Shown: positions 1 through 38,281 of the stretch, piece by piece
How the letters are laid out: each line of letters starts with the position of its first letter
Position numbering within the stretch: the stretch's first letter is position 1
Source: a virus
Taxonomy: Duplodnaviria > Heunggongvirae > Uroviricota > Caudoviricetes
DNA length: 38,281 nt
Reading direction: 5' to 3' (one strand)
Virus record (IMG/VR): IMGVR_UViG_2737471992_000010
Location: 1-38,281 of that record
Translations under genes and position numbers: made by a program
Notes under the pieces: generated by a model
Told to the model about the DNA's origin: nothing
Databases searched by the model: none
Seen by the model: only the letters and a program-made list of their open reading frames with translations

Positions 1-516
1 ATGAAATTTAAAAAATGTCTTCTGCCTGTGGCAATGTTAGCGTCATTCACTCTGGCAGGATGCCAGTCAAATGCTGATGATCATGCCGCCGATGTTTATC
101 AAACCGATCAACTGAATACCAAACAAGAAACTAAAACCGTTAATATTATTTCCATTCTTCCCGCAAAAGTTGCCGTAGACAACGCCCAAAATAAACGGAA
201 CGCACAAGCCTTCGGCGCGCTTATTGGCGCTGTCGCTGGCGGTGTTATCGGCCACAACGTCGGGTCTGGCAGCAATTCCGGAACGACGGCAGGTGCAGTT
301 GGCGGCGGAGCTGTAGGCGCGGCAGCGGGTTCTATGGTGAATGATAAAACCTTAGTGGAAGGTGTTTCTTTAACATATAAGGAAGGCACCAAAGTGTATA
401 CCTCCACCCAAGTGGGTAAAGAGTGCCAGTTTACGACAGGTTTAGCCGTTGTTATTACCACGACGTATAACGAAACGCGTATTCAGCCAAATACCAAATG
501 TCCTGAAAAGAGCTAA
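1..516 (+). CDS. Lipoprotein with glycine-zipper region (SlyB/Pcp-like); probable host flank
   Basis: 171 aa ORF; N-terminal signal peptide ending in lipobox LAGC; Gly/Ala-rich stretch GALIGAVAGGVIGHNVG...GGGAVGAAAG typical of glycine-zipper outer membrane lipoproteins; TAA stop at 514-516. Confidence 0.6.
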   Translation: MKFKKCLLPVAMLASFTLAGCQSNADDHAADVYQTDQLNTKQETKTVNIISILPAKVAVDNAQNKRNAQAFGALIGAVAGGVIGHNVGSGSNSGTTAGAVGGGAVGAAAGSMVNDKTLVEGVSLTYKEGTKVYTSTQVGKECQFTTGLAVVITTTYNETRIQPNTKCPEKS

Positions 517-531
517 TAATCAGGAGGAGTC

Positions 532-1071
532 ATGAAGAAAGTTTTTCTTTGCGCCATCTTAGCCTCCTTAAGCTATCCGGCTATCGCCTCATCATTGCAG
601 GATCAACTCTCGGCTGTCGCAGAAGCGGAACAGCAAGGTAAAAATGAAGAGCAAAGGCAGCATGACGAATGGGTCGCGGAGCGCAACAGGGAAATCCAGC
701 AAGAGAAGCAACGTCGCGCAAACGCCCAGGCCGCGGCTAATAAAAGAGCGGCAACGGCAGCAGCGAATAAGAAAGCTCGTCAGGATAAACTGGACGCCGA
801 AGCCACTGCGGACAAAAAACGCGATCAAAGTTATGAAGATGAGCTACGTAGCTTAGAGATTCAGAAACAAAAACTGGCGCTGGCGAAAGAAGAAGCCCGC
901 GTTAAGCGCGAAAACGAATTTATCGATCAGGAACTGAAGCACAAAGCTGCGCAAACCGATGTGGTGCAATCTGAAGCTGACGCAAACAGAAATATGACTG
1001 AAGGCGGTCGCGATCTGATGAAAAGCGTGGGTAAAGCAGAAGAGAATAAATCAGATAGCTGGTTTAACTAA
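532..1071 (+). CDS. Secreted charged coiled-coil protein of unknown function
   Basis: 179 aa ORF; AGGAGG-like RBS (caggaggagtc) just upstream of ATG; signal peptide MKKVFLCAILASLSYPAIASS; remainder Lys/Glu/Ala/Gln-rich. Confidence 0.55.
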   Translation: MKKVFLCAILASLSYPAIASSLQDQLSAVAEAEQQGKNEEQRQHDEWVAERNREIQQEKQRRANAQAAANKRAATAAANKKARQDKLDAEATADKKRDQSYEDELRSLEIQKQKLALAKEEARVKRENEFIDQELKHKAAQTDVVQSEADANRNMTEGGRDLMKSVGKAEENKSDSWFN

Positions 1072-1115
1072 ACGATGTTAGTAACTTCAAACCTATAATT
1101 CTTTAGGATAAAAAA

Positions 1116-1139
1116 CCCTCTGTAGTAACAGAGGGTTTT
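1116..1139 (+). terminator. Rho-independent terminator after the two plus-strand flank genes
   Basis: Stem CCCTCTG / CAGAGGG around a short loop, followed by TTTT; preceded by AAAAA so it may act in both directions. Confidence 0.6.
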
Positions 1140-1288
1140 GTTCATTCATAGTGCAGGGTCAAATCATTCCCACTCAATTATTTACGGATACCATAACCAA
1201 TTGAGTGATAACACTTTTCCAAATCTCAATTTTCCTCGTACCGTTTTATATACCGTCACAGGAAATCAGTACCATGAAAAATGCTATG

Positions 1289-1771
1289 CTATCTGGTCAG
1301 GGTGTCATACTGTTTTTCGCAGACTCTTCCGGCTGCGGCTGCCCGGTCAGCATACTCTGCCAGTTGTCTGTTTCTCTCGAGAGATTTGCTGAGCACGTCG
1401 GCAAGCAAAACTCCGGTGTCTGCGGCTGACGTCCCAGCGCCGACAATGGCGTTATACTGCCTGAGCTGCTCACGGATGGCAAAGAGTTGTTGCTGCAACC
1501 TGCCAGCGCGAGCGGCAGCATCAAGAGCATCATTGCGCGCCTGGTCGATCCTCTGCTGAGCTTCACGTTCATTGGTCGCTTTCTCCTGTTCGTAGTGCTG
1601 ACGAACTCTCTCATCTTCAGCTTTGCGGTCTTCCTTCGCCTGCGCATACCCGGCATCGTACTGGCGACTGCCGTGTATATTCCAGGCAACCACTCCGACG
1701 ATGAACAGAGCAGCAAGCATCAACACAATAAGCATCTGTTTCCAATATGCTTTTACGAATGCCCAGATCAT
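1289..1771 (-). CDS. Rz-like i-spanin
   Basis: 160 aa; N-terminal transmembrane segment (LIVLMLAALFIVGVVAW) then charged coiled-coil periplasmic domain; start overlaps the endolysin stop; contains an embedded +1 frame lipoprotein ORF. Confidence 0.7.
   Translation of the reverse strand: MIWAFVKAYWKQMLIVLMLAALFIVGVVAWNIHGSRQYDAGYAQAKEDRKAEDERVRQHYEQEKATNEREAQQRIDQARNDALDAAARAGRLQQQLFAIREQLRQYNAIVGAGTSAADTGVLLADVLSKSLERNRQLAEYADRAAAAGRVCEKQYDTLTR
1297..1533 (-). CDS. Rz1-like o-spanin embedded in Rz in another frame
   Basis: Internal Met of ORF 1297..1716 gives about 78 aa beginning MMLLMLPLALAGC (lipobox LAGC) with a Pro-rich mature part; exact start uncertain (1533 or 1572). Confidence 0.55.
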   Translation of the reverse strand: MMLLMLPLALAGCSNNSLPSVSSSGSITPLSALGRQPQTPEFCLPTCSANLSRETDNWQSMLTGQPQPEESAKNSMTP

Positions 1772-2397
1772 ATAGCCAGCACCTTACTGGCAGTGACGTA
1801 CCGCGCGCGCCGGTCGTCGATGCCGTTCCGGCCACCATTGATAATCAGAGTTACACGTGCAATATCGCCGGTATACTTCATGCATCCTTTGCTGGCAAAG
1901 AACCACGCCGCGCTACGAGCCGCGTATTCGTCCTGCGCCAGCAGTTCAGGACTCTCCAGCAGGTCAACCTTAAGACCGTTTCCACAGTCACGATAGTTAT
2001 TCAAACCGGTAATCTGGATAAGTCCGCGACCACGGTAATTCCAGCCATCACCAGAGGCATTGTTACCCATGCGTTTGCTGTACACCAGATTTGCGATCGC
2101 GCGCTGGCGCTCGAGTGGCAATGGTGGCTCACCAGCACGGCGGCCCAGTGCGTTAGCCTGTCCCTGGGTGAGACGCCCAGCCCGAACGAAGTTAGCCAGT
2201 CCGGTGACGCTGTAGTTGAAATTTTCCTGCAACCGGTTGAAGCCACCAGACTCATGCCCGACCTGAGCAATAAACATTGCCTGATCTTCGGGTTTGCTGA
2301 TACCAAACTCTTTCATCGCAGAAGTTATATGCGAGAACCAGCGTGCGGCCAGCGCCTCGCTAATACCAGCAGCTCGCTGGAATTGTTTAATCTCCAT
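1768..2397 (-). CDS. Endolysin, glycoside hydrolase family 19 (chitinase-like) type
   Basis: 210 aa from the internal Met MEIKQFQRAAGIS; motifs QVGHESGGF, NYRGRGLIQITG, INGG.NG match GH19 phage endolysins; GAGG RBS upstream of ATG at 2397; the longer track ORF to 2628 looks like a spurious N-terminal extension. Confidence 0.85.
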   Translation of the reverse strand: MEIKQFQRAAGISEALAARWFSHITSAMKEFGISKPEDQAMFIAQVGHESGGFNRLQENFNYSVTGLANFVRAGRLTQGQANALGRRAGEPPLPLERQRAIANLVYSKRMGNNASGDGWNYRGRGLIQITGLNNYRDCGNGLKVDLLESPELLAQDEYAARSAAWFFASKGCMKYTGDIARVTLIINGGRNGIDDRRARYVTASKVLAI

Positions 2398-2695
2398 GTT
2401 TAGACCTCGATATTTTGAAAATATGAACAACGTTACCGCGTGTTTTAATAACCGCGGCAAGCATGACAGCGTTGATAATGACCTCAGATAAATCCACAGC
2501 CATTGGCGTGCGTAACCAGATTGCATAGACGACACGAACAGGAATACTTGCCGCAGCAACAATAAGGAAATAAGCAAGCCACCCTCCCCATCTTCGATGT
2601 TGAGAGCCGTTACGCCGGAATGTGACAACGCGAATTGCTATGCCAGTACAAATAACTGCATTGGTGATAAGCAAAAAAAACTCATGCGTTACCAT
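2387..2695 (-). CDS. Small membrane protein within the lysis cassette (holin or antiholin-like)
   Basis: 102 aa with 2-3 hydrophobic segments; GGAG RBS upstream; overlaps the holin stop and the endolysin start. Confidence 0.45.
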   Translation of the reverse strand: MVTHEFFLLITNAVICTGIAIRVVTFRRNGSQHRRWGGWLAYFLIVAAASIPVRVVYAIWLRTPMAVDLSEVIINAVMLAAVIKTRGNVVHIFKISRSKHGD

Positions 2696-3086
2696 CGTCT
2701 TTTCTCCCCGGAATTAACTCGCGTGGATTATCGGAACGGTGATAGAGCCAGATGCCAATACGCACGGCGACAATTGCTGACACGAATGCGCCTGCAGAGA
2801 AAACAATCCCTTTTTCAAAAGAGTCCTGCGTGATGGTAGGGATCAGGCTGGCTATGCCGATAAGAATTGATGCTGCTGGTTTGTAAAAGAGAAGGCCGCA
2901 AAGAAAGCTGAGCATCGACAGGAGCACCCGGCGACGGATGGGGTACTCTACTGCAGAGGTAACAAAAATTACCGCCCCAGCCAAAGCCCCTAAAGCAACC
3001 TCCGGAGGGACACCTGCAATAACCGCAGCAAGAGAACTAACACTAAGCCACTGATTTGAAGTTTCATTGGTTAGTTGGAATGACAT
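2682..3086 (-). CDS. Putative holin
   Basis: 134 aa, three predicted transmembrane segments, first gene of the lysis cassette directly downstream of the tail fiber gene. Confidence 0.55.
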   Translation of the reverse strand: MSFQLTNETSNQWLSVSSLAAVIAGVPPEVALGALAGAVIFVTSAVEYPIRRRVLLSMLSFLCGLLFYKPAASILIGIASLIPTITQDSFEKGIVFSAGAFVSAIVAVRIGIWLYHRSDNPRELIPGRKDDGNA

Positions 3087-3158
3087 AACGAAACCCGTTT
3101 ATTTGCAAACACCCTGCTTCAGGAAAAGTATACCGCGCAACAACACACCATTTACGGT

Positions 3159-5621
3159 TCAATTCCCTGTTAATTGCAAAACTTGCTCTTCCAGCTTTTT
3201 AACCCTGCGTCTCATCATCGCAGATTCCAGAATCAGAGCCTCTTCATAACGGATACCGTAACATTCACCAGCCTCGACGGCTTCGCGTACCAGAACCTTT
3301 GTCTGTATAAGTGGGTAAACTCCTGCAGAATGCTCTTCTTCCGTCACATCCCTGTATTCTGCCGGGGTCTCATTCCACTTGTCATAACAGATAAATGCCA
3401 GTCGTGACACATCTATGCCTTCATTCTGAAATACACTGATAACATGCTGCGCAACTGCACCAAAGTGCCATCTTGCTCCGTCTTTACCTTTCACTTCGAT
3501 CCTGTCAAGGTACTGGTATGAAACCCATTCCACTCTTTCCCATGCGTCCAGTATTTTCTCATCAATAACCTCTGGAGCAGTCTTGAAACGCGCATCGGAC
3601 AGCACCGTAAACGCTGACTGGGTAAATCCCCCCGACCATGCACGACCAGCCAACCCAAGAGAATAAGTATTCGTTGTCGATGGTGTCATGGCTGAATCAG
3701 AAAACTGTATATATTCTGAATTTCCAGTAGATATTCGAATATTTCCATTTATTAGCGACATAGTGCCTTTAGTATTATCACTATTGAATAATTTCAATTG
3801 CGAACTTATACCGCCTCCCACAGCCAGAGATACATCGCCTTCAGCAAGCATTCTGAATTTATCTGCAGAAACAAGCGTCTGGTTAGCAAGGTTAAAATAT
3901 TTAACCCACCATTCAAAACGCCCTGACATAGTCCCAACGTACTGACCAAGCGCAGGGACGTGAACAACATTGCTATTTGTAGTGCCGTCTATACTGGAAA
4001 TACCAGTCACCGCTGATGCAGAACTCAGAATATTATTTCTGTCACCCGGATGTTTAATTTCAACAAAGTTCCTGATACACCCTTCCTCGAAGGTAACCAC
4101 GCCGGAAGAACTATACATGGGGAATATTGACGCATAATTACTGCGTGCAGCATCTAAGAAACGAATGGTTGTAGATGTCTGCAGATCTCCTGATTCATTT
4201 TTCCCATCACACCCAGTCATTAGAATATTACTGGCAATATTATTATTTCCCTGAACGGTGACTCCGTGCGCCTGCTTTGCGTCCGATTCAGAGTAATCAA
4301 CCAGCACATTCGAAATCAGGTTACCAGTCCCCTTGCCAACAACTACTGCGGCGTATTTTGGGTTGTTAGCCATTACACTGCTAATGATATTATTCGTTGG
4401 GGCAGTTTCCGTCTCAGTTCCATTGTAAACAACGTGCTGACACTCTTCACCAATAACATTGCTGACAATGTTATATTTTGCTGCTGTTTTAAGTTCCACT
4501 GCACCAAACTGAGGATAATTTCTGGCTATCACACCATCAATTAGCGTATTTTGCGATGAATCAAAAAGCACACAACCTGCTTTTTTATTATTTGCGAACC
4601 CTAAATACTCTCCTCTTATATCTCTAACAATGTAACCTGACGGAATACCATTATTCGGATAAGCGATCAAGCTAAATCCTGTTCCTCGCGTATTTGTAAA
4701 TCTGATATTTTTAACCGATACATCATGGCCACCTGAAAATGACACCTGGTGTCCCTGCACACTATCATCTGATTTATTTCCCATAATTGTTAGCGTACTA
4801 AGCATGCCACCATCGGGCATGTTAAAAACCAGATGATTACCATCTCTGTCATACTGTTTTATCGTTCCCCCACCTGTTCCGTACAAGCCACAACGTGAAA
4901 GAGAAACTAAAGATGTATTGAATACCCCTTCCGGAACAAAAACACTGCTAAACGAATGTAATGATTTTGTAAAAGCATCCTTGTTATCATTTAAGATTCC
5001 ATTTTGAGCTCCAAAATCCTTAATGCTGACACCATCACGCATCTTATCCTGGAACGTTCTGTATACCGCTCCAGAACCATACTGAATAAACCAACCAAAA
5101 CCACCAATAACTCCGGCGATTGCAGCATCGACATAATTACGCATTGAGCGATTATTTACAGCGTCCTGCTCAAGTGATGGATCGGCAAGGTTAGATATTC
5201 TGTTTTGCTTTGCATCGTAATATTTTGCAAGCAAAGATGGTTTCATCAATGCACGTCTGAACCACCCAAAACATCGCTGGATCAGCATCGTCAGGTAGTC
5301 AAATGCATCCTCATGAACTTCGGGGAAAAATTTTCCCTGATTGCGAAGATCAGTCTCCTGCACCACATCAAGCACACGCTCTATCGTGATTCGCCAGCCA
5401 GCAGCAAGCGGCGACGGAAGAACCACTGCACCGCCACTATAAGTTCCCGCCCCTGTTACCGTATAACCAGCATCCAGCACTAGTTTTGTAACGTTACCGT
5501 TAAGGTCAGACACCTGAACAACCAGGTCGGATTTTTTGAAAATACGGAAGGTATACGGAAATGATGTCGTAACGCCGTTACCTGTGTATTCGTTGTGGTC
5601 AACTTCGGTTGAGACCGTCAT
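3159..5621 (-). CDS. Tail fiber/tailspike: T7 gp17-like N-terminal adaptor, beta-helix (depolymerase-like) body, C-terminal self-cleaving intramolecular chaperone (peptidase S74-like)
   Basis: 820 aa; N-terminus EYTGNGVTTSFPYTFRIF...LVVQV resembles the T7 tail fibre N-terminal domain; central Gly/Asn/Ser-rich repeats typical of right-handed beta-helix; C-terminal segment with SDARFK motif and coiled-coil tail characteristic of the endosialidase-type chaperone domain. Confidence 0.85.
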   Translation of the reverse strand: MTVSTEVDHNEYTGNGVTTSFPYTFRIFKKSDLVVQVSDLNGNVTKLVLDAGYTVTGAGTYSGGAVVLPSPLAAGWRITIERVLDVVQETDLRNQGKFFPEVHEDAFDYLTMLIQRCFGWFRRALMKPSLLAKYYDAKQNRISNLADPSLEQDAVNNRSMRNYVDAAIAGVIGGFGWFIQYGSGAVYRTFQDKMRDGVSIKDFGAQNGILNDNKDAFTKSLHSFSSVFVPEGVFNTSLVSLSRCGLYGTGGGTIKQYDRDGNHLVFNMPDGGMLSTLTIMGNKSDDSVQGHQVSFSGGHDVSVKNIRFTNTRGTGFSLIAYPNNGIPSGYIVRDIRGEYLGFANNKKAGCVLFDSSQNTLIDGVIARNYPQFGAVELKTAAKYNIVSNVIGEECQHVVYNGTETETAPTNNIISSVMANNPKYAAVVVGKGTGNLISNVLVDYSESDAKQAHGVTVQGNNNIASNILMTGCDGKNESGDLQTSTTIRFLDAARSNYASIFPMYSSSGVVTFEEGCIRNFVEIKHPGDRNNILSSASAVTGISSIDGTTNSNVVHVPALGQYVGTMSGRFEWWVKYFNLANQTLVSADKFRMLAEGDVSLAVGGGISSQLKLFNSDNTKGTMSLINGNIRISTGNSEYIQFSDSAMTPSTTNTYSLGLAGRAWSGGFTQSAFTVLSDARFKTAPEVIDEKILDAWERVEWVSYQYLDRIEVKGKDGARWHFGAVAQHVISVFQNEGIDVSRLAFICYDKWNETPAEYRDVTEEEHSAGVYPLIQTKVLVREAVEAGECYGIRYEEALILESAMMRRRVKKLEEQVLQLTGN

Positions 5622-5724
5622 GTTAAATCTCCAGATAGTCGCAGCACCCGTTGCGCCGCATATCTGGTTATTCTATTACCTGAAAAACCATATATGGATA
5701 AAAAGACTATAAATACCAATAGAT

Positions 5725-5741
5725 ATTACCTTTCGGGTAAT
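5725..5741. promoter_or_regulatory. 17-bp palindromic operator-like site ATTACC-TTTCG-GGTAAT
   Basis: Perfect inverted repeat in the divergent region between the tail fiber start (5621) and the small antirepressor-like gene (5817). Confidence 0.6.
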
Positions 5742-5779
5742 TTGCAAAACGTGCTGGATAGCAAACAAATTATTTGTTA

Positions 5780-5795
5780 CTGTATAAACATACAG
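5780..5795. promoter_or_regulatory. LexA (SOS) box CTGT-N8-ACAG
   Basis: Sequence tacTGTATAAACATACAGtt: perfect CTGT / ACAG half-sites with an AT-rich 8-nt spacer, 22 nt upstream of the ATG at 5817 and overlapping a TATAAA -10-like hexamer. Confidence 0.65.
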
Positions 5796-5816
5796 TTATT
5801 GCATGGAGAAGATAAG

Positions 5817-6074
5817 ATGCAGCAGTATCACTATCCACTGGAAGACGGATTTACCGAAAGGATTCACACGCCGGGAGGCGTCAGGTCACTGGTGGAGGGA
5901 TCGCACTTGATGAAATTACTCCGGGATCTCGATAAGGATGGATTTAATGTCGATGGCCCACTTGCCGAACTGACTGCACTGATTAACTACGTCACCAGCT
6001 CACAGATGTCTATGCGGGATCTGCAAACACATCTCGACTATTGTGCCGAACAATTACGAAAACAAACCAGATAA
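5817..6074 (+). CDS. Small protein paralogous to the C-terminal domain of the antirepressor (candidate LexA-controlled antirepressor)
   Basis: 85 aa from the internal ATG with GGAGAA RBS; aligns with residues about 140-218 of the 6392..7048 product (PLEDGF.ERIHTPGGV..L.EGSHLM.LL..L...G..V.G..AELT....Y). The track ORF from 5694 is an upstream extension without RBS. Confidence 0.6.
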   Translation: MQQYHYPLEDGFTERIHTPGGVRSLVEGSHLMKLLRDLDKDGFNVDGPLAELTALINYVTSSQMSMRDLQTHLDYCAEQLRKQTR

Positions 6075-6104
6075 GGTTTGCAATTACCAAATGGAGTGCT
6101 TATA

Positions 6105-6121
6105 TTTACCTTTGCGGTAAA
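6105..6121. promoter_or_regulatory. 17-bp palindromic operator-like site TTTACC-TTTGC-GGTAAA
   Basis: Perfect inverted repeat, itself nested inside a longer inverted repeat GGAGTGC (6093-6099) / GCACTCC (6130-6136). Confidence 0.55.
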
Positions 6122-6211
6122 TTTACATCGCACTCCTCTTGTGCCATAGTAATCGGGCACTGGCAAAATCCAGTGCCGGGATTGGTCTCCCGGATTACTA
6201 AGTGGCGCATA

Positions 6212-6233
6212 CCACGCCAGACGTGGTTTTTTT
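6212..6233 (+). terminator. Weak terminator-like hairpin plus U-tract
   Basis: CCACG-CCAGA-CGTGG followed by seven T; lies downstream of GC-rich hairpins at 6156-6193. Confidence 0.35.
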
Positions 6234-6391
6234 ATGCGTATAGCACAGTCATGCCAGAATTATGGTGGGCTGAATGGGGGTCCGAAAGGACGCCGGTACC
6301 ACTTAGGCCGGTAAGACCAACTCCGTTCAGTTCACCACCATCTGATTGGTCTCAGCGGTGGTGATGTAATTCGCTAAGTGGAGACGCCATC

Positions 6392-7048
6392 ATGAACGCT
6401 CAACTCATCCCCGTATTCAACGGCACTATATCTAACGAAACAGCCCTACTTTGTAATGCCCGCGATCTGCACGCTTTTTTAGGTGTTAAAAAGGTGTTTG
6501 CAGCATGGATTACAAATCGCATATCAGAATACGAATTCATTGAAAATCAAGACTATATTTTGCTTTCCAATTTGGGAAAGCAAACATCTGGTAGAGGCGG
6601 CCACAACCGCAAAGAGTACCACCTCACCCTTGATACAGCCAAAGAGCTGGCGATGGTCGAGCGTAACGAAAAAGGTCGTCAGGTGCGACGCTACTTCATT
6701 GAATGCGAGAAACGTTTAAGACAACAAGAAACAAAAGTGGAGAAGGTCTTGTCAGGCTTCATGCCCGCCATTATGGAGGCGATCAAGCTGGAAGACAAAA
6801 AAGAATACAGCGCCCCACTGAAGCCCGGCTACCGCAGCCTGATTCATTCTCCGTCTGGTGTTCTCGGCCTGACGGAGAACTCACTGCTGATGAATCTGCT
6901 GAACAAGTTACAGGAAGACGGGCACGATGTATCGGGCGCGGCAGCGGAGCTGACCACCATGTTCTGCTACATCGTCGGTGTGAGCAAATGCCTGCGTGAT
7001 ATCCAGACCCACGCGGAGTACATCAACGACAAGGCAGGGTTCTTCTGA
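6392..7048 (+). CDS. Antirepressor (AntA-type N-terminal domain plus C-terminal domain)
   Basis: 218 aa; N-terminal region (VFNGT...[29 protein letters not shown]) resembles AntA/AntB antirepressor domains; GGAG RBS 10 nt upstream. Confidence 0.75.
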
Positions 7049-7119
7049 CGGGCGGTGGCACAGGGATGTGCCTTTAAATAATTCTGTACAGATTGCAGAC
7101 TGTGGGTGAATAGCGTACT

Positions 7120-7136
7120 ATTACCTTAAAGGTAAA
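7120..7136. promoter_or_regulatory. 17-bp palindromic operator-like site ATTACC-TTAAA-GGTAAA abutting the RBS of the 7148 gene
   Basis: Inverted repeat whose right edge overlaps the AGGAGG RBS (7136-7141) of the ORF starting at 7148. Confidence 0.55.
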
Positions 7137-7147
7137 GGAGGCGCGAT

Positions 7148-7312
7148 ATGACAGCGTTGAAAAATCGTACTCAGCACAATGAACAAGCAAAGCAATGCTG
7201 GGATGTCATTGGAAAAGTTATGCTTGGCCGCGCAAGCAAAGAGCGCGACAAGGATATGGTTTACCAGACAGGAACATCTTTCAGCGACTTCAAGGCGGCA
7301 TTTCGCTCCAAA
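7148..7312 (+). CDS. Small basic protein (55 aa), unknown function; not in the supplied ORF track
   Basis: ATG at 7148 preceded by AGGAGG at 6-nt spacing; translation MTALKNRTQHNEQAKQCWDVIGKVMLGRASKERDKDMVYQTGTSFSDFKAAFRSK; stop TAG at 7310-7312. Confidence 0.45.
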
Positions 7313-7335
7313 TAGAAGCACATCAGGAGTTTTCC

Positions 7336-7776
7336 TTGAAGTTTAACATTAGAATATCTAATAGTTTTCTACATGGGGAAAGCAACACCCCTTTCGCTGT
7401 AGACGGACCTTTCCTTACTGATGATGAAATAAAAATCATACAAAGTTTTTTAGAGGATGTTGCCAATGGAAGGGCGCTTGTTGGAAAAAACAAGCCCTCG
7501 TGGGTTGATGATAACCATGATAAAATTCCCGGCTCAGACAATTATGAGCAAGAGAATTATTGGCATTATCATTGTGGGCCAACATGGTATCCAAACACAT
7601 TTAAGAATTATACCATTAACTTAAATTTCAACCCTGGCGGAAGGCATTCTAATGAATGCATTCATTATGCAAAAAATGATAATGAAATTGTCATTGTTGG
7701 ATTTTCAAGAGAACACATACCTTTCCTTTCATCAGATGGAAACAACAATCCGCTTTTTAATGATGAAGAAGAATAG
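7336..7776 (+). CDS. AT-rich accessory gene of unknown function, about 146 aa, probable TTG start
   Basis: Long ORF with visibly lower GC than its surroundings; no in-frame ATG after 7195; AGGAG RBS (7325-7329) 6 nt before TTG 7336; acidic C-terminus NDEEE; followed by a strong terminator. Confidence 0.5.
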   Translation: MKFNIRISNSFLHGESNTPFAVDGPFLTDDEIKIIQSFLEDVANGRALVGKNKPSWVDDNHDKIPGSDNYEQENYWHYHCGPTWYPNTFKNYTINLNFNPGGRHSNECIHYAKNDNEIVIVGFSREHIPFLSSDGNNNPLFNDEEE

Positions 7777-7796
7777 CCCGCGCTGCGGGCTTTTTT
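7776..7796 (+). terminator. Rho-independent terminator
   Basis: GCCCGC-GCT-GCGGGC stem-loop immediately followed by TTTTTT. Confidence 0.65.
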
Positions 7797-7868
7797 GTGG
7801 ACGAAACAAAAGTCAGTGCTACACTCATTGACGCCACATTGAGGTGGCTTATAGATGGAAATTTCACA

Positions 7869-8030
7869 ATGAAAAAAGCATTTGCTGCACTGTTCGTTTT
7901 GTTGTCTCTGGTAGCTTCAACTCAGGCCTTTGCCGGTCGTTGTCAGCACGACAGCGACACTGCCGCTGACGGCTCCCGCTGCGGTGGGCGTTCTGCGGAT
8001 TCCCGCCCGGGCGGCGGTGGCATTCGTTAA
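7869..8030 (+). CDS. Small secreted Gly/Arg-rich protein (53 aa)
   Basis: Internal ATG gives MKKAFAALFVLLSLVASTQAFA signal peptide then a short mature peptide; weak RBS, so the call is tentative. Confidence 0.35.
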   Translation: MKKAFAALFVLLSLVASTQAFAGRCQHDSDTAADGSRCGGRSADSRPGGGGIR

Positions 8031-8035
8031 AAACA

Positions 8036-8065
8036 AGGCCGCGAAAGCGGCCTGTGACATGTCAC
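8036..8065. terminator. Hairpin between convergent genes, possibly a bidirectional terminator
   Basis: AGGCCGC-GAAA-GCGGCCT stem-loop followed by palindrome GTGACATGTCAC and a T-rich run. Confidence 0.4.
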
Positions 8066-8358
8066 GTCCCTTTTCTGAATGATAGCCATTCGAAAAATGA
8101 TGACATTCCACCGCAGACAATAGCAAAGATGATCCCACCAAAGAAGAGAAGGCCAGCCTGCCACCACTCCCACCGCCATACATCCACAGCGCCAACCATA
8201 CCAACAATCGCTCCAACAAATGGAATATAGCTCACGATGAAAGCAATGGGGGCTGCAATTATCCAGTGCAATCCCCACCATGATTCAAGCCCAGCCATAA
8301 TTGCTGCCAACTGAAAAAGACCAACGACGATATAAACAATGAATCCTATAGCTTGCAT
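8062..8358 (-). CDS. Small integral membrane protein (98 aa), last gene of the virion operon
   Basis: AGGTGA RBS 6 nt upstream of ATG; three hydrophobic segments rich in Trp/Gly. Confidence 0.55.
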   Translation of the reverse strand: MQAIGFIVYIVVGLFQLAAIMAGLESWWGLHWIIAAPIAFIVSYIPFVGAIVGMVGAVDVWRWEWWQAGLLFFGGIIFAIVCGGMSSFFEWLSFRKGT

Positions 8359-8370
8359 GTAGTCACCTAT

Positions 8371-8544
8371 TTACCCAGTAAAAATCAGAGGCCTCCCCTC
8401 AATAAGGCTTGCAACAAGAACTACTCCCTGCACAACAAAGATGAACCAGCAAATAGCTTGAGTCTGAGGGTTAAGAAAATATTTGTAGCGGTCAATAAAT
8501 AACAGCCCACCAGAAATTATCACACTCAAAATAATTAAAAACAC
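8371..8544 (-). CDS. Possible small hydrophobic protein (about 57 aa, GTG start); not in the ORF track
   Basis: ORF in frame directly after the stop of the 824-aa gene; translation has two hydrophobic stretches (FLIILSVIISGGLLFI, ICWFIFVVQGVVLVASLI); no ATG start, so low confidence. Confidence 0.25.
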   Translation of the reverse strand: MFLIILSVIISGGLLFIDRYKYFLNPQTQAICWFIFVVQGVVLVASLIEGRPLIFTG

Positions 8545-8553
8545 AACACTTCC

Positions 8554-11028
8554 TTATTGCGGAGTGACATCCTGAGGTCGCCACCAGTATGTCTGGTTAA
8601 ACTCTTTCTTCGAACGTTGCTCCATTTTACGCAAATAGCCTGGTGAAAAATACTCCTGCATCTGGTTAAAGATCATGTGATCAAGAGCTGCCTTCAAGTA
8701 CCAGAGATTCGCACCTGGCATCAGCCCTTTCCCAAGTTTCACCAGATCACCACCAGTCTGCTCGTTCTTCCCTTCCACAGCATTTAATGGTATGCCCTGA
8801 GCTATCTTCACTACGTCATCAACCAGGCCAGCTACCGGGCCAAGCATCGACGCCAGCGCGCCGCTTCCGTACCTAGTGTGATCTGACAATAAAAAGTCAC
8901 CGTAAAGGCCAAGACCACCACCTTTCAGTAGAGCACCAAGCCAAAATTTAGCAGCATCTTCTCCTGTCATCTCGCGAGGATTACGACCAGACGCAAGGTC
9001 GTTAAGTTGCTGCGACAAAGCGCCAAGAATGGTCGTACTGGCAATAAACGTCGCAATATATGCCGCACGCCCACCAGCAGACGGCATACCCATAGCGCGT
9101 GACCAGTGACGCATAACCACCGAGATAGGGAACGATTTAAACAGGAAAACACTTCTCGTTAATTCACCTTTCCATGTTCCACGCTGAATACCAGAACCGG
9201 TTATCAGTTGCTCACGTGCTCCCGGTGTAATAACAGCCATATCAACTTCTTCAGTTACGGCACCGAGCAGTTTACGCATTGCCTCAAATTTCACGCGTTC
9301 AGGCTCACCAAGATGTTTAACTGCTGAATCAGGGATACGCATAATGCTTTCCGGTGTCAGCATCGTATTATTACCGTTCCCCCAGTCCTCCTGTTGCGCC
9401 AGCTTCCATACGCTCCAGTCTGTGTCAGTAATCCCTTTGCTTTTCAGGATACGAAAATCAGAGTCATCGAGGCTACGAAGGTCTGGTGTCCGTGACACTA
9501 CTTCTCCCAGGCTTCCCATCATGGTTACGCCATAGGCGCGCTTGTGCGCATCTGACCATGCTGTAAGCCCACTGGCACGCATTACCGCCGTTGCTGCCCA
9601 ACGAGACACTGACGGCCCCATATTATCCATCGCCCAGCGGTTAACGCTGCCAAGTAGAGATTCCATTGCCAGACCAGCGCGGCGCGCCCGCGCAAGTTCT
9701 GTACGGTTCGTTGGGTCCATAGCTTCAAGCTGGTTGCGGAATAACTGGTTCATTGGAAGGTTGGTCACCTTCGCAGACAGATACATGGTTCCAAGATCAG
9801 AGAACGATGATAGCAACGCGGATCCGAGTCTGCTGGCAACCAGCCAGTTGCGGATATTGTCAGACCATCGCGCGATGTGCGGATTCGCTACAGGCTGTGT
9901 CTTTCCGGAAATAAAGTTGTACAGATTCTCTGTGTTGTTCGCCAGCCGCTCGACTTTACCGGTTTTACTCGGGTTAGCTGTTGCCGTTTCTGCCTTCACC
10001 TGATCAAGAAGAGAGCGGAAAACATGATCGGGGTTTGGGCCATATGTTTCCACCAGTGCAATATCTTTACTGATACCTTCCAGGTGACCGACCATGATTT
10101 CCCATAGAGAGCGATCGCCATAAAGTTGCTGATATTGCAGATATGAATCTGCATCTTTGAAATGTATCTGTCGTGATGCATTACCACGGTTAGCACGTGC
10201 GCCGGAAATTCGCATGCCGGTATCAGTAAGCTTATTCAGCCCACCAGTGGCGATTGTGTTATAAGCTTCTCCAAGAAATGCAGACAACTCGGCATCGTTC
10301 ATCAGTTGTCCATCGGCTCGGATATAATATTTGCGATCCAGCTTACCTATAACATCGCTAACCCACTTATCCTTTGATACCGCCCCAACCTTTTCCATAG
10401 AATGATGTTGAGGGATCCCCCAGTTTTCGAGATAGCCAATGTCCCCACCAGCATCATTAAACCGGCGGCGCAGTAGCTCTGTCACTTCTCTCCACGCCTT
10501 AGCACCTTTTCTTGCTTTAGCATTGCCAGTATTTTGCCCCCGCATTTCATATACCAGGTCACGTACGCCCGCTTCATCTTCAAACAGACCAAAAAAGCGA
10601 GGATCAACTGCTTCGAATGCCTCCTGCAATTGACTCAATGCATAATCACGGGTGGCTTTTGTTCTGGATTCAACAGAGAGGAAATTCGATTTACCGTCTG
10701 CATTAAAAGCAATAGTACGGTTAAGAGCGCCAAGTTTCCCATCAGCCCCTTGATAGCTATTGATAAATTTATCCAATCTCTGACGTGCGGCTATAGTGAG
10801 GGCCACACGACGTTTCTTTAATGCCGCTTCTCGCTGTAATTCTTCAGATGCCAATTGTGCTGCACGATATAGCCGCTCTGATTCGGAAAGTTGTCTCCAC
10901 GACATCGGGTCATCACGAGCAATAGAGCGCATATTTCGATAAATGCGGTCTTCAATGTTCTGTATTTCTCGCGCCGTTAACGTGCGCTGCGCCGCCTGCT
11001 GGACCGCTTGTATACATTCCTGTCTCAT
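8554..11028 (-). CDS. Large internal virion/ejection protein (T7 gp16-position)
   Basis: 824 aa ORF in an overlapping chain of virion genes downstream of the tail tubular genes. Confidence 0.65.
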   Translation of the reverse strand: MRQECIQAVQQAAQRTLTAREIQNIEDRIYRNMRSIARDDPMSWRQLSESERLYRAAQLASEELQREAALKKRRVALTIAARQRLDKFINSYQGADGKLGALNRTIAFNADGKSNFLSVESRTKATRDYALSQLQEAFEAVDPRFFGLFEDEAGVRDLVYEMRGQNTGNAKARKGAKAWREVTELLRRRFNDAGGDIGYLENWGIPQHHSMEKVGAVSKDKWVSDVIGKLDRKYYIRADGQLMNDAELSAFLGEAYNTIATGGLNKLTDTGMRISGARANRGNASRQIHFKDADSYLQYQQLYGDRSLWEIMVGHLEGISKDIALVETYGPNPDHVFRSLLDQVKAETATANPSKTGKVERLANNTENLYNFISGKTQPVANPHIARWSDNIRNWLVASRLGSALLSSFSDLGTMYLSAKVTNLPMNQLFRNQLEAMDPTNRTELARARRAGLAMESLLGSVNRWAMDNMGPSVSRWAATAVMRASGLTAWSDAHKRAYGVTMMGSLGEVVSRTPDLRSLDDSDFRILKSKGITDTDWSVWKLAQQEDWGNGNNTMLTPESIMRIPDSAVKHLGEPERVKFEAMRKLLGAVTEEVDMAVITPGAREQLITGSGIQRGTWKGELTRSVFLFKSFPISVVMRHWSRAMGMPSAGGRAAYIATFIASTTILGALSQQLNDLASGRNPREMTGEDAAKFWLGALLKGGGLGLYGDFLLSDHTRYGSGALASMLGPVAGLVDDVVKIAQGIPLNAVEGKNEQTGGDLVKLGKGLMPGANLWYLKAALDHMIFNQMQEYFSPGYLRKMEQRSKKEFNQTYWWRPQDVTPQ

Positions 11029-11033
11029 TTAAT

Positions 11034-12836
11034 TTAACCTCTCAAGAAACACGCCACAGCGACATCAAACAGGCTGGAATCCTGTATTGCCTGCTCACTT
11101 TCCCTGTTCGCTTCATCCAGTACTTCACGCGCGCTGCGCGATTGTGGATTACCATCATCATCCAGCACGGTGATTATCATGTCAGGTGATTCAAGCAGCG
11201 AGTCTTCAGCTATGCGCAGATCAATATCTCCTGCCTGATCCGCCATCATTTTTTGTTCTGCCTGTTGCAATATTTTATCAGGCTCAAAAGGAGCTACTTC
11301 GTCTGGCGTCCTGACCTCTGCTGTTTTATAGAATGAAACAGCCTGAGCATTAAGTTCACTTTCTGCCTGCTGTCTCCGAGCCAGTTCTGCTCGAGCTTCA
11401 AAAAACTGACCGCCAGGCTCATGCGGTGCCAACGCGTTACGAGAAAATTCCAGGCGTTCTTGTGCCTGCCGGATTCGTTGGTCAATATCGCGAAGTCTGG
11501 CCTGTTTATCTGATCGAGCACGAGACAAAGCTTTACCGCTACCGGTTGGCTCTTCTGCAAGAATTTGTGCACGCTGTTCAGTGAGATTTTCAATAATTCG
11601 TTGGCTATTAGCGATTTCAGACTGGTAAACCTGTCTATCTCCACGCGGCAAAAGCTGCGCGGCCTGTTCTTCAAGCAACCGATTTTCTATAGCGCGCGCC
11701 GTTACTCCATCATCTACAGATGACAGAGCCTCATTAACTGCCTGAGACAGCAGACTCTTGCGCCCAGGAATTTCACTGAAAGATGCAGACTCAACAATGC
11801 TGGCAACGTCTACAGGTCTCCCCTGGCTAACATCAGACATAGCTTTTCGCAGAGCCTGAATGTGAGAATTGCGCGAAAGCACGTTGATCGGCACGCCGGG
11901 AGAAATATCAATTTCAGCATGATGAGCGGCATTCGCCGCCAGTGCAGCATCGACATCAACTGGTGAAAAATTGGGGGTGCTTGTAGCCTCACCGCGAGAG
12001 TTAATAAATCTGCCGACACCACCAAACGCCACCCCAAGAACAGCATCAATAGCAATTGCCTGTCGATCCAACACATCATACTGGTTAGCCATTTCGCTAT
12101 AGCCACCATCACGAAGCGTTTTTGCAGTAAGCCCACGCTGTGCCATACCGAACGCAATATTTGTACCTGCGGCATAGGCAATATCTGGCGTTGCACGTAC
12201 TGCTGTTGCTGCGGCGCGTCGCACTGAACTTTCACCCGTCCGCGCAAGCTGAGCCGCCACACCTTCCGCCAGCGCACCACCAGCACGTAACCCGAGACTC
12301 ATAGGGATCAGTGTTCCGGCACCAGCAGTAATACCCTGCACTAATCCCGCTTCCTGCGCCGTCCTGAAATCAACACCCTGTGCTGTCAGCCGTTCAAACT
12401 CAGAAAAACCCTGTAGCGAAGTTACCGCCGCAGCACCTCCGACCGGACCACCGAGCGTTGTACCGATAACAGCCTGCCCGCCCATATCGAACAACCCATA
12501 AAGAACCTGCCCGGCGGTTCCGGTTGTCGCGGCATCAGGCGTCAGCCGCTTAACCTGCTGCTCTGCTAGTTTTCTCTGCTCGGCAATGTATGAAACTGAA
12601 GTGTCATTGAGCGAGGTGTTTTCGTTAACAAACTGAGCAATCGGGGATACGATTTTATCCATCCCTGCCCAGAGCAACTGATCTGGCTTTGCCACCAGCC
12701 CGGAGTACAAACCAGACAATGCCGCTCCTACAGCATTGTCGAAAAAACCAACATCGCTGTTAAAGCCAACTGGATTTGATGCTGCTTCGTCAAGCTGCTG
12801 ATTCTGGTTTACTGGATTAAGGCCAAAGTAACTCAT
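11034..12836 (-). CDS. Internal virion/ejection protein
   Basis: 600 aa, Ala/Gly-rich; ATGA start/stop overlap with the upstream gene. Confidence 0.6.
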   Translation of the reverse strand: MSYFGLNPVNQNQQLDEAASNPVGFNSDVGFFDNAVGAALSGLYSGLVAKPDQLLWAGMDKIVSPIAQFVNENTSLNDTSVSYIAEQRKLAEQQVKRLTPDAATTGTAGQVLYGLFDMGGQAVIGTTLGGPVGGAAAVTSLQGFSEFERLTAQGVDFRTAQEAGLVQGITAGAGTLIPMSLGLRAGGALAEGVAAQLARTGESSVRRAAATAVRATPDIAYAAGTNIAFGMAQRGLTAKTLRDGGYSEMANQYDVLDRQAIAIDAVLGVAFGGVGRFINSRGEATSTPNFSPVDVDAALAANAAHHAEIDISPGVPINVLSRNSHIQALRKAMSDVSQGRPVDVASIVESASFSEIPGRKSLLSQAVNEALSSVDDGVTARAIENRLLEEQAAQLLPRGDRQVYQSEIANSQRIIENLTEQRAQILAEEPTGSGKALSRARSDKQARLRDIDQRIRQAQERLEFSRNALAPHEPGGQFFEARAELARRQQAESELNAQAVSFYKTAEVRTPDEVAPFEPDKILQQAEQKMMADQAGDIDLRIAEDSLLESPDMIITVLDDDGNPQSRSAREVLDEANRESEQAIQDSSLFDVAVACFLRG

Positions 12837-15346
12837 TGCGGAATATCTCCGGAGAATCTCTGACGCTTCTGTGTCAGATCAAGAACAACGGGAGAACCAT
12901 CATCTTTTAGCAGATAACCAGTACCAAGTTTCACCAGGTACTGACTATCGCCGTAACTTTGCAAACCATACTGACCAGGCGGTGTTTTTATCCCTGTGCC
13001 AACAACTTGTTCATTCCAAGCCTGATTAACCTGCTTATCGAATTGCTCTGCAGACATTCCCCACGGCAAAAGAACATTCCCCATTCCGTTATAGTCATGC
13101 ACGCCACCTGTAGCTACGTTAACAGCCTGTTTCCAGATATCATTGTCAATTTCGCCTGATACCACGCCTTTTTTCGCCATCACACCAGCGTAATAGTCCT
13201 TTGCGATCTCGAATGCCATTGATGCCCCCTGAGCATCACCAGCAAATGCATCCTTCACCATGTCAGAAAACTCAAGGCGAAGATCAGCATCTTTAGGCAT
13301 CGGAATACCTTTCGCGTCATCAGTACCTTTACGAGCCGCCGCGCCAGCAAGAATTGTCTGCGCAGCGGTTTCTGGAGACACGGAAACATCCGGATTAAAC
13401 CAGTTTTTTTCTGCCAAAATACCACCTGGCTTATCCATCAGTATCCCGGCAACGGCAGCAGATGGAGCGTTGGCACTGATCTGCTGTAGTGCTGACATAT
13501 ACACCTGCCCACCACCAGTGCTCTGCCTGATGGTATCGAGATATGCTGCCTGTTGGGAAACGGGCGCATCACGAAAGAAAACACCGATCTGATTGGCCTC
13601 GTCTTTGGAAAAGAACGTCAGTGGAGTGCCATATGACTTAGCAAGGTCACTGACCTGAGCAGCACGCAAGGCAACGCTCTGTCCAAAGTTATCCTTATTG
13701 CTCATGTCGATAGGCTTTGCCTGTCCGGCGGCAAGAGAGAACTGCACAGGATCCGACTGCCGCTGCTTTATCACCTGATTTGCAGCCGAAACAACGTTGT
13801 CATAAAGAGCTGCGCGTGCCGCATACCCCTCCCCTGTCTCACCAGTATCCGGGCGTAATTGCTCAACATATGCTGTAATGCTGCTTGTCGGCATGTTGCG
13901 GAAAGAGCCTATATACTGTCCGGCGATCTGCGTATTTCTGAACTCGGTATATCGCAGGTTTCCTTCTCTGACGCCATAAGCTGCAATAAAATCAGCCTCA
14001 CCAGGTGGATTAGGAAATTCAACGCCACGCATATACGCAGCCGTCGCATCGCGAACCTGGCTGTCAATCATCGTTTTATATTCAGCCTGCTGCTGCCGAC
14101 GCAGTTGATCCGCCTGTCGCATATAACTTGCCTGCGCCTCAGGAGATGCCGCATCGAATGCTGCATTACCAGTATAGCGTTTGGTGTTGGTTGGAATTGT
14201 TGATAAACCAAGTGCTGCACTGACACCAGCAGTTAACTGCTGATCACTGTATGGCTGGCTACCGTTCTCATGATGGATAATGGCTGCACAAAGCGCCTTC
14301 AGGGTATCAGGATTTGATGCATCGAGAGGATCATCAGCAGAAACGCCAAGTTGTTCGCACACCGCTTTGATATACGACATAGTGTCATTTTTATCAGCAG
14401 GCGGTGCCCAGCGATTAATTATCTCGCTGACGGTATCAATACCCTGCCTCTGATACGACATCAGGTTCCGCCCTAATGCACGAATCCCGTGTTCAGGTGT
14501 TTCGAATTTAGCAAATCGACCATCATCACCGGTCTGGCCTACCCACGGATTAGTTTTGCTGTATTCGAGATTTCCTGGGTTATTGTTGCGTATGCCACGG
14601 GCACGCTCGGAAGAGTCACTATCTGCTACAGCACGGCGAGCTCCAGCAGCAGTATCACTTAACTCGCCATTACTTTGGATGAATGCGGTCGCATTGTTTG
14701 CCGACCACTGGGACAATGCAGCATCAGCAACCTTCTCTTTAAACTCGATTTTCTTGGCCTGGATTTGCTCGTTGCTCCAGCCATGTGCAACACCGTACTC
14801 CTCAATTTGCTGGAAAGTTTGCTTGTTAGCCAATACGTATGCGGCGTTGTCGCCATACAATGCTGCGGCATTTTTACCATTGTTCAGCAGTGTCGCCTGA
14901 AACTGGCCTTCTTCGTAGGCATTAATTTGCCCTATCTCGTGTCGCCCGGCCTGCGTAGTGAACTGAATGCGCTGCTGCTGCGCCTGCTGCATGAAAGCAT
15001 TACGAGCCTGTTCATCCGGCAGAGACATAGCCAGTTGTTCGACCTGAGCATCAAACTGCTGCGTATACTCATGGCCTTTTCCAATAGCATTTTTCCCTTT
15101 CAGGTTAAGCAATCCTGTTTCAGGATTATTCAGCAGATCGCTGCTTATCTGACTGAGGTTAAGAGATGCCTCCTGAGCCAGAGCGATATTGGCACGCTGT
15201 TTTGCCTGCCCCAAAACATCAATTGCCTCTGTCCCTGCCCGAACAAAAGCATCACCAATACCTTGCTGAGAAAACGTCTGCAAGCCTGCTGACTGAACTC
15301 CACGACTCTCAACCTGACGTCCGGATACTGTTGGTACGACTGGCAT
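12833..15346 (-). CDS. Internal virion protein with putative peptidoglycan-hydrolase motif (T7 gp15/gp16-like role)
   Basis: Start reassigned to the ATG at 15346 (GGAGG RBS, TAATG overlap with the upstream stop); contains RGIRNNNPGNLEY...NPWVG, a motif I associate with phage virion-borne lysozyme domains. Confidence 0.6.
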   Translation of the reverse strand: MPVVPTVSGRQVESRGVQSAGLQTFSQQGIGDAFVRAGTEAIDVLGQAKQRANIALAQEASLNLSQISSDLLNNPETGLLNLKGKNAIGKGHEYTQQFDAQVEQLAMSLPDEQARNAFMQQAQQQRIQFTTQAGRHEIGQINAYEEGQFQATLLNNGKNAAALYGDNAAYVLANKQTFQQIEEYGVAHGWSNEQIQAKKIEFKEKVADAALSQWSANNATAFIQSNGELSDTAAGARRAVADSDSSERARGIRNNNPGNLEYSKTNPWVGQTGDDGRFAKFETPEHGIRALGRNLMSYQRQGIDTVSEIINRWAPPADKNDTMSYIKAVCEQLGVSADDPLDASNPDTLKALCAAIIHHENGSQPYSDQQLTAGVSAALGLSTIPTNTKRYTGNAAFDAASPEAQASYMRQADQLRRQQQAEYKTMIDSQVRDATAAYMRGVEFPNPPGEADFIAAYGVREGNLRYTEFRNTQIAGQYIGSFRNMPTSSITAYVEQLRPDTGETGEGYAARAALYDNVVSAANQVIKQRQSDPVQFSLAAGQAKPIDMSNKDNFGQSVALRAAQVSDLAKSYGTPLTFFSKDEANQIGVFFRDAPVSQQAAYLDTIRQSTGGGQVYMSALQQISANAPSAAVAGILMDKPGGILAEKNWFNPDVSVSPETAAQTILAGAAARKGTDDAKGIPMPKDADLRLEFSDMVKDAFAGDAQGASMAFEIAKDYYAGVMAKKGVVSGEIDNDIWKQAVNVATGGVHDYNGMGNVLLPWGMSAEQFDKQVNQAWNEQVVGTGIKTPPGQYGLQSYGDSQYLVKLGTGYLLKDDGSPVVLDLTQKRQRFSGDIPQ

Positions 15347-15891
15347 TATAATCCTCCGGGTAATCTGGTTCCTGCTGCTGCCCCGATTGGCGCAGGAGTG
15401 CTTTGAGTAAACGGACTCCACGTCCCACCAAACATCTGGTACGCACCGTATGCCTTCAGAGGCGCAGTGAGCAATGTTGTTGCTGCTCCCACATTCCCCT
15501 GTTTACGGGCTGAACTGGCTTCTGCTTTATAGTTGGCAGCCTGAACCTGATAACCGTAAGCCTCGCGTTGCGCGTTATTCACCGTCGTCAGCGAATCAAG
15601 AGCGCCAAACTGGGCAGTGTCGCCAAATATATCCAGCGCGTTACCGGTAGATAAATCGGCGCCGGTCGCCCCCATTGTCGCCGCTTGAGTACCAAGCCGC
15701 TGTCGGGTCTCTCTGCGCCGTTGCTCAGCTTCAGCGTTACCTCTGTTTATTGCATCATTTGCCTGAGCAGTGGCTATATCTGCGTTCGCTTCTGCAACCT
15801 TCGAGGCATACTTTCCCTGTTGGTACTGGGTGTATGCCTGAATGCCACTCATGGCGAGCATTGCGCCACCAGCAATAACCGGATCGCACAT
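15346..15891 (-). CDS. Internal virion protein (gp14-position)
   Basis: 181 aa Ala/Gly/Gln-rich protein; start overlaps the upstream stop. Confidence 0.55.
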   Translation of the reverse strand: MCDPVIAGGAMLAMSGIQAYTQYQQGKYASKVAEANADIATAQANDAINRGNAEAEQRRRETRQRLGTQAATMGATGADLSTGNALDIFGDTAQFGALDSLTTVNNAQREAYGYQVQAANYKAEASSARKQGNVGAATTLLTAPLKAYGAYQMFGGTWSPFTQSTPAPIGAAAGTRLPGGL

Positions 15892-16355
15892 TATTTTCTC
15901 TCCATGTGAAATCTGTGGAAATTAAGACCAAGAGCACCATAAGGCGCGGCTTCTTCAAGCCTGAATCCAAGCCAGTGCAGCCATGCTTTGGCAACATGGT
16001 TTCGCTCGTCGACGTAGTTTTCCAGGCGCGGATAAACTGCCAGCATCTGCTGCAATACAGGTCGGCAGTGGCGAAGAAATGTCTTCTGATATTTTTCAAT
16101 ACGGCTGGTTCCGACCAGCCAGGGTGTACCATTGCCACCGATCATTGACGCCGGAGATACACCAAACATGGTTACCAGTTCTCCGTTCGCGAACCCTGAC
16201 CAGGCCATAGTCGCAGTGCGAAGACCAACACGCAGCGCATCTTCGGTAGTCATCAGCGATACCGCATACAGTTCGTCAATATCAGCCTGACGAACATCCG
16301 GCAAAATCATCTGAAGATGCTCTTCGGTGGCGGGAATAATTCGAACATCGATCAT
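15891..16355 (-). CDS. Virion-associated protein (gp13-position)
   Basis: 154 aa ORF translationally coupled to the tail tubular B gene. Confidence 0.5.
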   Translation of the reverse strand: MIDVRIIPATEEHLQMILPDVRQADIDELYAVSLMTTEDALRVGLRTATMAWSGFANGELVTMFGVSPASMIGGNGTPWLVGTSRIEKYQKTFLRHCRPVLQQMLAVYPRLENYVDERNHVAKAWLHWLGFRLEEAAPYGALGLNFHRFHMERK

Positions 16356-18826
16356 CAGAATCCCCCAACAGTAAGACGAGGAATAACGGCAAGAACAGAC
16401 AGCGGCAACGGGTCAAGCTGACGGATTCTTACACGTCCGTTTTTGCCCCAGTTACTGTCCAGTTTCACTTCTACTTTTCCGGTAGCGTCATCAACAGGAT
16501 CATCGTAGAACTCGAATTCACGCTGTGGATATTCGTACCATTTACCGCCGGGCGTAGTCGCCCAGATGCCGCGACTGGCATTCACAACCAGAGTAACGGA
16601 GGGGATCACCTGTTTTTTGTCCAGCAGCGTTTCCTGTCCGTTAATGTTGATATCCAGTGTTTCGAATTCAGCAGTTATTGGCAGACCGATGTGCACTACA
16701 GCCCCCGGAGATTCCAGCGTGACGGCACCTCCGGAAACCACTTTCTGTGGCTCCACGTTCGCATCAGAGAGAATGTTTACGGTCTGGCCTTCAAGATGAG
16801 ACAGGCCTCCAAATGTCCGGCGCGCCATCTGCCAGTTCGTGGTGGCCACATTCCTGAGGGATGGCGGGACGTTCCTGTTAGCACGAACCACTACAGCGGT
16901 ATTGCTGGTTACAGAAATAATGTCGCAACGTAATTCTTTTGACACCTCATCACCAGTATCAGGATCAGTTCCGGTATAAGGGAACTGTAGTTGCGCGCCG
17001 ACATCACTACTGGTGAAGTACGCACCACCAGAAACACTGATTGTATATTCCGCGCGGTAATCCCATTCACCAGAACCACCAGTGATGGTCATCGTTCTGT
17101 CAGACGTATTTCTTCCATCATAGCTAAGGCCAGAATCAACAAAGAAAGCATCTTCATCGCTGGTAAATAAACGGCTGGACAGTCGCTCGATGTATCTCAC
17201 TGTTTGCCCGTTAACGGTTCGGTTAACGACGAAATACACCGCATCTTCATTTCCTTCGCTGATACTGCATGTGCTTTCATATTTTCCGGTACTGGATTGT
17301 GGTGCCCATGCAAAAACCTGCTGATCACGCAAATAGGTCATCACCAGTAATTTACCGTCATCACGAATGCAGAAGGCGCTGGAGTAAGGGACAATAGAGA
17401 AGCACCAGTCAACAATACTGTGCTTCTGAAAAAGATGATTGGCAAGGATGGTCAGGTCGTTCCCCTGATAGCCGTCAACATCGAATGAGTAGGCCAGATC
17501 ACGGACAACGCTGCCTTTCTCCTGGACGAACAGAGCAATATTCGCCACGGCAATTGGCGGGACGTTGCTTGAGCCATTTGATCCCTGAGAGCTGAATGCA
17601 AATGATGATGGGGTTAACACTTTGTTCTGGTCGCCGGTGATGACGTACTCACCTCCGGAAGTCAGCGCCACCAGAGAACCAACATCAATCAGGTGGCGGA
17701 TCTCATTAACCTGACGCCCGGCATAGGTGTAGATAATTCTGTCGTCATCCTGCGTAGGATTGCTTTTGCCAAAATCCTTATAATCCCCGGTACGGCTGGC
17801 CCAGATAGTCTGAGGGAACGCAGTCGATGCGGCGAAGTAAAGACGTTGTTGATAATAAACAACAGTGCCAGGATAACCATTAACACTGTTCCAGGCATAT
17901 TTAGCCCATTTATAGCTGGCATTATCCTCGCCAACTACCTGCGAAGGGATATAGGAAATCACCTCGGCAGTTGCAGTAGTTCCATTTGCAGCAGAGATAC
18001 GGGCAATGCCAAAACCACTGTGCAGATACTCCCACTCAATGCCGGTATCATCATCACCGGATCCGCCCCAGCCATCCCATGATGTGCCTTCTGTATGCGA
18101 AGGGCGCAAAGTGCCTGTTTTGCCTACTGTAACGGCGCGATAGTAGTTACTGTCTGCACGGCGAATATCGCCAATTGACGTACTCTTACTGGTTTCCCAT
18201 ACCGGCACAGAATCCACTGCAGGCTGTTCCAGATAGAACAATTTGCCTACCTGCTCCGCGCCAAAAATAGAGGCGCTTGCCGTTAACGTAATTGTCCCGG
18301 TGCTGGCGCTGGCATAAACCGTCACTGACTCGTCAATATTGATATCTTCAAATGGTCCGTTCTTCGTTACCACATCAACCAGTTGCCAGTTGTCATGCGC
18401 ATAGCGACGCAACTCTTTCGGCGGGTATGCCGGATGAACAAGCGTAAGCACGTCGGCGCTTTGCGTGAATTTAATTCGGAACAGATCGGCTTCAGTATAT
18501 GGCGTGGAAATTTCATAAATAACATTGCTGCTGTTCAGCACCAACGCACCATCTTTGATAACGCGCATGTACTGGTGTCCGAACTCCAGAGCATAAGTCT
18601 GAACCGTCGAGAACTGGAACGGGATCAGGCGGCATTTCCGATTTGGGTATTTGGCGGCACCGACAAAACGCGTACCAGGTCGATTCTCAACTCCGCCATA
18701 CTGCCGCACGATAAAGTTATCGCACTTGCGCAATGCCACCTGGTACTTCGCCATGTCAATACGACCGTACAACGACGGTCCAATCTCACCACCGGCAAAG
18801 CTGGGCTGGATCCAACTGATAGCCAT
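16355..18826 (-). CDS. Tail tubular protein B-like
   Basis: 823 aa directly after a roughly 200 aa tail tubular A-like gene, matching T7 gp11-gp12 order and size. Confidence 0.65.
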   Translation of the reverse strand: MAISWIQPSFAGGEIGPSLYGRIDMAKYQVALRKCDNFIVRQYGGVENRPGTRFVGAAKYPNRKCRLIPFQFSTVQTYALEFGHQYMRVIKDGALVLNSSNVIYEISTPYTEADLFRIKFTQSADVLTLVHPAYPPKELRRYAHDNWQLVDVVTKNGPFEDINIDESVTVYASASTGTITLTASASIFGAEQVGKLFYLEQPAVDSVPVWETSKSTSIGDIRRADSNYYRAVTVGKTGTLRPSHTEGTSWDGWGGSGDDDTGIEWEYLHSGFGIARISAANGTTATAEVISYIPSQVVGEDNASYKWAKYAWNSVNGYPGTVVYYQQRLYFAASTAFPQTIWASRTGDYKDFGKSNPTQDDDRIIYTYAGRQVNEIRHLIDVGSLVALTSGGEYVITGDQNKVLTPSSFAFSSQGSNGSSNVPPIAVANIALFVQEKGSVVRDLAYSFDVDGYQGNDLTILANHLFQKHSIVDWCFSIVPYSSAFCIRDDGKLLVMTYLRDQQVFAWAPQSSTGKYESTCSISEGNEDAVYFVVNRTVNGQTVRYIERLSSRLFTSDEDAFFVDSGLSYDGRNTSDRTMTITGGSGEWDYRAEYTISVSGGAYFTSSDVGAQLQFPYTGTDPDTGDEVSKELRCDIISVTSNTAVVVRANRNVPPSLRNVATTNWQMARRTFGGLSHLEGQTVNILSDANVEPQKVVSGGAVTLESPGAVVHIGLPITAEFETLDININGQETLLDKKQVIPSVTLVVNASRGIWATTPGGKWYEYPQREFEFYDDPVDDATGKVEVKLDSNWGKNGRVRIRQLDPLPLSVLAVIPRLTVGGF

Positions 18827-19431
18827 CAGGACAACCTCGCAATGGTAAACTCGTCAACCGGTGGCAGTGGTTCCTGTGATTCATTCTGGCTATGCGAGCC
18901 AGCACTAAGAATCACGCGATTGTACATATTGAGGGCAAACGTACCGAGGTCTGCATTCCCAGTCAGCGCCATGTTAATAGCTGCCGCAAGACGCCAGGCC
19001 AACGCCTCCATAAAAATGGCATCAAACATGTTCACATCTGTAACGCGAGATACATACTTGAGCCATGCCTGCGGCTGGTCTGTGTAGATCAACTTTCCTG
19101 TTCCGTTGGTGTCTGCACCAACTTCGTACTGAACGCGCATTGCTGCTGTTGGATTGCGTACACCAGGAAGCATAATTTCAGTAATGCGCAGACAATCGGA
19201 CGGGTACTGGTACGCATATTCCCAGTCAGGCGGTGGATTGCTCGTATCTGCAAGCGCCACGCGTTTGGTAGCAAAGTTCCAGTCAAAATCAGAAAGCACA
19301 GCATCACGGCAGGCCTCAAAGTGCAGCGAACATTCCCCCGCTTCCTTGCTGGCTTCCGTCAGGCTGTTAATACTGCGGCTGTTGCCAATATTGGACAGCG
19401 CACGATTGCAGATCTCTACTACAGAGGCCAT
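18826..19431 (-). CDS. Tail tubular protein A-like
   Basis: 201 aa; position and size match T7 gp11. Confidence 0.6.
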   Translation of the reverse strand: MASVVEICNRALSNIGNSRSINSLTEASKEAGECSLHFEACRDAVLSDFDWNFATKRVALADTSNPPPDWEYAYQYPSDCLRITEIMLPGVRNPTAAMRVQYEVGADTNGTGKLIYTDQPQAWLKYVSRVTDVNMFDAIFMEALAWRLAAAINMALTGNADLGTFALNMYNRVILSAGSHSQNESQEPLPPVDEFTIARLS

Positions 19432-19450
19432 AAGTTTCTATACTCCTGCA

Positions 19451-19470
19451 ATAAAGGGGCCGAAGCCCCT
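19451..19470 (-). terminator. Intra-operon hairpin terminator/attenuator between capsid and tail genes
   Basis: On the minus strand: AGGGGC-TTCG-GCCCCT stem-loop followed by TTTAT. Confidence 0.4.
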
Positions 19471-19487
19471 TGTCTGATTCGCGAGGC

Positions 19488-19832
19488 TTACACGCCCAGT
19501 TCTTTACGCTTATCTGCGATCTTCTCGCGTAGCGTTTCGGCTTTGGCGTTATGGTGCGGCTTCTCGTTAAAGAGCAGTTCATACTCTTCGCGGATCTTAT
19601 CCAGTTCACCATCATCTGACACATCGTTGATGATTTTGGTGCTGGTTGCTGCCATTGACACCTTTCCTGCAACTTTTGCTTTTGCCTGTCTGGCTGCATC
19701 GTTAACAGGTTCCAGTGCGCTACCAGGCTCACCTTCGTATTCGATTTCTGCCCCCTCCGGCCACAGAGTGTTATGGATATGAGAGAGGCGCAGAACGCGG
19801 TATCTTGGTTTCTCACCTGACATCAATATCAC
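19488..19832 (-). CDS. Hypothetical virion-module protein
   Basis: 114 aa ORF between capsid and tail tubular genes. Confidence 0.45.
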   Translation of the reverse strand: MILMSGEKPRYRVLRLSHIHNTLWPEGAEIEYEGEPGSALEPVNDAARQAKAKVAGKVSMAATSTKIINDVSDDGELDKIREEYELLFNEKPHHNAKAETLREKIADKRKELGV

Positions 19833-19833
19833 C

Positions 19834-20271
19834 TTAACCAGTTACTTTTGAGCGGATCGGATACGGCGTATTGGCATCAACATCAAGATTGATACCCGCA
19901 GTGAATTTGCCAGCCGTTAGTGGGCCAGTTGCGACGGAGTAGTTAACACGCAGATATCGCTGAACACCGGCTGGCACCTTTGCAGAAACAACTCGCTTAC
20001 CTGCTGTCAGGGCGGTATTTACCAGTGCGCCACTATCATAAATAGTGGTCCATGAGCTGTTATTCTCACTCGTCTGCAACTGGATGTTTACAGTTGCATC
20101 ACCGCTTGCCGCGGCGGCTGTGTTAACCAGCGCCCAAAACTCAAGCGGGTAACCAACGCCGATATCACGACGTTTTCCGTCAATTGGACCGAGATCGATT
20201 ACGTCAGTAGAAGCCGCGGTATCAGTTACCGCCTGTGCTTCGGAGAACATCAACAGTTTGTCGGTGATCAT
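19834..20271 (-). CDS. Putative capsid-associated (decoration-like) protein
   Basis: 145 aa, Thr/Ala/Gly/Val-rich beta-type composition, immediately downstream of the major capsid gene. Confidence 0.4.
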   Translation of the reverse strand: MITDKLLMFSEAQAVTDTAASTDVIDLGPIDGKRRDIGVGYPLEFWALVNTAAAASGDATVNIQLQTSENNSSWTTIYDSGALVNTALTAGKRVVSAKVPAGVQRYLRVNYSVATGPLTAGKFTAGINLDVDANTPYPIRSKVTG

Positions 20272-20322
20272 CTTCTTTCTCCATTAGTGGGTCTGTTACG
20301 ACCCACAGGTTAATAACAGGCG

Positions 20323-21315
20323 TTACACCACGCGGGCTTCTGTTTCCAGAAGCGCGTCAGTTTCACGGATTGGTACACCACGGAATGAAGTCCACCACTC
20401 GCCTTCTGTCTCTTTTACGCTGATCGCCAGAGATGTTTTCTCCAGAGACTGCAAATCAAGAGTCTGGCCTACAGTGCGGTTCATGTAGAACACCGGGCGC
20501 CCCATGCCACGGTTCGGAATGCGATGCAGTGCTTTAACCATCAACTTCGCAATATTTGCGGCAGAGGAAGGTTCTGAAAGATTGCTGACATCGATGTTTG
20601 CAATGCGAACAACATAACGCCAGTCACGCAGAGCAAGTCCGTTGTCCCATTTGTAATGGGTACGGTAGCCTTCGTACTTGCCGCCATTCGCATCTTCCAG
20701 TGTCACCTGGCCTTTATCTTCCATCTGGATGCCAGCCTTCTGCCCTTTCGGGAAGATGCCATGCACGGTGTTTTCGCCCCACACTACTAACCAGATTGAG
20801 GTGTTATCTGTACCCGTGCCACCAGCATCAATGATGTTCTGAGCATTACCCGCAGACAGGCTGGAATAGCGGGAGGACAGTCCCATAAACTGCTGAGGGT
20901 TAACGCTGGAATCACCATAAAACAGCGTCTGCGCCATCTGCTGATTCATCGCTTCAATAAATGCGCGGTCTTCAGACAGGCGGAATTCGGCGGTATTGCC
21001 GTTCAGATCAGCCAGTGACTTATCGACTTCAGCATAGGTTTCCAGCATGCCCACGGAATCGGTTACCTGCACTGTGGTTGATTTGCTTGGCTGTACGCCA
21101 TAGTTCAGCAAACGCCAGGTAGCTGAAGGTAAACCAGAACGAATGGTGGTTTGGTGTCCGGTAGGAAGGTTCCCTTCGACAAAAGGCATATCCTGAAGGA
21201 TCGGGTTAGTTTGACCGAGAAGCTCGATAATCTTATCGACTTTCCCGTTTGGATCGACGCGCTTACCCCAGTCAGCCAGCGTCAGCGCAGTTAAGCCTTT
21301 AACAGCCATTGTCAT
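20323..21315 (-). CDS. Major capsid protein
   Basis: 330 aa directly after the scaffolding gene; size and position typical of an HK97-fold podovirus capsid protein. Confidence 0.75.
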   Translation of the reverse strand: MTMAVKGLTALTLADWGKRVDPNGKVDKIIELLGQTNPILQDMPFVEGNLPTGHQTTIRSGLPSATWRLLNYGVQPSKSTTVQVTDSVGMLETYAEVDKSLADLNGNTAEFRLSEDRAFIEAMNQQMAQTLFYGDSSVNPQQFMGLSSRYSSLSAGNAQNIIDAGGTGTDNTSIWLVVWGENTVHGIFPKGQKAGIQMEDKGQVTLEDANGGKYEGYRTHYKWDNGLALRDWRYVVRIANIDVSNLSEPSSAANIAKLMVKALHRIPNRGMGRPVFYMNRTVGQTLDLQSLEKTSLAISVKETEGEWWTSFRGVPIRETDALLETEARVV

Positions 21316-21323
21316 TTCCTCTC

Positions 21324-22025
21324 TTATTTGCCATAGAGCACTTCGGCCGCACTACGCTGGCCTTCATTACCACCGGTGACCATGCCATCTTCAGACATCG
21401 CCTTTCCGATTTTCACGAACGTTTTGACCAGATCAGGGTGATTACCCAGTCCGGTGGTGTTCAGATATTCTTTGAGCTCGGGTGTCCCGAACTGGTCAAG
21501 CGCACGCTGTGCGGCGCTAAGGTTAGAAATCAACTTGTCGCCACCAATTTCTTTGTCAGCTTTTACATCAGCAGCCCACTGCTCGGTTGTTTTCTGCCAG
21601 GCTTCTGCCTGGCGCTGCTGCACACCTGCCAGAATCTTCGGATAAGCATCAACCAGCTTTTGCGCTTGCTCGTTGGTCAGGTTTAGTTCTCGCGCCACCG
21701 GCTCGAATTCCTTCAACGCTTCTGTATCCAGCTCTACGCCTTCGGCAGCCTGAAACTCGTACTTTTCAGGCGCACCCTCTGGTTTATCGCCGTCCTTTTT
21801 TTCATCCTGCTTATCGTTTTCAGGCTTTTTGTCATCAGCAGGTTTATCGCCATCAGCAACAGGTTGTGGCTTATCACCTTCCTGTTGTGATGGATCACCA
21901 ACTGGAGCAGGGTTATCACCTGCAGGCGCTGACGGTTCTGACGCAGCCGGAGCTGCTCCACCATCGACTGGTTGCTCATTGCAAAGACGGCGATACAGCA
22001 AACGCTCAAATAAATTCATGATCAC
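21324..22025 (-). CDS. Scaffolding protein
   Basis: 233 aa, highly acidic with repeated P/D/K/E segments, between portal and capsid genes. Confidence 0.65.
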   Translation of the reverse strand: MIMNLFERLLYRRLCNEQPVDGGAAPAASEPSAPAGDNPAPVGDPSQQEGDKPQPVADGDKPADDKKPENDKQDEKKDGDKPEGAPEKYEFQAAEGVELDTEALKEFEPVARELNLTNEQAQKLVDAYPKILAGVQQRQAEAWQKTTEQWAADVKADKEIGGDKLISNLSAAQRALDQFGTPELKEYLNTTGLGNHPDLVKTFVKIGKAMSEDGMVTGGNEGQRSAAEVLYGK

Positions 22026-22318
22026 TCCTGTTCACTGGCCTCTTTGGCCATCTTCAAATACTGTTCAGGGCAATGCGCCATAACGCGCTGAAACAGTTCC
22101 AGCGCCAGATTGCGTTGCCCCTCATTAAATGCCATTGCCATAGCGTCCATCGGTGAGATAGCGGAAAACACACGGCCTTTCTCCAGCACCGACCAGACAA
22201 CGCGACGCCCCTGTTCACTGCTCATGACAAAGCGAATGTCATCAATTTCACGCTGTGCCATGTCACGTTGCTTACGGGCGTTTTCTTCTTTCAGTTGATC
22301 GTCTTCGTAATCTGTCAT
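22022..22318 (-). CDS. Small hypothetical head-module protein
   Basis: 98 aa; overlapping start/stop with the portal and scaffold genes. Confidence 0.45.
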   Translation of the reverse strand: MTDYEDDQLKEENARKQRDMAQREIDDIRFVMSSEQGRRVVWSVLEKGRVFSAISPMDAMAMAFNEGQRNLALELFQRVMAHCPEQYLKMAKEASEQE

Positions 22319-23994
22319 TGTGATTGCCCACCCTGACCACTAACTGCATTCGCCATAGCTGACAACACACTCGGATCCGAAGTTTTAGCTTCGCTTAGCG
22401 TCTTGGCCCCCTGTGCCGCCGCCATCCCCATCGCCATCATTTGTTGCTGCTGTTGTTGCTGTGCCCGTTGCTGGCGAGCCTGCTCAACCTGTTCCTGCGG
22501 AACAATGACGGTTGGAGACACTCCGGACATATCAGCGAATGCATCGATCGCCTGATCAACGTTGAGTTTGTCGAGAGCTTCTGGTTTCGCTTGCGCAAGT
22601 TGACCAATGAAGTTGACCGTAGACGCCAGACTGGACAGGCCGATAGACTTCTGCGCCTGAGCCATGACGGAAATGTATTCGACCTTCAGGGGCATACCTT
22701 CCATCGCGTCAGGCGGTGGCGGCAGCATGTTTTTACGCACCATCATCGAGAAAGCGCGGTCAATGAGAGGATTAAGACATTCGTCGTTCAGACGCTCCAG
22801 AACCGGCCCCAACATCAGAAGTTTTTCTTCTTTCATTTCGATCACTGCTTCAACAGGCATCGAGCGGGTATTGATGTTCTGCAACATCATGAACAGATCG
22901 ACAAAGTAGGCGCTGTTAATGATTTGACGGGTGTCCTGAATGTCTGCCACCAAATCTGCTGTACTGGGGTTAACCAGATAAGCAGGCCTGAAACCATCCT
23001 GACCAGTAATCAGATCGATATACGTGATGTCGCCAGGAAGAAGGGAGGCACGCTGATTCTTGAGGGAAGTCGGAGCAACCATCGGCGGATTGGTGGCTTT
23101 ATCAATCAACTGCGACTTGCGCTTCTGGAGAAGCTGCAATGCCTTAACAGGTCCAAGCGCCAGCATACCCGGGCATGATGATCCATAAACATCTTCGCCG
23201 TTAACTTCCCAGCGCGGAGCCATAATTGGAAACTCATCGAATCCGGACTCACGCAACAACTTGTCGTTATCGCCACCAACCTCGTAATAAACCGATTTGA
23301 ATGGCTTGTTCTTGCTATCCAGCTTCGATGTATCGCGGTCAATGTTCGGGTAAACCGAATGCATCACTTCAATCCACTTCTCGTAGGTGCCGCTTTCCCA
23401 CATGCTTTTTACGGATTCGCTGACGTTATTTAGCCCGAACTCCTGAACAAGCTGACGAACAGTCATAGAGAACTTGCGGAAACAGGTGTCCACACTGCCA
23501 CGAGGTGAGTTAGCCAGGTAGTAACTGCCTATAGGGAATGGCATTGTGCGAATGATGTCCTCGTCATCCTCCAGCACCGCCATTGCACCAGTGCTGTATG
23601 TGCCGAGGCTTCCGTATAACTGCGGAAGAGACTGGTAGAGATTCGACTTATTGAACATATCGTTCATGCGGTTCTGCACCGCCTCAAGCCACAACTTAAC
23701 AGGGCCATAATCCATCATTTCAGGATCTGGCGTAGCCAGGCGAAACCACGGACGGGCGGGGCTTGTGATGCCTGACATCATGCCGCTGGCGAGAGTGCGC
23801 GCCGCCATAGTCCCGGTCGAATCAATAATGCGTGTATTGCGTCGATCGTTACGGTTGACCTCAGAAGTCAGAAAGCGGGAACCACGCGGGTTGATGTAAT
23901 CACTCAACTCGCGCCAGTGCGGCTCGAACGACTGACGCTCGCTTTCAAGTTGTGCGAACTGTTTGTTCAATCGCTCTTTAGTTGTTTCCGCCAT
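22315..23994 (-). CDS. Portal (head-to-tail connector) protein, T7 gp8-like
   Basis: 559 aa; the Gln/Ala/Met-rich C-terminal tail (QQRAQQQQQQQMMAMGMAAAQGA) and N-terminal region resemble the T7 connector. Confidence 0.75.
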   Translation of the reverse strand: MAETTKERLNKQFAQLESERQSFEPHWRELSDYINPRGSRFLTSEVNRNDRRNTRIIDSTGTMAARTLASGMMSGITSPARPWFRLATPDPEMMDYGPVKLWLEAVQNRMNDMFNKSNLYQSLPQLYGSLGTYSTGAMAVLEDDEDIIRTMPFPIGSYYLANSPRGSVDTCFRKFSMTVRQLVQEFGLNNVSESVKSMWESGTYEKWIEVMHSVYPNIDRDTSKLDSKNKPFKSVYYEVGGDNDKLLRESGFDEFPIMAPRWEVNGEDVYGSSCPGMLALGPVKALQLLQKRKSQLIDKATNPPMVAPTSLKNQRASLLPGDITYIDLITGQDGFRPAYLVNPSTADLVADIQDTRQIINSAYFVDLFMMLQNINTRSMPVEAVIEMKEEKLLMLGPVLERLNDECLNPLIDRAFSMMVRKNMLPPPPDAMEGMPLKVEYISVMAQAQKSIGLSSLASTVNFIGQLAQAKPEALDKLNVDQAIDAFADMSGVSPTVIVPQEQVEQARQQRAQQQQQQQMMAMGMAAAQGAKTLSEAKTSDPSVLSAMANAVSGQGGQSQ

Positions 23995-24008
23995 TTCAAT
24001 GACTCCGG

Positions 24009-24215
24009 TTACTGACCAAGCAGCGTTTTACCGCTGGTATTAGCGGTTGATGTGTCGCCCTGAGAACCGGTAAGCAGCGTAGAACTACGACCAGCAGCAG
24101 CGCGACGGCGACGTGTTTCTTCGTCGCGGGCATCAACAACGGCGGCATCCTGCTCCTGTGGTGCTGCCTGAACTTCTGGTGTTGCAGGCACTGATGGTGA
24201 GCTACCCATGCACAT
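24009..24215 (-). CDS. Small acidic protein, first gene of the virion operon
   Basis: 68 aa with GGAG RBS 8 nt upstream; the overlapping 79-aa track ORF 23996..24235 is less plausible. Confidence 0.4.
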   Translation of the reverse strand: MCMGSSPSVPATPEVQAAPQEQDAAVVDARDEETRRRRAAAGRSSTLLTGSQGDTSTANTSGKTLLGQ

Positions 24216-24304
24216 ATCAATGACTCCGTACGCAATTAAATTATTACCAATTTAACCACATATGATTTATTTATCGTAGACAGTTGACATTTAACGCGCG
24301 AATT

Positions 24305-24321
24305 ATTACCTTTCAGGTAAC
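24305..24321. promoter_or_regulatory. 17-bp palindromic operator-like site ATTACC-TTTCA-GGTAAC next to a consensus -35
   Basis: Inverted repeat with TTGACA at 24284-24289 just upstream; lies between the divergent virion operon (minus) and the tRNA/accessory unit (plus). Confidence 0.55.
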
Positions 24322-24642
24322 CAAAGAGTTCATTCCGGTTACTAACCTGACTGGCTTGTCGTTAAATTGAACAGGTGGAGTGAGCTTTTATTTTGAGCAG
24401 TACGGCGTATGGCACATGCGCCGATAGCGGTCTGGATGCGTTTAAGGGGCACCCTCCCTTGCTCGGGCAAACGAACCAGGTAGCCGGAATGTGCAAGTCG
24501 AGCGGTTTTATTCCGCGCACGGGGATTCACCATCCCGGCGATTCGGTGTGACGCCTCGGAAGAGACGAGGGTACAACGATGAGAGCATTTATGGAGCCGC
24601 GACAAAGTGTGGCGCCTTAACAGGCTAAGTGCTCTCAGCGTT

Positions 24643-24719
24643 GTGGCATTAGCTCAGTTGGACAGAGCAACCGCCTTCTAAGCGGTTGGTCGCAGGTTCG
24701 AATCCTGCATGCCACGCCA
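24643..24719 (+). tRNA. tRNA-Arg, anticodon UCU (reads AGA)
   Basis: Hand-folded cloverleaf: 7-bp acceptor stem GTGGCAT/ATGCCAC, D arm GCTC...GAGC, anticodon stem ACCGC/GCGGT with loop CTTCTAA, T arm GCAGG-TTCGAAT-CCTGC, discriminator G and encoded CCA. Confidence 0.9.
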
Positions 24720-24917
24720 GAATCACGCCTAAGGACCGTGATGCCAGAAGTTCCAGGGGCTTGGCGGTGATGGTTTCCCTTGAAGGACTATCACCGCCCT
24801 TTTTACAGCAGGACGCCATTGCGATGACTTCATGCTGTAAACCAGTACAGCCACGGAAGGCATAACTCATTGCTTCCAGTTCGCCCGGTTCGCCGGGCAT
24901 TTTTTTAAGGTGAGATT

Positions 24918-25274
24918 ATGAACGACCAGCAAATCGAAAAAGAAATCGTTGAGAAAGGCAAAACCGCTCCGCGAGTTACGCCTCAATATATCGAAAGCAT
25001 CATTCTTGAAGAGCATTTCTTTACTGCTTATGACGGCATTCGTGCTGCCAATATGGGCGTTGGCGATTCATGGACAGCGCATAAATCTACAGACCTCCTG
25101 ACTTTCTGCGTATTGGTACTGAAGAATGGCTTCACCGTCACCGGAGAGAGTGCCTGTGCAAGTCCGGAAAATTTTGATGCAGAAATTGGTCGGAAGATTG
25201 CCCGACAGAATGCTGTAAACAAAATCTGGATGCTTGAAGGTTACTTGCTGAAGCAGAAGTTAAGCGAGCAATAA
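24918..25274 (+). CDS. Accessory phage protein, possibly N4 gp49 / Sf6 gp66 family
   Basis: 118 aa with AAGGTGAG RBS; family assignment is from memory of similar sequences and is tentative. Confidence 0.4.
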   Translation: MNDQQIEKEIVEKGKTAPRVTPQYIESIILEEHFFTAYDGIRAANMGVGDSWTAHKSTDLLTFCVLVLKNGFTVTGESACASPENFDAEIGRKIARQNAVNKIWMLEGYLLKQKLSEQ

Positions 25275-25294
25275 CACCGTGACATATCACAAAC

Positions 25295-25321
25295 AGCCAG
25301 CCTATGAGCTGGCTTTGTTTT
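25295..25321 (+). terminator. Rho-independent terminator between convergent genes
   Basis: AGCCAGC-CTATGA-GCTGGCT stem-loop followed by TTTGTTTT. Confidence 0.6.
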
Positions 25322-25364
25322 ATCCTCATCAGAGGATATCAACAACATTATCCCCTCAAGCGGA

Positions 25365-26840
25365 TTAAGCATAGGGATCGTAATCTGTGATGGCCTTGCC
25401 TTGCTGGTTCTGCTGCCCGGGAATTCGCAGACGCTTAGACACAGGGAACGCAAACGTCAGCAGTAGCGCATCGCCTTTACCAGGAGAACGCCCAAGTCGC
25501 TCTTTGATATCTTCCTTCGGTTCGATAACGATTTTACCGTCCACGCGAACTTTGTACTCTGCCGTCGACAGGTCGTCCGCTGTTTCCTGGTCATCCAGCA
25601 TGCCGCCGAGCCTCAGCCATGTCTTGCATGAGTTGAACATCTCCCCACGCTTGTTGAGCATCTGCGGGTCAGTAGACGCGCCACCGAACGGAACAAGTTG
25701 CCATGTACGACCCCAGCCATCACCGATTGACTTCAAACCGGTTCCGTAACCGAAGTCGATGAACACCGCGTCAGCCTGATACTGGTCTTCAAAGTCAGCG
25801 ATACGCTTCGCCATAATCAGATCGTCAGTGGTCTTGTTGCCAGTCCACAGCACCTTACTGTGCAGCCCCTGCCGCAGGTATATCACAGCGTCATCAACAC
25901 CGGAGTATGCCGGGTCAACGCCGATTATCACCGGAGCATGTGCCACCTGCGCAGCGGTTACCACCCGTTTCATTGCCTCGTCAGTAAGACCGGTAGGGAT
26001 AAACTGCAATTCAGATGCATCCGGGAATATGCCGCGCACACGGATTTTAACGAAGTCGCTGTCTTCCCCGTAGTCATCAACCCATTTCTGCAACTGCTGT
26101 TTGTTGGTGCCTTCCACCGTCCGGCTGTCAATCTGCGCAGTTTTCCAGCGGTGTTTATACTTGCGGAAACATTCACGGAATCGCCCGGTATTACGCGTCG
26201 GGTTTCCGAACGCCACCCAGATAATCTCAGTGTCTTCGTCCGTAAGCGCACCCTCAGCAACTTCCCACACCAGATCCGCAATGTTCGACGCTTCATCGAA
26301 TACCACGATGATGCGTTTGCGCTCGTTGTGTAATCCGGCGAATGCCTCAGTGTTGTGCTCAGACCAGGGGATTGCGTCAGCTCGCCACCGCTTGTCGTGC
26401 CCAGGATCATTGCTGTACATCGCGGTAGCGGTACAGGTAAACCAGTCTTTCGTGATAGCAAGGTTCGACCACTTGATAATTTCCGGCCAGGTCTTCGTTC
26501 GTAGCTGGTTGTCGGTGTTGGCGGTCACCACGACCTTACAATCCTCGCAAGTGGACATGCCCCAGTTGATCAGCATTGAGATGAATGCGGATTTACCAAT
26601 ACCGTGACCAGAAGCGCGTGCCAGCATAAGCGGCTGATAGCGCGTCTCTGGATTCTGCAGGTGATCACGTATCTCTCGGAACGCATCAGCCTGCCACTGA
26701 CGTGGACCGGTGGCATGTGCCAGTTCAGTCCCCTCTTCCCCCCACGGGAACGCATAGAGGGCATAGCCAAGCGGATCGTGAGTGAACCCTGCAATATCCT
26801 CGATCAACTGTTCTTCAGGAGATAACGCTGCATCTGTCAC
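25365..26840 (-). CDS. Terminase large subunit
   Basis: 491 aa; Walker A-like ASGHGIGKS, downstream acidic nuclease-type motifs; follows the small subunit gene with a 4-nt overlap. Confidence 0.85.
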   Translation of the reverse strand: MTDAALSPEEQLIEDIAGFTHDPLGYALYAFPWGEEGTELAHATGPRQWQADAFREIRDHLQNPETRYQPLMLARASGHGIGKSAFISMLINWGMSTCEDCKVVVTANTDNQLRTKTWPEIIKWSNLAITKDWFTCTATAMYSNDPGHDKRWRADAIPWSEHNTEAFAGLHNERKRIIVVFDEASNIADLVWEVAEGALTDEDTEIIWVAFGNPTRNTGRFRECFRKYKHRWKTAQIDSRTVEGTNKQQLQKWVDDYGEDSDFVKIRVRGIFPDASELQFIPTGLTDEAMKRVVTAAQVAHAPVIIGVDPAYSGVDDAVIYLRQGLHSKVLWTGNKTTDDLIMAKRIADFEDQYQADAVFIDFGYGTGLKSIGDGWGRTWQLVPFGGASTDPQMLNKRGEMFNSCKTWLRLGGMLDDQETADDLSTAEYKVRVDGKIVIEPKEDIKERLGRSPGKGDALLLTFAFPVSKRLRIPGQQNQQGKAITDYDPYA

Positions 26841-27433
26841 TGATTGCCATCCTGACGTTCTTTCAGTCTCTTCCTGGCTGCCGCTATGCGATCAGCAATT
26901 GTCACATTCACATTAACATCCAGGCGTTCTTTGAATGCATTGACATCGACGTGCTTACCAATCAGCTCAAGGTTCTTCACCTTGTCAGGCCATTTAATTT
27001 TTTTGAGGATTGTCTCTATCGAATCCTCGTTCATGTTCATGATGGTCGATGACAGATCAAAGCCGCTAAGCGTAGTGCGCCAGATTTTCGGCCACTCGCG
27101 GATTGGCTTAAGGCTCCCATCGTCGTTGAGGATATCAATCACGTCCATCTGGTCGATCTCCACCAGGCGCATGAGAACGTAATCAGCACTGACGCGCATT
27201 CGTTTGTTGCGCTCCTCCATCAACTCGGCAATCCGTTTTTGAATGCGTTCATCGCGCATCATGACACTGGCTTTAACTGCCGCTGTATTTGGGGAGAATC
27301 CTGCGTTAATCGCTGCCTGAGTCTGGTTTTCAGGCGTTTTGATGTATGACTGGCAATAAGCCTCCTGCATTGCTGTTAGTGGCTTAAATTGCGTTGATTT
27401 GCGTTTATAGGCTTTAGGTTCAGCAGGCATCAT
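26837..27433 (-). CDS. Terminase small subunit
   Basis: About 198 aa from MMPAEPKAYKRK; conserved TAMQEAYCQSYIKTP...AAINAGFSPNTA region; the track N-terminal extension (27434-27511) looks spurious. Confidence 0.7.
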   Translation of the reverse strand: MMPAEPKAYKRKSTQFKPLTAMQEAYCQSYIKTPENQTQAAINAGFSPNTAAVKASVMMRDERIQKRIAELMEERNKRMRVSADYVLMRLVEIDQMDVIDILNDDGSLKPIREWPKIWRTTLSGFDLSSTIMNMNEDSIETILKKIKWPDKVKNLELIGKHVDVNAFKERLDVNVNVTIADRIAAARKRLKERQDGNQ

Positions 27434-27551
27434 AACCACCGTGGTAATAGTTACCGTTGTGGTAATAGTACCATGCAAAATAAAGCCGCCATAGTTGGCG
27501 GCAGTATTCAAAACCCGTCAAATTCATCATGCATAATCTACTCGTGACATG

Positions 27552-27890
27552 TCACACTATTAATTTCGTTTCATGCCAGCCTTTAGTCACCCAGCATTGT
27601 GAGTCACCATTACACGGACATGAATTAACTGGAACTCTCTCGCCGCACTTACCGCAACGTGTTCTGCTGATCGATTTTATACGCCCGTGCACGCGTGCAT
27701 CATCCTGGCGGATCAGTAACGCTATATACTCACCAAATTCGTAAGGCGCACGCCCGGGGCGACGCGTGGCACAGTTACGCTCCAGCATTTCAATTTCCTG
27801 AGCATCAAGCACAATCTCCAGCTTACGCACACCAGATGCAGCTTGTCTGGCTCTCTGAGCGGCTTTGCGCTCTGCTGCTGATTTAGCCAT
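27552..27890 (-). CDS. Basic protein with C-terminal Cys-rich zinc-ribbon-like motif, at the Q/late-regulator position
   Basis: 112 aa; Arg/Lys-rich N-terminus, CGKCGERVPVNSCPCNGDSQC near the C-terminus; immediately upstream of terminase. Confidence 0.4.
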   Translation of the reverse strand: MAKSAAERKAAQRARQAASGVRKLEIVLDAQEIEMLERNCATRRPGRAPYEFGEYIALLIRQDDARVHGRIKSISRTRCGKCGERVPVNSCPCNGDSQCWVTKGWHETKLIV

Positions 27891-28236
27891 TCTGATTTTC
27901 CTGCATCATGAGAAATACAATCATGGCGGCTCGGAGTGGATTATTCGCATGAAAGCAAATGTTCTCGGCATTAAAAACAGCTGACCACTCACCGCGAGAG
28001 TGGTGGCAGGTTAGACTGATTTTATTATCAACAATAATAGGCCATGCATCCGATGGATTATTGCAGTAGTCAGGTAAAGGGTTTAATGGCTCAAAAGTTG
28101 TATCAGTATTTCCGTAATACCATTTGTTGGTGTTATTCCCTGATGTTTCCGGTTTACACGCCCAAAGGCCTTTAAAAATTATGTCTCCTACCATTCTGTT
28201 AATTTCAAAATCACTTAACTGTGAATAGTCCATCAT
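27883..28236 (-). CDS. NinX/DUF2591-like phage protein
   Basis: 117 aa; composition and length resemble the DUF2591 family of lambdoid nin regions (from memory). Confidence 0.4.
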   Translation of the reverse strand: MMDYSQLSDFEINRMVGDIIFKGLWACKPETSGNNTNKWYYGNTDTTFEPLNPLPDYCNNPSDAWPIIVDNKISLTCHHSRGEWSAVFNAENICFHANNPLRAAMIVFLMMQENQNG

Positions 28237-29147
28237 TTCACCTCCTGCGGTGGTTCCGGTAGCGGCATCCAGTGGGTTGCTTGCTCAATACCATTACCCG
28301 GCTTAATCGTTGCATCTCCGCGCCGAAAGGTGCTTCCGGTATAGCGTGCGGAGCATATTAGCGGTTCAACCAGAGAGCTATCGAAATTCACCGAAATAAG
28401 CACGTTCTGGCCCTTTTCAGGCATTCGCTCACTACAGCTTATCCAACCATCCGGAGTTACCGGAGAGTTGCCTGCCAGTCTACGCAAAACAGCCTTAACA
28501 GCCTCAATACGGTCATCATCGTAACTTTCCGCCGTATCTATGCGGTCGAGCATGATGATTGCGTTATCAATATCAGGATTGCCGGTCCACTCATTACCGC
28601 GATTGGATTCGGCAGCCTGGTTGCCGCGTACTGGTTGATTGTCGGCTTTACCCAGTCTGTCGTCGCTGCATGAATGCCCTTCCAGCCAGGCCAATGCTTG
28701 TCGCATGAAATACGCAATATGTTTGCCGTGGTAATCGTCTTCATCGATGTGAAAAGCGATACTGCGGATGTATTCAATTGCGTTTTCAATGGCCTCCGGC
28801 GTTATCGGAGTTGGTCCATCGAATTCGGGCATGTCAGGACCTTTTCTGATAGCTTTAGCCAGCTCCAGCGGGTCATCGTAAAGCCAGTCGCCAGTTTGTG
28901 GGTGATTTGCTTCTGCAAGCTGCGCAGCCCATTCAAGACCATCTTTTTGACCTTGGAGATAATCAAGCGGCAACTCTTCATGATTACTTGCAGGTTCGGC
29001 ACTATCAGCTTCGCGCCGCTTCTGTAGCTCTGCTGCCATTGCTCTCACGACTTCAACTGGTGCCCTTGCAGCAAACTCTATGTTGGTGATTAGCTCATTA
29101 AGATATTGCTCGCCTGGATACTGTTTCTTATCGGTTATAGTGGTCAT
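28233..29147 (-). CDS. Hypothetical protein with DUF551-like C-terminal domain
   Basis: Start reassigned to the ATG at 29147 (AGGGAGAG RBS); C-terminal DGWISCSERMPEKGQNVLI...WMPLPEPP pattern typical of DUF551. Confidence 0.5.
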   Translation of the reverse strand: MTTITDKKQYPGEQYLNELITNIEFAARAPVEVVRAMAAELQKRREADSAEPASNHEELPLDYLQGQKDGLEWAAQLAEANHPQTGDWLYDDPLELAKAIRKGPDMPEFDGPTPITPEAIENAIEYIRSIAFHIDEDDYHGKHIAYFMRQALAWLEGHSCSDDRLGKADNQPVRGNQAAESNRGNEWTGNPDIDNAIIMLDRIDTAESYDDDRIEAVKAVLRRLAGNSPVTPDGWISCSERMPEKGQNVLISVNFDSSLVEPLICSARYTGSTFRRGDATIKPGNGIEQATHWMPLPEPPQEVK

Positions 29148-29148
29148 A

Positions 29149-29784
29149 TCACTCTCCCTTGATGCCAATGTTTACAGCTTGGCAAGCCTCTTTGAGCACC
29201 CAGTCAACAGCGTCTTTCCATGCTCCGGTTTCGACTGGCGGGTTCTCACGTTTTACCTGCTCATAAAAACGCACCGCTTTAATCAGTCCTTCAGGTACTA
29301 CTGGCGATGGCTGTTTAGCTTCTAAATCAGCAATTCTGTCAACTACGGCATCTACTGCATCTGAAAAACCGAACCAGTTACTCCACTCAGGCCTATCCCC
29401 GGTTGCTGCAAAATACATATCAGCTAAAGCAGACTCAGCATGGTCACGCTCGTTAATGAGTTGCTCTTCGCTTTTCTCCAGTTCAGCAATACGCTTACTT
29501 CCATCCGAGATAACACCTTCGTAATATTCACGCTGCTCGTTGAGTTTTGATTTTGCCAACTCCAGTTGTTTTGTTAGTTCCGCAATACGGCAAACATCGT
29601 TGATACGCGTTTCCTCTAATGCGTTGATCTCATCCAACAATGCCAGCGCGATATCTGGCGAAAAGTGCTTCATAAAATCGTTAAGCGCATTAATTCGCTG
29701 ATCGAAAGGCATTACAGGTGCTTCACCAGCAATTTTTGTTTTTTCAGCGATTTCACGAAGCTTTTGATAATCAATCTTGCTCAC
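29149..29784 (-). CDS. Ead/Ea22-like coiled-coil protein
   Basis: 211 aa, charged coiled-coil, in the early-right accessory region. Confidence 0.45.
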   Translation of the reverse strand: MSKIDYQKLREIAEKTKIAGEAPVMPFDQRINALNDFMKHFSPDIALALLDEINALEETRINDVCRIAELTKQLELAKSKLNEQREYYEGVISDGSKRIAELEKSEEQLINERDHAESALADMYFAATGDRPEWSNWFGFSDAVDAVVDRIADLEAKQPSPVVPEGLIKAVRFYEQVKRENPPVETGAWKDAVDWVLKEACQAVNIGIKGE

Positions 29785-30266
29785 TGGTTGCCCTCCTTCA
29801 TAAAAATAATCCAGTGGGTCTTGTCACCCTTTCCTGTTCGTTGACCGATAACAGGCTTTCTGTCTGTCAGTGCCAATATTTGGCGAACAGGTATTTGCGT
29901 TTCATTCCATTTAAAAATCAGAACACCATATGGCCACAACACACGAAAGGCTTCTTTAAATCCCTGCCGCAAATCATCACGCCAGGTATCTTTATTCAGC
30001 CGTCCATATTTCTTTCCCATCCAGGCGTTATCACCAACACGCTCAAGATGCGGAGGGTCGAATACAACAACCGGAAACGATGCGTCTGCAAATGGTAATG
30101 CACGAAAATCTGCTATCAGGTCAGGGCTAATTATCAGCCGTCGGCCATCACACAATATGTGATCTTCCTTTCTGATATCGCTAAATATCGCCCGGTCGTC
30201 CTTCTTATCGAACCAGAACATGCGACTGCCACAGCACATGTCGAGGATTGCTGCATGTCCAGTCAC
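29781..30266 (-). CDS. Small orphan DNA methyltransferase (amino-methyltransferase type, DPPH motif)
   Basis: 161 aa; SAM-binding-like LDMCCGSR near the N-terminus and catalytic-type tetrapeptide DPPH (VVVFDPPHL); no adjacent restriction gene. Confidence 0.55.
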   Translation of the reverse strand: MTGHAAILDMCCGSRMFWFDKKDDRAIFSDIRKEDHILCDGRRLIISPDLIADFRALPFADASFPVVVFDPPHLERVGDNAWMGKKYGRLNKDTWRDDLRQGFKEAFRVLWPYGVLIFKWNETQIPVRQILALTDRKPVIGQRTGKGDKTHWIIFMKEGNQ

Positions 30267-30919
30267 TGGTTGCCTCCTTTGCGAAGCTGGGCGGCAAAGT
30301 CAGTCGCATGCTCACCGAGTAGTTTCCAGTTATCGCGTATATCAGATGCAAGCGACTGTTCGGATTTTGAGTTACATTTCTGTGCAAACATCTCCAATCC
30401 CTGCGCCCGCACTTCAGCCAGGCATTTGCGAAACTCGGAAACGTACTGTTCGACGCTCATTCCCCAGCTAAGTGGACATTCATTGAATGTTTCGCCTTCG
30501 TGCTCTTCATCAGGTAGCTCTTTGGTAAAGAACTCACGTTCAATGGCGTGGAGTGTGTCAGCAAAACGACGTAAGTTACTCAAACCTGTCGTAATGGAGA
30601 ATTCAGGAGCATCACATCCGACGCCCATCTGCTGATAAACGGCGGTTTTGAAGGCCTTAAGCCCCGCATTCTCCGCTGCCAGCGCCGAAAACTTCTCATG
30701 TGCCAACTTAACAGCCGAATCAGCCTGCTTAATTGACTCAATCGCTCTCTGGTGGTCTTCGGCCAGCGCATTAGCACGCACCAGTTGCACTTCCAGTTGC
30801 GTTGCCAAATCGCTGATCAGCTTTGTCACACTGCGCATATCAACGGCACCACATTCTGCTTTCAGTTCCGAAGCCATCTCATGCCCGGCGGCAACTAACC
30901 CTTTGATATTACTTTCCAT
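30263..30919 (-). CDS. Ead/Ea22-like hypothetical protein
   Basis: 218 aa, coiled-coil rich N-terminal half; overlaps the downstream methylase start. Confidence 0.4.
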   Translation of the reverse strand: MESNIKGLVAAGHEMASELKAECGAVDMRSVTKLISDLATQLEVQLVRANALAEDHQRAIESIKQADSAVKLAHEKFSALAAENAGLKAFKTAVYQQMGVGCDAPEFSITTGLSNLRRFADTLHAIEREFFTKELPDEEHEGETFNECPLSWGMSVEQYVSEFRKCLAEVRAQGLEMFAQKCNSKSEQSLASDIRDNWKLLGEHATDFAAQLRKGGNQ

Positions 30920-30980
30920 CTTTACCCTCGCTTATCCACATAACTTATTGATTACACTGATAACTAAAAAGATCGTCGAT

Positions 30981-31325
30981 TCAGAACTCTTCGATGTTCC
31001 AGCCACCACCTGCTTTCTTTGGCTTAACCGTTACCCCGATGATTCGGAACGGATACTGATCTGCGGCGACTTTGGTTTTCACCCTGGCGTCGTCGGTCCA
31101 GAAACCTTTCACTTCGTGCAGTTCCATCTCGCCGGTGGCGAGCATCACAGCAAAATCGGGCGTATAGAACGTGTTGTCAGCTAACCGCAACTTGATACCC
31201 TCGAATCGATACCAGGCGATTTCCCCTGCACGTTTACGCTGCTCAAGGTGCTGGCAATACGCAGATTCTGTTTTGTTCATCTGGCCTGTTTTGAGTCGAC
31301 CAAGAGCCTGCATCTGTTTTCTCAT
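30981..31325 (-). CDS. DUF1064-family phage protein
   Basis: 114 aa; pattern NKTE..Y...LE..K.AGEI..Y.FE.IKL.LA...YTPDF.V...GE.E.HEVKG typical of DUF1064 proteins found next to phage replication genes. Confidence 0.6.
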   Translation of the reverse strand: MRKQMQALGRLKTGQMNKTESAYCQHLEQRKRAGEIAWYRFEGIKLRLADNTFYTPDFAVMLATGEMELHEVKGFWTDDARVKTKVAADQYPFRIIGVTVKPKKAGGGWNIEEF

Positions 31326-31327
31326 GA

Positions 31328-31406
31328 TTTACCCATGAGGTAATTAAAAACCACATAAGACACGAAATCAATAGATCTTAGAACATTTTATTACCTAGCA
31401 GGTAAT
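31328..31406. promoter_or_regulatory. Two 17-bp palindromic operator-like sites (31328-31344 TTTACC-CATGA-GGTAAT; 31390-31406 ATTACC-TAGCA-GGTAAT)
   Basis: Both inverted repeats lie in the 117-bp gap between the P stop and the DUF1064 start; the first abuts the DUF1064 start codon. Confidence 0.55.
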
Positions 31407-31442
31407 TATCAAGACGTAAAAAAATGCGCTATCGCGCTGGTA

Positions 31443-32243
31443 TTACTTGATAAATCCTGCCGCCTTTCCCCGCCTGTATTCCTCCATCAGCCACTGCGCC
31501 GGTGTTATTCCCCCCAGGGTAGCGGCGTTAGGCATACACCCGAAACTTCGCCCTGGTGGATGGTAAACGTCTCTCCCTGTGTCCGGAGGCGTACTCATGG
31601 GTTCTGGCTTTGCCTGTATGCTGATCACCGGATCGGGTATCTGCTGTCCGGAAGCCACCTTTTTCGCCCAATCATCAAGCAGCCTGCGCGCGTGTTTCTC
31701 AACCTCAATCTCGCTAAGCTGGCGCTGATACATTGCACGGCGGGTATCACATACGACCCAGTACATAACCGGATGCCGCCACGGGAATCTTTCGGGACCA
31801 CCAGGATATAAACTTTTTTCCTTGCTGTACCGGTGAAACTCCGCCATCACATCGTCAATGGTGACGCCAAGAACCATCTTGCTGTCTTTACACCACTTGA
31901 TAAATTGCCCTGGCGACGGCCAGAACGGAGATTCACTGGCGCGGGCGTGGCGCATACCAGCAGAAACCTGTTCACGGGTTCGGATCCCCCCTTCGGCAAA
32001 CGCAGCAATCCACTGCTGTTTTGCAGCAACTTCCTGCTCTGGCGTCTTCAGGTTGGTTACCACTGCCGCCGGAAACAGTTGTTTCAACTGTTTGAAAAGG
32101 GCATCAACAAGCCTCTCTGCTGACATGTTCACTACGTTGTCATTGTTGGTGTACTGATGCTCATAACCTGACATGCGAGAAAGGGCTTCTCCGTCACGGT
32201 TTTGTATCGCGGTAAAAACGTTGTTCACAAGAAATCCTCCCAT
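31443..32243 (-). CDS. Replication protein P-like (helicase loader)
   Basis: Segment GMRHARASESPFWPSPGQFIKWC matches lambda P GMRVARRQNRPFLPSPGQFVAWC; start may be the internal ATG at 32174. Confidence 0.75.
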   Translation of the reverse strand: MGGFLVNNVFTAIQNRDGEALSRMSGYEHQYTNNDNVVNMSAERLVDALFKQLKQLFPAAVVTNLKTPEQEVAAKQQWIAAFAEGGIRTREQVSAGMRHARASESPFWPSPGQFIKWCKDSKMVLGVTIDDVMAEFHRYSKEKSLYPGGPERFPWRHPVMYWVVCDTRRAMYQRQLSEIEVEKHARRLLDDWAKKVASGQQIPDPVISIQAKPEPMSTPPDTGRDVYHPPGRSFGCMPNAATLGGITPAQWLMEEYRRGKAAGFIK

Positions 32244-33040
32244 GCTTCAGGGCTGTTCCAGTGCGGAACGTTGTTATCAGGTAATGTTGATTGCTTCTGT
32301 CTGCTAATCTGCAGCCGCCTTGCCAGCTTCTGCTCCCACTGTGCCTGATGGTATGCCCTACCCTCAGCCATCCAGTAAATTCTGAACTCTGCAAGTTCCT
32401 GTGCCGTTGGCAGACTGTCCAGGTAGATCCCCTGCAATGAGCTTTTCCGAAGAAAGTCATCTGATGGCTGCCATTGTTCATGCATGACAAATTTGCCTAA
32501 TTGCCCTGGCCCACCAGGAGGAACAAAGTTATTCATCACGGCGTTGTTTGCGCCGGGGTCATGATGCACAGAATCCCCGTTTTTTGTCCTGCTCTCCCTC
32601 TCTTGGTTAAATGACTGGTTATATGACTGGTTCTGGATCCCGTTTTTGGGATCATTCAACATCCCGTTTTTGGGATCATTCAACATCCCGTTTTTGGGTA
32701 TATTCCCGTTTTCGGGAACATTACCGTTTTCGGGTTCATTACCCCCTTCCCGGTTGCCTTTAATGTTCCCGTTTTTGGTTATATTAAGAGAGAAAACCCG
32801 CACTCTTTTCGTCGCTCCCTTTCTCTCTCCGGTATCTGAAATAAGCCCCATTTTCATGAGCGATATAAGCCCGGCCTGCACGGTTTTTTTATTCAGGCAA
32901 GTGTCTTTAACGAGGCGTTCTATGCTGGGGTAGCAGAGGTTATATTCATCGGCTCTGTCAGCCATCGAGAGCAGTATGAGCTTTAATGACGAGCTACCTG
33001 GATCTGTCTCCCAGGCCCAATCTGTTGCATGTCTGCTCAT
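32225..33040 (-). CDS. Replication initiator O-like protein with ori iterons inside the gene
   Basis: 271 aa; N-terminal HTH-like region, central NG/PENG/PKNG peptide repeats encoded by DNA iterons; immediately upstream of the P-like gene as in lambda O-P. Confidence 0.7.
   Translation of the reverse strand: MSRHATDWAWETDPGSSSLKLILLSMADRADEYNLCYPSIERLVKDTCLNKKTVQAGLISLMKMGLISDTGERKGATKRVRVFSLNITKNGNIKGNREGGNEPENGNVPENGNIPKNGMLNDPKNGMLNDPKNGIQNQSYNQSFNQERESRTKNGDSVHHDPGANNAVMNNFVPPGGPGQLGKFVMHEQWQPSDDFLRKSSLQGIYLDSLPTAQELAEFRIYWMAEGRAYHQAQWEQKLARRLQISRQKQSTLPDNNVPHWNSPEAWEDFL
32637..32781. repeat. Origin iterons: 5-6 copies of ATCCCGTTTTTGGGAT-like inverted repeat at about 24-bp spacing, followed by an AT-rich stretch
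   Basis: Perfect copies at 32637-32652 and 32661-32676; degenerate copies at 32685-32700, 32703-32718, 32721-32736 and about 32766-32781; AT-rich atattaagagagaaaa follows. Confidence 0.75.
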
Positions 33041-33055
33041 GATTAATCTCCGCTA

Positions 33056-33256
33056 TCAGCTTGAATGTTGTGGGGAGGAATTAATCATGATCTGCTTAAT
33101 CTCTGCCCTGATACGACGGTTTGATTCCATGGTGCACTCAACACAGTGTCCGTTGTAAACCCAGCGTTCACTGTCATGTCCGTGCTTACATGGTTTTCCG
33201 GTGTAGTAGCGTTTAAGTCCGCGCTTTGCGGCATCAATACGTGTAATGATTTCCAT
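33056..33256 (-). CDS. Small zinc-finger protein at the cII position
   Basis: About 66 aa from MEIITRIDAAKRGLKRYYTGKPCKHGH...YNGHCVEC; C-x-H...C-x2-C pattern; the start is uncertain (track ORF extends to 33325). Confidence 0.4.
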   Translation of the reverse strand: MEIITRIDAAKRGLKRYYTGKPCKHGHDSERWVYNGHCVECTMESNRRIRAEIKQIMINSSPQHSS

Positions 33257-33335
33257 GGTAAGCCCTGTTATTAGTATTGGGATTACGGTCATTTTGTGCT
33301 GACACAAAAAAAAGATCAACCACATTTGGTTATTT

Positions 33336-33352
33336 ATTACCTTTGAGGTACG
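33336..33352. promoter_or_regulatory. Imperfect 17-bp palindromic site ATTACC-TTTGA-GGTACG
   Basis: Left half-site perfect, right half-site with two mismatches; between the Cro-like stop and the zinc-finger gene. Confidence 0.35.
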
Positions 33353-33406
33353 AATAGATATGAAAAGACCGCCGGGTGGCGGTCTACAGAGGGTTGTAGC
33401 TGGATA

Positions 33407-33637
33407 TCATGAGTAGAAGAAGTATGCCAGTTCTGCTTTTGAGCGCAGCCATTGTCTTGATTTACAGGCTTTAAAAAGCCCATTCATCAATACCTTACCT
33501 GGCATTTTGCGCTTACCTGTTAAGTGAGTCTGGATATAGTGACTCGTCGTTCCGGCTTCCTGTGCGAAGGCTTCACGCTCATCCGGAGTAAGTGCAAGCC
33601 AGTGCTTTTTGAAATCGAAATGTCCGTTATCGCTCAT
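33407..33637 (-). CDS. Cro/CII-like HTH regulator
   Basis: 76 aa; HTH-like segment FAQEAGTTSHYIQTHLTGKR; transcribed divergently from the repressor gene across the operator cluster. Confidence 0.5.
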   Translation of the reverse strand: MSDNGHFDFKKHWLALTPDEREAFAQEAGTTSHYIQTHLTGKRKMPGKVLMNGLFKACKSRQWLRSKAELAYFFYS

Positions 33638-33672
33638 AGCTATTGCCTGATATTTATTTCAGATAATAAATA

Positions 33673-33737
33673 TTCACCTATAAGGTAACAAAAATCAAGG
33701 ATAGTTACCCATGAGGTGCATTTACCTGTTGGGTAAT
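33673..33737. promoter_or_regulatory. OR-like operator cluster: three 17-bp sites (33673-33689 TTCACC-TATAA-GGTAAC; 33704-33720 GTTACC-CATGA-GGTGCA; 33721-33737 TTTACC-TGTTG-GGTAAT)
   Basis: Three tandem copies of the palindrome in the 154-bp divergent region between the Cro-like gene (start 33637) and the repressor gene (start 33792). Confidence 0.6.
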
Positions 33738-33791
33738 ATTGCTTTAAATTGAATCATCTTCTGATTCAGATATGAGGCGATTTTCCAGAAA

Positions 33792-34376
33792 ATGAAAAGT
33801 ATCCAGGACGTCCGCAGGCAAAATCTCAACGACTTGATCGACCGTGAATTCAATGGTGTTCAGACGCGGATGGCTGAAAAACTTGGAACTCAGGCAAATC
33901 TGGTAAACCGCTGGGCTCTTGGCAAGAAGGTTATCGGCGACCAGGTTGCGCGAAAAATTGAAGCTGCCGCCAATAAACCCCGTAACTGGCTTGATATCGA
34001 TCGCTCGCTTTCTCAGGAAGGTTTTCAGCCTGTCGGACCAAGCGACATTGGTCAACTGGCGGCTCACAACCTGGAACGCTGGATGAGCGAAAGCCGCGAC
34101 CTTTCAACGCAGGGAAAACTTCACCGCGCATCCGGCGTCGCCCAGGTAACAATCAGCCGCCTGTTAAACAATGAGGTCAGCGTTTCCATTTCCACCCTGG
34201 AGAATGTTGCATCCGCATTTGGGCGTCACGGATATGAATTACTGATTCACCCGCACGACCCCGCGACTATCAACTATGACCGCTCGCGCTACGCATTGTT
34301 ACCTGAAACAGAGAAGGCAAAGATCGAAAGTTACATTGAATTTGTCATCAACCAGAACGAAAAAAACAAACAATAA
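33792..34376 (+). CDS. Prophage repressor with two HTH (XRE-type) domains and no peptidase S24 domain
   Basis: 194 aa; two HTH-like segments (QTRMAEKLGTQANLVNRWALGKK and HRASGVAQVTISRLLNNEVS); no Ala-Gly/Ser-Lys autocleavage module; sits between OR-like and OL-like operator clusters. Confidence 0.65.
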   Translation: MKSIQDVRRQNLNDLIDREFNGVQTRMAEKLGTQANLVNRWALGKKVIGDQVARKIEAAANKPRNWLDIDRSLSQEGFQPVGPSDIGQLAAHNLERWMSESRDLSTQGKLHRASGVAQVTISRLLNNEVSVSISTLENVASAFGRHGYELLIHPHDPATINYDRSRYALLPETEKAKIESYIEFVINQNEKNKQ

Positions 34377-34397
34377 AATCATATTTTTCAGTAAGTA

Positions 34398-34421
34398 AGC
34401 CGCCTTCTGGCGGCTTTTTTA
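34398..34421 (+). terminator. Rho-independent terminator after the repressor gene
   Basis: AGCCGCC-TTCT-GGCGGCT stem-loop followed by TTTTTT. Confidence 0.65.
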
Positions 34422-34432
34422 TTGCCTATTTG

Positions 34433-34511
34433 ATTACCTAACGGGTAATTTTTTTAACTCATATCTATTGACATCAAACCAGATACGCATAATTATTACC
34501 TCAACGGTAAC
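34433..34511 (+). promoter_or_regulatory. PL-like promoter with two flanking operator sites (34433-34449 ATTACC-TAACG-GGTAAT; 34495-34511 ATTACC-TCAAC-GGTAAC)
   Basis: Consensus -35 TTGACA at 34468-34473, -10-like AATTAT about 17 nt later overlapping the second palindrome; GAGG RBS and ATG at 34530 follow. Confidence 0.55.
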
Positions 34512-34529
34512 AGACCGAGGTAACAAGTT

Positions 34530-34682
34530 ATGCAGTGGAAAATCATCAACGGTTGGTACTGCGTTACTGCATGCGGATTCATGAGCTGGAAGTTCCGCAC
34601 CTTACAGGAAGGCATTAAGTGGGCTTTCGTCAGCAAAGAAGCTCGCGATGTGGCCAACGATAACGAGATATGGGAGGGCTGA
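34530..34682 (+). CDS. Small Trp/Cys-containing protein (51 aa), first gene of the rightward early operon; not in the ORF track
   Basis: ATG with GAGG RBS at 9-nt spacing; MQWKIINGWYCVTACGFMSWKFRTLQEGIKWAFVSKEARDVANDNEIWEG; stop TGA 34680-34682. Confidence 0.45.
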   Translation: MQWKIINGWYCVTACGFMSWKFRTLQEGIKWAFVSKEARDVANDNEIWEG

Positions 34683-34684
34683 TA

Positions 34685-34984
34685 ATGAACGTTAATCAGC
34701 AGAAAAATCTTCAAAAAATCATGCTGGCATTCGACAAGGACTACCGCCTGTCAGAACAGCTATATGACCGACAAGTTGAACTGATTGAGAGTATCCGGCT
34801 TCATCAACTGGCATCAACTTTCGACGTTGTAACAGTTAAAGGCGTTCGCCAGGAAGTACTGGAGGCCGCTAAAGACAGTCCAGAGTTCGAAGAACTGATG
34901 GATTCCTACCGGCGCGAGGCAATGGCAATTATCGCCCGCTGGGATCTGGCTGATCAGCTTGATGGGCAGAGGGACGCGGCATGA
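34685..34984 (+). CDS. Hypothetical early protein
   Basis: 99 aa from ATG 34685 with GGGAGGG RBS; the track start at 34670 lies inside the RBS. Confidence 0.5.
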   Translation: MNVNQQKNLQKIMLAFDKDYRLSEQLYDRQVELIESIRLHQLASTFDVVTVKGVRQEVLEAAKDSPEFEELMDSYRREAMAIIARWDLADQLDGQRDAA

Positions 34985-35802
34985 AACCGGGAATTTATTT
35001 CGATATCAGCAACGAGGACTACCACGCCGGTGACGGCGTGAGTAAGTCGCAGCTAGATATGGTGGCTAAGAACCCTGCCCTTCTGAAATGGGTGAAGGCT
35101 GCTCCGGAAGACGAAGAGAAGAAGTCTGCACTGGACATGGGTACTGCTCTGCACTGTCTGCTTCTGGAACCTGGAGAGTTTGACAAACGCTTCATCGTTT
35201 CACCGAAATTCGATCGTCGGACAAAACAAGGTAAAGCTGACGAAGAGGCATTTATTCGTGATGTAGCGGATATGGGGATTTCGGTACTTGATGCAGAGCA
35301 GTGGCGAAAACTGGAGCTGATGCGTGATAGCGCAATGGCTCACCCGGCGGCACGCTGGATGTTGGAAGCACCTGGTTACTGCGAAGCATCAATGTACTGG
35401 AACGATGAAGAGACGGGTGAGTTGTGCCGAATTCGTCCAGACAAATGGCTGAACGAGCACAACGTGATCGTCGACGTGAAAAAGGTTGCAGATATGGACC
35501 GTTTTGCACGCCACATCGAGGAATTCCGCTACCACGTGCAGGACGCAATGTACCGCGAAGGCGCAATGAGGGTTACTGGTCAGCCGCATGGTTTTTTCTT
35601 TCTTGCCGTGAGCGAAAGCATTGATTGTGGTCGGTATCCGGTACGCGTGTTCGAGCTGGATGCGCAGGATGTCGATGCCGGGCACGCTCTGTTCCGCCGG
35701 GATCTGAATACCTATCACGAATGCCGCATCAATGATGAATGGGGCGGTGTGGAAATCATTAAACGCCCTGAGTGGGCACGCAAACAGGATATGTACATAT
35801 GA
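34981..35802 (+). CDS. Recombination exonuclease, PD-(D/E)XK (YqaJ/RecE-like) family
   Basis: 273 aa; candidate catalytic D...(V/I)VDVKK motif; directly coupled to the annealase gene. Confidence 0.6.
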   Translation: MKPGIYFDISNEDYHAGDGVSKSQLDMVAKNPALLKWVKAAPEDEEKKSALDMGTALHCLLLEPGEFDKRFIVSPKFDRRTKQGKADEEAFIRDVADMGISVLDAEQWRKLELMRDSAMAHPAARWMLEAPGYCEASMYWNDEETGELCRIRPDKWLNEHNVIVDVKKVADMDRFARHIEEFRYHVQDAMYREGAMRVTGQPHGFFFLAVSESIDCGRYPVRVFELDAQDVDAGHALFRRDLNTYHECRINDEWGGVEIIKRPEWARKQDMYI

Positions 35803-36740
35803 GCAACGACATCGCAAACATCAACGCACCAGTAGACACAGCAATCGCTGGAACTGCTGCAACTATTTTCAGCCCAGACGGCTTGAACCAACTGATGAAA
35901 TTCGCCGAGGTAATGGCGCAAAGCCGCGTAACGGTACCGGCGCACCTCGCCGGGAAACCAGCTGATTGCATGGCCGTGGCAATGCAGGCTGCGCAGTGGG
36001 GAATGAACCCGTTTGCCGTGGCTCAGAAAACCCATGTTGTGAACGGCACGCTAGGTTATGAAGCCCAATTAGTAAACGCAGTTATCTCAACGATGTCGCC
36101 AACAAAAGATCGCATCAACTACGAGTGGTTCGGGCCGTGGGAACGCGTGATCGGTAAGTTTGTTGAGAAAACATCCAAAAACGGCAATCCATATATCGCA
36201 CCAGGCTGGACTCTAAAAGACGAAGAAGGCTGCGGTGTTCGCGTATGGGCAACCATGAAGGGCGAGGATCAACCTCGAGTGCTTGAGTTAATGCTGTCTC
36301 AAGCACAGGTAAGAAACTCCACACTTTGGGCCAGTGATCCGAAACAACAACTCGCATACCTTGCGACAAAACGCTGGTCTCGCCTGCACTGTCCTGACGT
36401 AATCATGGGCGTCTACACCCCAGACGAATTACAGGAAACGGCACCGCGCGTTGAGCGAGACATTACTCCGCAAACGACCACTGCTGCGGGAATGAACAGT
36501 CTGATCAACGCTAAACCAGCGAAAAAGCCTGATGAGCAAACGCGTAAATCGGACAGCCGTGATCCAGAAGAAATGCTGATGGCCTTTACCAGCGCAGCGA
36601 TGAATTACAGCACTGTCTCCGAACTGGATAAGGCTTACAAATACATTGCACAAAAACTTTCAGATGATGACGAACTGCTGGCAAAAGCCACCGACGTTTA
36701 CAGCGTTCGTCGGGAAGAATTAAACGAAACATCTATGTAA
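35799..36740 (+). CDS. Single-strand annealing protein, Bet/RecT-like
   Basis: 313 aa from ATG 35799 (overlaps exonuclease stop as ATATGA); QWGMNPF and ERDITP segments echo lambda Bet QYGLNPW and ERDITP. Confidence 0.6.
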   Translation: MSNDIANINAPVDTAIAGTAATIFSPDGLNQLMKFAEVMAQSRVTVPAHLAGKPADCMAVAMQAAQWGMNPFAVAQKTHVVNGTLGYEAQLVNAVISTMSPTKDRINYEWFGPWERVIGKFVEKTSKNGNPYIAPGWTLKDEEGCGVRVWATMKGEDQPRVLELMLSQAQVRNSTLWASDPKQQLAYLATKRWSRLHCPDVIMGVYTPDELQETAPRVERDITPQTTTAAGMNSLINAKPAKKPDEQTRKSDSRDPEEMLMAFTSAAMNYSTVSELDKAYKYIAQKLSDDDELLAKATDVYSVRREELNETSM

Positions 36741-36789
36741 CCACCACCGCGGCGCCACGCGCGCCGCACTGCAACCAAGAGAGGTATTT

Positions 36790-37038
36790 ATGAAAGGTGC
36801 ATTAGGTAAGAAGGAACTCCTGGCGGTGGTTCCACTGTCATGGAGCACTATCGACCGTATGGAGCGCGCAGGGGAATTTCCTAAACGCTGGTATATCACC
36901 GATAAACGCTGCGCATGGAACCGTGATGAAGTTGAGCGTTGGCTTGATGAACGTCAGGCAGCAAGCCCGGCAGAGTTCCAGGGTAAAAAACCTCCTGTTC
37001 AGCAACGTGTATATCGTCCCGTGAGCAACGCGGCATGA
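36790..37038 (+). CDS. AlpA-family HTH protein (excisionase/regulator-like)
   Basis: 82 aa; GAGAGG RBS; segment LLAVVPLSWSTIDRMERAGEFPKRWYITDKRCAWNRDEVERWL fits the AlpA/Xis-type winged-HTH pattern. Confidence 0.6.
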   Translation: MKGALGKKELLAVVPLSWSTIDRMERAGEFPKRWYITDKRCAWNRDEVERWLDERQAASPAEFQGKKPPVQQRVYRPVSNAA

Positions 37039-37147
37039 GTGTGCTGCTAAGGCACTGGAGCAAATGGTCAGGATGGTACTTATTCCTGGCCTCTGTTTCA
37101 GCATGGCTTTATCTGCTGGCATTAATTTTCAGAGAGGGTTGGATTAA

Positions 37148-37447
37148 GTGAGAAAGTTAAGCCGACTTGAAAAATATCACATGAACAAGGTTTCAATGCG
37201 CAGTCCGTCAAAGATTGTCGCCGTTACTCCTGCGGCGATAGAGATCGAAAAACGCGCGATTGAAAGAGAGAAAAAAGGGCAGTTCCGCATTGCCGCTCAC
37301 CTTTGGCTTCAGTGTATGGATGTTGCTTCTGGTGATGTTGAGCGTGCAAGGATCGCGGTTCGCAGGGACCAATGTATCACAAAAGGTAACGGCCTTCGCC
37401 GTGGCGACTATAGCGGCATAGGATGTTGTGGGGTGGTTTATGACTAA
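37148..37447 (+). CDS. PerC-family transcriptional regulator-like protein
   Basis: Segment EKKGQFRIAAHLWLQCMDV...ERARIAVRRDQC fits the PerC/Pch pattern (KG..RRAA..W......ER..I..RR..C); GTG start at 37148 assumed, true start may be internal. Confidence 0.45.
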   Translation: MRKLSRLEKYHMNKVSMRSPSKIVAVTPAAIEIEKRAIEREKKGQFRIAAHLWLQCMDVASGDVERARIAVRRDQCITKGNGLRRGDYSGIGCCGVVYD

Positions 37448-38090
37448 GAAATACACACTAATCTATGCAGATCCACCCTGGGTATACCGGGACAAAGCCG
37501 CAGATGGTAATCGCGGTGCCGGTTTTAAATATCCGGTTATGAGTGTGCTGGATATCTGCCGCCTTCCTGTGTGGGATTTGGCCGATGAAAACTGTCTGTT
37601 GGCCATGTGGTGGGTGCCAACACAACCACTCGAAGCACTAAAAGTTGTTGAGGCCTGGGGATTCCGTCTGATGACCATGAAGGGATTCACGTGGATAAAA
37701 TGTGGTAGTCGACAACCAGATAAACTGGTTATGGGTATGGGGCACATGACTCGCGCCAATAGTGAAGATTGCCTGTTTGCAGTTAAGGGAAAACTACCTA
37801 CGCGCATTAATGCAGGGATCGTTCAGTCATTTACCGCACCGCGGCTTGAGCATTCAAGAAAACCAGATGTCGTTCGTGAAAAACTTGTGCAATTGTTAGG
37901 CGATGTTTCTCGCATTGAACTGTTCGCCCGCCAGTCGTCTCATGGCTTCGATGTTTGGGGTAATCAGTGCGAAGACCCGGCCGTGCAACTACACCCAGGA
38001 TACGCGTTGGATATTGGCGGATTAACAAATGCATTCAGCAATGCTCCGCTGTCACCAACAGACAACCAGGGACGGGAGCGTGCAGCATGA
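37440..38090 (+). CDS. DNA N6-adenine methyltransferase, MT-A70 family (orphan)
   Basis: 216 aa from MTKKYTLIYADPPW; catalytic DPPW motif near the N-terminus as in MT-A70 phage methylases; no restriction partner nearby. Confidence 0.7.
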   Translation: MTKKYTLIYADPPWVYRDKAADGNRGAGFKYPVMSVLDICRLPVWDLADENCLLAMWWVPTQPLEALKVVEAWGFRLMTMKGFTWIKCGSRQPDKLVMGMGHMTRANSEDCLFAVKGKLPTRINAGIVQSFTAPRLEHSRKPDVVREKLVQLLGDVSRIELFARQSSHGFDVWGNQCEDPAVQLHPGYALDIGGLTNAFSNAPLSPTDNQGRERAA

Positions 38091-38281
38091 ACAGGGCATC
38101 ACCTGCAGATTTAAGGAAATGCCTTGAAACTGCAAACATGCTTGCACATAGTGGGATCAGGTTTGTTCCAATTCCCGCTGTCACTGATGATGAATTTGCA
38201 ACGCTGTCAGCAATATTCGCAGACAAAATTGAATCACTGGCAGCAGAAGCAGAGATGGAAGAAAATCAGCAGAATAATTAA
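38087..38281 (+). CDS. Small hypothetical protein (64 aa)
   Basis: ATG overlaps the methylase stop (ATGA); ends with TAA exactly at the window edge. Confidence 0.4.
   Translation: MNRASPADLRKCLETANMLAHSGIRFVPIPAVTDDEFATLSAIFADKIESLAAEAEMEENQQNN

Follow-up and report, generated by a model that had tools for sequence, protein, structure and literature searches.

Growth of HK022, a lambdoid phage without N, is independent of Nus factors. A structured RNA, put (putL/putR), which is a processive antiterminator made of RNA only and suppresses terminators in cis independently of factors, is encoded just after the repressor-controlled early promoters of this phage, in left and right copies (after PL and PR) with terminators downstream. 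The put RNA is about 70 nt in length and contains two stem-loops (PMC9378689). The rrn and lambda nut antiterminators, which combine a boxB hairpin with a boxA, are likewise located in leaders ahead of terminators. RNase P, acting at an adjoining tRNA-like structure, defines the ends of the P1 C4 and P4 CI RNAs, and stable RNAs are encoded in the tRNA cluster of phage T4. MALAT1 is matured via the adjoining mascRNA (PMC8457004).

The window analyzed here (the whole stretch of 38,281 nt from a Caudoviricetes record, a prophage) contains a conserved RNA of about 180 nt, hereafter the core, at positions 24396-24576 of the + strand, directly ahead of a stem module and a tRNA gene. As with put, the RNA lies in cis just after an early promoter that is likely repressor-controlled, and terminators are found downstream; its strongly conserved nucleotides would suit binding to the host RNA polymerase. 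It differs from put in size and architecture, with four helices and a pseudoknot in about 180 nt, and in being single-copy. No similarity to put was detected in bases 22000-32500 of HK022 using blastn-short, and there was no match to the core model in that region. The mEp phage collection, the source of the core-carrying phage mEp460, is described as Nus-dependent (PMC11893012), in contrast to HK022. The core shares with the rrn and lambda nut antiterminators its leader position, the terminators downstream, and a hairpin with a purine loop (P5), but no conserved boxA is found in the core or in the terminal stem, and no N protein was found in mEp460. As in MALAT1, C4, and CI, the noncoding RNA of the window abuts a tRNA and would have its 3' end in a protective helix, and as in the T4 cluster it would be co-transcribed with phage tRNA genes. 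The core has no homology in sequence or structure to any of these RNAs, and its processing is one that we infer.

Organization of the tRNA-Arg(UCU) locus

The tRNA-Arg gene was located by ARAGORN at 24643-24719 on the + strand, with the anticodon tct at position 35. The Rfam tRNA model (RF00005) gives 73.3 bits at 24643-24716, relative to a gathering score of 29. The 3' end reads ...CACGCCA, and the CCA is encoded. A conserved trailer hairpin, AUCACG...CGUGAU, follows at 24722-24742 (+). The flanking portal (22315-23994) and large terminase (25365-26840) genes are both on the - strand, as is a small ORF at 24009-24215. The tRNA is an ordinary canonical member of the phage-borne tRNA-Arg(UCU) genes and reads AGA, which is enriched here. 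What sets it apart is a conserved structured RNA joined to it with no spacer, and in related cassettes its place is taken by tRNA-like cloverleaves. The ORFs of the window use AGA and AGG at 7.5 and 5.2 per 1000 codons, respectively, compared with roughly 2 and 1 per 1000 codons in E. coli. The excess is located in the tail, injection, and early genes, and not in the capsid, portal, or terminase genes.

A sigma-70-type promoter is present at 24284-24312 (+), in which the -35 hexamer TTGACA (24284-24289) is separated by 17 bp from the -10 hexamer TACCTT (24307-24312). An overlapping reading, TAGACA-18-AATTAT, was also returned by the promoter scan. The 17-bp spacing and both hexamers recur in epsilon15, Tyrion, and the Klebsiella phage KpST512, with a single change each in KpST512 (-35 TTGACC) and Tyrion (-10 TACCCT). 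The -10 hexamer and the start site are covered by the operator palindrome TTACCTTTCAGGTAA at 24306-24320. The motif TTACC-N5-GGTAA occurs 14 times in the window for an expectation of 0.48, and this number was reached in none of 100 shuffles. A further copy, at 6106-6120, lies just upstream of isrK/C4. These operator repeats alone surfaced in a search for internal targets in the window. Repressor control of the promoter at 24284-24312 is likely because the palindrome that overlaps its -10 hexamer is this dispersed 14-copy site.

Two strong intrinsic terminators follow the tRNA. T1 (24763-24805, +; 24763-24798 in the terminator scan) is made of a 14-bp stem and a U tract. The stem covaries in the alignment of related phages, and its flanks, UUGGCGGU...ACCGCCCUUUUUACA, were also found by motif survey after the tRNA-like modules of lambdoid phages. 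A conserved segment of about 100 nt (24806-24906, +), which is retained in epsilon15, contains two hairpins and then T2 (24883-24906, +; 24883-24898 in the scan), with the sequence GCCCGG-UUCG-CCGGGC followed by U7. This segment looks like an sRNA or an attenuator leader; a RyhB-like match was weak (E 1.6) and not significant. The 118-aa accessory gene (24918-25274, +) belongs to PF13876, the N4 gp49 / Sf6 gp66 family, with an E of 1.7e-34. Its ribosome-binding site is immediately 3' of T2, and 12 nt separate the U tract of T2 from the start codon. A third terminator, T3 (25295-25314), was found on both strands and is common to this gene and the convergent terminase gene.

The first-pass annotation had described a canonical tRNA-Arg(UCU) on the strand opposite to the flanking genes, preceded by a TTGACA hexamer with an operator palindrome at the -10 position, and both descriptions are confirmed by these results. 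The neighboring genes are also as described; T1 and T2 had been overlooked. Since these two terminators separate the 118-aa gene from the tRNA, the gene is not simply co-transcribed, and from the proposed repressor-controlled accessory transcript the likely repressor control is retained. Codon supplementation by the tRNA, as also proposed, is plausible from the enrichment of AGA and AGG.

Structure of the core and its stem modules

The leader of about 320 nt folds at z = -3.4 relative to shuffled sequences. Within it the core consists of four helices and a pseudoknot that are supported by covariation. Helix H1 pairs 24403-24410 with 24416-24423, and helix P2 (24431-24434 with 24477-24480) encloses a variable hairpin. 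The near-invariant 19-mer GGUAGCCGGAAUGUGCAAG at 24479-24497 is followed by a second variable hairpin, P3 (24502-24516), and by helix P4 (24522-24525 with 24533-24536). The pseudoknot is formed between CACC at 24528-24531 and GGUG at 24545-24548. Hairpin P5 (24554-24558 with 24566-24570) carries the loop GAAGAGA and is boxB-like. All of these elements are on the + strand. In the Tyrion leader there is a hairpin at a P5-like position with a different loop (AGACGUAA).

In the core alignment, 97.5% of the cells are paired under this structure, relative to 30-51% when the partners are slid as a control. Double-sided, compensatory changes are found in 11 pairs across 77 cells. Four of five summary measures of covariation were reached in 0 of 500 shuffles, and the fifth, which counts further pair types, was reached in 25 of 500. 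Covariation in the pseudoknot is limited to the first pair, where CACC/GGUG becomes AACC/GGUU in 3 of 33 sequences; the remaining three pairs never vary or depart through unpaired cells only. G-U pairs are tolerated on one strand only, the + strand. The single-stranded segments are near-invariant, and hairpins are located at both ends. An alternative long-range pairing was returned by RNAalifold, which includes the invariant GCACAU/AUGUGC (H1 loop with the 19-mer) and is mutually exclusive with H1. No double-sided covariation was found for this alternative, both sides being invariant and the single variants uncompensated.

Model R1 gives 151.9 bits (E 3e-41) for the core of the window and finds one copy per genome; no second, diverged copy was found with this model in the window or in the rightward operons. 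Stops are present in all six frames in 6 of the 33 core representatives, and the core lengths have no period of three (15/9/9 representatives by length modulo 3). A protein-coding gene, whether decayed or small, is rejected, with no frame open across the family. A search of 24100-25000 against Rfam 15 (E up to 10) returned nothing besides the tRNA and noise, and no Rfam match was obtained at gathering or relaxed thresholds for 14 related loci and the leaders of mEp460 and SopranoGao. Pairing of the core with host rRNA was not above chance, and pairing with the C4 and isrK RNAs of the phage itself was no better than for shuffled controls. The two same-sense identities, to 23S and 16S rRNA, probably reflect coincidence. 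The 19-mer and the H1 motif were found in no paper in a literature search. Literature searches on phiV10, epsilon15, the P1 ban operon, early-leftward RNAs, and tRNA-like RNAs returned no description of the element, and it is unmentioned in a preprint on the P1 transcriptome. The Pas sRNAs are unrelated, late-region RNAs. From sequence and covariation, the core is a new RNA family with a putative function.

The core is flanked by two stem modules. The terminal module (24574-24643, +) forms a 16-bp stem, CAACGAUGAGAGCAUU / AGUGCUCUCAGCGUUG, with one conserved mismatch. The stem encloses an insert of 38 nt (24590-24627), and the module extends to G24643, base 1 of the tRNA. Compensatory changes are found among 17 distinct versions of this stem, and the insert is near-identical in mEp460-type phages and a K. 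pneumoniae prophage. The junction GUU|GUGG was found in most of 131 loci and, outside the window, mostly adjoins a cloverleaf-like module, one of which reaches the Rfam tRNA threshold at 29.7 bits. The UGCUCU strand of the terminal stem looks like a boxA; it covaries freely with its partner and is therefore not a boxA. No conserved boxA (CGCUCUUA / GCUCUUUAACAA) is present in 24300-24920, and true boxA modules are separate elements in phage SfIV and locus L092. The stem and cloverleaf modules shuffle among phages, moving independently of each other and with their own terminator travelling along.

These data bear out the earlier reading of a structured RNA in a leader with no convincing ORF. 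The leader is not of a generic kind; the core is a discrete, horizontally shuffled RNA family. The upstream part that had been called hairpin-rich contains, at 24321-24395 (+), a degenerate copy of a second stem module, which is intact in Tyrion, KpST512, and epsilon15 as ACAAC-...AAAGCGCG...GGAGUGCGCUU..GUGUG.

Distribution and genomic contexts

The core is present in 1840 of 5426 complete E. coli genomes (about a third) and is annotated in none. The 19-mer was found on at least 120 viral contigs, and independent anchors retrieve the same element, in which the 19-mer shows single substitutions at most. Pattern matches in distant metagenome-assembled genomes were attributed to chance. Model scores of 124-170 bits were obtained across phages of Escherichia, Klebsiella, Salmonella, Enterobacter, and Erwinia. 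The core is directly 5' of tRNA-Arg in Uetakeviruses, just after PL in N-less lambdoid phages, and between trnI and ban in P1-like phage-plasmids. It also occurs in a virulent Klebsiella phage, in some Stx2a, Stx2c, and Stx2k phages, and in O157 typing phages, and a tRNA accompanies some members of the family and not others. The orientation of the element always matches that of transcription, and hypothetical CDSs are annotated over it in public records.

In mEp460, cdtI, Stx2a_1447, and mEp390, as well as in a phage that was deposited as a Stenotrophomonas phage, the core occupies the PL position: it follows cI immediately and shares its strand. PHROGs identified no N-like protein among the mEp460 early ORFs. 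In P1 (NC_005856, 71023-71191) the core is part of the ban operon, which is under C1 control, and lies 2.3 kb into it, after three tRNAs. In SopranoGao it begins 10 nt after its own TTGCAA-18-TATATT promoter, and approximately 750 nt of RNA modules extend from the core to the end of the record. With a strict scan, promoter-like sites were found no more than 130 nt upstream in 22% of the core loci versus 3% of the control windows, an enrichment that is only modest because many such promoters have weak hexamers. What follows the core varies (ban, a 63-aa ORF, a bidirectional terminator, or RNA arrays), and an intrinsic terminator precedes any ORF with a ribosome-binding site in 89 of 145 unique loci.

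Phages cdtI and SfIV have a common PL promoter, downstream terminator, and operon. SfIV is without the core, and the position that it occupies in cdtI is filled by a hairpin and then GCUCUUUAACAA, a canonical boxA of the rrn type. The core is followed by a boxA module in loci L092, L036, and L049, and the two elements are therefore not simple alternatives. All of the Uetakeviruses examined carry the core-tRNA unit. In epsilon15, a deletion has removed the tRNA together with most of the core and half of T1, and T2 and the ORF remain. The unit is not a recent insertion.

Candidate functions of the core

The best explanation, which we favor tentatively, is that the core acts in cis as an early-leader RNA: it would promote read-through of terminators, and RNase P would mature it where it joins the tRNA. 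The segment 24284-24906 would constitute an early, repressor-controlled, noncoding RNA operon, in which the core would be transcribed first by the host RNA polymerase upon derepression. Cleavage by RNase P at the 5' end of the tRNA (GUU^GUGG) would release the tRNA and would provide the upstream RNA with a defined 3' end held in the 16-bp stem; because the noncoding RNA abuts a tRNA or tRNA-like cloverleaf, tRNA 5' processing would define that end. The core would act in cis on the transcribing polymerase, or against Rho, and would keep transcription going through the long untranslated array of tRNAs or tRNA-like modules and the terminators that follow. Contact with a conserved host component would be made through the near-invariant single-stranded segments. 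In the window, some transcripts would pass T1 and T2 and the gp49-family gene would be expressed; in the N-less lambdoid phages, PL transcripts would pass the terminator ahead of the early-left operon. By acting in cis past terminators the core would work like the put RNA of HK022 or the rrn/nut antiterminators, though unrelated to them.

Cis action is supported by the location of the core behind early promoters here, in lambdoid phages, in P1, and in SopranoGao, by the terminators that follow it, by the core taking in cdtI the place of the SfIV boxA module, and by the combination in mEp460 of no N-like protein with an origin in a collection described as Nus-dependent. It is countered by the single copy per genome, whereas put and nut sites are left and right pairs, by the 2.3 kb that precede the core in the P1 operon, and by the loss of the core from epsilon15 with retention of T2 and the ORF. 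The occurrence of the core together with a boxA module in L092, L036, and L049, the presence in SopranoGao of only RNA modules before the record ends, and the lack of sequence similarity to the put regions of HK022 also count against it. A polymerase that ignored T1 and T2 would probably pass the weaker T3 as well and go on to transcribe about 8 kb of minus-strand genes in antisense, which counts against antitermination in cis in the window.

Several of the same observations point to a stable RNA that acts in trans, a possible but more doubtful reading. The core, with or without the stem module, would be a self-contained RNA gene whose product RNase P excises from the precursor where it meets the tRNA or tRNA-like module, as with MALAT1-mascRNA, P1 C4, and P4 CI. 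As lytic growth starts, the RNA would bind a conserved host protein or RNA or sequester it, and the terminators would merely end the operon. The exact end of the stem module at tRNA base 1 in the window, and the cloverleaf-like module that adjoins the junction in most other loci, are consistent with excision. The conservation of the core irrespective of what lies downstream, its single copy, its terminal hairpins and near-invariant single strands, the independent shuffling of modules with their own terminator, and the SopranoGao arrangement, in which a promoter, the core, and an RNA array close the record, would suit an independent RNA gene. No partner was found, complementarity to rRNA, C4, and isrK being at the level of chance. 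Action in trans also leaves unexplained how the N-less lambdoid phages pass the terminator before the early-left operon and why the core is consistently placed at the head of early operons.

The position of the core in 5' leaders, its strongly conserved unpaired junctions, and its pseudoknot would also suit a riboswitch-like sensor, in which an aptamer for a metabolite or second messenger reports the state of the host and tunes early transcription. The GCACAU/AUGUGC pairing that excludes H1 might then provide the switch between the H1 hairpin and the long-range structure. This is unlikely: the alternative pairing has no double-sided covariation, there is no Rfam riboswitch match, and no consistent expression platform is found. 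The sequence after P5 differs completely between subfamilies, the nearest terminator is from 177 to more than 1000 nt from the 19-mer, and the distances to terminators and ribosome-binding sites vary widely.

It is similarly improbable that the core is a giant nut-like site, with P5 and the similar hairpins with GAAAGA loops that are repeated in related leaders serving as boxB-like sites for an arginine-rich antiterminator encoded elsewhere. The P5 stem covaries and its purine-rich loop is conserved, and similar hairpins recur in the mEp390 and BUCT708 leaders. An N-like protein that is encoded in the rightward operon is used by phage mEp021 (PMC11893012). Against this reading, no N-like protein was found among the early ORFs of mEp460, and the boxA-looking strand of the terminal stem covaries freely. 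P1 and the Uetakeviruses are not known to encode N.

A nonfunctional sequence (a decayed coding region, debris of a tRNA operon, or a site that works as DNA, for example an inverted-repeat mobile element or an origin) could be imagined from the hypothetical CDSs annotated over the element, the tRNA-derived neighboring modules, and stems that are inverted repeats in DNA, but it is already disfavored and very improbable given the compensatory changes in five helices, the G-U pairs tolerated on one strand only, the lack of a frame open across the family, and scores of 124-170 bits held across five enterobacterial host genera in constant co-orientation with transcription.

Extended to the family, the cis-acting reading suggests, with somewhat greater hesitation, that the core represents a new class of RNA element for transcription antitermination or against Rho. 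The element would have no relation to put or nut and might depend on the host Nus factors, and temperate enterobacterial phages, P1 and some Stx phages among them, would rely on it to drive early operons and arrays of tRNAs or tRNA-like modules through terminators. If the core controls elongation, it would join nut and put as a third RNA solution to early antitermination and would explain the expression of the leftward operon in N-less lambdoid phages, including excision functions with a bearing on the induction of Stx phages. Under the trans-acting reading, the core would instead represent a new phage RNA, one by which a conserved host factor is captured as lytic growth begins. By either reading, spurious protein annotations over the core are corrected, and a modular system of stem-loops and tRNA-like cloverleaves that shuffle among phages is exposed. 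The core, which has no Rfam family and no annotation, is found in the classic phage P1, just upstream of ban.

Conserved structured RNA upstream of tRNA-Arg(UCU)

The window was identified as an Escherichia coli prophage of the phiV10/epsilon15 type (Uetakevirus), and over 702 bp its intergenic block matches phiV10, O157 typing phages 9 and 10, and TL-2011b at 98-99% identity. The canonical tRNA-Arg(UCU) of the first-pass annotation was called by both ARAGORN and Rfam at 24643-24719 (+), opposite in strand to the flanking portal and large terminase genes, which both lie on the minus strand; no Rfam family matched the leader that precedes it. Per 1000 codons, the ORFs of the window contain 7.5 AGA and 5.2 AGG. 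Because this is several-fold over E. coli usage, codon supplementation by the tRNA is plausible but ordinary. Both codons cluster in the tail, injection, and early genes, and capsid, portal, and terminase have almost none.

The leader had been proposed to be a structured RNA with no convincing ORF, and both proposals hold. Helices H1, P2, P4, and P5 and a CACC/GGUG pseudoknot of the conserved core were tested on an alignment of 33 representatives with mutual identity below 95%. Paired cells amount to 97.5% versus 30-51% with the partners slid by 1-3 columns, and double-sided changes are found in 11 pairs (77 cells). Four of five summary measures were reached by none of 500 shuffles, and the fifth, further pair types, by 25 of the 500. 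No reading frame is conserved across the core homologues. The window copy (24396-24576) scores 151.9 bits with the covariance model, whose E-values are rough and which finds exactly one copy per locus and no match in HK022. RNAalifold instead pairs the H1 region with a near-invariant 19-mer, including the invariant GCACAU/AUGUGC. No double-sided covariation was detected for this pairing in the alignment; it may represent either another pseudoknot or a different conformer. Two segments resemble rRNA in the same sense, probably by chance: a 13-mer in the 23S rRNA of E. coli has the same sequence as 24544-24556 (CGGTGTGACGCCT), and 24492-24506 (TGCAAGTCGAGCGGT), which varies in other subfamilies, matches the 5' domain of 16S rRNA at 14 of 15 bases.

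By BLAST, 24402-24642 recurs at 72-82% identity in unrelated phages. The element lies directly 3' of a cI-type repressor gene on the same strand, and thus in the PL leader position, in mEp460, cdtI, Stx2a_1447, mEp390, and BUCT708 (deposited under Stenotrophomonas). In P1, P7, D6, SJ46, and hundreds of P1-like plasmids it is part of the ban operon, which C1 controls, with trnI on one side and ban on the other, and it begins about 10 nt after its own promoter (TTGCAA-18-TATATT) in the virulent Klebsiella phage SopranoGao. A pattern scan with the 19-mer (GGTAGCCGGAATGTGCAAG) returned at least 120 viral-contig loci; such exact-match scans inflate apparent invariance, and independent anchors were used as an offset. 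A P4-pseudoknot anchor regained the same element from viral contigs, where the 19-mer varies by single substitutions only. An H1/J anchor gave 22 true matches in a genome collection, of which 21 come from genomes of Enterobacteriaceae or Erwinia and the last from a MAG whose Bacillota label is probably wrong; six further matches, all in distant MAGs, were rejected as chance. Of 5426 complete E. coli genomes searched for the core alone, 1840 carry it, in at most four copies each, and no annotated feature underlies it among the E. coli matches listed. Public phage records place hypothetical proteins over the core, some on the opposite strand, and these are very likely spurious (mEp460_037, locus L002 2943-3311; Tyrion gp54, locus L011 2601-2762; phiV10, 2656-3356).

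Predicted promoter, operator, and terminators

The reported consensus -35 TTGACA is present at 24284-24289 (+), followed after 17 bp by TACCTT, and the palindrome TTACCTTTCAGGTAA (24306-24320) covers the -10 as described. The two hexamers and the distance between them are retained in epsilon15, Tyrion, and a Klebsiella relative, each hexamer with a single change in one of the three. TTACC-N5-GGTAA is found 14 times in the window versus 0.48 expected, and the scattered copies include 5726-5740, 7121-7135, 27451-27465, 31391-31405, 33722-33736, and 34496-34510. Another copy (6106-6120) lies directly upstream of isrK (6157-6233) and the C4 antisense RNA (6258-6342), both identified with Rfam. In this the palindrome resembles a dispersed operator for a repressor, such as the C1 operators of P1, and its distribution looks like that of a P1-style regulon in which a single repressor would act at many operators. 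The isrK/C4 pair with its operator copy makes up an antirepressor control module like immI of P1, here in a Uetakevirus; the pair is also found in mEp460, cdtI, and Stx2a_1447. C4 derives from P1, so all three core-bearing phage groups would have C4-type RNAs.

The 118-aa ORF, a PF13876 protein (N4 gp49/Sf6 gp66), and a bidirectional terminator after it (T3, 25295-25314) are present as annotated. Two strong intrinsic terminators between the tRNA and this ORF had been missed: T1 at 24763-24798 (+) and T2 at 24883-24898 (+), whose U tract stops 12 nt short of the start codon. Between T1 and T2, a conserved segment of roughly 100 nt (24806-24906) contains two hairpins and then a GC hairpin with U7, and is kept in epsilon15 although the core and tRNA are lost there. 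The segment is similar to an sRNA of the Hfq type or to an attenuator leader of the gp49-family gene; the sole Rfam hint was a non-significant RyhB-like match.

Terminal stem and modular neighbours

P5 is followed by a 16-bp stem (24574-24589 with 24628-24643, +) that exists in 17 distinct compensated versions with one conserved mismatch, and the tRNA begins with the final base of this stem. The 38-nt insert that it encloses (UUUAUGGAGCCGCGACAAAGUGUGGCGCCUUAACAGGCUAAG; 24590-24627, L002 3191-3228, and locus L146) is nearly identical in this prophage, mEp460-type lambdoid phages, and a prophage of K. pneumoniae ATCC 13883. As the surrounding stem differs by compensatory substitutions, selection seems to act on the insert itself. 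Its GACAAAG is reminiscent of the P22 boxB loop.

Among 131 oriented loci, tRNA-Arg(UCU) is immediately downstream in 27 and tRNA-Ile2(CAU) immediately upstream in 18. In most of the remaining loci a GUU|GUGG junction, as at the tRNA-Arg, enters a module that starts with GUGGUGA, ends with UCACCAC, and folds into a cloverleaf-like four-way junction. Arrays of CAAC...GUUG stem modules alternating with tRNA-like cloverleaves are found in SopranoGao (locus L008 2432-3215), mEp460 (L002 3236-3380), and SfIV (locus L216 2050-2185), and the final cloverleaf in SopranoGao scores 29.7 bits, enough for the Rfam tRNA threshold. The first ~45 nt of the cloverleaf (GUGGUGAAUGCGCAGGCUGAUGCGCG) are shared at >90% identity by many unrelated Klebsiella, Erwinia, and Cronobacter phages, including 160-kb ones. 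The tRNA-like module occurs by itself at 96-97% identity in IME207 and P1-like RCS47, and SfIV and similar relatives keep the downstream terminator and operon without the core; the RNA modules shuffle independently of one another. A deletion from mid-core to mid-T1 has removed the tRNA from epsilon15 (locus L001 2807-2976) and likewise from some relatives, which makes the unit both ancestral in the genus and dispensable. For the deletion region the epsilon15 record lists an RNase III site as well as a repressor site. Tyrion carries an int-alpA RNA (RF02996, 44 bits; L011 3598-3662) in the same intergenic RNA island.

Candidate functions of the core

The roles considered here for promoter, operator, RNase P, and antitermination are deduced from sequence. 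Our tentative best guess is that the core would control transcription elongation in cis. It appears always to be placed behind an early, repressor-controlled promoter and is followed by a long untranslated RNA, with an intrinsic terminator before any ORF having a ribosome-binding site in 89 of 145 unique loci; the sole protein gene of the unit in the window is reachable only through T1 and T2. In the mEp460-type phages, which come from a collection described as Nus-dependent (PMC11893012), no N-like protein was detected. The PL promoter, terminator, and operon are common to cdtI and SfIV, and the core of cdtI stands where SfIV has a hairpin and a perfect rrn-type boxA. This small module of a hairpin and the boxA GCUCUUUAACAAUC (L216 1225-1262, L092 1609-1650, and loci L036 and L049) belongs to the PL leader of SfIV-like phages, which appear to lack N, and may be an rrn-like antiterminator of the early operon. 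Control of elongation in cis is, however, at odds with the single copy per genome, the co-occurrence of core and boxA module in L092-type phages, and the mid-operon position of the P1 core, and unstoppable transcription in this prophage would run antisense into terminase and early genes.

A stable trans-acting RNA set free by RNase P is a more doubtful proposition. It would explain why the junction with the tRNA is exact, why the element behaves as a cassette with a terminator of its own and does not depend on the genes downstream, and why the SopranoGao unit stands at the record end, but no partner was found. The cis- and trans-acting readings are not mutually exclusive, and both survive; a riboswitch, a giant nut site, and non-functional sequence are each less likely than either.

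The closest systems by function are the HK022 put RNA, the rrn/nut antiterminators, and RNAs that RNase P matures at a tRNA-like structure (MALAT1-mascRNA, P1 C4, P4 CI, and T4 stable RNAs), and the core appears to be a member of none of them. Neither homology to put nor its two-copy layout was found, and no boxA was found either. Full-text literature searching, including the motif sequences themselves, returned no description of the core. The core is classed as a new RNA family with candidate functions, a phage early-leader or tRNA-linked structured RNA.

Follow-up and report, generated by a model that had tools for sequence, protein, structure and literature searches.

A basic phage protein with a palindrome at the stop codon of its gene: a putative protein-plus-operator module at operon boundaries

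The gene and its neighbourhood

The stretch of DNA analysed here, 38,281 nucleotides long and called the window throughout, comes from a phiV10/epsilon15-type temperate podophage of the genus Uetakevirus. Phages phiv142-3, PAS61 and ZX5 are approximately 97% identical to it, and its late genes lie on the minus strand. The gene of interest (Table 1) begins with an ATG at 27890-27888, behind an AGGA Shine-Dalgarno sequence, and overlaps the end of the preceding NinX-family gene by 8 nt. Because of this overlap, we assign it as the last cistron of an accessory early operon that also carries a methyltransferase gene, an Ead/Ea22-like gene and a DUF551 gene. The genes downstream encode the small and large terminase subunits, and the likely start of the small subunit (ATG 27433/27430) is 118 nt away, which places the gene in the position that the late antiterminator gene Q holds in phage lambda. 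Thus, two elements of the original prediction hold: the ORF is a real gene for a 112-aa basic protein with a C-terminal Cys cluster, to which we add its minus-strand orientation, and it occupies the slot of lambda Q.

The protein has a pI of 9.54 (21 Lys and Arg residues versus 13 Asp and Glu) and carries Cys residues at positions 40, 79, 82, 91, 93 and 99. It is a homologue of phiV10 p55, epsilon15 gp49, N15 gp46 and ZF40 gp22, and its relatives form 721 clusters at 90% identity or 152 clusters at 50% identity, encountered in hosts from Enterobacterales, Vibrio and Aeromonas. The HMM search that had been proposed as a check on a late-regulator role yields a match to PHROG 536 (‘transcriptional regulator’, E 2.5e-54), in keeping with a regulator, and no Pfam match to the Q or Ogr families. 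Indeed, Pfam returned no family at all for this protein, and PADLOC gave no match. Neighbouring genes vary between phages, such that no gene is constant beside the PHROG 536 homologues.

Table 1. Coordinates of features in the window and in the 112-aa protein
Feature	Position	Strand	Remarks
112-aa protein gene	27552..27890	-	stop TGA 27554-27552
Site 1 palindrome GTGACATGTCAC	27544..27555	.	holds TGA stop 27554-27552; proposed operator
Spacer, site 1 to terminator (41 nt)	27503..27543	-	deletion remnant of a 70-aa ORF; mini-ORF MHDEFDGF(stop)
Intrinsic terminator GCCGCCAACTATGGCGGC + TTTATTTT	27477..27502	-	ends accessory early operon
Extended -10-like TGgTACTAT (27473-27465) over repressor operator TTACCACAACGGTAA (27465-27451)	27451..27473	-	just upstream of terminase small subunit start
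Site 2 palindrome GTGACATATCAC	25279..25290	.	one mismatch in window
One-mismatch copy GTGCCATGTCAC	22255..22266	.	inside ORF 22022-22318
Site 3 palindrome, exact GTGACATGTCAC	8054..8065	.	holds TGA stop (8064-8062) of 98-aa membrane-protein ORF
Ten TTACC-N5-GGTAA operators	5726, 6106, 7121, 24306, 27451, 31329, 31391, 33722, 34434, 34496
Basic helix	residues 5-19		112-aa protein; AlphaFold model
RHH core	residues ~22-64		112-aa protein; AlphaFold model
Predicted Cys4 zinc knuckle, then short helix	C79, C82, C91/93, C99		112-aa protein; model and alignment

In an alignment of 58 diverse family members, residues R13, C79, C82 and C99 are invariant, a fourth Cys is found in the 91/93 loop, and R8, E54, L59, P87 and G95 are nearly invariant. 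The resulting family motif reads ERKxxQRxR ... PYxxxEY ... CxxCGxxLP...G...C. An AlphaFold model (pLDDT 92) arranges the chain as a helix (residues 5-19), an extended segment, two helices (30-42 and 52-74), a Cys knuckle and a final helix (100-107), and it contains the strand-helix-helix fold of the RHH (CopG/Arc/MetJ) superfamily. A fold match to MatP was also found for the model; MatP has a basic helix before its RHH strand. As modelled, the product is a small DNA-binding protein with a predicted zinc knuckle. The zinc ribbon named in the original prediction was itself a prediction, and AlphaFold gives a short Cys knuckle followed by a helix.

Remote similarity searches return faint signals. 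The RHH models of Pfam and NCBIfam have no above-threshold match to the family; below threshold, RHH_5, RHH_1 and RepB-RCR_reg of Pfam each appear in one or two of the 58 members, and the NCBIfam model YbfE matches weakly (E 0.05). A Foldseek search of PDB and BFVD with the model recovered only one RHH protein and a fragment of the 112-aa protein itself. The C-terminal half of the protein is weakly similar to YbiI and TraR in a profile search of PDB sequences (E 0.016-0.024), and hhalign pairs the family with TraR at a probability of 45%, or 63% when a TraR alignment is used. TraR/DksA proteins bind in the secondary channel of RNA polymerase and are common in plasmids and phages. The family matches neither PF01258 (TraR/DksA) nor the TraR/DksA fold, and its model lacks a free helix or coiled coil for the secondary channel. 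Three points lead us to treat the TraR similarity as an unproven lead: the Cys spacing differs, the helix that aligns with TraR (residues 52-74) corresponds to helix B in the RHH core, and the similarity is not backed by a fold match.

A palindrome at the stop codon

Most members of this gene family share a palindrome, GTGAC-NN-GTCAC, that overlaps or abuts their stop codon. A set of 35 diverse loci (28-99% identity) has it at -3 to +15 nt from the stop in 27 cases, which span podo-, myo-, sipho- and P2-like phages and include N15, ZF40, AH07, a P2-like Yersinia phage, Xenorhabdus and Pantoea prophages, and marine contigs. Among close relatives the position is -3 in 75 of 80, and in 29 loci from prophages or viral contigs (50-79% identity or lower) it is mostly -3 to +11. 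At approximately 28-33% identity, members carry the palindrome at -3, +15 or about +200, or else carry two copies in tandem at +2.1 kb. The stop codon falls inside the motif for AH07 gp31, N15 gp46 and gp14 of the P2-like Yersinia phage, and for gp22 of the myovirus ZF40 the motif is at the stop or a few bases from it.

These sites are far more numerous than chance would provide. With at most one mismatch, four copies are present in the window versus 0.13 expected, and none of 100 shuffles reaches four. Each of seven complete gene-bearing genomes (7/7) holds one to three exact sites with a 2-bp spacer, against an expectation of 0.03-0.05, and Pseudomonas phage Ab31 and Acinetobacter phage Ab9, which have related terminase and virion genes and lack the gene, hold zero palindromes. 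The half-sites are invariant and the spacer is always 2 bp; the 13-bp matS sequence GTGACRNYGTCAC was sought in nine complete genomes and not found. The central dinucleotide differs even among near-identical proteins, and its identity shows no correlation with the strand residues. Since ten specified bases are invariant and the central two vary freely, the palindrome bears the signature of a dyad that is read by protein.

From this co-inheritance, the dyad symmetry of the motif and the predicted fold, we infer that the palindrome is the cognate DNA site of the 112-aa protein. The family-wide linkage to GTGAC-NN-GTCAC likewise suggests that the protein reads this dyad-symmetric DNA as a dimer. 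Perhaps another factor binds the palindrome instead, or the palindrome could be a recombination junction that travels with the gene. As far as we can tell, the pairing of gene and site has not been described before: searches of the available literature for variants of the palindrome and for functions of N15 gp46 or epsilon15 gp49 gave nothing relevant, and the paper on phage ZX5 addresses only its repressor, antirepressor and integrase.

Two other explanations for the motif were discarded. A packaging (pac) site is contradicted by the occurrence of the gene-site pair with unrelated terminases in N15, P2-like phages and ZF40. An RNA hairpin was set aside from the sequence, which permits a stem of at most 4 bp with a 4-nt loop.

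Some copies of the palindrome lie elsewhere. A scan of loci with a distant family member yielded three loci. At L127, which holds a distant member of the family, the stop codon of the gene is without a palindrome and two GTGACGCGTCAC palindromes 23 bp apart (10475-10509) are located between convergent Bro-N and HTH genes. ZF40 (L010; 5125 and 7622) and a Yersinia artesiana prophage (L120; 3238 and 5420) have in common additional exact palindromes that are intragenic, one in the 3' part of a cII-like gene and one in an early-left gene, which places such sites in both early operons.

Operon ends and late-gene control

All three principal sites in the window are arranged in the order gene stop, palindrome, intrinsic terminator. 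Site 2 begins 4 nt past the stop of a plus-strand gene of the N4 gp49/Sf6 gp66 family and ends 4 nt before a bidirectional terminator (25295-25314) that also ends the terminase operon; its sequence is exact in phiV10, epsilon15 and SPN1S. Site 3 lies at the end of the structural operon, whose last gene is the 98-aa membrane-protein ORF (8062-8358), and is followed directly by a terminator (8053-8029). Epsilon15 and SPN1S carry the exact 12-mer at three syntenic places with differing flanks, namely after the gp49 homologue, beside the terminator of the terminase genes and where the structural operon ends. In phiV10 the second and third places are likewise exact, and the linear record ends within the first copy. 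The fourth copy in the window (22255-22266), which is present in phiV10 and absent from epsilon15, is doubtful as a functional site.

This arrangement extends to other phages in part. Terminator-like hairpins occur within 80 nt of 45 of 91 site contexts, many of them mutually related, compared to 20 of 600 random positions, and about half of the independent contexts have no terminator adjoining the palindrome. For N15 gp47, for xis in Pantoea prophages and for a 70-aa ORF that stands between palindrome and terminator in approximately 22% of close relatives (e.g. L021), the next gene begins only 9-20 nt past the site, and therefore polymerase must pass the site at least some of the time.

Promoter elements show no comparable regularity: across relatives, neither a -10 nor any other promoter element recurs at a constant spacing from the palindrome. 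A candidate promoter at site 1 (GTGACA-18-CATGAT) was rejected; the match is not conserved and falls within the remnant of the deleted 70-aa ORF. A pair of ACTATTACCAC repeats upstream of the terminase gene, considered as direct-repeat sites, proved to be part of the repressor operator TTACC-N5-GGTAA.

The flanks of the sites are mosaic. The gene at the end of the structural operon differs between the window (the 98-aa ORF) and phiV10 (46-aa p21, 19345-19485), and since the two phages are identical from the palindrome onward, a mosaic junction falls exactly at the site 3 palindrome. Morons are accessory genes inserted into phage genomes, and the palindrome of two Citrobacter-group prophages is followed by the promoter, with a LexA box, of an SOS-regulated moron. 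TTGACT or TTGACG with a LexA box (CTGT-N8-ACAG) is found after the palindrome in prophages of Pseudocitrobacter (L095, 10336-10400), Citrobacter (L096, 10336-10400) and Erwinia (L100, 10541-10610), where this promoter drives an SOS-regulated downstream gene.

It had been argued that, with no phage RNA polymerase available, some activator must be needed for late transcription and that the 112-aa protein was a candidate for this role. The premise is upheld: a polymerase domain was not found in the five ORFs of 600-862 aa in the window, and none is annotated in phiV10 or epsilon15. Repressor operators ahead of the terminase, portal and tailspike operons speak against the need for an activator. 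In the epsilon15 record, binding sites for the repressor are annotated in front of the terminase, portal and tail-fibre operons, and in the window TTACC-N5-GGTAA stands at the corresponding places (27451, 24306 and 5726) as well as at early promoters, such that at least one operator precedes most lytic transcription units. This distribution points to a flat scheme of regulation, with most operons held directly by the prophage repressor. The element at 27451-27473 is likely a repressor-controlled promoter of the terminase operon, as its extended -10-like sequence would indicate, and on the strength of these operators we propose that late promoters fire without a phage activator, since there would be no call for repressing the late operons directly unless host polymerase were able to use their promoters unaided.

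What survives of the late-regulator idea is the location, because the gene indeed sits at the early/late junction with an apparent operator exactly there. The palindrome is absent upstream of the portal, tailspike and lysis operons in the window, where sites occupy the 3' ends of transcription units. Furthermore, homologues are found in phages that have other late regulators, namely Q-like proteins in ZF40 (gp25), N15 (gp40, annotated as late transcription activator) and AH07 (gp52), and, in the P2-like Yersinia phage vB_YenM_56.17, a small regulator gene at the ogr position. In AH07 and in Pantoea prophages, the homologue resides in a leftward operon beside xis/int and far from late genes. 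Conversely, Ab31 (L129) carries a Q-like antiterminator (42587-42961) and a lambdoid nin region in place of the 112-aa gene; because Ab31 drives its related virion module with a Q-like protein, this module does not demand the 112-aa protein. Taken together, the 112-aa protein looks like a local regulator of operon ends rather than a master late-gene switch.

Several other loci in the window were noted. Gathering-level Rfam matches to the Hfq-binding sRNA isrK (6157-6233, plus strand) and to C4 antisense RNA (6258-6342, plus strand) closely precede two plus-strand ORFs, 6392-7048 and 7195-7776, of which the second is Bro-N/antirepressor-like judging from its synteny with phiV10 p23. This region looks like an antirepressor module of the P1/P7 c4-icd-ant type, flanked by repressor operators (6106 and 7121). 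A tRNA-Arg(TCT) gene (24643-24719, plus strand) and the N4 gp49/Sf6 gp66-family gene (24918-25274, plus strand) lie between the terminase and portal operons, antisense to the late genes, and a promoter-like site (24277-24306, plus strand) overlaps the repressor operator at 24306. Finally, two tandem TGGGATCATTCAACATCCCGTTTTTGGG sequences 24 bp apart (32647-32690, plus strand) within the replication-initiator gene (32225-33040) are possibly origin iterons.

Possible mechanisms and known systems

We propose, at a little under an even chance, that the gene and its stop-codon palindrome form a portable protein-plus-operator module at operon boundaries that controls RNA polymerase traffic. The protein would most likely dimerise through its RHH core and bind GTGAC-NN-GTCAC, with the basic N-terminal helix (R8, K9, Q12, R13, R15) probably reading the GTGAC half-sites, the central two bases left unread and the zinc knuckle serving as an accessory domain. 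Because the site overlaps the stop codon of the gene, new protein would be made beside its own target and would act first on the genome that encodes it, at the point where its operon ends. Such an arrangement would favour action in cis and hold gene and site together through mosaic recombination. The three places that it would occupy, each between a gene end and an intrinsic terminator, are the junctions of the accessory early operon with the terminase operon, of the terminase operon with the opposite-strand moron, and of the structural operon with the antirepressor module. Binding there would block or modify polymerase running off the end of a unit. At site 1, it would also provide feedback on the operon that encodes the protein and determine the amount of early transcription that continues into the genes beyond. 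Late promoters, which bear prophage repressor operators, would not be switched on by the 112-aa protein. The class of fold, the linkage of gene and site, the places of the sites and the coexistence with Q or Ogr are what the analysis shows, whereas binding to the palindrome and any effect on polymerase are inferences.

Two sub-mechanisms may be envisaged. The bound protein could be a roadblock or insulator, including feedback on its own transcript, or it could be a factor that loads onto passing polymerase and alters termination. The constant order of site then terminator and the weak TraR-like signal favour polymerase loading. In contrast, a roadblock is favoured by site 2, where read-through would be antisense to the terminase genes, and by the contexts without a terminator. 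A simple roadblock upstream of a terminator would be redundant, and the order fits a polymerase-modifying factor at least as well. Counting against control of operon boundaries in general are these terminator-less contexts and the intragenic extra sites in ZF40 and the Yersinia prophage.

Among the alternatives, a Q-like late regulator deserves the closest comparison, and we judge it rather unlikely. Such a protein would bind the palindrome past its own gene and either activate a promoter there or load RNA polymerase for read-through at 27502-27477 and at later terminators, into the terminase and virion genes. The layout is indeed that of lambda Q-qut-tR', with a regulator gene, a site within a few nt, a terminator 24-41 nt on and then late genes; read in the direction of the gene before it, the site comes ahead of the terminator in every case, as the loading of an antiterminator requires. 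Uetakeviruses also have no recognisable Q, several distant relatives have the gene as their final early gene ahead of lysis or packaging genes, and the weak profile similarity of the C-terminal half is to a zinc finger of RNA-polymerase-binding proteins (TraR/DksA). However, the coexistence with Q-like proteins and with an Ogr-position gene is difficult to reconcile with this role, as is the finding that the neighbours of other homologues are xis/int, NinB or an SOS-regulated moron and not late genes. Moreover, no promoter recurs at a constant distance from the site, the Pfam Q families are unmatched, the late operons bear their own repressor operators, and read-through at site 2 would yield antisense RNA to the terminase genes.

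Alternatively, the pair might be a phage counterpart of MatP/matS that bridges, positions or shields phage DNA, for example from a MukBEF-type SMC complex, and does not act on transcription directly. All hosts encountered here (Enterobacterales, Vibrio and Aeromonas) fall within the clade in which MatP and MukBEF occur. Each genome has few sites, as in centromere-like systems, and one is directly past the gene, as with parS and sopC. The half-sites are identical to those of matS, GTGAC[AG]N[TC]GTCAC (PMC3603311). Nevertheless, the spacing is always N2 and never N3, and homology to MatP is undetected (hhalign probability 0.6%, no MatP at E<=10 in the profile search of PDB sequences, no Pfam match). 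The 112-aa protein has no coiled-coil tetramerisation or ZapB-binding region, and this explanation, quite unlikely in our estimate, leaves the link to gene ends and terminators unaccounted for. A still less probable account holds that the palindromes are recombination junctions of mosaic modules, or their relics, and that the protein regulates something else, perhaps host genes. Similarity between relatives does break exactly at the palindrome, with upstream genes differing and downstream sequence identical between the window and phiV10 at site 3; flanks downstream of site 1 vary among relatives, and the gene family has no conserved neighbour. Yet a relic would decay, and the ten specified bases are invariant down to 28% protein identity. 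Furthermore, sites are absent from genomes that lack the gene, and a dimeric RHH protein is exactly what would read such a palindrome.

There is also a bolder possibility, unlikely though it is, that the pair constitutes a new portable control element, either a termination factor whose zinc finger derives from TraR/DksA or a MatP/matS-like system of phages. In the former case, a DNA-tethered factor would capture polymerase leaving the operon and alter its termination, and would represent a site-specific control of elongation and termination unrelated to Q, N or RfaH. In the latter, a spacer one base shorter would avoid host MatP, and the system would organise or shield phage DNA in MukBEF hosts.

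If the protein does bind the palindrome, a widespread phage gene annotated as ‘hypothetical’ or ‘transcriptional regulator’ gains a concrete target, which is a 12-bp palindrome over its own stop codon. Because the pairing holds across unrelated phage types, it should help to annotate operators and the limits of operons in numerous prophages of enterobacteria and vibrios. In the epsilon15/phiV10 group, which includes O157 reporter phages, our observations argue for direct repression of the late genes by the prophage repressor and against their being switched on by a Q-like factor. That the half-sites are identical to those of matS also raises the question of whether phage regulators are linked to the terminus-organising system of the host.

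Among known systems, the Ogr/Delta late activators of P2 and P4 resemble the 112-aa protein, a small phage protein with predicted zinc binding that was likewise proposed for late-gene control, but there is no homology and the Ogr_Delta domain of Pfam is unmatched. TraR/DksA C4 zinc-finger proteins are weakly similar over a helix and CxxCGxx(L/I)P...G...C, although their CxxC-x17-CxxC spacing is not that of the 112-aa protein. The arrangement of lambda Q, qut and tR' is closely paralleled, in that a regulator gene immediately ahead of the late genes is followed closely by its DNA site and then by a terminator; the 112-aa protein is likewise zinc-containing by prediction, and the layout would favour cis action. 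In contrast to lambda Q, there is no homology, the window has the terminator and late genes of a lambda-type Q site and no conserved promoter or pause signal, further sites lie at other operon ends, and the coexistence with Q in ZF40, N15 and AH07 indicates that the homologues are not the sole late regulators.

The lac repressor offers an analogy for an operator at the coding 3' end of the regulator's own gene, with possible feedback. LacI bound over the 3' end of lacI reportedly acts as a roadblock that gives a truncated, tmRNA-tagged product. The likeness is one of analogy only.

In fold (residues ~20-65), the 112-aa protein resembles RHH repressors such as P22 Arc and Mnt, CopG, MetJ and the ParD/MazE-type antitoxins, which are also small, phage- or plasmid-borne, and expected to read a short dyad as a dimer via a two-stranded sheet. 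Unlike these proteins, it has a basic helix before the strand and a predicted Cys4 zinc knuckle after the core; its operator would lie at its own 3' end, with the stop codon inside, rather than at an upstream promoter, and its gene has neither a toxin, as antitoxin genes do, nor any other fixed partner. E. coli MatP differs from the family in having a 3-bp instead of a 2-bp spacer and a four-helix bundle/coiled coil, and there is no sequence homology between this host protein and the phage-borne family with sites at gene ends. Even so, both are predicted or known RHH proteins with a basic helix before the strand, and in both cases identical GTGAC/GTCAC half-sites form a few dispersed sites in the same host clade.

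Follow-up and report, generated by a model that had tools for sequence, protein, structure and literature searches.

The locus considered here raises a simple question: does a 161-aa open reading frame (ORF) lodged between Ea22-like genes of a phage encode a working DNA methyltransferase, and, if so, what does it do for the phage? We examined it within the whole 38,281-nt stretch of viral DNA, hereafter the window, which is an almost complete genome of a phiV10/epsilon15-like phage (Uetakevirus). We hold, with moderate confidence, that the protein is an active minimal SAM-dependent N-methyltransferase acting on a DNA base, likely in an anti-restriction role. The gene itself is real and intact. 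Its ORF lies exactly where the original prediction had placed it, on the minus strand and with a GTG start (Table 1), and the product has a computed mass of 18.8 kDa and a pI of 9.05. Six nucleotides separate the GTG from a Shine-Dalgarno sequence, and in the tetranucleotide GTGA it shares bases with the stop codon of the upstream Ea22-like ORF; the two genes are thus translationally coupled. We take this GTG for the true start because the next in-frame ATG (M10) would drop the conserved residues L8 and D9. An identical protein from E. coli is already present in NCBI under the name 'class I SAM-dependent methyltransferase', and sequence comparison puts the conservation of the ORF far above chance.

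Table 1. Features of the window discussed in the text, with positions counted from its first nucleotide
Feature	Position	Strand	Evidence and remarks
TerS	26837..27511	minus	PHROG/Pfam
Regulator (late-regulator-like)	27552..27890	minus	PHROG/Pfam
NinX	27883..28236	minus	PHROG/Pfam
Mosaic accessory segment (NinX, DUF551, Ead/Ea22, methylase, most of Ea22-like ORF)	27890..30652	.	blastn and tblastn against MN187550
DUF551	28233..29168	minus	PHROG/Pfam
Downstream Ead/Ea22-like ORF, 211 aa	29149..29784	minus	PF13935, E = 1.5e-13
Methyltransferase ORF, 161 aa	29781..30266 (stop included)	minus	GTG start; class I SAM-dependent; orphan
Motif IV, D70-P-P-H73	30048..30059	minus	Invariant in 56 relatives; directly after beta-4 (residues 64-69, model)
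D53, motif III acidic residue	30108..30110	minus	Alignment; at least 90% conserved
D30 (motif II), acidic and invariant, where beta-2 ends	30177..30179	minus	Alignment and model
Motif I, SAM-binding loop L8-D-M-C-C-G-S14 (LDMCCGS)	30225..30245	minus	Alignment; beta-1 is residues 7-9 in the model
Upstream Ea22-like ORF, 218 aa	30263..30919	minus	PHROGs 492, 250, 368; no Pfam match
Shine-Dalgarno sequence AAGGAGG	30273..30279	minus	Direct sequence reading; inside the 3' end of the upstream Ea22-like ORF
DUF1064	30981..31325	minus	PHROG/Pfam
P-like loader	31443..32243	minus	PHROG/Pfam
O-like initiator	32225..33040	minus	PHROG/Pfam
MT-A70 orphan methylase	37428..38090 (first ATG 37440)	plus	PF05063, PHROG 359; leftward early operon after RecE/RecT and activator

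In an alignment of 56 diverse relatives, which are 40-79% identical to the window protein, the invariant positions are D9, D30, R32, P48, D70-P71-P72-H73, W95, E105, R108, L110, K119, W120 and P138. The SAM-binding-type motif and the DPPH tetrapeptide, both noticed beforehand in the single sequence, stand out here at residues 8-14 and 70-73, respectively, and the set of SAM motifs is intact. Motif I, L8-D9-x-C-C12-G13, is a variant of the D-x-G-x-G pattern, with D9 invariant and C12 and G13 at least 90% conserved. The position of D30 fits a strand that the model places at residues 26-30. D9/G13, D30 and D53 occupy the places used for SAM binding in class I enzymes. From general knowledge of class I methyltransferases, D30 presumably contacts the ribose of SAM, and D53 is assumed to contact its adenine. 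The place directly after beta-4 is that of motif IV in enzymes methylating exocyclic amino groups, in both DNA and RNA families. When compared with the pattern (D/N/S)PP(Y/F/W), the DPPH motif is invariant and rightly placed, with an atypical histidine at the fourth position. RNA and protein amino-methylases also bear (D/N/S)PPx sequences of the motif IV type.

The original prediction was staked on the presence of a methyltransferase fold or activity. As to the fold, the structure model and fold comparison give a confident class I assignment with the seven-stranded beta-sheet typical of methyltransferases, and the structural neighbours agree, so that absence of the fold no longer speaks against the prediction. 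As modelled, then, the window protein is a class I SAM-dependent methyltransferase. In the model, the N-terminal half of the sheet lacks its usual helical cover, and the core finishes directly after beta-7. Nothing resembling a conventional target-recognition domain (TRD) was found in the window protein or in the architectures of its relatives, and a beta-hairpin at residues 33-47 is the only indel-prone, high-entropy segment, with 1-8 (mostly 4-8) extra residues in 25 of the 56 sequences; a minimal enzyme whose target recognition is unclear is just what had been proposed. Extensions at both termini of the relatives are heterogeneous, leaving a core of ~150 aa as the conserved unit. The idea that the N-terminal extensions form a conserved accessory or DNA-binding domain was rejected on account of this heterogeneity and the absence of any Pfam domain common to them; most are probably mis-called starts or read-through fusions. 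Two read-through fusions in the databases carry an Ea22-like C-terminus (P0002, 279 aa) and a DUF551-like C-terminus (P0124, 304 aa), which is consistent with frequent recombination or frameshifts at overlapping stop/start junctions.

An HMM search, proposed as a check on the methylase assignment, had a divided outcome. On the one hand, the protein matches PHROG 954 'DNA methyltransferase' over its full length (E = 8.7e-87, residues 3-160) and two PADLOC models, MTase_II PDLC03288 (E = 8.8e-73, residues 6-160 onto profile positions 3-164 of 169) and oMTase PDLC03730 (E = 2e-49). We take these PADLOC models to stem from REBASE sequence clusters. The 'DNA methyltransferase' labels of PHROG and PADLOC are annotations, not tests. 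On the other hand, the DNA-methylase models of Pfam and NCBIfam stayed below threshold: no match to PF01555, PF02384, PF02086, PF05869 or PF05063 was obtained at E <= 10, the NCBIfam search gave nothing meaningful, and the Pfam hits of the window protein were sub-threshold ones to Methyltransf_11 (17.6 bits against a cutoff of 21.2) and Methyltransf_25 (15.2 against 27). These two models are also the only consistent Pfam signal among the 56 members (55 and 47 of them, respectively), some of which exceed the gathering scores, with a best E-value of 3.7e-10. PF01555 (N6_N4_Mtase) matches 18 of the 56 weakly, over the stretch from DPPH to beta-5, the best E-value of 1e-3 being below the gathering score. 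PF03602 (Cons_hypoth95, RsmD) and PF01170 are each matched by a single member (E = 0.042 and 0.071).

Sequence searches of the PDB, run with the single protein and with the 56-sequence profile, yielded chance or very weak matches, which were discarded (a metallo-beta-lactamase at E = 0.2, PH0226 at 1e-4 and RsmD at 0.15). RsmD, an rRNA m2G enzyme, was the profile's nearest motif IV match in the PDB, aligned across its DPPF. Specific kinship to the beta-class N6_N4 methylases, to MT-A70 or to N6_Mtase was dropped as well, at hhalign probabilities of 0.5%, 0.4% and 11%, in comparisons against single neighbouring or co-resident DNA methylases. Among the structural neighbours, RNA methylases (Trm11, Bud23, RsmC, TrmN, RRP8) and small-molecule methylases are as numerous as DNA methylases; M.TaqI is found among the Foldseek matches (E = 1e-5), and a fold search of BFVD returned one true family member (TM 0.91), the remainder being generic. 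In structure, the family stands apart. Fold and profile comparisons of this kind cannot separate DNA from RNA amino-methyltransferases.

By sequence, the window protein is an ordinary member of a widespread phage family that is already catalogued in PHROGs, PADLOC and NCBI; it shares size, motifs and early-operon location with the PHROG 954/PADLOC family, and nothing material sets it apart. Homologs fall into 7,778 clusters at 90% identity (E <= 1e-5) and 1,992 clusters at 50% identity (E <= 1e-3), and 255 phage records bear the gene. Phages of Streptococcus, Vibrio, Acinetobacter, Porphyromonas, Listeria, Gordonia, Enterococcus, Staphylococcus and Akkermansia encode proteins at 45-65% identity, and haloarchaeal tailed viruses have homologs at 35-38%, so that the hosts span Firmicutes, Actinobacteria, Bacteroidota, Verrucomicrobia, Proteobacteria and haloarchaea. 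The gene is present in 945 of 5,426 complete E. coli genomes (~17%), including O157:H7 strains. Across all phyla, most members are stand-alone proteins of ~150-170 aa with no conserved neighbour. We found no Pfam or NCBIfam model, solved structure or published specificity for the PHROG 954 family. Literature searches on DPPH-motif, orphan and TRD-less phage methylases returned no experimental characterisation of any of its members, and a preprint on an accessory-gene screen does not mention the family.

The surroundings of the gene in the window agree with the 'early-right accessory region' of the original prediction. The O-like and P-like replication genes precede the methylase gene on its own strand, and the minus-strand region from the O-like gene to TerS is the nin-region equivalent of the rightward early operon. 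Both flanking ORFs are Ead/Ea22-like, as had been supposed; PHROGs 250 and 368 are common to the two, and PF13935 matches the downstream one. PADLOC detected no nuclease or defence match among the neighbours of the methylase gene or in the leftward early operon, which comprises the repressor, RecE, RecT, activator and MT-A70 genes. The methylase is therefore an orphan, and the claim that it has no restriction partner holds. Likewise, neither a conserved partner gene nor a restriction endonuclease was found in eight sampled contexts of the family and the PADLOC scans. There is no lysis gene between the late-regulator-like gene and TerS. The closest relative of the window is phage phiv142-3 (MN187550), with 98.3% identity across 90% of the structural region. 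Its genes for holin, endolysin and endopeptidase lie at the far end of the late operon, equivalent to about positions 1-2700 of the window, a placement that is epsilon15-like and not lambda-like. A tRNA-Arg(tct) gene was called by ARAGORN on the plus strand at 24643-24719, between the portal/structural genes and TerL, whereas the phiv142-3 record puts its own tRNA-Arg(tct) on the strand of the structural genes.

Comparison with phiv142-3 also showed that the methylase gene belongs to a mosaic segment. The 2.8 kb listed in Table 1 have been replaced wholesale relative to phiv142-3, while both flanks are collinear at ~98% identity, and no homolog of the methylase was found in MN187550 by blastn and tblastn. 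The segment is a hotspot of hypervariable accessory content, with the replication genes on one side and the regulator/terminase genes on the other. The same methylase gene, with 98.8% nucleotide identity, occurs in a P22-like prophage of E. coli 19AR1321 (locus L005, 9001-9486). There it resides in the leftward early operon, downstream of ral, with anti-RecBCD/DUF2737 on one side and ead/Ea22-DUF551-ant-xis-int on the other. The window copy belongs to the rightward operon, and so the cassette travels from one early operon to the other and among phages of unrelated type. Taken together, the replacement relative to phiv142-3 and the placement in the P22-like prophage indicate that the gene is a mobile accessory cassette bounded by Ead/Ea22-type sequences.

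The boundaries of the methylase gene are themselves repeated. The GTG of the downstream Ead/Ea22 gene overlaps the TGA of the methylase, behind the same AAGGAGGGCAACCAGTGA junction as that found upstream. Both junctions (29781-29796 and 30263-30279, minus strand) are near-identical, AAGGAGG(G)CAACCAGTGA, and combine the Shine-Dalgarno sequence, the last codons of the upstream gene, K-(G/E)-G-N-Q, its TGA and the GTG of the next gene. The junction resembles the boundary of a module and might drive the exchange of cassettes among Ead/Ea22 genes. A copy with two mismatches is present at the 3' end of TerS (26837-26852).

If the database labels do not settle the substrate, genomic company gives some indication of it. 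In the sampled contexts, the family gene is always found in early replication/recombination modules, with no conserved partner. Genuine DNA methylases are repeatedly found nearby: PF02384 (N6_Mtase) in Staphylococcus phage QT1, a PF00145 C5 DNA_methylase that in Gordonia phage Bosnia is the adjacent upstream gene, and PF01555 (N6_N4_Mtase) two genes upstream at loci L006 and L007. A further connection comes from the common 248-aa variants of the family, which carry an extra C-terminal module of ~60 aa (WP.EVG.V..Q.E.A..L....Q..LK..IN..WLE.MP) matching PHROG 16025 and the C-terminal end of PHROG 111. The Mtase of Citrobacter phage phiNP and Sb44 of Salmonella phage ST64B both end in a tail that resembles this module, at 43-44% identity (E = 2e-15 and 3e-16); these two proteins are PF05869 'Dam' DNA N6-adenine methylases (E ~1e-43, GNPPYS). 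The PF05869 cores and the family cores did not align by blastp, and their sole common part is the accessory tail, present in the 248-aa variants.

The tail occurs joined to the family core, joined to a PF05869 Dam core or alone, usually directly upstream of a PF00145-like C5 methylase and DinI (loci L011-L014, 5001-7708; L008, 1820-4421; L009, 1802-2695; L010, 3498-5725). In four prophage loci the core+tail variant directly precedes a PF00145-like methylase of 627-654 aa, followed by DinI, and in phiNP it is the PF05869 enzyme that fills this place in the nin region, ahead of a C5 methylase. In ST64B the order is Dam+tail and then RusA, so that the tail goes along with the small methylase, whereas Klebsiella phage 5 LV-2017 encodes it as a free-standing ORF. 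From these arrangements it looks as if one small DNA methylase core had been displaced by an analogous one. The tail might link two methylases as an adaptor, or serve as a module that binds DNA or the replisome. It was not detected in the window protein or anywhere else in the window.

The PF05869 Dam enzymes (HP1 Dam/T1 Dam type, including the phiNP Mtase and ST64B Sb44) are thus comparable to the PHROG 954 family in several respects. Both are small, TRD-less orphans from phage early/nin regions, both have a (D/N)PP(Y/H) motif IV, and longer variants of both share the ~60-aa tail and the genomic slot. However, PF05869 proteins have NPPY instead of DPPH, their cores have no detectable sequence similarity to those of the family, and the window protein is tail-less. 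The S. aureus orphan phage methylase PamA, a protein of 141 aa with NPPY at residues 64-67, methylates GATC (PMC12435837). As a functional precedent, PamA shows that sequence specificity is possible in an orphan phage methylase of so small a size.

The gamma-class enzymes M.TaqI and HsdM (PF02384, N6_Mtase) have the same order of motifs as the window protein: motif I, then II/III, then IV. However, they either possess a large C-terminal TRD or need HsdS, whereas the window protein stops after beta-7 and has no PF02384 match. The small RNA m2G enzymes RsmD (PF03602) and Trm11 resemble it in their minimal Rossmann core and in the Asp of their DPP(F/Y) motif IV, but the likeness consists of weak profile and fold matches, and the HMM match to the family is not significant. 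Moreover, unlike RsmD and Trm11, the family has no RNA-binding domain and is confined to phages and prophages, among DNA-metabolism genes.

On this circumstantial evidence, namely the PHROG/PADLOC labels, the early-operon context, the clustering with DNA methylases and the tail and slot shared with PF05869, DNA is the most likely substrate. The invariance of the (D/N/S)PPx motif and the weak PF01555 matches of 18 members point to DNA as well, and the basic pI and the Ral and anti-RecBCD neighbours in the P22-like prophage also count for DNA methylation and anti-restriction. Against it stand the sub-threshold DNA-methylase HMMs, hhalign probabilities of at most 11%, the RNA and small-molecule enzymes among the structural neighbours, the atypical histidine and the missing tail. 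Conservation across phyla with no TRD would equally suit a universal RNA target, and an amino-methyltransferase making, for instance, m2G or m6A in tRNA or rRNA is an unlikely alternative. Such an enzyme might, with similarly low probability, reprogramme host translation or shield host or phage RNA from defence nucleases that target anticodons or ribosomes. Yet no THUMP, PUA, S4 or similar RNA-binding domain was seen in any architecture examined, the match to Cons_hypoth95 is limited to the one member mentioned above, and the tail module and slot are common to DNA adenine methylases. Furthermore, genes for RNA repair or modification never accompany the family, whose associations are with DNA methylases and genes of DNA replication. 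A protein or small-molecule methyltransferase of the Methyltransf_11 type, in which DPPH is a lineage-specific variant of the 'xxxH' at beta-4, seems very improbable to us, as does its presumed target, a host metabolite, a signalling nucleotide or a protein. All four residues of DPPH are strictly invariant, and an invariant motif of this type is a hallmark of nucleobase or glutamine amino-methylation that is foreign to Methyltransf_11. The basic character of the protein, its genomic context and the shared module likewise favour DNA.

It is also conceivable, though we find it highly doubtful, that the protein is the core of a DNA methylase and needs a partner for activity or specificity: the tail module, the large C5-type methylase that adjoins it in other prophages, or a second subunit. 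The tail-less 161-aa copy in the window, which has neither tail nor C5 methylase at hand, would then be weakly active, non-specific or non-functional, an outcome to which we assign little probability. The stable arrangement of core+tail directly upstream of the large PF00145-like methylase at four independent loci, the free-standing tail of the Klebsiella phage, the helices missing over the N-terminal half of the modelled sheet and the Trm112 dependence of several top structural neighbours (Bud23, Trm11, Trm9, KMT9) are all in line with such a need. It is contradicted by the prevalence of stand-alone members in all phyla, and by clear purifying selection on the 161-aa form, which recurs in the 945 E. 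coli genomes. A broader proposition, which we rate as rather unlikely, treats the whole family as pan-phylum phage N-methyltransferases acting on a universal RNA (tRNA/rRNA) or a nucleotide-derived molecule, in host takeover or counter-defence; its milder version has the enzyme methylating adenine in DNA almost or wholly regardless of sequence. A non-DNA substrate would explain the cross-phylum conservation, the absence of a TRD and the failure of every DNA-methylase model. If low specificity is true, the 18.8-kDa enzyme would make a very compact tool for footprinting or DNA labelling, of the EcoGII/Hia5 kind.

For the reading that we prefer, a DNA amino-methyltransferase, the following mechanism can be proposed. 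The methylase would be expressed early from the rightward operon, in translational coupling with the upstream Ea22-like gene. SAM would be held by D9/G13, D30 and D53, and a flipped base would be placed against the DPPH loop after beta-4, where its exocyclic amine is methylated. N6 of adenine is likelier to be modified than N4 of cytosine because the first residue of motif IV is Asp. Since the protein has no separate TRD, contacts with the target would have to come from the conserved 25-residue loop following DPPH (about residues 74-95, with Y87, G88, L90 and W95), from K119-W120 and from the hairpin at 33-47, perhaps aided by dimerisation; a dimer might cover the helix-free face of the sheet. 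Replicating phage DNA, modified early in infection or induction, would then remain uncut by host restriction systems, which is the purpose named in the original prediction. That prediction is thus supported in part: the ORF, its conservation, fold, motifs, orphan status and mobility are shown here, whereas the DNA substrate, the modified base, sequence specificity, dimerisation and the anti-restriction role are inferences.

The window gene itself is a common, already annotated accessory gene. However, the PHROG 954 family is among the most widespread small phage methyltransferases, ranging from phages of several bacterial phyla to haloarchaeal viruses. Identification of its substrate would improve the annotation of thousands of prophages, including those of O157:H7 and Stx phages.

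The window encodes a second orphan methylase, as had been predicted for 37440..38090. Its ORF extends from 37428, and its assignment to MT-A70 is borne out by PF05063 (79.7 bits against a cutoff of 23.9, E = 3.3e-22), by PHROG 359 (E = 1e-120) and by a DPPW close to the N-terminus of the product ('LIYADPPWVYR'). The gene overlaps the 3' end of the activator-like ORF (37148-37447) by 20 nt. At the corresponding place in phiv142-3, only a 92-aa 'putative adenine methylase' is annotated; this copy may be truncated or mis-called.

Follow-up and report, generated by a model that had tools for sequence, protein, structure and literature searches.

The locus studied here raises a simple question, namely whether a tandem array of short inverted repeats inside a predicted phage initiator gene is part of the replication origin, or whether it serves the encoded peptide, some other regulatory task or nothing at all. 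The window (the entire 38,281-nucleotide stretch of viral DNA that was analysed) is a phiV10-like (Uetakevirus) E. coli prophage, and its initiator gene is present in 424 of 5426 complete E. coli genomes (~8%). Origin annotation is absent from the phiV10 RefSeq record, and the paper on vB_EcoP_ZX5 makes no mention of an origin. A preliminary description of the locus had read the repeats as origin iterons in the manner of the lambda ori-in-O arrangement, a proposal supported by all computational tests run here. The array very probably represents the initiator-binding part of the prophage replication origin and lies in that stretch of the initiator gene which encodes the linker, and the predicted architecture is that of a lambda-style origin combined with a different initiator family that carries a DnaT-derived C-domain. 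This reading draws on constraint at the DNA level, dyad symmetry, the position in the linker with a P gene next to it, co-inheritance with the N-domain and the outline of the lambda iteron, and further on a conserved second element with lambda polarity and on copy-number variation that stays in frame. That the initiator binds the array, where the duplex unwinds, what the C-domain and P contribute and that the locus acts as an origin are what we infer from these sequence comparisons.

The plus strand of 32637-32781 harbours six recognisable copies of ATCCCGTTTTTGGGAT and one unrecognisable unit (Table 1). Sequence inspection, Tandem Repeats Finder, a pattern search and a per-unit mismatch table all confirmed the array alike, recovering the five to six copies previously described, with six units matching the family core CC-RANANN-GG and perfect copies at 32637 and 32661. 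The 16-bp inverted repeat noted earlier consists of 5-bp arms (ATCCC/GGGAT) flanking GTTTTT, and in iteron 4 the arms are arranged as TTCCCG-TTTT-CGGGAA. Spacing along the array is 24, 24, 18, 18, 18 and 27 bp, so that the distance of about 24 bp given before applies to the first three units and not beyond. Unit 6 is probably a decayed copy rather than a site. Read along the gene strand, the units are CCC AAA AAC GGG and encode, all in one frame, the peptides TKNG, PENG and PKNG, in agreement with the NG/PENG repeats reported previously. From shuffled sequences 3.36 matches with at most three mismatches would be expected over the whole 38-kb window, and six matches within 145 bp have a probability of ~6e-15, or ~1.5e-12 once corrected for window position; the realistic null for such an array is tandem duplication, however, not chance, and it is addressed by the comparative tests below. 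An iteron-like site encoding TKNGD (32572-32590) was considered as an eighth iteron and rejected, as it does not fit the family core and is not retained in relatives. One candidate DnaA box, a match with one mismatch at 32562, was judged to be due to chance, and a scan of 32000-33400 against Rfam returned nothing beyond a chance match to a miRNA model (E 0.69).

Table 1. Coordinates in the window of the putative origin and of the genes and domains around it.
Feature	Position	Strand	Remarks
Iteron 1, ATCCCGTTTTTGGGAT, perfect	32637-32652		Unit nearest to the 12-mer element
Iteron 2, ATCCCGTTTTTGGGAT, perfect	32661-32676		Pattern search and per-unit table
Iteron 3, ATCCCGTTTTTGGGTA	32685-32700		2 mismatches to ATCCCGTTTTTGGGAT
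Iteron 4, TTCCCGTTTTCGGGAA, 18-bp unit	32703-32718		3 mismatches; itself a 6+6 palindrome
Iteron 5, TTACCGTTTTCGGGTT, 18-bp unit	32721-32736		4 mismatches to ATCCCGTTTTTGGGAT
Unit 6, degenerate	32739-32754		9/16 mismatches; dyad symmetry absent
Iteron 7, TTCCCGTTTTTGGTTA	32766-32781		4 mismatches; distal unit adjoining the N-domain coding part; family core matched
Three 12-bp repeats, gene strand AGAACCAGTCAT / ATAACCAGTCAT / TTAACCAAGAGA	32599-32634	-	Tandem Repeats Finder, period 12
Purine-rich tract	32572-32605	-	28/34 purines on gene strand; position of the relatives' A-rich tract and of lambda's AT-rich region
Replication initiator gene, 271 aa	32225-33040	-	ORF; HTH_36 N-domain, repeat-encoding linker, DnaT-like C-domain
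N-terminal DNA-binding domain, aa 1-85	32786-33040	-	HTH_36, E 2.6e-11 (domain alone)
DnaT-like C-terminal domain, aa 181-265	32246-32500	-	~50% identity to E. coli DnaT residues 85-170
Lambda-P-family helicase-loader gene	31443-32243	-	Immediately downstream of initiator; Pfam Phage_lambda_P PF06992, E 1.5e-56
pR-like promoter candidate	33663-33691	-	Upstream of cro-like gene; consensus scan only, 9/12 matches

The gene that contains the array matches PHROG 1032 'replication initiation protein' (E 3e-108) and shares 97-99% identity with its phiV10 counterpart, which carries the annotation 'replication initiation protein'. Pfam recognises HTH_36 at aa 18-67 (E 1.6e-10) and the DnaT DNA-binding domain at aa 184-252 (E 1.1e-15), which places the array in the linker between a winged-helix N-domain and a DnaT-like C-domain. 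The N-domain is the presumed reader of the iterons, and its wing motif DTGE(R/K)(K/R)G is invariant in the alignment of relatives. When the N-domain profile was compared with all PDB chains at E<=10, no Rep protein was found and the matches were weak and of a generic winged-helix kind; the C-domain matched the PDB chains 9zbt, 6aep and 4ou6 (E 1.7e-20). Single-sequence structure prediction of the 271-aa initiator gave a mean pLDDT of 37.8, too low for use. The HTH_36 domain, the wing motif, the CC-RANANN-GG array and the AGAAYC repeats described below are together the features of HTH_36-type initiators (PHROG 1032 and relatives), and all of them are present in the window. Full-length DnaT architecture is not what is found, as just aa 180-265 align (with DnaT 85-170) and the N-half is HTH_36.

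The gene order around the initiator is cI-like, cro-like, a small gene, initiator and P-like. The downstream gene matches PHROG 109 'P-like helicase loader' (E 2.4e-92), and its start is likely to be the GTG at 32228, in a 4-nt overlap with the initiator stop codon, as in the phiV10 annotation. A lambda-type origin has at least four dyad-symmetric iterons in the linker and a P-family loader gene directly downstream of the initiator gene; here six CCC-N6-GG(G/T) units lie between the parts encoding aa 1-85 and aa 181-265, and a P-family loader gene is the next in line. A terminator-like site was also found upstream of the initiator, together with the cro-like and cI-like genes and a promoter-like site. 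With low confidence, transcription from the pR-like candidate would cross the origin.

A second repeated element adjoins the iterons on the side of the C-domain coding part. Alignment of the family loci at the last iteron showed that it is followed by three AGAAYC-type repeats, at a density of 52/kb behind the last iteron as opposed to 3.8/kb elsewhere. Their spacing is 12 bp in 23 cases and 13 bp in 38 cases, and the repeats thus cross reading frames. In the window they correspond to the three 12-mers, which we propose as a family-conserved second origin element that may act as an unwinding or ssDNA-recognition region. The only consistent AT-rich peak of the family (0.79 over a background of 0.56) is located at +30 to +50 past the last iteron, where this lineage has a tract that is GA-rich rather than AT-rich. 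One 20-mer of the 12-mer region ranks within the least stable 1.67% of the window, and the stretch downstream of the iterons is 56-61% AT overall, with one 20-mer at 75%. The preliminary description had the array followed by an AT-rich stretch, and such a patch does exist at 32778-32797 (20 bp, 75% AT); it is the least stable 20-mer nearby and ranks within the lowest 0.39% of the window in stability. As an unwinding element it was nevertheless rejected, since it lies on the opposite flank, where it runs into the last unit and belongs to the coding sequence for the end of the N-domain, and the family alignment has no AT peak at the corresponding position. Because the downstream stretch is moderately AT-rich and the least stable 20-mer is on the other flank, the site of unwinding in this particular phage is uncertain. 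The coordinates given earlier, 32637-32781, leave out the conserved unwinding-type element, at 32599-32634 and the tract down to about 32572. Read in the direction of the gene, the order of iterons, AGAAYC repeats and A- or purine-rich tract has the polarity of lambda (PMC7466680).

Initiation at such an origin could proceed as follows. Dimers of the winged-helix HTH_36 N-domain would bind the dyad-symmetric CCC-N6-GGG units, of which six appear usable, and would build an O-some-like nucleoprotein complex on DNA that contains A-tracts. The duplex would then open downstream in the gene direction, at the 12-bp AGAAYC-type repeats and the purine-rich tract, after which the DnaT-like C-domain, with its ssDNA-binding fold, and the lambda-P-like protein would bring in the host DnaB. 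Transcription from the upstream cro-side promoter would cross the origin and may assist, as in lambda.

The same sites might instead be bound by the initiator for purposes other than initiation, such as autoregulation of the operon, copy control or handcuffing, with replication starting elsewhere. Plasmid iterons are known to take part in autoregulation and handcuffing as well. Against this, the window holds no other copy of the motif except a match with three mismatches at 36173, the array is situated 400-800 bp downstream of the promoter region and not at a promoter, and iterons, conserved repeats and A-rich tract next to a loader gene make up the complete layout of a lambda-type origin. We therefore regard an exclusively non-initiating role as unlikely.

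A second alternative is that a flexible N-x-P-K-N-G linker repeat has been selected as protein, the DNA repeats being a by-product. The units of the window are all in one frame and encode a regular peptide repeat, and a similar N-x-P-x-x-G peptide recurs in distant homologs. These homologs were collected from the phage records of Edwardsiella GF-2, Vibrio H20, Acinetobacter AP22 and PPompW and from 80 species-level genomes with N-domain identities of 41-87%, about 85 distant relatives overall, the genomes spanning Acinetobacter, Vibrio, Pseudoalteromonas, Marinomonas, Providencia, Edwardsiella, Enterobacter, Sulfuricella, sphingomonads and Desulfovibrionaceae. In nearly all of them an array is found at the corresponding position. 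There are 303 occurrences of the core CC-RANANN-GG in the 26 kb of 84 distinct linkers (11.5/kb) and 39 in the 240 kb of sequence around them (0.16/kb), a ~70-fold enrichment, and CCC-N6-GGG is found at 4.21/kb in the linkers versus 0.09/kb in the remainder of the loci; phylogenetically the counts are non-independent, as Acinetobacter loci dominate and the units within an array are duplicates, and the pattern of DNA constraint was seen in every genus examined.

It argues against selection on the peptide that the same DNA core is used in three reading frames and hence encodes three unrelated peptides: 196 occurrences read P/T-K/E/N-x-G, 51 read x-Q-K-R-D/N (written as xCC CAA AAA CGG RAT) and 56 read V-P-T-T-E. 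CCC encodes the proline of the motif 143 times out of 162 (88%) versus 84 of 545 (15%) elsewhere in the same genes, and where this proline is replaced, it is only by ACC, TCC or GCC codons, whereby the CC is kept. Between proline and glycine the residues vary freely (KN, KI, EN, IY, KF), while the A/T-rich centre of the DNA is retained. Perfect 12-bp palindromes such as CCCAACGTTGGG, CCCAAATTTGGG and CCCAATATTGGG are numerous among the units, as is expected with a dimeric reader. The use of three frames, the fixed CCC, the xCC replacements and the palindromes around variable residues indicate that selection on the linker repeats acts on DNA and not on the peptide, and an origin of the array in peptide selection only is highly improbable.

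Variation among close relatives was assessed as nucleotide diversity over 72 distinct, near-identical initiator genes. The lowest value in the gene was that of the 12-mers (pi = 0.0008, 1 of 36 sites segregating), compared with the N-domain (0.010), the C-domain (0.039) and the purine-rich tract (0.045), and the most polymorphic segment of the gene was that of the degenerate unit 6 and iteron 7 (0.053). Among the 72 relatives 32637-32660 had one singleton variant, in the spacer at 32660, and none within iteron 1; the whole stretch of iterons 1 and 2 (32637-32676) had three singletons only (32660, 32675 and 32676). At 32716 of the window, within iteron 4, most relatives have ACC instead of CCC. 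As polymorphism is least in the 12-mers and in iterons 1 and 2, the putative origin core consists of the proximal iterons and the 12-mers. Copy numbers in 77 complete genes from 80 sampled loci were 2-6 for the 24-bp units, 1-4 for the 18-bp units and 2-3 for the 12-mers, and changes were always in frame. Although copy number varies between nearly identical phages and unit 6 is both decayed and highly polymorphic, a neutral, slippage-prone minisatellite in a tolerant linker, functionless as DNA and as peptide, is hardly credible when the motif keeps its position in homologs with as little as 41% N-domain identity, from Gamma-, Beta- and Alphaproteobacteria as well as Desulfovibrionaceae genomes, when polymorphism within the gene is at its lowest in the proximal units and 12-mers, and when every variant has the same junction of last iteron and 12-mers.

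If the array is the initiator-binding part of an origin, it should be of interest which part of the protein it accompanies. Edwardsiella phage GF-2 has the same N-domain and array joined to a lambda-O-type C-half, followed by P. Vibrio H20 and Acinetobacter AP22 have the same N-domain and array with other C-halves, and in AP22 a helicase gene follows. Conversely, SPN1S, Tyrion and TL-2011b share the DnaT-like C-domain but have other N-domains, and neither the array nor the peptide repeat was found in them. By these comparisons the array travels with the N-domain, whatever the C-domain. Lambdoid initiators are modular, the N-half conferring origin specificity and the C-half loader specificity, and the co-inheritance of N-domain and array matches this known pattern.

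The best studied counterpart is lambda itself, where four iterons (ATCCCTCAAAACGAGGGA) lie in the linker-coding part of O with an AT-rich region next in the gene direction (PMC7466680). The unit of the window, ATCCCAAAAACGGGAT, has the same ATCCC...AAAAC...GGGA(T) outline and is 3 bp shorter (CCC-N6-GGG). Shared with lambda are the dyad-symmetric iterons in the inter-domain linker-coding part of the initiator gene, the A-rich or unwinding region that, in the family as a whole, comes after the last iteron in the gene direction (PMC7466680), the P-family helicase-loader gene immediately downstream and the location downstream of a cro-side promoter, which here is a candidate. Two iterons adjoining the AT-rich region suffice for lambda replication in vitro, and the conserved proximal iterons and 12-mers of the window parallel these two sufficient iterons (PMC7466680). 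The lambda iterons, spaced by 20, 24 and 23 bp, are in three different frames of O, whereas the six usable units here are in one frame and give rise to a peptide repeat. Three conserved 12/13-bp repeats between iterons and A-rich tract, and a tract that is GA-rich rather than AT-rich in the window, also distinguish the present arrangement from that of lambda.

The N-domain belongs to Pfam HTH_36 and not to Phage_rep_O, and the C-domain is DnaT-like and not that of lambda O. Phage_rep_O (PF04492) had no match to aa 1-85 of the window protein even at E<=5, compared with E 7e-37 for lambda O aa 1-118, and BLASTP gave no real alignment of the N-domain with lambda O. A comparison of the N-domain profile with lambda O by hhalign reached a probability of 16%, and the sole, indirect link is that both N-halves match PHROGs 678 and 345; remote homology between the N-domain and the N-half of lambda O is plausible on this basis. 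PHROG 277/2357, which represents the C-half of lambda O, was matched by GF-2 and not by the window protein. Judged by both of its domains, the initiator falls outside the curated lambda O protein family. The repeats are within a reading frame, as the preliminary description had it (ORF 32225-33040, minus strand), but the term 'O-like' fits this HTH_36 and DnaT-like protein only loosely.

Two further systems are comparable in part. Like RK2 TrfA, pPS10 RepA and F RepE, the predicted system combines a winged-helix initiator with direct repeats beside an unwinding element that itself contains repeats, 13-mers in the plasmids. Iteron-plasmid initiators are described in PMC4081077 as binding the short repeats of the unwinding element as ssDNA. 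The present N-domain is without sequence similarity to solved Rep proteins, the putative origin is contained in the initiator gene itself and the partner protein is a P-type loader encoded by the phage. The replication-restart protein DnaT of E. coli (primosomal protein I) resembles the initiator in its ssDNA-binding C-domain, to which the C-terminal 85 residues are ~50% identical. Its N-terminal region is replaced by the HTH_36 domain, predicted to bind the origin, and the linker, and the phage-borne protein is paired with P and not, as far as visible, with the PriA/PriB pathway. More tentatively, the AGAAYC repeats could be specifically recognised within the unwinding region, for instance as an ssDNA site for the initiator or a host factor, and would then be common to the widespread HTH_36 phage initiators of Proteobacteria and form an origin grammar of a kind that has not been described in lambda; in phiV10-like phages the fused DnaT-derived ssDNA-binding domain might then take the opened strand before P delivers DnaB. 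We consider this possible, with the balance on the side of doubt.

The iteron sequence was absent as such from the literature searched, with one unrelated match of the primer type, and the accessible literature contained no experimental report of binding or origin function for this phage group. The iteron family and the second element thus appear to be undescribed in the literature searched, although the kind of element is textbook and the general picture of how such origins work is unchanged. What is gained is a concrete candidate origin for phiV10/Uetakevirus-type prophages; phiV10 is used as a reporter and typing phage for O157. The placement of the origin inside the initiator gene would be a solution common to lambda and to a second large initiator family across the Proteobacteria. 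HTH_36 domain, CC-RANANN-GG array, AGAAYC repeats and A-rich tract together provide a searchable signature of this family, of use in origin annotation and in predicting replication incompatibility or specificity of co-resident prophages. For phage engineering the linker should be regarded as not freely recodable.

Variation in iteron number has a precedent in the Stx phages 933W and P27, which have six iterons versus four in lambda (PMC7466680). As in these phages, copy number differs among close relatives and adds in-frame residues to the linker, and the distal iterons are weaker or degenerate (PMC7466680). The Stx phages differ in having true lambda-O proteins and lambda-type iterons, and the range of copy numbers is wider in the present group, in which BP9 is short of one 24-bp unit and phiV10 has one extra 12-mer.

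The candidate origin has three GATC (Dam) sites in a single 42-bp stretch, at 32636, 32650 and 32674, against a window-wide rate of 3.66 per kb, and they are located at the ends of the first two dyad-symmetric iterons (GATCCC...GGGATC). GAT-CCC also occurs in each unit of the enterobacterial relatives, which is not the case in the Vibrio and Acinetobacter relatives. By analogy with Stx-phage replicons, for which modulation by methylation or SeqA has been reported (PMC7466680), the candidate origin might be modulated in the same way. Neighbouring iterons also pair with one another (GGGAT...ATCCC; 32647-32666 and 32671-32690, + strand), and because the T-run of the following unit comes directly after each pairing, both were flagged by the terminator scan, on the strand antisense to the initiator gene. 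These terminator-like signals are probably a by-product of iteron symmetry.

Beyond the three 12-bp AGAAYC-type repeats lies a further iteron-like sequence (listed below), which was rejected as an iteron and is probably a relic or a chance occurrence, since it did not match the family core (CC-RANANN-GG) and no conservation was found in the relatives. The initiator of Salmonella phage SPN1S combines a DnaT-like C-domain, as in the window initiator, with a different N-domain, and its gene carries repeats of its own that may be the iterons of this alternative N-domain module.

Coordinates of the repeats and the reading frame discussed in the text
Feature	Position	Strand	Remarks
Iteron-like sequence	window 32572-32590	gene strand	ACAAAAAACGGGGAT; encodes TKNGD
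Repeats in SPN1S initiator gene	L168 (SPN1S) 1073-1124 and 1320-1376		built on GTCCGC/GCGGAC
Mechanically called ORF	window 33056-33325	-	89 aa; PHROG match at aa 24-89

For the P-like helicase-loader gene, the ATG at 32243 is a possible start, and the start annotated in phiV10 lies five codons further on, corresponding to the GTG at 32228, which gives a 4-nt overlap with the initiator stop codon and suggests translational coupling of the two genes. The mechanically called ORF, which occupies the position of cII in lambda, probably has an internal start, given the extent of its PHROG match and the 66 aa annotated for its phiV10 homolog.

The initiator gene also occurs on 41,027-bp circular records from the duck E. 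coli strains HL15 and SF10 (NZ_CP079771.1 and NZ_CP079768.1), deposited as plasmids (pHL15EC-2); they resemble phage genomes of the phiV10 type that were assembled as episomes, and both strains additionally harbour a chromosomal copy of the gene near a record end. A phiV10-type cI/cro/initiator/P block was likewise present in two large records, PP488543.1 (phage BP9, 138 kb, classified as a lytic Vequintavirus), where it lies close to the record end, and PP350014.1 (PH444, 115 kb), both of which could reflect chimeric assembly or contamination with prophage DNA.

Follow-up and report, generated by a model that had tools for sequence, protein, structure and literature searches.

The stretch of DNA analysed here, which we call the window, comprises positions 1 to 38,281 of the IMG/VR virus record IMGVR_UViG_2737471992_000010. 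Its plus strand ends with three small genes, each overlapping the next: one for a PerC/ANR-like protein (37148-37447), one for a predicted SAM-dependent N6-adenine methyltransferase of the MT-A70 family (beta class; 37440-38090), and one for a 64-residue DUF1382 protein (38087-38281). The methylase gene, which is the subject of this analysis, encodes 216 amino acids in an intact frame from ATG to TGA, with the N-terminus MTKKYTLIYADPPWVYRDK. A longer, GTG-started frame at 37428 was listed mechanically; homologues of the methylase begin at ATG 37440. The catalytic motif IV, DPPW, can be read directly from the translation at residues 11-14 (37470-37481, plus strand).

By profile, motif order and fold, the protein is a member of the MT-A70 family. 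It matches Pfam PF05063 (MT-A70) over the full length of the profile (positions 1-172 of 172; E=3.1e-22, 79.8 bits against a cutoff of 23.9), the 'DNA methyltransferase' family phrog_359 (E=4e-120) and the PADLOC model MTase_II (E=1.8e-77). A catalytic core of approximately residues 1-180 is distinguished from a variable C-terminal tail, residues 188-216. When 32 homologues were compared, P12 and W14 of the catalytic motif proved invariant and D11 and P13 nearly so. The motif order is circularly permuted, with motif IV preceding the SAM-binding motif: DPPW at residues 11-14 and a conserved ELFAR at 160-164, which align with the DPPW and the LEIFARR of MTA1, respectively.

The nearest relatives in the PDB, as identified by phmmer, are Tetrahymena MTA1 (E=3e-13) and human METTL3. 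An AlphaFold2 model computed from the 32 homologues (mean pLDDT 74.5, pTM 0.76) has a well-predicted core, moderate confidence in the loops at residues 21-23 and 98-104, and low confidence in the last 15 or so residues. Foldseek searches with this model returned METTL3 catalytic chains at the top (E of about 1e-13, probability 1.00) and also MTA1, with TM scores of about 0.65-0.70; the predicted fold is thus METTL3/MTA1-like. The eukaryotic METTL3-METTL14 (RNA m6A) and ciliate MTA1-MTA9-p1-p2 (DNA 6mA) enzymes share the catalytic fold and DPPW with the phage protein, but they work only as heteromers, in which a paralogue without catalytic activity and subunits that bind DNA or RNA take part. 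The phage methylase, in contrast, is a bare catalytic domain of about 20% identity to the eukaryotic MT-A70 enzymes, and the window has no second MT-A70 gene.

Phage type, distribution and selection

The window represents a phiV10-like Uetakevirus, an epsilon15-like podophage, in reversed orientation relative to the phiV10 record. In phiV10 the same gene is p33 (YP_512288, 'putative adenine methylase / DNA methyltransferase'), which is 98% identical at the nucleotide level and has like neighbours: a PerC-like gene upstream, a DUF1382 gene downstream and a convergent integrase. An identical protein is recorded in RefSeq as 'MT-A70 family methyltransferase' (WP_024190122.1, 100% identity), encoded by the copy in E. 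coli NZ_CP182371. The annotation of the methylase dates back to the deposition of the phiV10 genome. It is present at 95% nucleotide identity or more in 538 of 5426 complete E. coli genomes (about 10%). Among viral contigs, 80 encode methylase proteins at least 97% identical to it; these are near-identical copies and carry no diversity. The wider family occurs in 512 of 50,697 phage records and forms 12,137 clusters at 50% identity (E of 0.001 or less). With a phiV10 annotation, a presence in roughly one in ten complete E. coli genomes and a family of more than 12,000 sequence clusters, the gene in itself adds nothing new.

Comparison of the core with that of the homologue from Stx2a phage PA8, computed ungapped and for this one pair, gave a dN/dS of 0.057. 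The methylase is under strong purifying selection, and hence is not decaying. The number of GATC sites speaks neither for nor against an activity of the enzyme as a mimic of the host Dam methylase: the window holds 140 of them against an expectation of 149 +/- 10, an ordinary density with neither depletion nor enrichment.

The early operon and a second methyltransferase

The methylase is the penultimate gene of an early operon of nuclease, RecT and AlpA-like genes. On the plus strand, a terminator-like hairpin (34397-34416) follows an HTH repressor-like gene, and a promoter-like site, TTGACA-17-AATTAT, lies just beyond it (34468-34496; 10 of 12 positions). Both are consensus matches only; phiV10 has an annotated terminator at the place equivalent to the hairpin. 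Two small ORFs come next, and are followed by a recombination module annotated as such in RefSeq: a PD-(D/E)XK nuclease (34981-35802; Pfam DUF3799, E=6e-23) and RecT (35799-36740; Pfam RecT, E=2e-44), with ATGA overlaps within the module. An AlpA-like HTH protein of the excisionase/regulator type (36790-37038; Pfam Phage_AlpA, E=3e-5) and a 38-residue membrane ORF (37035-37151) correspond to phiV10 p36/p35; a match to phrog_17484 falls within this segment (36790-37151). The PerC-like gene, the methylase and the DUF1382 gene complete the series. Stop-on-start overlaps join the second small ORF (34670) to the genes as far as RecT, and AlpA to those as far as DUF1382; a gap of 49 nt separates RecT from AlpA. 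A consensus scan detected no plus-strand terminator-like site between the promoter-like site and the end of the window, and no internal promoter-like site upstream of the methylase within the operon. The segment 34397-34496 is thus, as judged from these sequence features, the probable start of an operon whose last genes are the methylase and the Orf63-like DUF1382 gene. The position of the repressor-like gene suggests that this operon is repressor-controlled, and it may be silent in a lysogen.

The gene immediately upstream of the methylase is read from GTG 37148, while RefSeq places its start at ATG 37196, and its stop (37447) runs 8 nt past the methylase ATG, so that the two genes overlap. 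Its product matches Pfam PerC (E=6e-7) and, below the cutoff of that model, NCBIfam ANR_neg_reg, which describes negative regulators of AraC proteins (E=3.4e-5). It belongs to phrog_868, 'transcriptional activator', and is named 'PerC family transcriptional regulator' in RefSeq. Downstream, the ATG of the DUF1382 gene lies inside GCAGCATGAACAGG, where ATGA at 38087-38090 joins it to the methylase TGA in a 4-nt overlap. The DUF1382 protein (Pfam DUF1382, E=6e-30) is a homologue of the structure 8DSB (E=2e-13), which is lambda Orf63, a dimeric product of the exo-xis region that favours lytic development (PMC10869804). With an Orf63 homologue coupled to it, the methylase therefore has a place that corresponds in function to lambda's accessory exo-xis region, beside the integrase. 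The integrase itself is absent from the window, since the window ends exactly at the DUF1382 stop codon and the integrase has been cut off; in NZ_CP182371, the DUF1382 gene is followed by a convergent tyrosine integrase and then by guaA.

A second orphan methyltransferase is encoded on the minus strand at 29781-30266. This class I SAM-dependent enzyme of 161 residues carries DMCCGS and DPPH motifs and is unrelated to MT-A70. It matches phrog_954 'DNA methyltransferase' (E=9e-87) and the PADLOC models MTase_II (E=9e-73) and oMTase, for orphan methyltransferases (E=2e-49). PGAP names it 'class I SAM-dependent methyltransferase', and it is found in 945 of 5426 E. coli genomes; the PDB holds no sequence relative. 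phiV10 lacks it, and the present phage is in this respect a variant that has one methylase more. No restriction endonuclease or defence model was found beside either methylase: a PADLOC scan covered ten ORFs (both methylases, the neighbours on either side of the MT-A70 gene, and six ORFs that had so far been without assignment) and matched the two methylases only, and the phiV10 annotation contains no nuclease of the restriction-modification type. The MT-A70 gene is an orphan, without a cognate restriction gene among its neighbours (the PerC-like gene, the Orf63-like gene and the integrase), the scanned ORFs or the phiV10 annotation. A preliminary description of this DNA, made from the sequence alone, had pointed to an MT-A70-type methylase with DPPW near its N-terminus, translationally coupled to the next small gene and placed in a rightward early recombination/excision operon of a phage with two different orphan methylases. 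The profile match, the visible overlap of TGA and ATG, and the two unrelated, partnerless methylases on opposite strands bear this out, and the plus-strand nuclease, RecT and AlpA-like genes make the operon's designation a fair one in window coordinates.

Relatives with conflicting substrates

What do related enzymes modify? The published record on the family is in conflict, with GATC in DNA reported on one side and 16S rRNA, with an effect on prophage induction, on the other. In published tests, three members methylate GATC in DNA in vivo without any partner (PMC7556043; for M.EcoGV, as cited in PMC10810198 and PMC6602927). With protein p32 of Serratia phage BZS1, plasmid DNA from a dam- host became resistant to MboI and sensitive to DpnI (PMC7556043); the window methylase is 40% identical to it across the whole core (E=2e-48), and p32 differs by a 23-residue insertion. 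M.EfaBMDam of Tn1549 is cited as GATC-specific in PMC7556043. M.EcoGV, of the O104:H4 Stx phage, is likewise cited for GATC methylation in vivo in PMC10810198 and PMC6602927, and the former notes its high similarity to the enzyme of PA8. The window methylase is 82-83% identical to the Stx-phage enzymes, including that of the O104:H4 phage P13374; the identification of M.EcoGV with this Stx-phage protein follows PMC10810198. Such enzymes are annotated as GATC-specific in REBASE (PMC10810198, PMC6602927). All three resemble the window methylase in family, motif order, small single-domain architecture, orphan status and proximity to a phage integrase. BZS1 p32 also shares with it an ANR/PerC-like gene immediately upstream, whose product matches the NCBIfam ANR model at 1e-13.

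A different substrate was reported for the closest biochemically studied relative, PA8 gp5 or M.EcoPA8orf6770P, by Gong, Chakraborty and Koudelka (NAR 2024; PMC10810198). On dam- DNA in vitro the activity of gp5 was near background; when co-purified with PNB-2, the product of the upstream gene, the enzyme preferred 16S rRNA. An intact gene raised spontaneous induction and virulence, whereas a DPPW-to-APPA mutant did not (PMC10810198). The same authors argue that over-expression in vivo, the source of the GATC results on relatives, may allow off-target methylation. Their own rRNA claim derives from an assay of SAM consumption, without identification of the modified base (PMC10810198).

How far does the PA8 system apply to the enzyme of the window? 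The two methylases are 83% identical over residues 1-187, DPPW included, and there the alignment stops: the C-terminal tails of about 27-29 residues are unrelated (...GYALDIGGLTNAFSNAPLSPTDNQGRERAA in the window, ...GIVKFLEKTNERKNDVDKGITS in PA8). It is this segment of the PA8 enzyme that the authors suspect of mediating PNB-2 binding (PMC10810198). The genomic setting is similar, with a place near the integrase in the early operon, an upstream small gene overlapping the methylase start, and a downstream DUF1382/Orf63-like gene whose product is 49% identical to that of the window. The upstream genes differ, however: in PA8 it encodes the 143-residue winged-helix protein PNB-2, in the window the PerC/ANR-like protein. 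PNB-2 is absent from the window, and no link between a window-type methylase gene and PNB-2 was found at 40 loci from as many species. We also considered whether PNB-2 is homologous to the PerC/ANR-like upstream proteins, and set the idea aside, as no similarity showed at the alignment depth reached: pairwise BLASTP found nothing, and hhalign, run with a 24-sequence PNB-2 alignment against ten wHTH-ANR proteins, gave a probability of 1%. Of the three testable features of a PA8-type two-subunit rRNA methylase, the window thus has the related catalytic subunit, and lacks the PNB-2 gene and the PA8-type tail. Since the preference for 16S rRNA depends on PNB-2 in PA8, it cannot be transferred directly to the window enzyme. 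A phiV10-type enzyme that occurs without PNB-2 offers a clean natural comparison for the dispute over GATC DNA and 16S rRNA as substrates.

Probable function and alternatives

We regard the gene as encoding a functional, restriction-less, phage-borne N6-adenine methyltransferase, an activity predicted from its sequence; what it modifies, at which sequence, when in the phage cycle and to what end we infer from its relatives and its position. Our preferred reading, which we hold with somewhat better than even confidence by analogy with those relatives, is that it would carry out Dam-like methylation of GATC in DNA and be expressed from the early operon during lytic growth. Judging from its operon position, the enzyme would be made after infection or induction and not constitutively in the lysogen. 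As its characterised relatives suggest, it would add a methyl group to the adenine of GATC, mimicking host Dam. It could then ensure full GATC methylation of fast-replicating phage DNA where host Dam is in short supply, or where the host has no Dam at all. Plausibly, the phage DNA would thereby escape restriction enzymes that cleave GATC and, while RecT-type recombination proceeds, nicking by MutH; the timing of induction could be affected as well. Against Dam mimicry counts the behaviour of PA8 gp5, the closest relative studied biochemically, with its preference for 16S rRNA in the presence of PNB-2 and its near-background activity on DNA. Nor is the benefit of a second GATC methylase obvious, given that every natural host genus is Dam+.

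Could the enzyme primarily be an RNA methyltransferase, as proposed for M.EcoPA8orf6770P? In that case it would act with a small adaptor on the 16S rRNA of the host, tuning translation and the frequency of spontaneous prophage induction, and DNA methylation would be a weak side activity. The high identity to the PA8 enzyme is consistent with this, and the nearest structural relatives include METTL3, which modifies RNA, as well as MTA1, which modifies DNA. So is the position of the gene, coupled to an Orf63 homologue in a place like exo-xis, where genes of lambda and Stx phages influence the balance of lysis and lysogeny (PMC10869804), and so is the gene for a small helical protein that overlaps the methylase start, as PNB-2 does in PA8. 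However, PNB-2, the reported source of the rRNA preference, is missing here, and the upstream PerC/ANR-like protein has no detectable similarity to it; the C-terminal 29 or so residues suggested for PNB-2 binding are completely different; the rRNA claim derives from SAM consumption (PMC10810198); and three relatives methylate GATC DNA without a partner (PMC7556043). We consider this reading unlikely.

A second alternative retains DNA as the substrate but gives the enzyme a specificity other than that of Dam, either another short motif or a relaxed one, for anti-restriction or epigenetic purposes; it would then be a second layer of protection over the 161-residue methylase, or would act as a switch on phage promoters. 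A temperate phage with two orphan methylases fits this idea, as do the commonness of restriction protection among phage orphan methylases (PMC10810198) and the fact that specificity can shift within a family, another prophage methylase being relaxed (PMC7556043). Yet GATC is the target of every family member with a determined DNA specificity (PMC7556043; table in PMC6602927), and we detected no difference in a specificity domain, the core being conserved and only the low-confidence tail variable. Furthermore, SMRT methylomes of two STEC strains with M.EcoGV-type genes contained GATC and CTGCAG and no other motif, and known enzymes account for both (PMC6602927). This possibility appears quite doubtful to us. 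The preliminary description had taken the presence of two orphan methylases to imply layered anti-restriction or an epigenetic role in phage gene control, an implication that finds no support here, as the record on relatives speaks for GATC, which is the mark of host Dam, or for 16S rRNA. The comparison of methylomes of a lysogen and a cured strain, which it proposed, cannot decide the activity of the methylase: where the host is Dam+, a mimic of Dam would bring in no further motif, methylation of RNA would not show in the DNA, and the gene may not be expressed in the lysogen if its operon is repressor-controlled, as its position suggests.

That the gene is a decaying passenger with no current function is highly improbable, for although related phages have different genes as cargo in the variable slot that it fills, from the PerC-like gene to the integrase, and disrupted Stx-phage copies do exist (an IS629 insertion in PA2, PMC10810198, and half-length matches), its frame is intact, its catalytic motif is conserved, its dN/dS is as low as 0.057 and near-identical copies are spread across hundreds of genomes and viral contigs.

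PerC/ANR-like genes upstream of phage MT-A70 genes

Might the protein encoded directly upstream assist the methylase? We surveyed the neighbourhood of the methylase at 40 loci from 40 species, using an HMM built from PerC/ANR cores of both the window type and the BZS1 type to classify upstream genes. The placement of the methylase gene is that of mobile cargo: Uetakevirus-like prophages have it adjacent to the integrase, lambdoid nin regions have it with NinB on one side and RusA on the other, and at further loci its neighbours are HNH or PD-(D/E)XK genes. In 13 of the 40 species loci, the 1.3 kb upstream of the methylase contain a PerC/ANR-like gene, and elsewhere in those loci the model had a single match. 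Six of the 13 are not Uetakeviruses but prophages of different genera, and in these the stop and start codons of the two genes overlap.

Within the Uetakeviruses, the adjacency may reflect simple synteny. There the PerC-like gene forms part of the backbone, being present in 36 phage records that are all Uetakevirus-like, and in relatives from Salmonella, Enterobacter and Klebsiella other small genes stand between it and the methylase. In the literature cited here, we found no mention of what unrelated phages show repeatedly, namely a small PerC/ANR-like gene placed immediately before an MT-A70 gene. The recurrence raises the possibility that PerC/ANR-like helical proteins are dedicated partners of phage MT-A70 enzymes, serving to target or regulate them through a physical or a regulatory connection. 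We put this forward as a tentative lead and not as a finding, and think it rather improbable as it stands. By analogy, such a protein may be the counterpart of PNB-2 in Stx phages, or of METTL14 or p1/p2 in eukaryotes. The pairing is a testable lead on how minimal MT-A70 enzymes are targeted; a true partnership would tie m6A methylation to the virulence-gene regulators of the PerC/Pch/ANR family, and might reconcile the conflicting reports of DNA and RNA as substrates.

Three further ideas were examined and discarded. Fusions of PerC/ANR-like and MT-A70 domains, which could have served as Rosetta-stone evidence, occur only as two near-identical cases, each on a single contig; one (P0003) is explained by a 1-nt deletion in the overlap and the other (P0001) by an internal deletion, and no fusion was seen among 150 diverse representatives. 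The long C-terminal tail is not tied to a particular neighbour, as the same tail occurs in Salmonella and Enterobacter with different upstream (DUF1317, PDDEXK_5) and downstream genes. DUF1382 does not qualify as a conserved methylase partner either: only the phiV10 type and PA8 have it behind the methylase gene, and the survey of 40 species loci yielded no case.

Viral contigs that encode methylases of the BZS1 clade were inspected as well. A PerC/ANR-like gene is found directly upstream in 34 of 80 such contigs, which are not independent samples. About 20 more contigs encode, approximately 1 kb upstream of the methylase, a protein of 136-143 residues in which a winged helix is joined to an ANR domain. 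In size, these fusion proteins are similar to PNB-2.

Small genes upstream of the MT-A70 methylases

What precedes MT-A70 methylase genes? The protein encoded just upstream of the window methylase, at window 37148-37447 (+), matches both the Pfam PerC profile and, below its cutoff, that of NCBIfam ANR_neg_reg. Small proteins of the PerC-like and the ANR-like (AraC negative regulator) type seem to form a single family. PerC/ANR-like genes repeatedly sit directly 5' of MT-A70 methylase genes across unrelated phages. They are found just upstream of position 4001 in the non-Uetakevirus loci L019, L021, L022, L023, L029 and L041 and at 26703-26885 (-) in locus L124, and the phage whose methylase is experimentally GATC-specific is among those with such a gene directly upstream.

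A family of 136-170 aa proteins combines an N-terminal winged-helix domain with a C-terminal ANR/PerC-like domain, and its genes adjoin, or stand near, MT-A70 genes (L021 3546-4004, L022 3492-4004, L019 3567-4010, L160 489-920, L162 645-1055 and L186 822-1244). PNB-2 of Stx phages, the partner protein encoded just upstream of the methylase in PA8, matches these proteins in size and layout; homology between PNB-2 and them was not detectable (hhalign probability 1%).

The 3' junction of the methylase gene

The methylase (window 37440-38090, +) is coupled to a small gene at 38087-38281 (+), a homologue of lambda Orf63 (DUF1382; PDB 8DSB). Lambda Orf63 is a pro-lytic dimeric protein of the exo-xis region (PMC10869804). 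The PDB 8DSB file carries the label 'Xis (Excision72)'. In PA8 the methylase is likewise followed by a DUF1382/Orf63 family gene; in other genera no gene of this family lies behind the methylase. Numerous methylase homologues finish in AA-stop and share an ATGA with the gene that follows, although the following genes (Orf63-like, RusA and others) have no relationship to one another. This ending occurs at window 38079-38090 and in loci L004-L011, L015, L016, L018, L025, L027 and L035. At such a module boundary, it looks like a conserved recombination or coupling junction.

Fusions and mosaics

In-frame fusions are rare, being represented by P0003, P0001 and P0319 among Logan/NCBI proteins. P0003 is a PerC-methylase fusion that the loss of 1 nt from the 8-nt overlap is enough to produce, P0001 is a PerC-methylase fusion with an internal deletion, and P0319 joins a PNB-2-like fragment to a methylase fragment. 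Each is a single-contig variant, probably a mutation or an assembly error. The methylase P0068 (Enterobacter hormaechei; locus L207, 3001-3717) is a mosaic. Over the N-terminal half, 23-residue insertion included, it is like p32 of Serratia phage BZS1; over the C-terminal half and the tail it is like the window protein, which shows recombination inside the MT-A70 methylase gene family.

Other genes and the ends of the window

At window 29781-30266 (-), in the nin-like region between Ead/Ea22-like genes, the phage encodes another orphan methyltransferase. This protein of 161 aa carries the motifs DMCCGS and DPPH and matches the oMTase model of PADLOC. No solved structure related to it by sequence was found. 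The gene is absent from phiV10 and present in 945 of 5426 E. coli genomes. PhiV10 also differs in p37 (L001 29722-31482), annotated as one fused RecE/RecT ORF, whereas the window (34981-36740, +) and RefSeq have separate genes for the nuclease (273 aa) and RecT, with a 4-nt overlap.

The part matching phiV10 and phiv142-3 starts near 1162. Outside it, within window 1-1071 (+), lie two ORFs: one (1-516, +) codes for a glycine-zipper/TraT-like lipoprotein, the other (532-1071, +) for a DUF5384 protein. Both are probably cargo carried at the opposite prophage end. The window ends, at 38281, with the stop codon of the Orf63-like gene. In a complete E. coli genome (NZ_CP182371, L123), a convergent tyrosine integrase gene (5339-6595) overlaps the equivalent end, and the prophage borders guaA.
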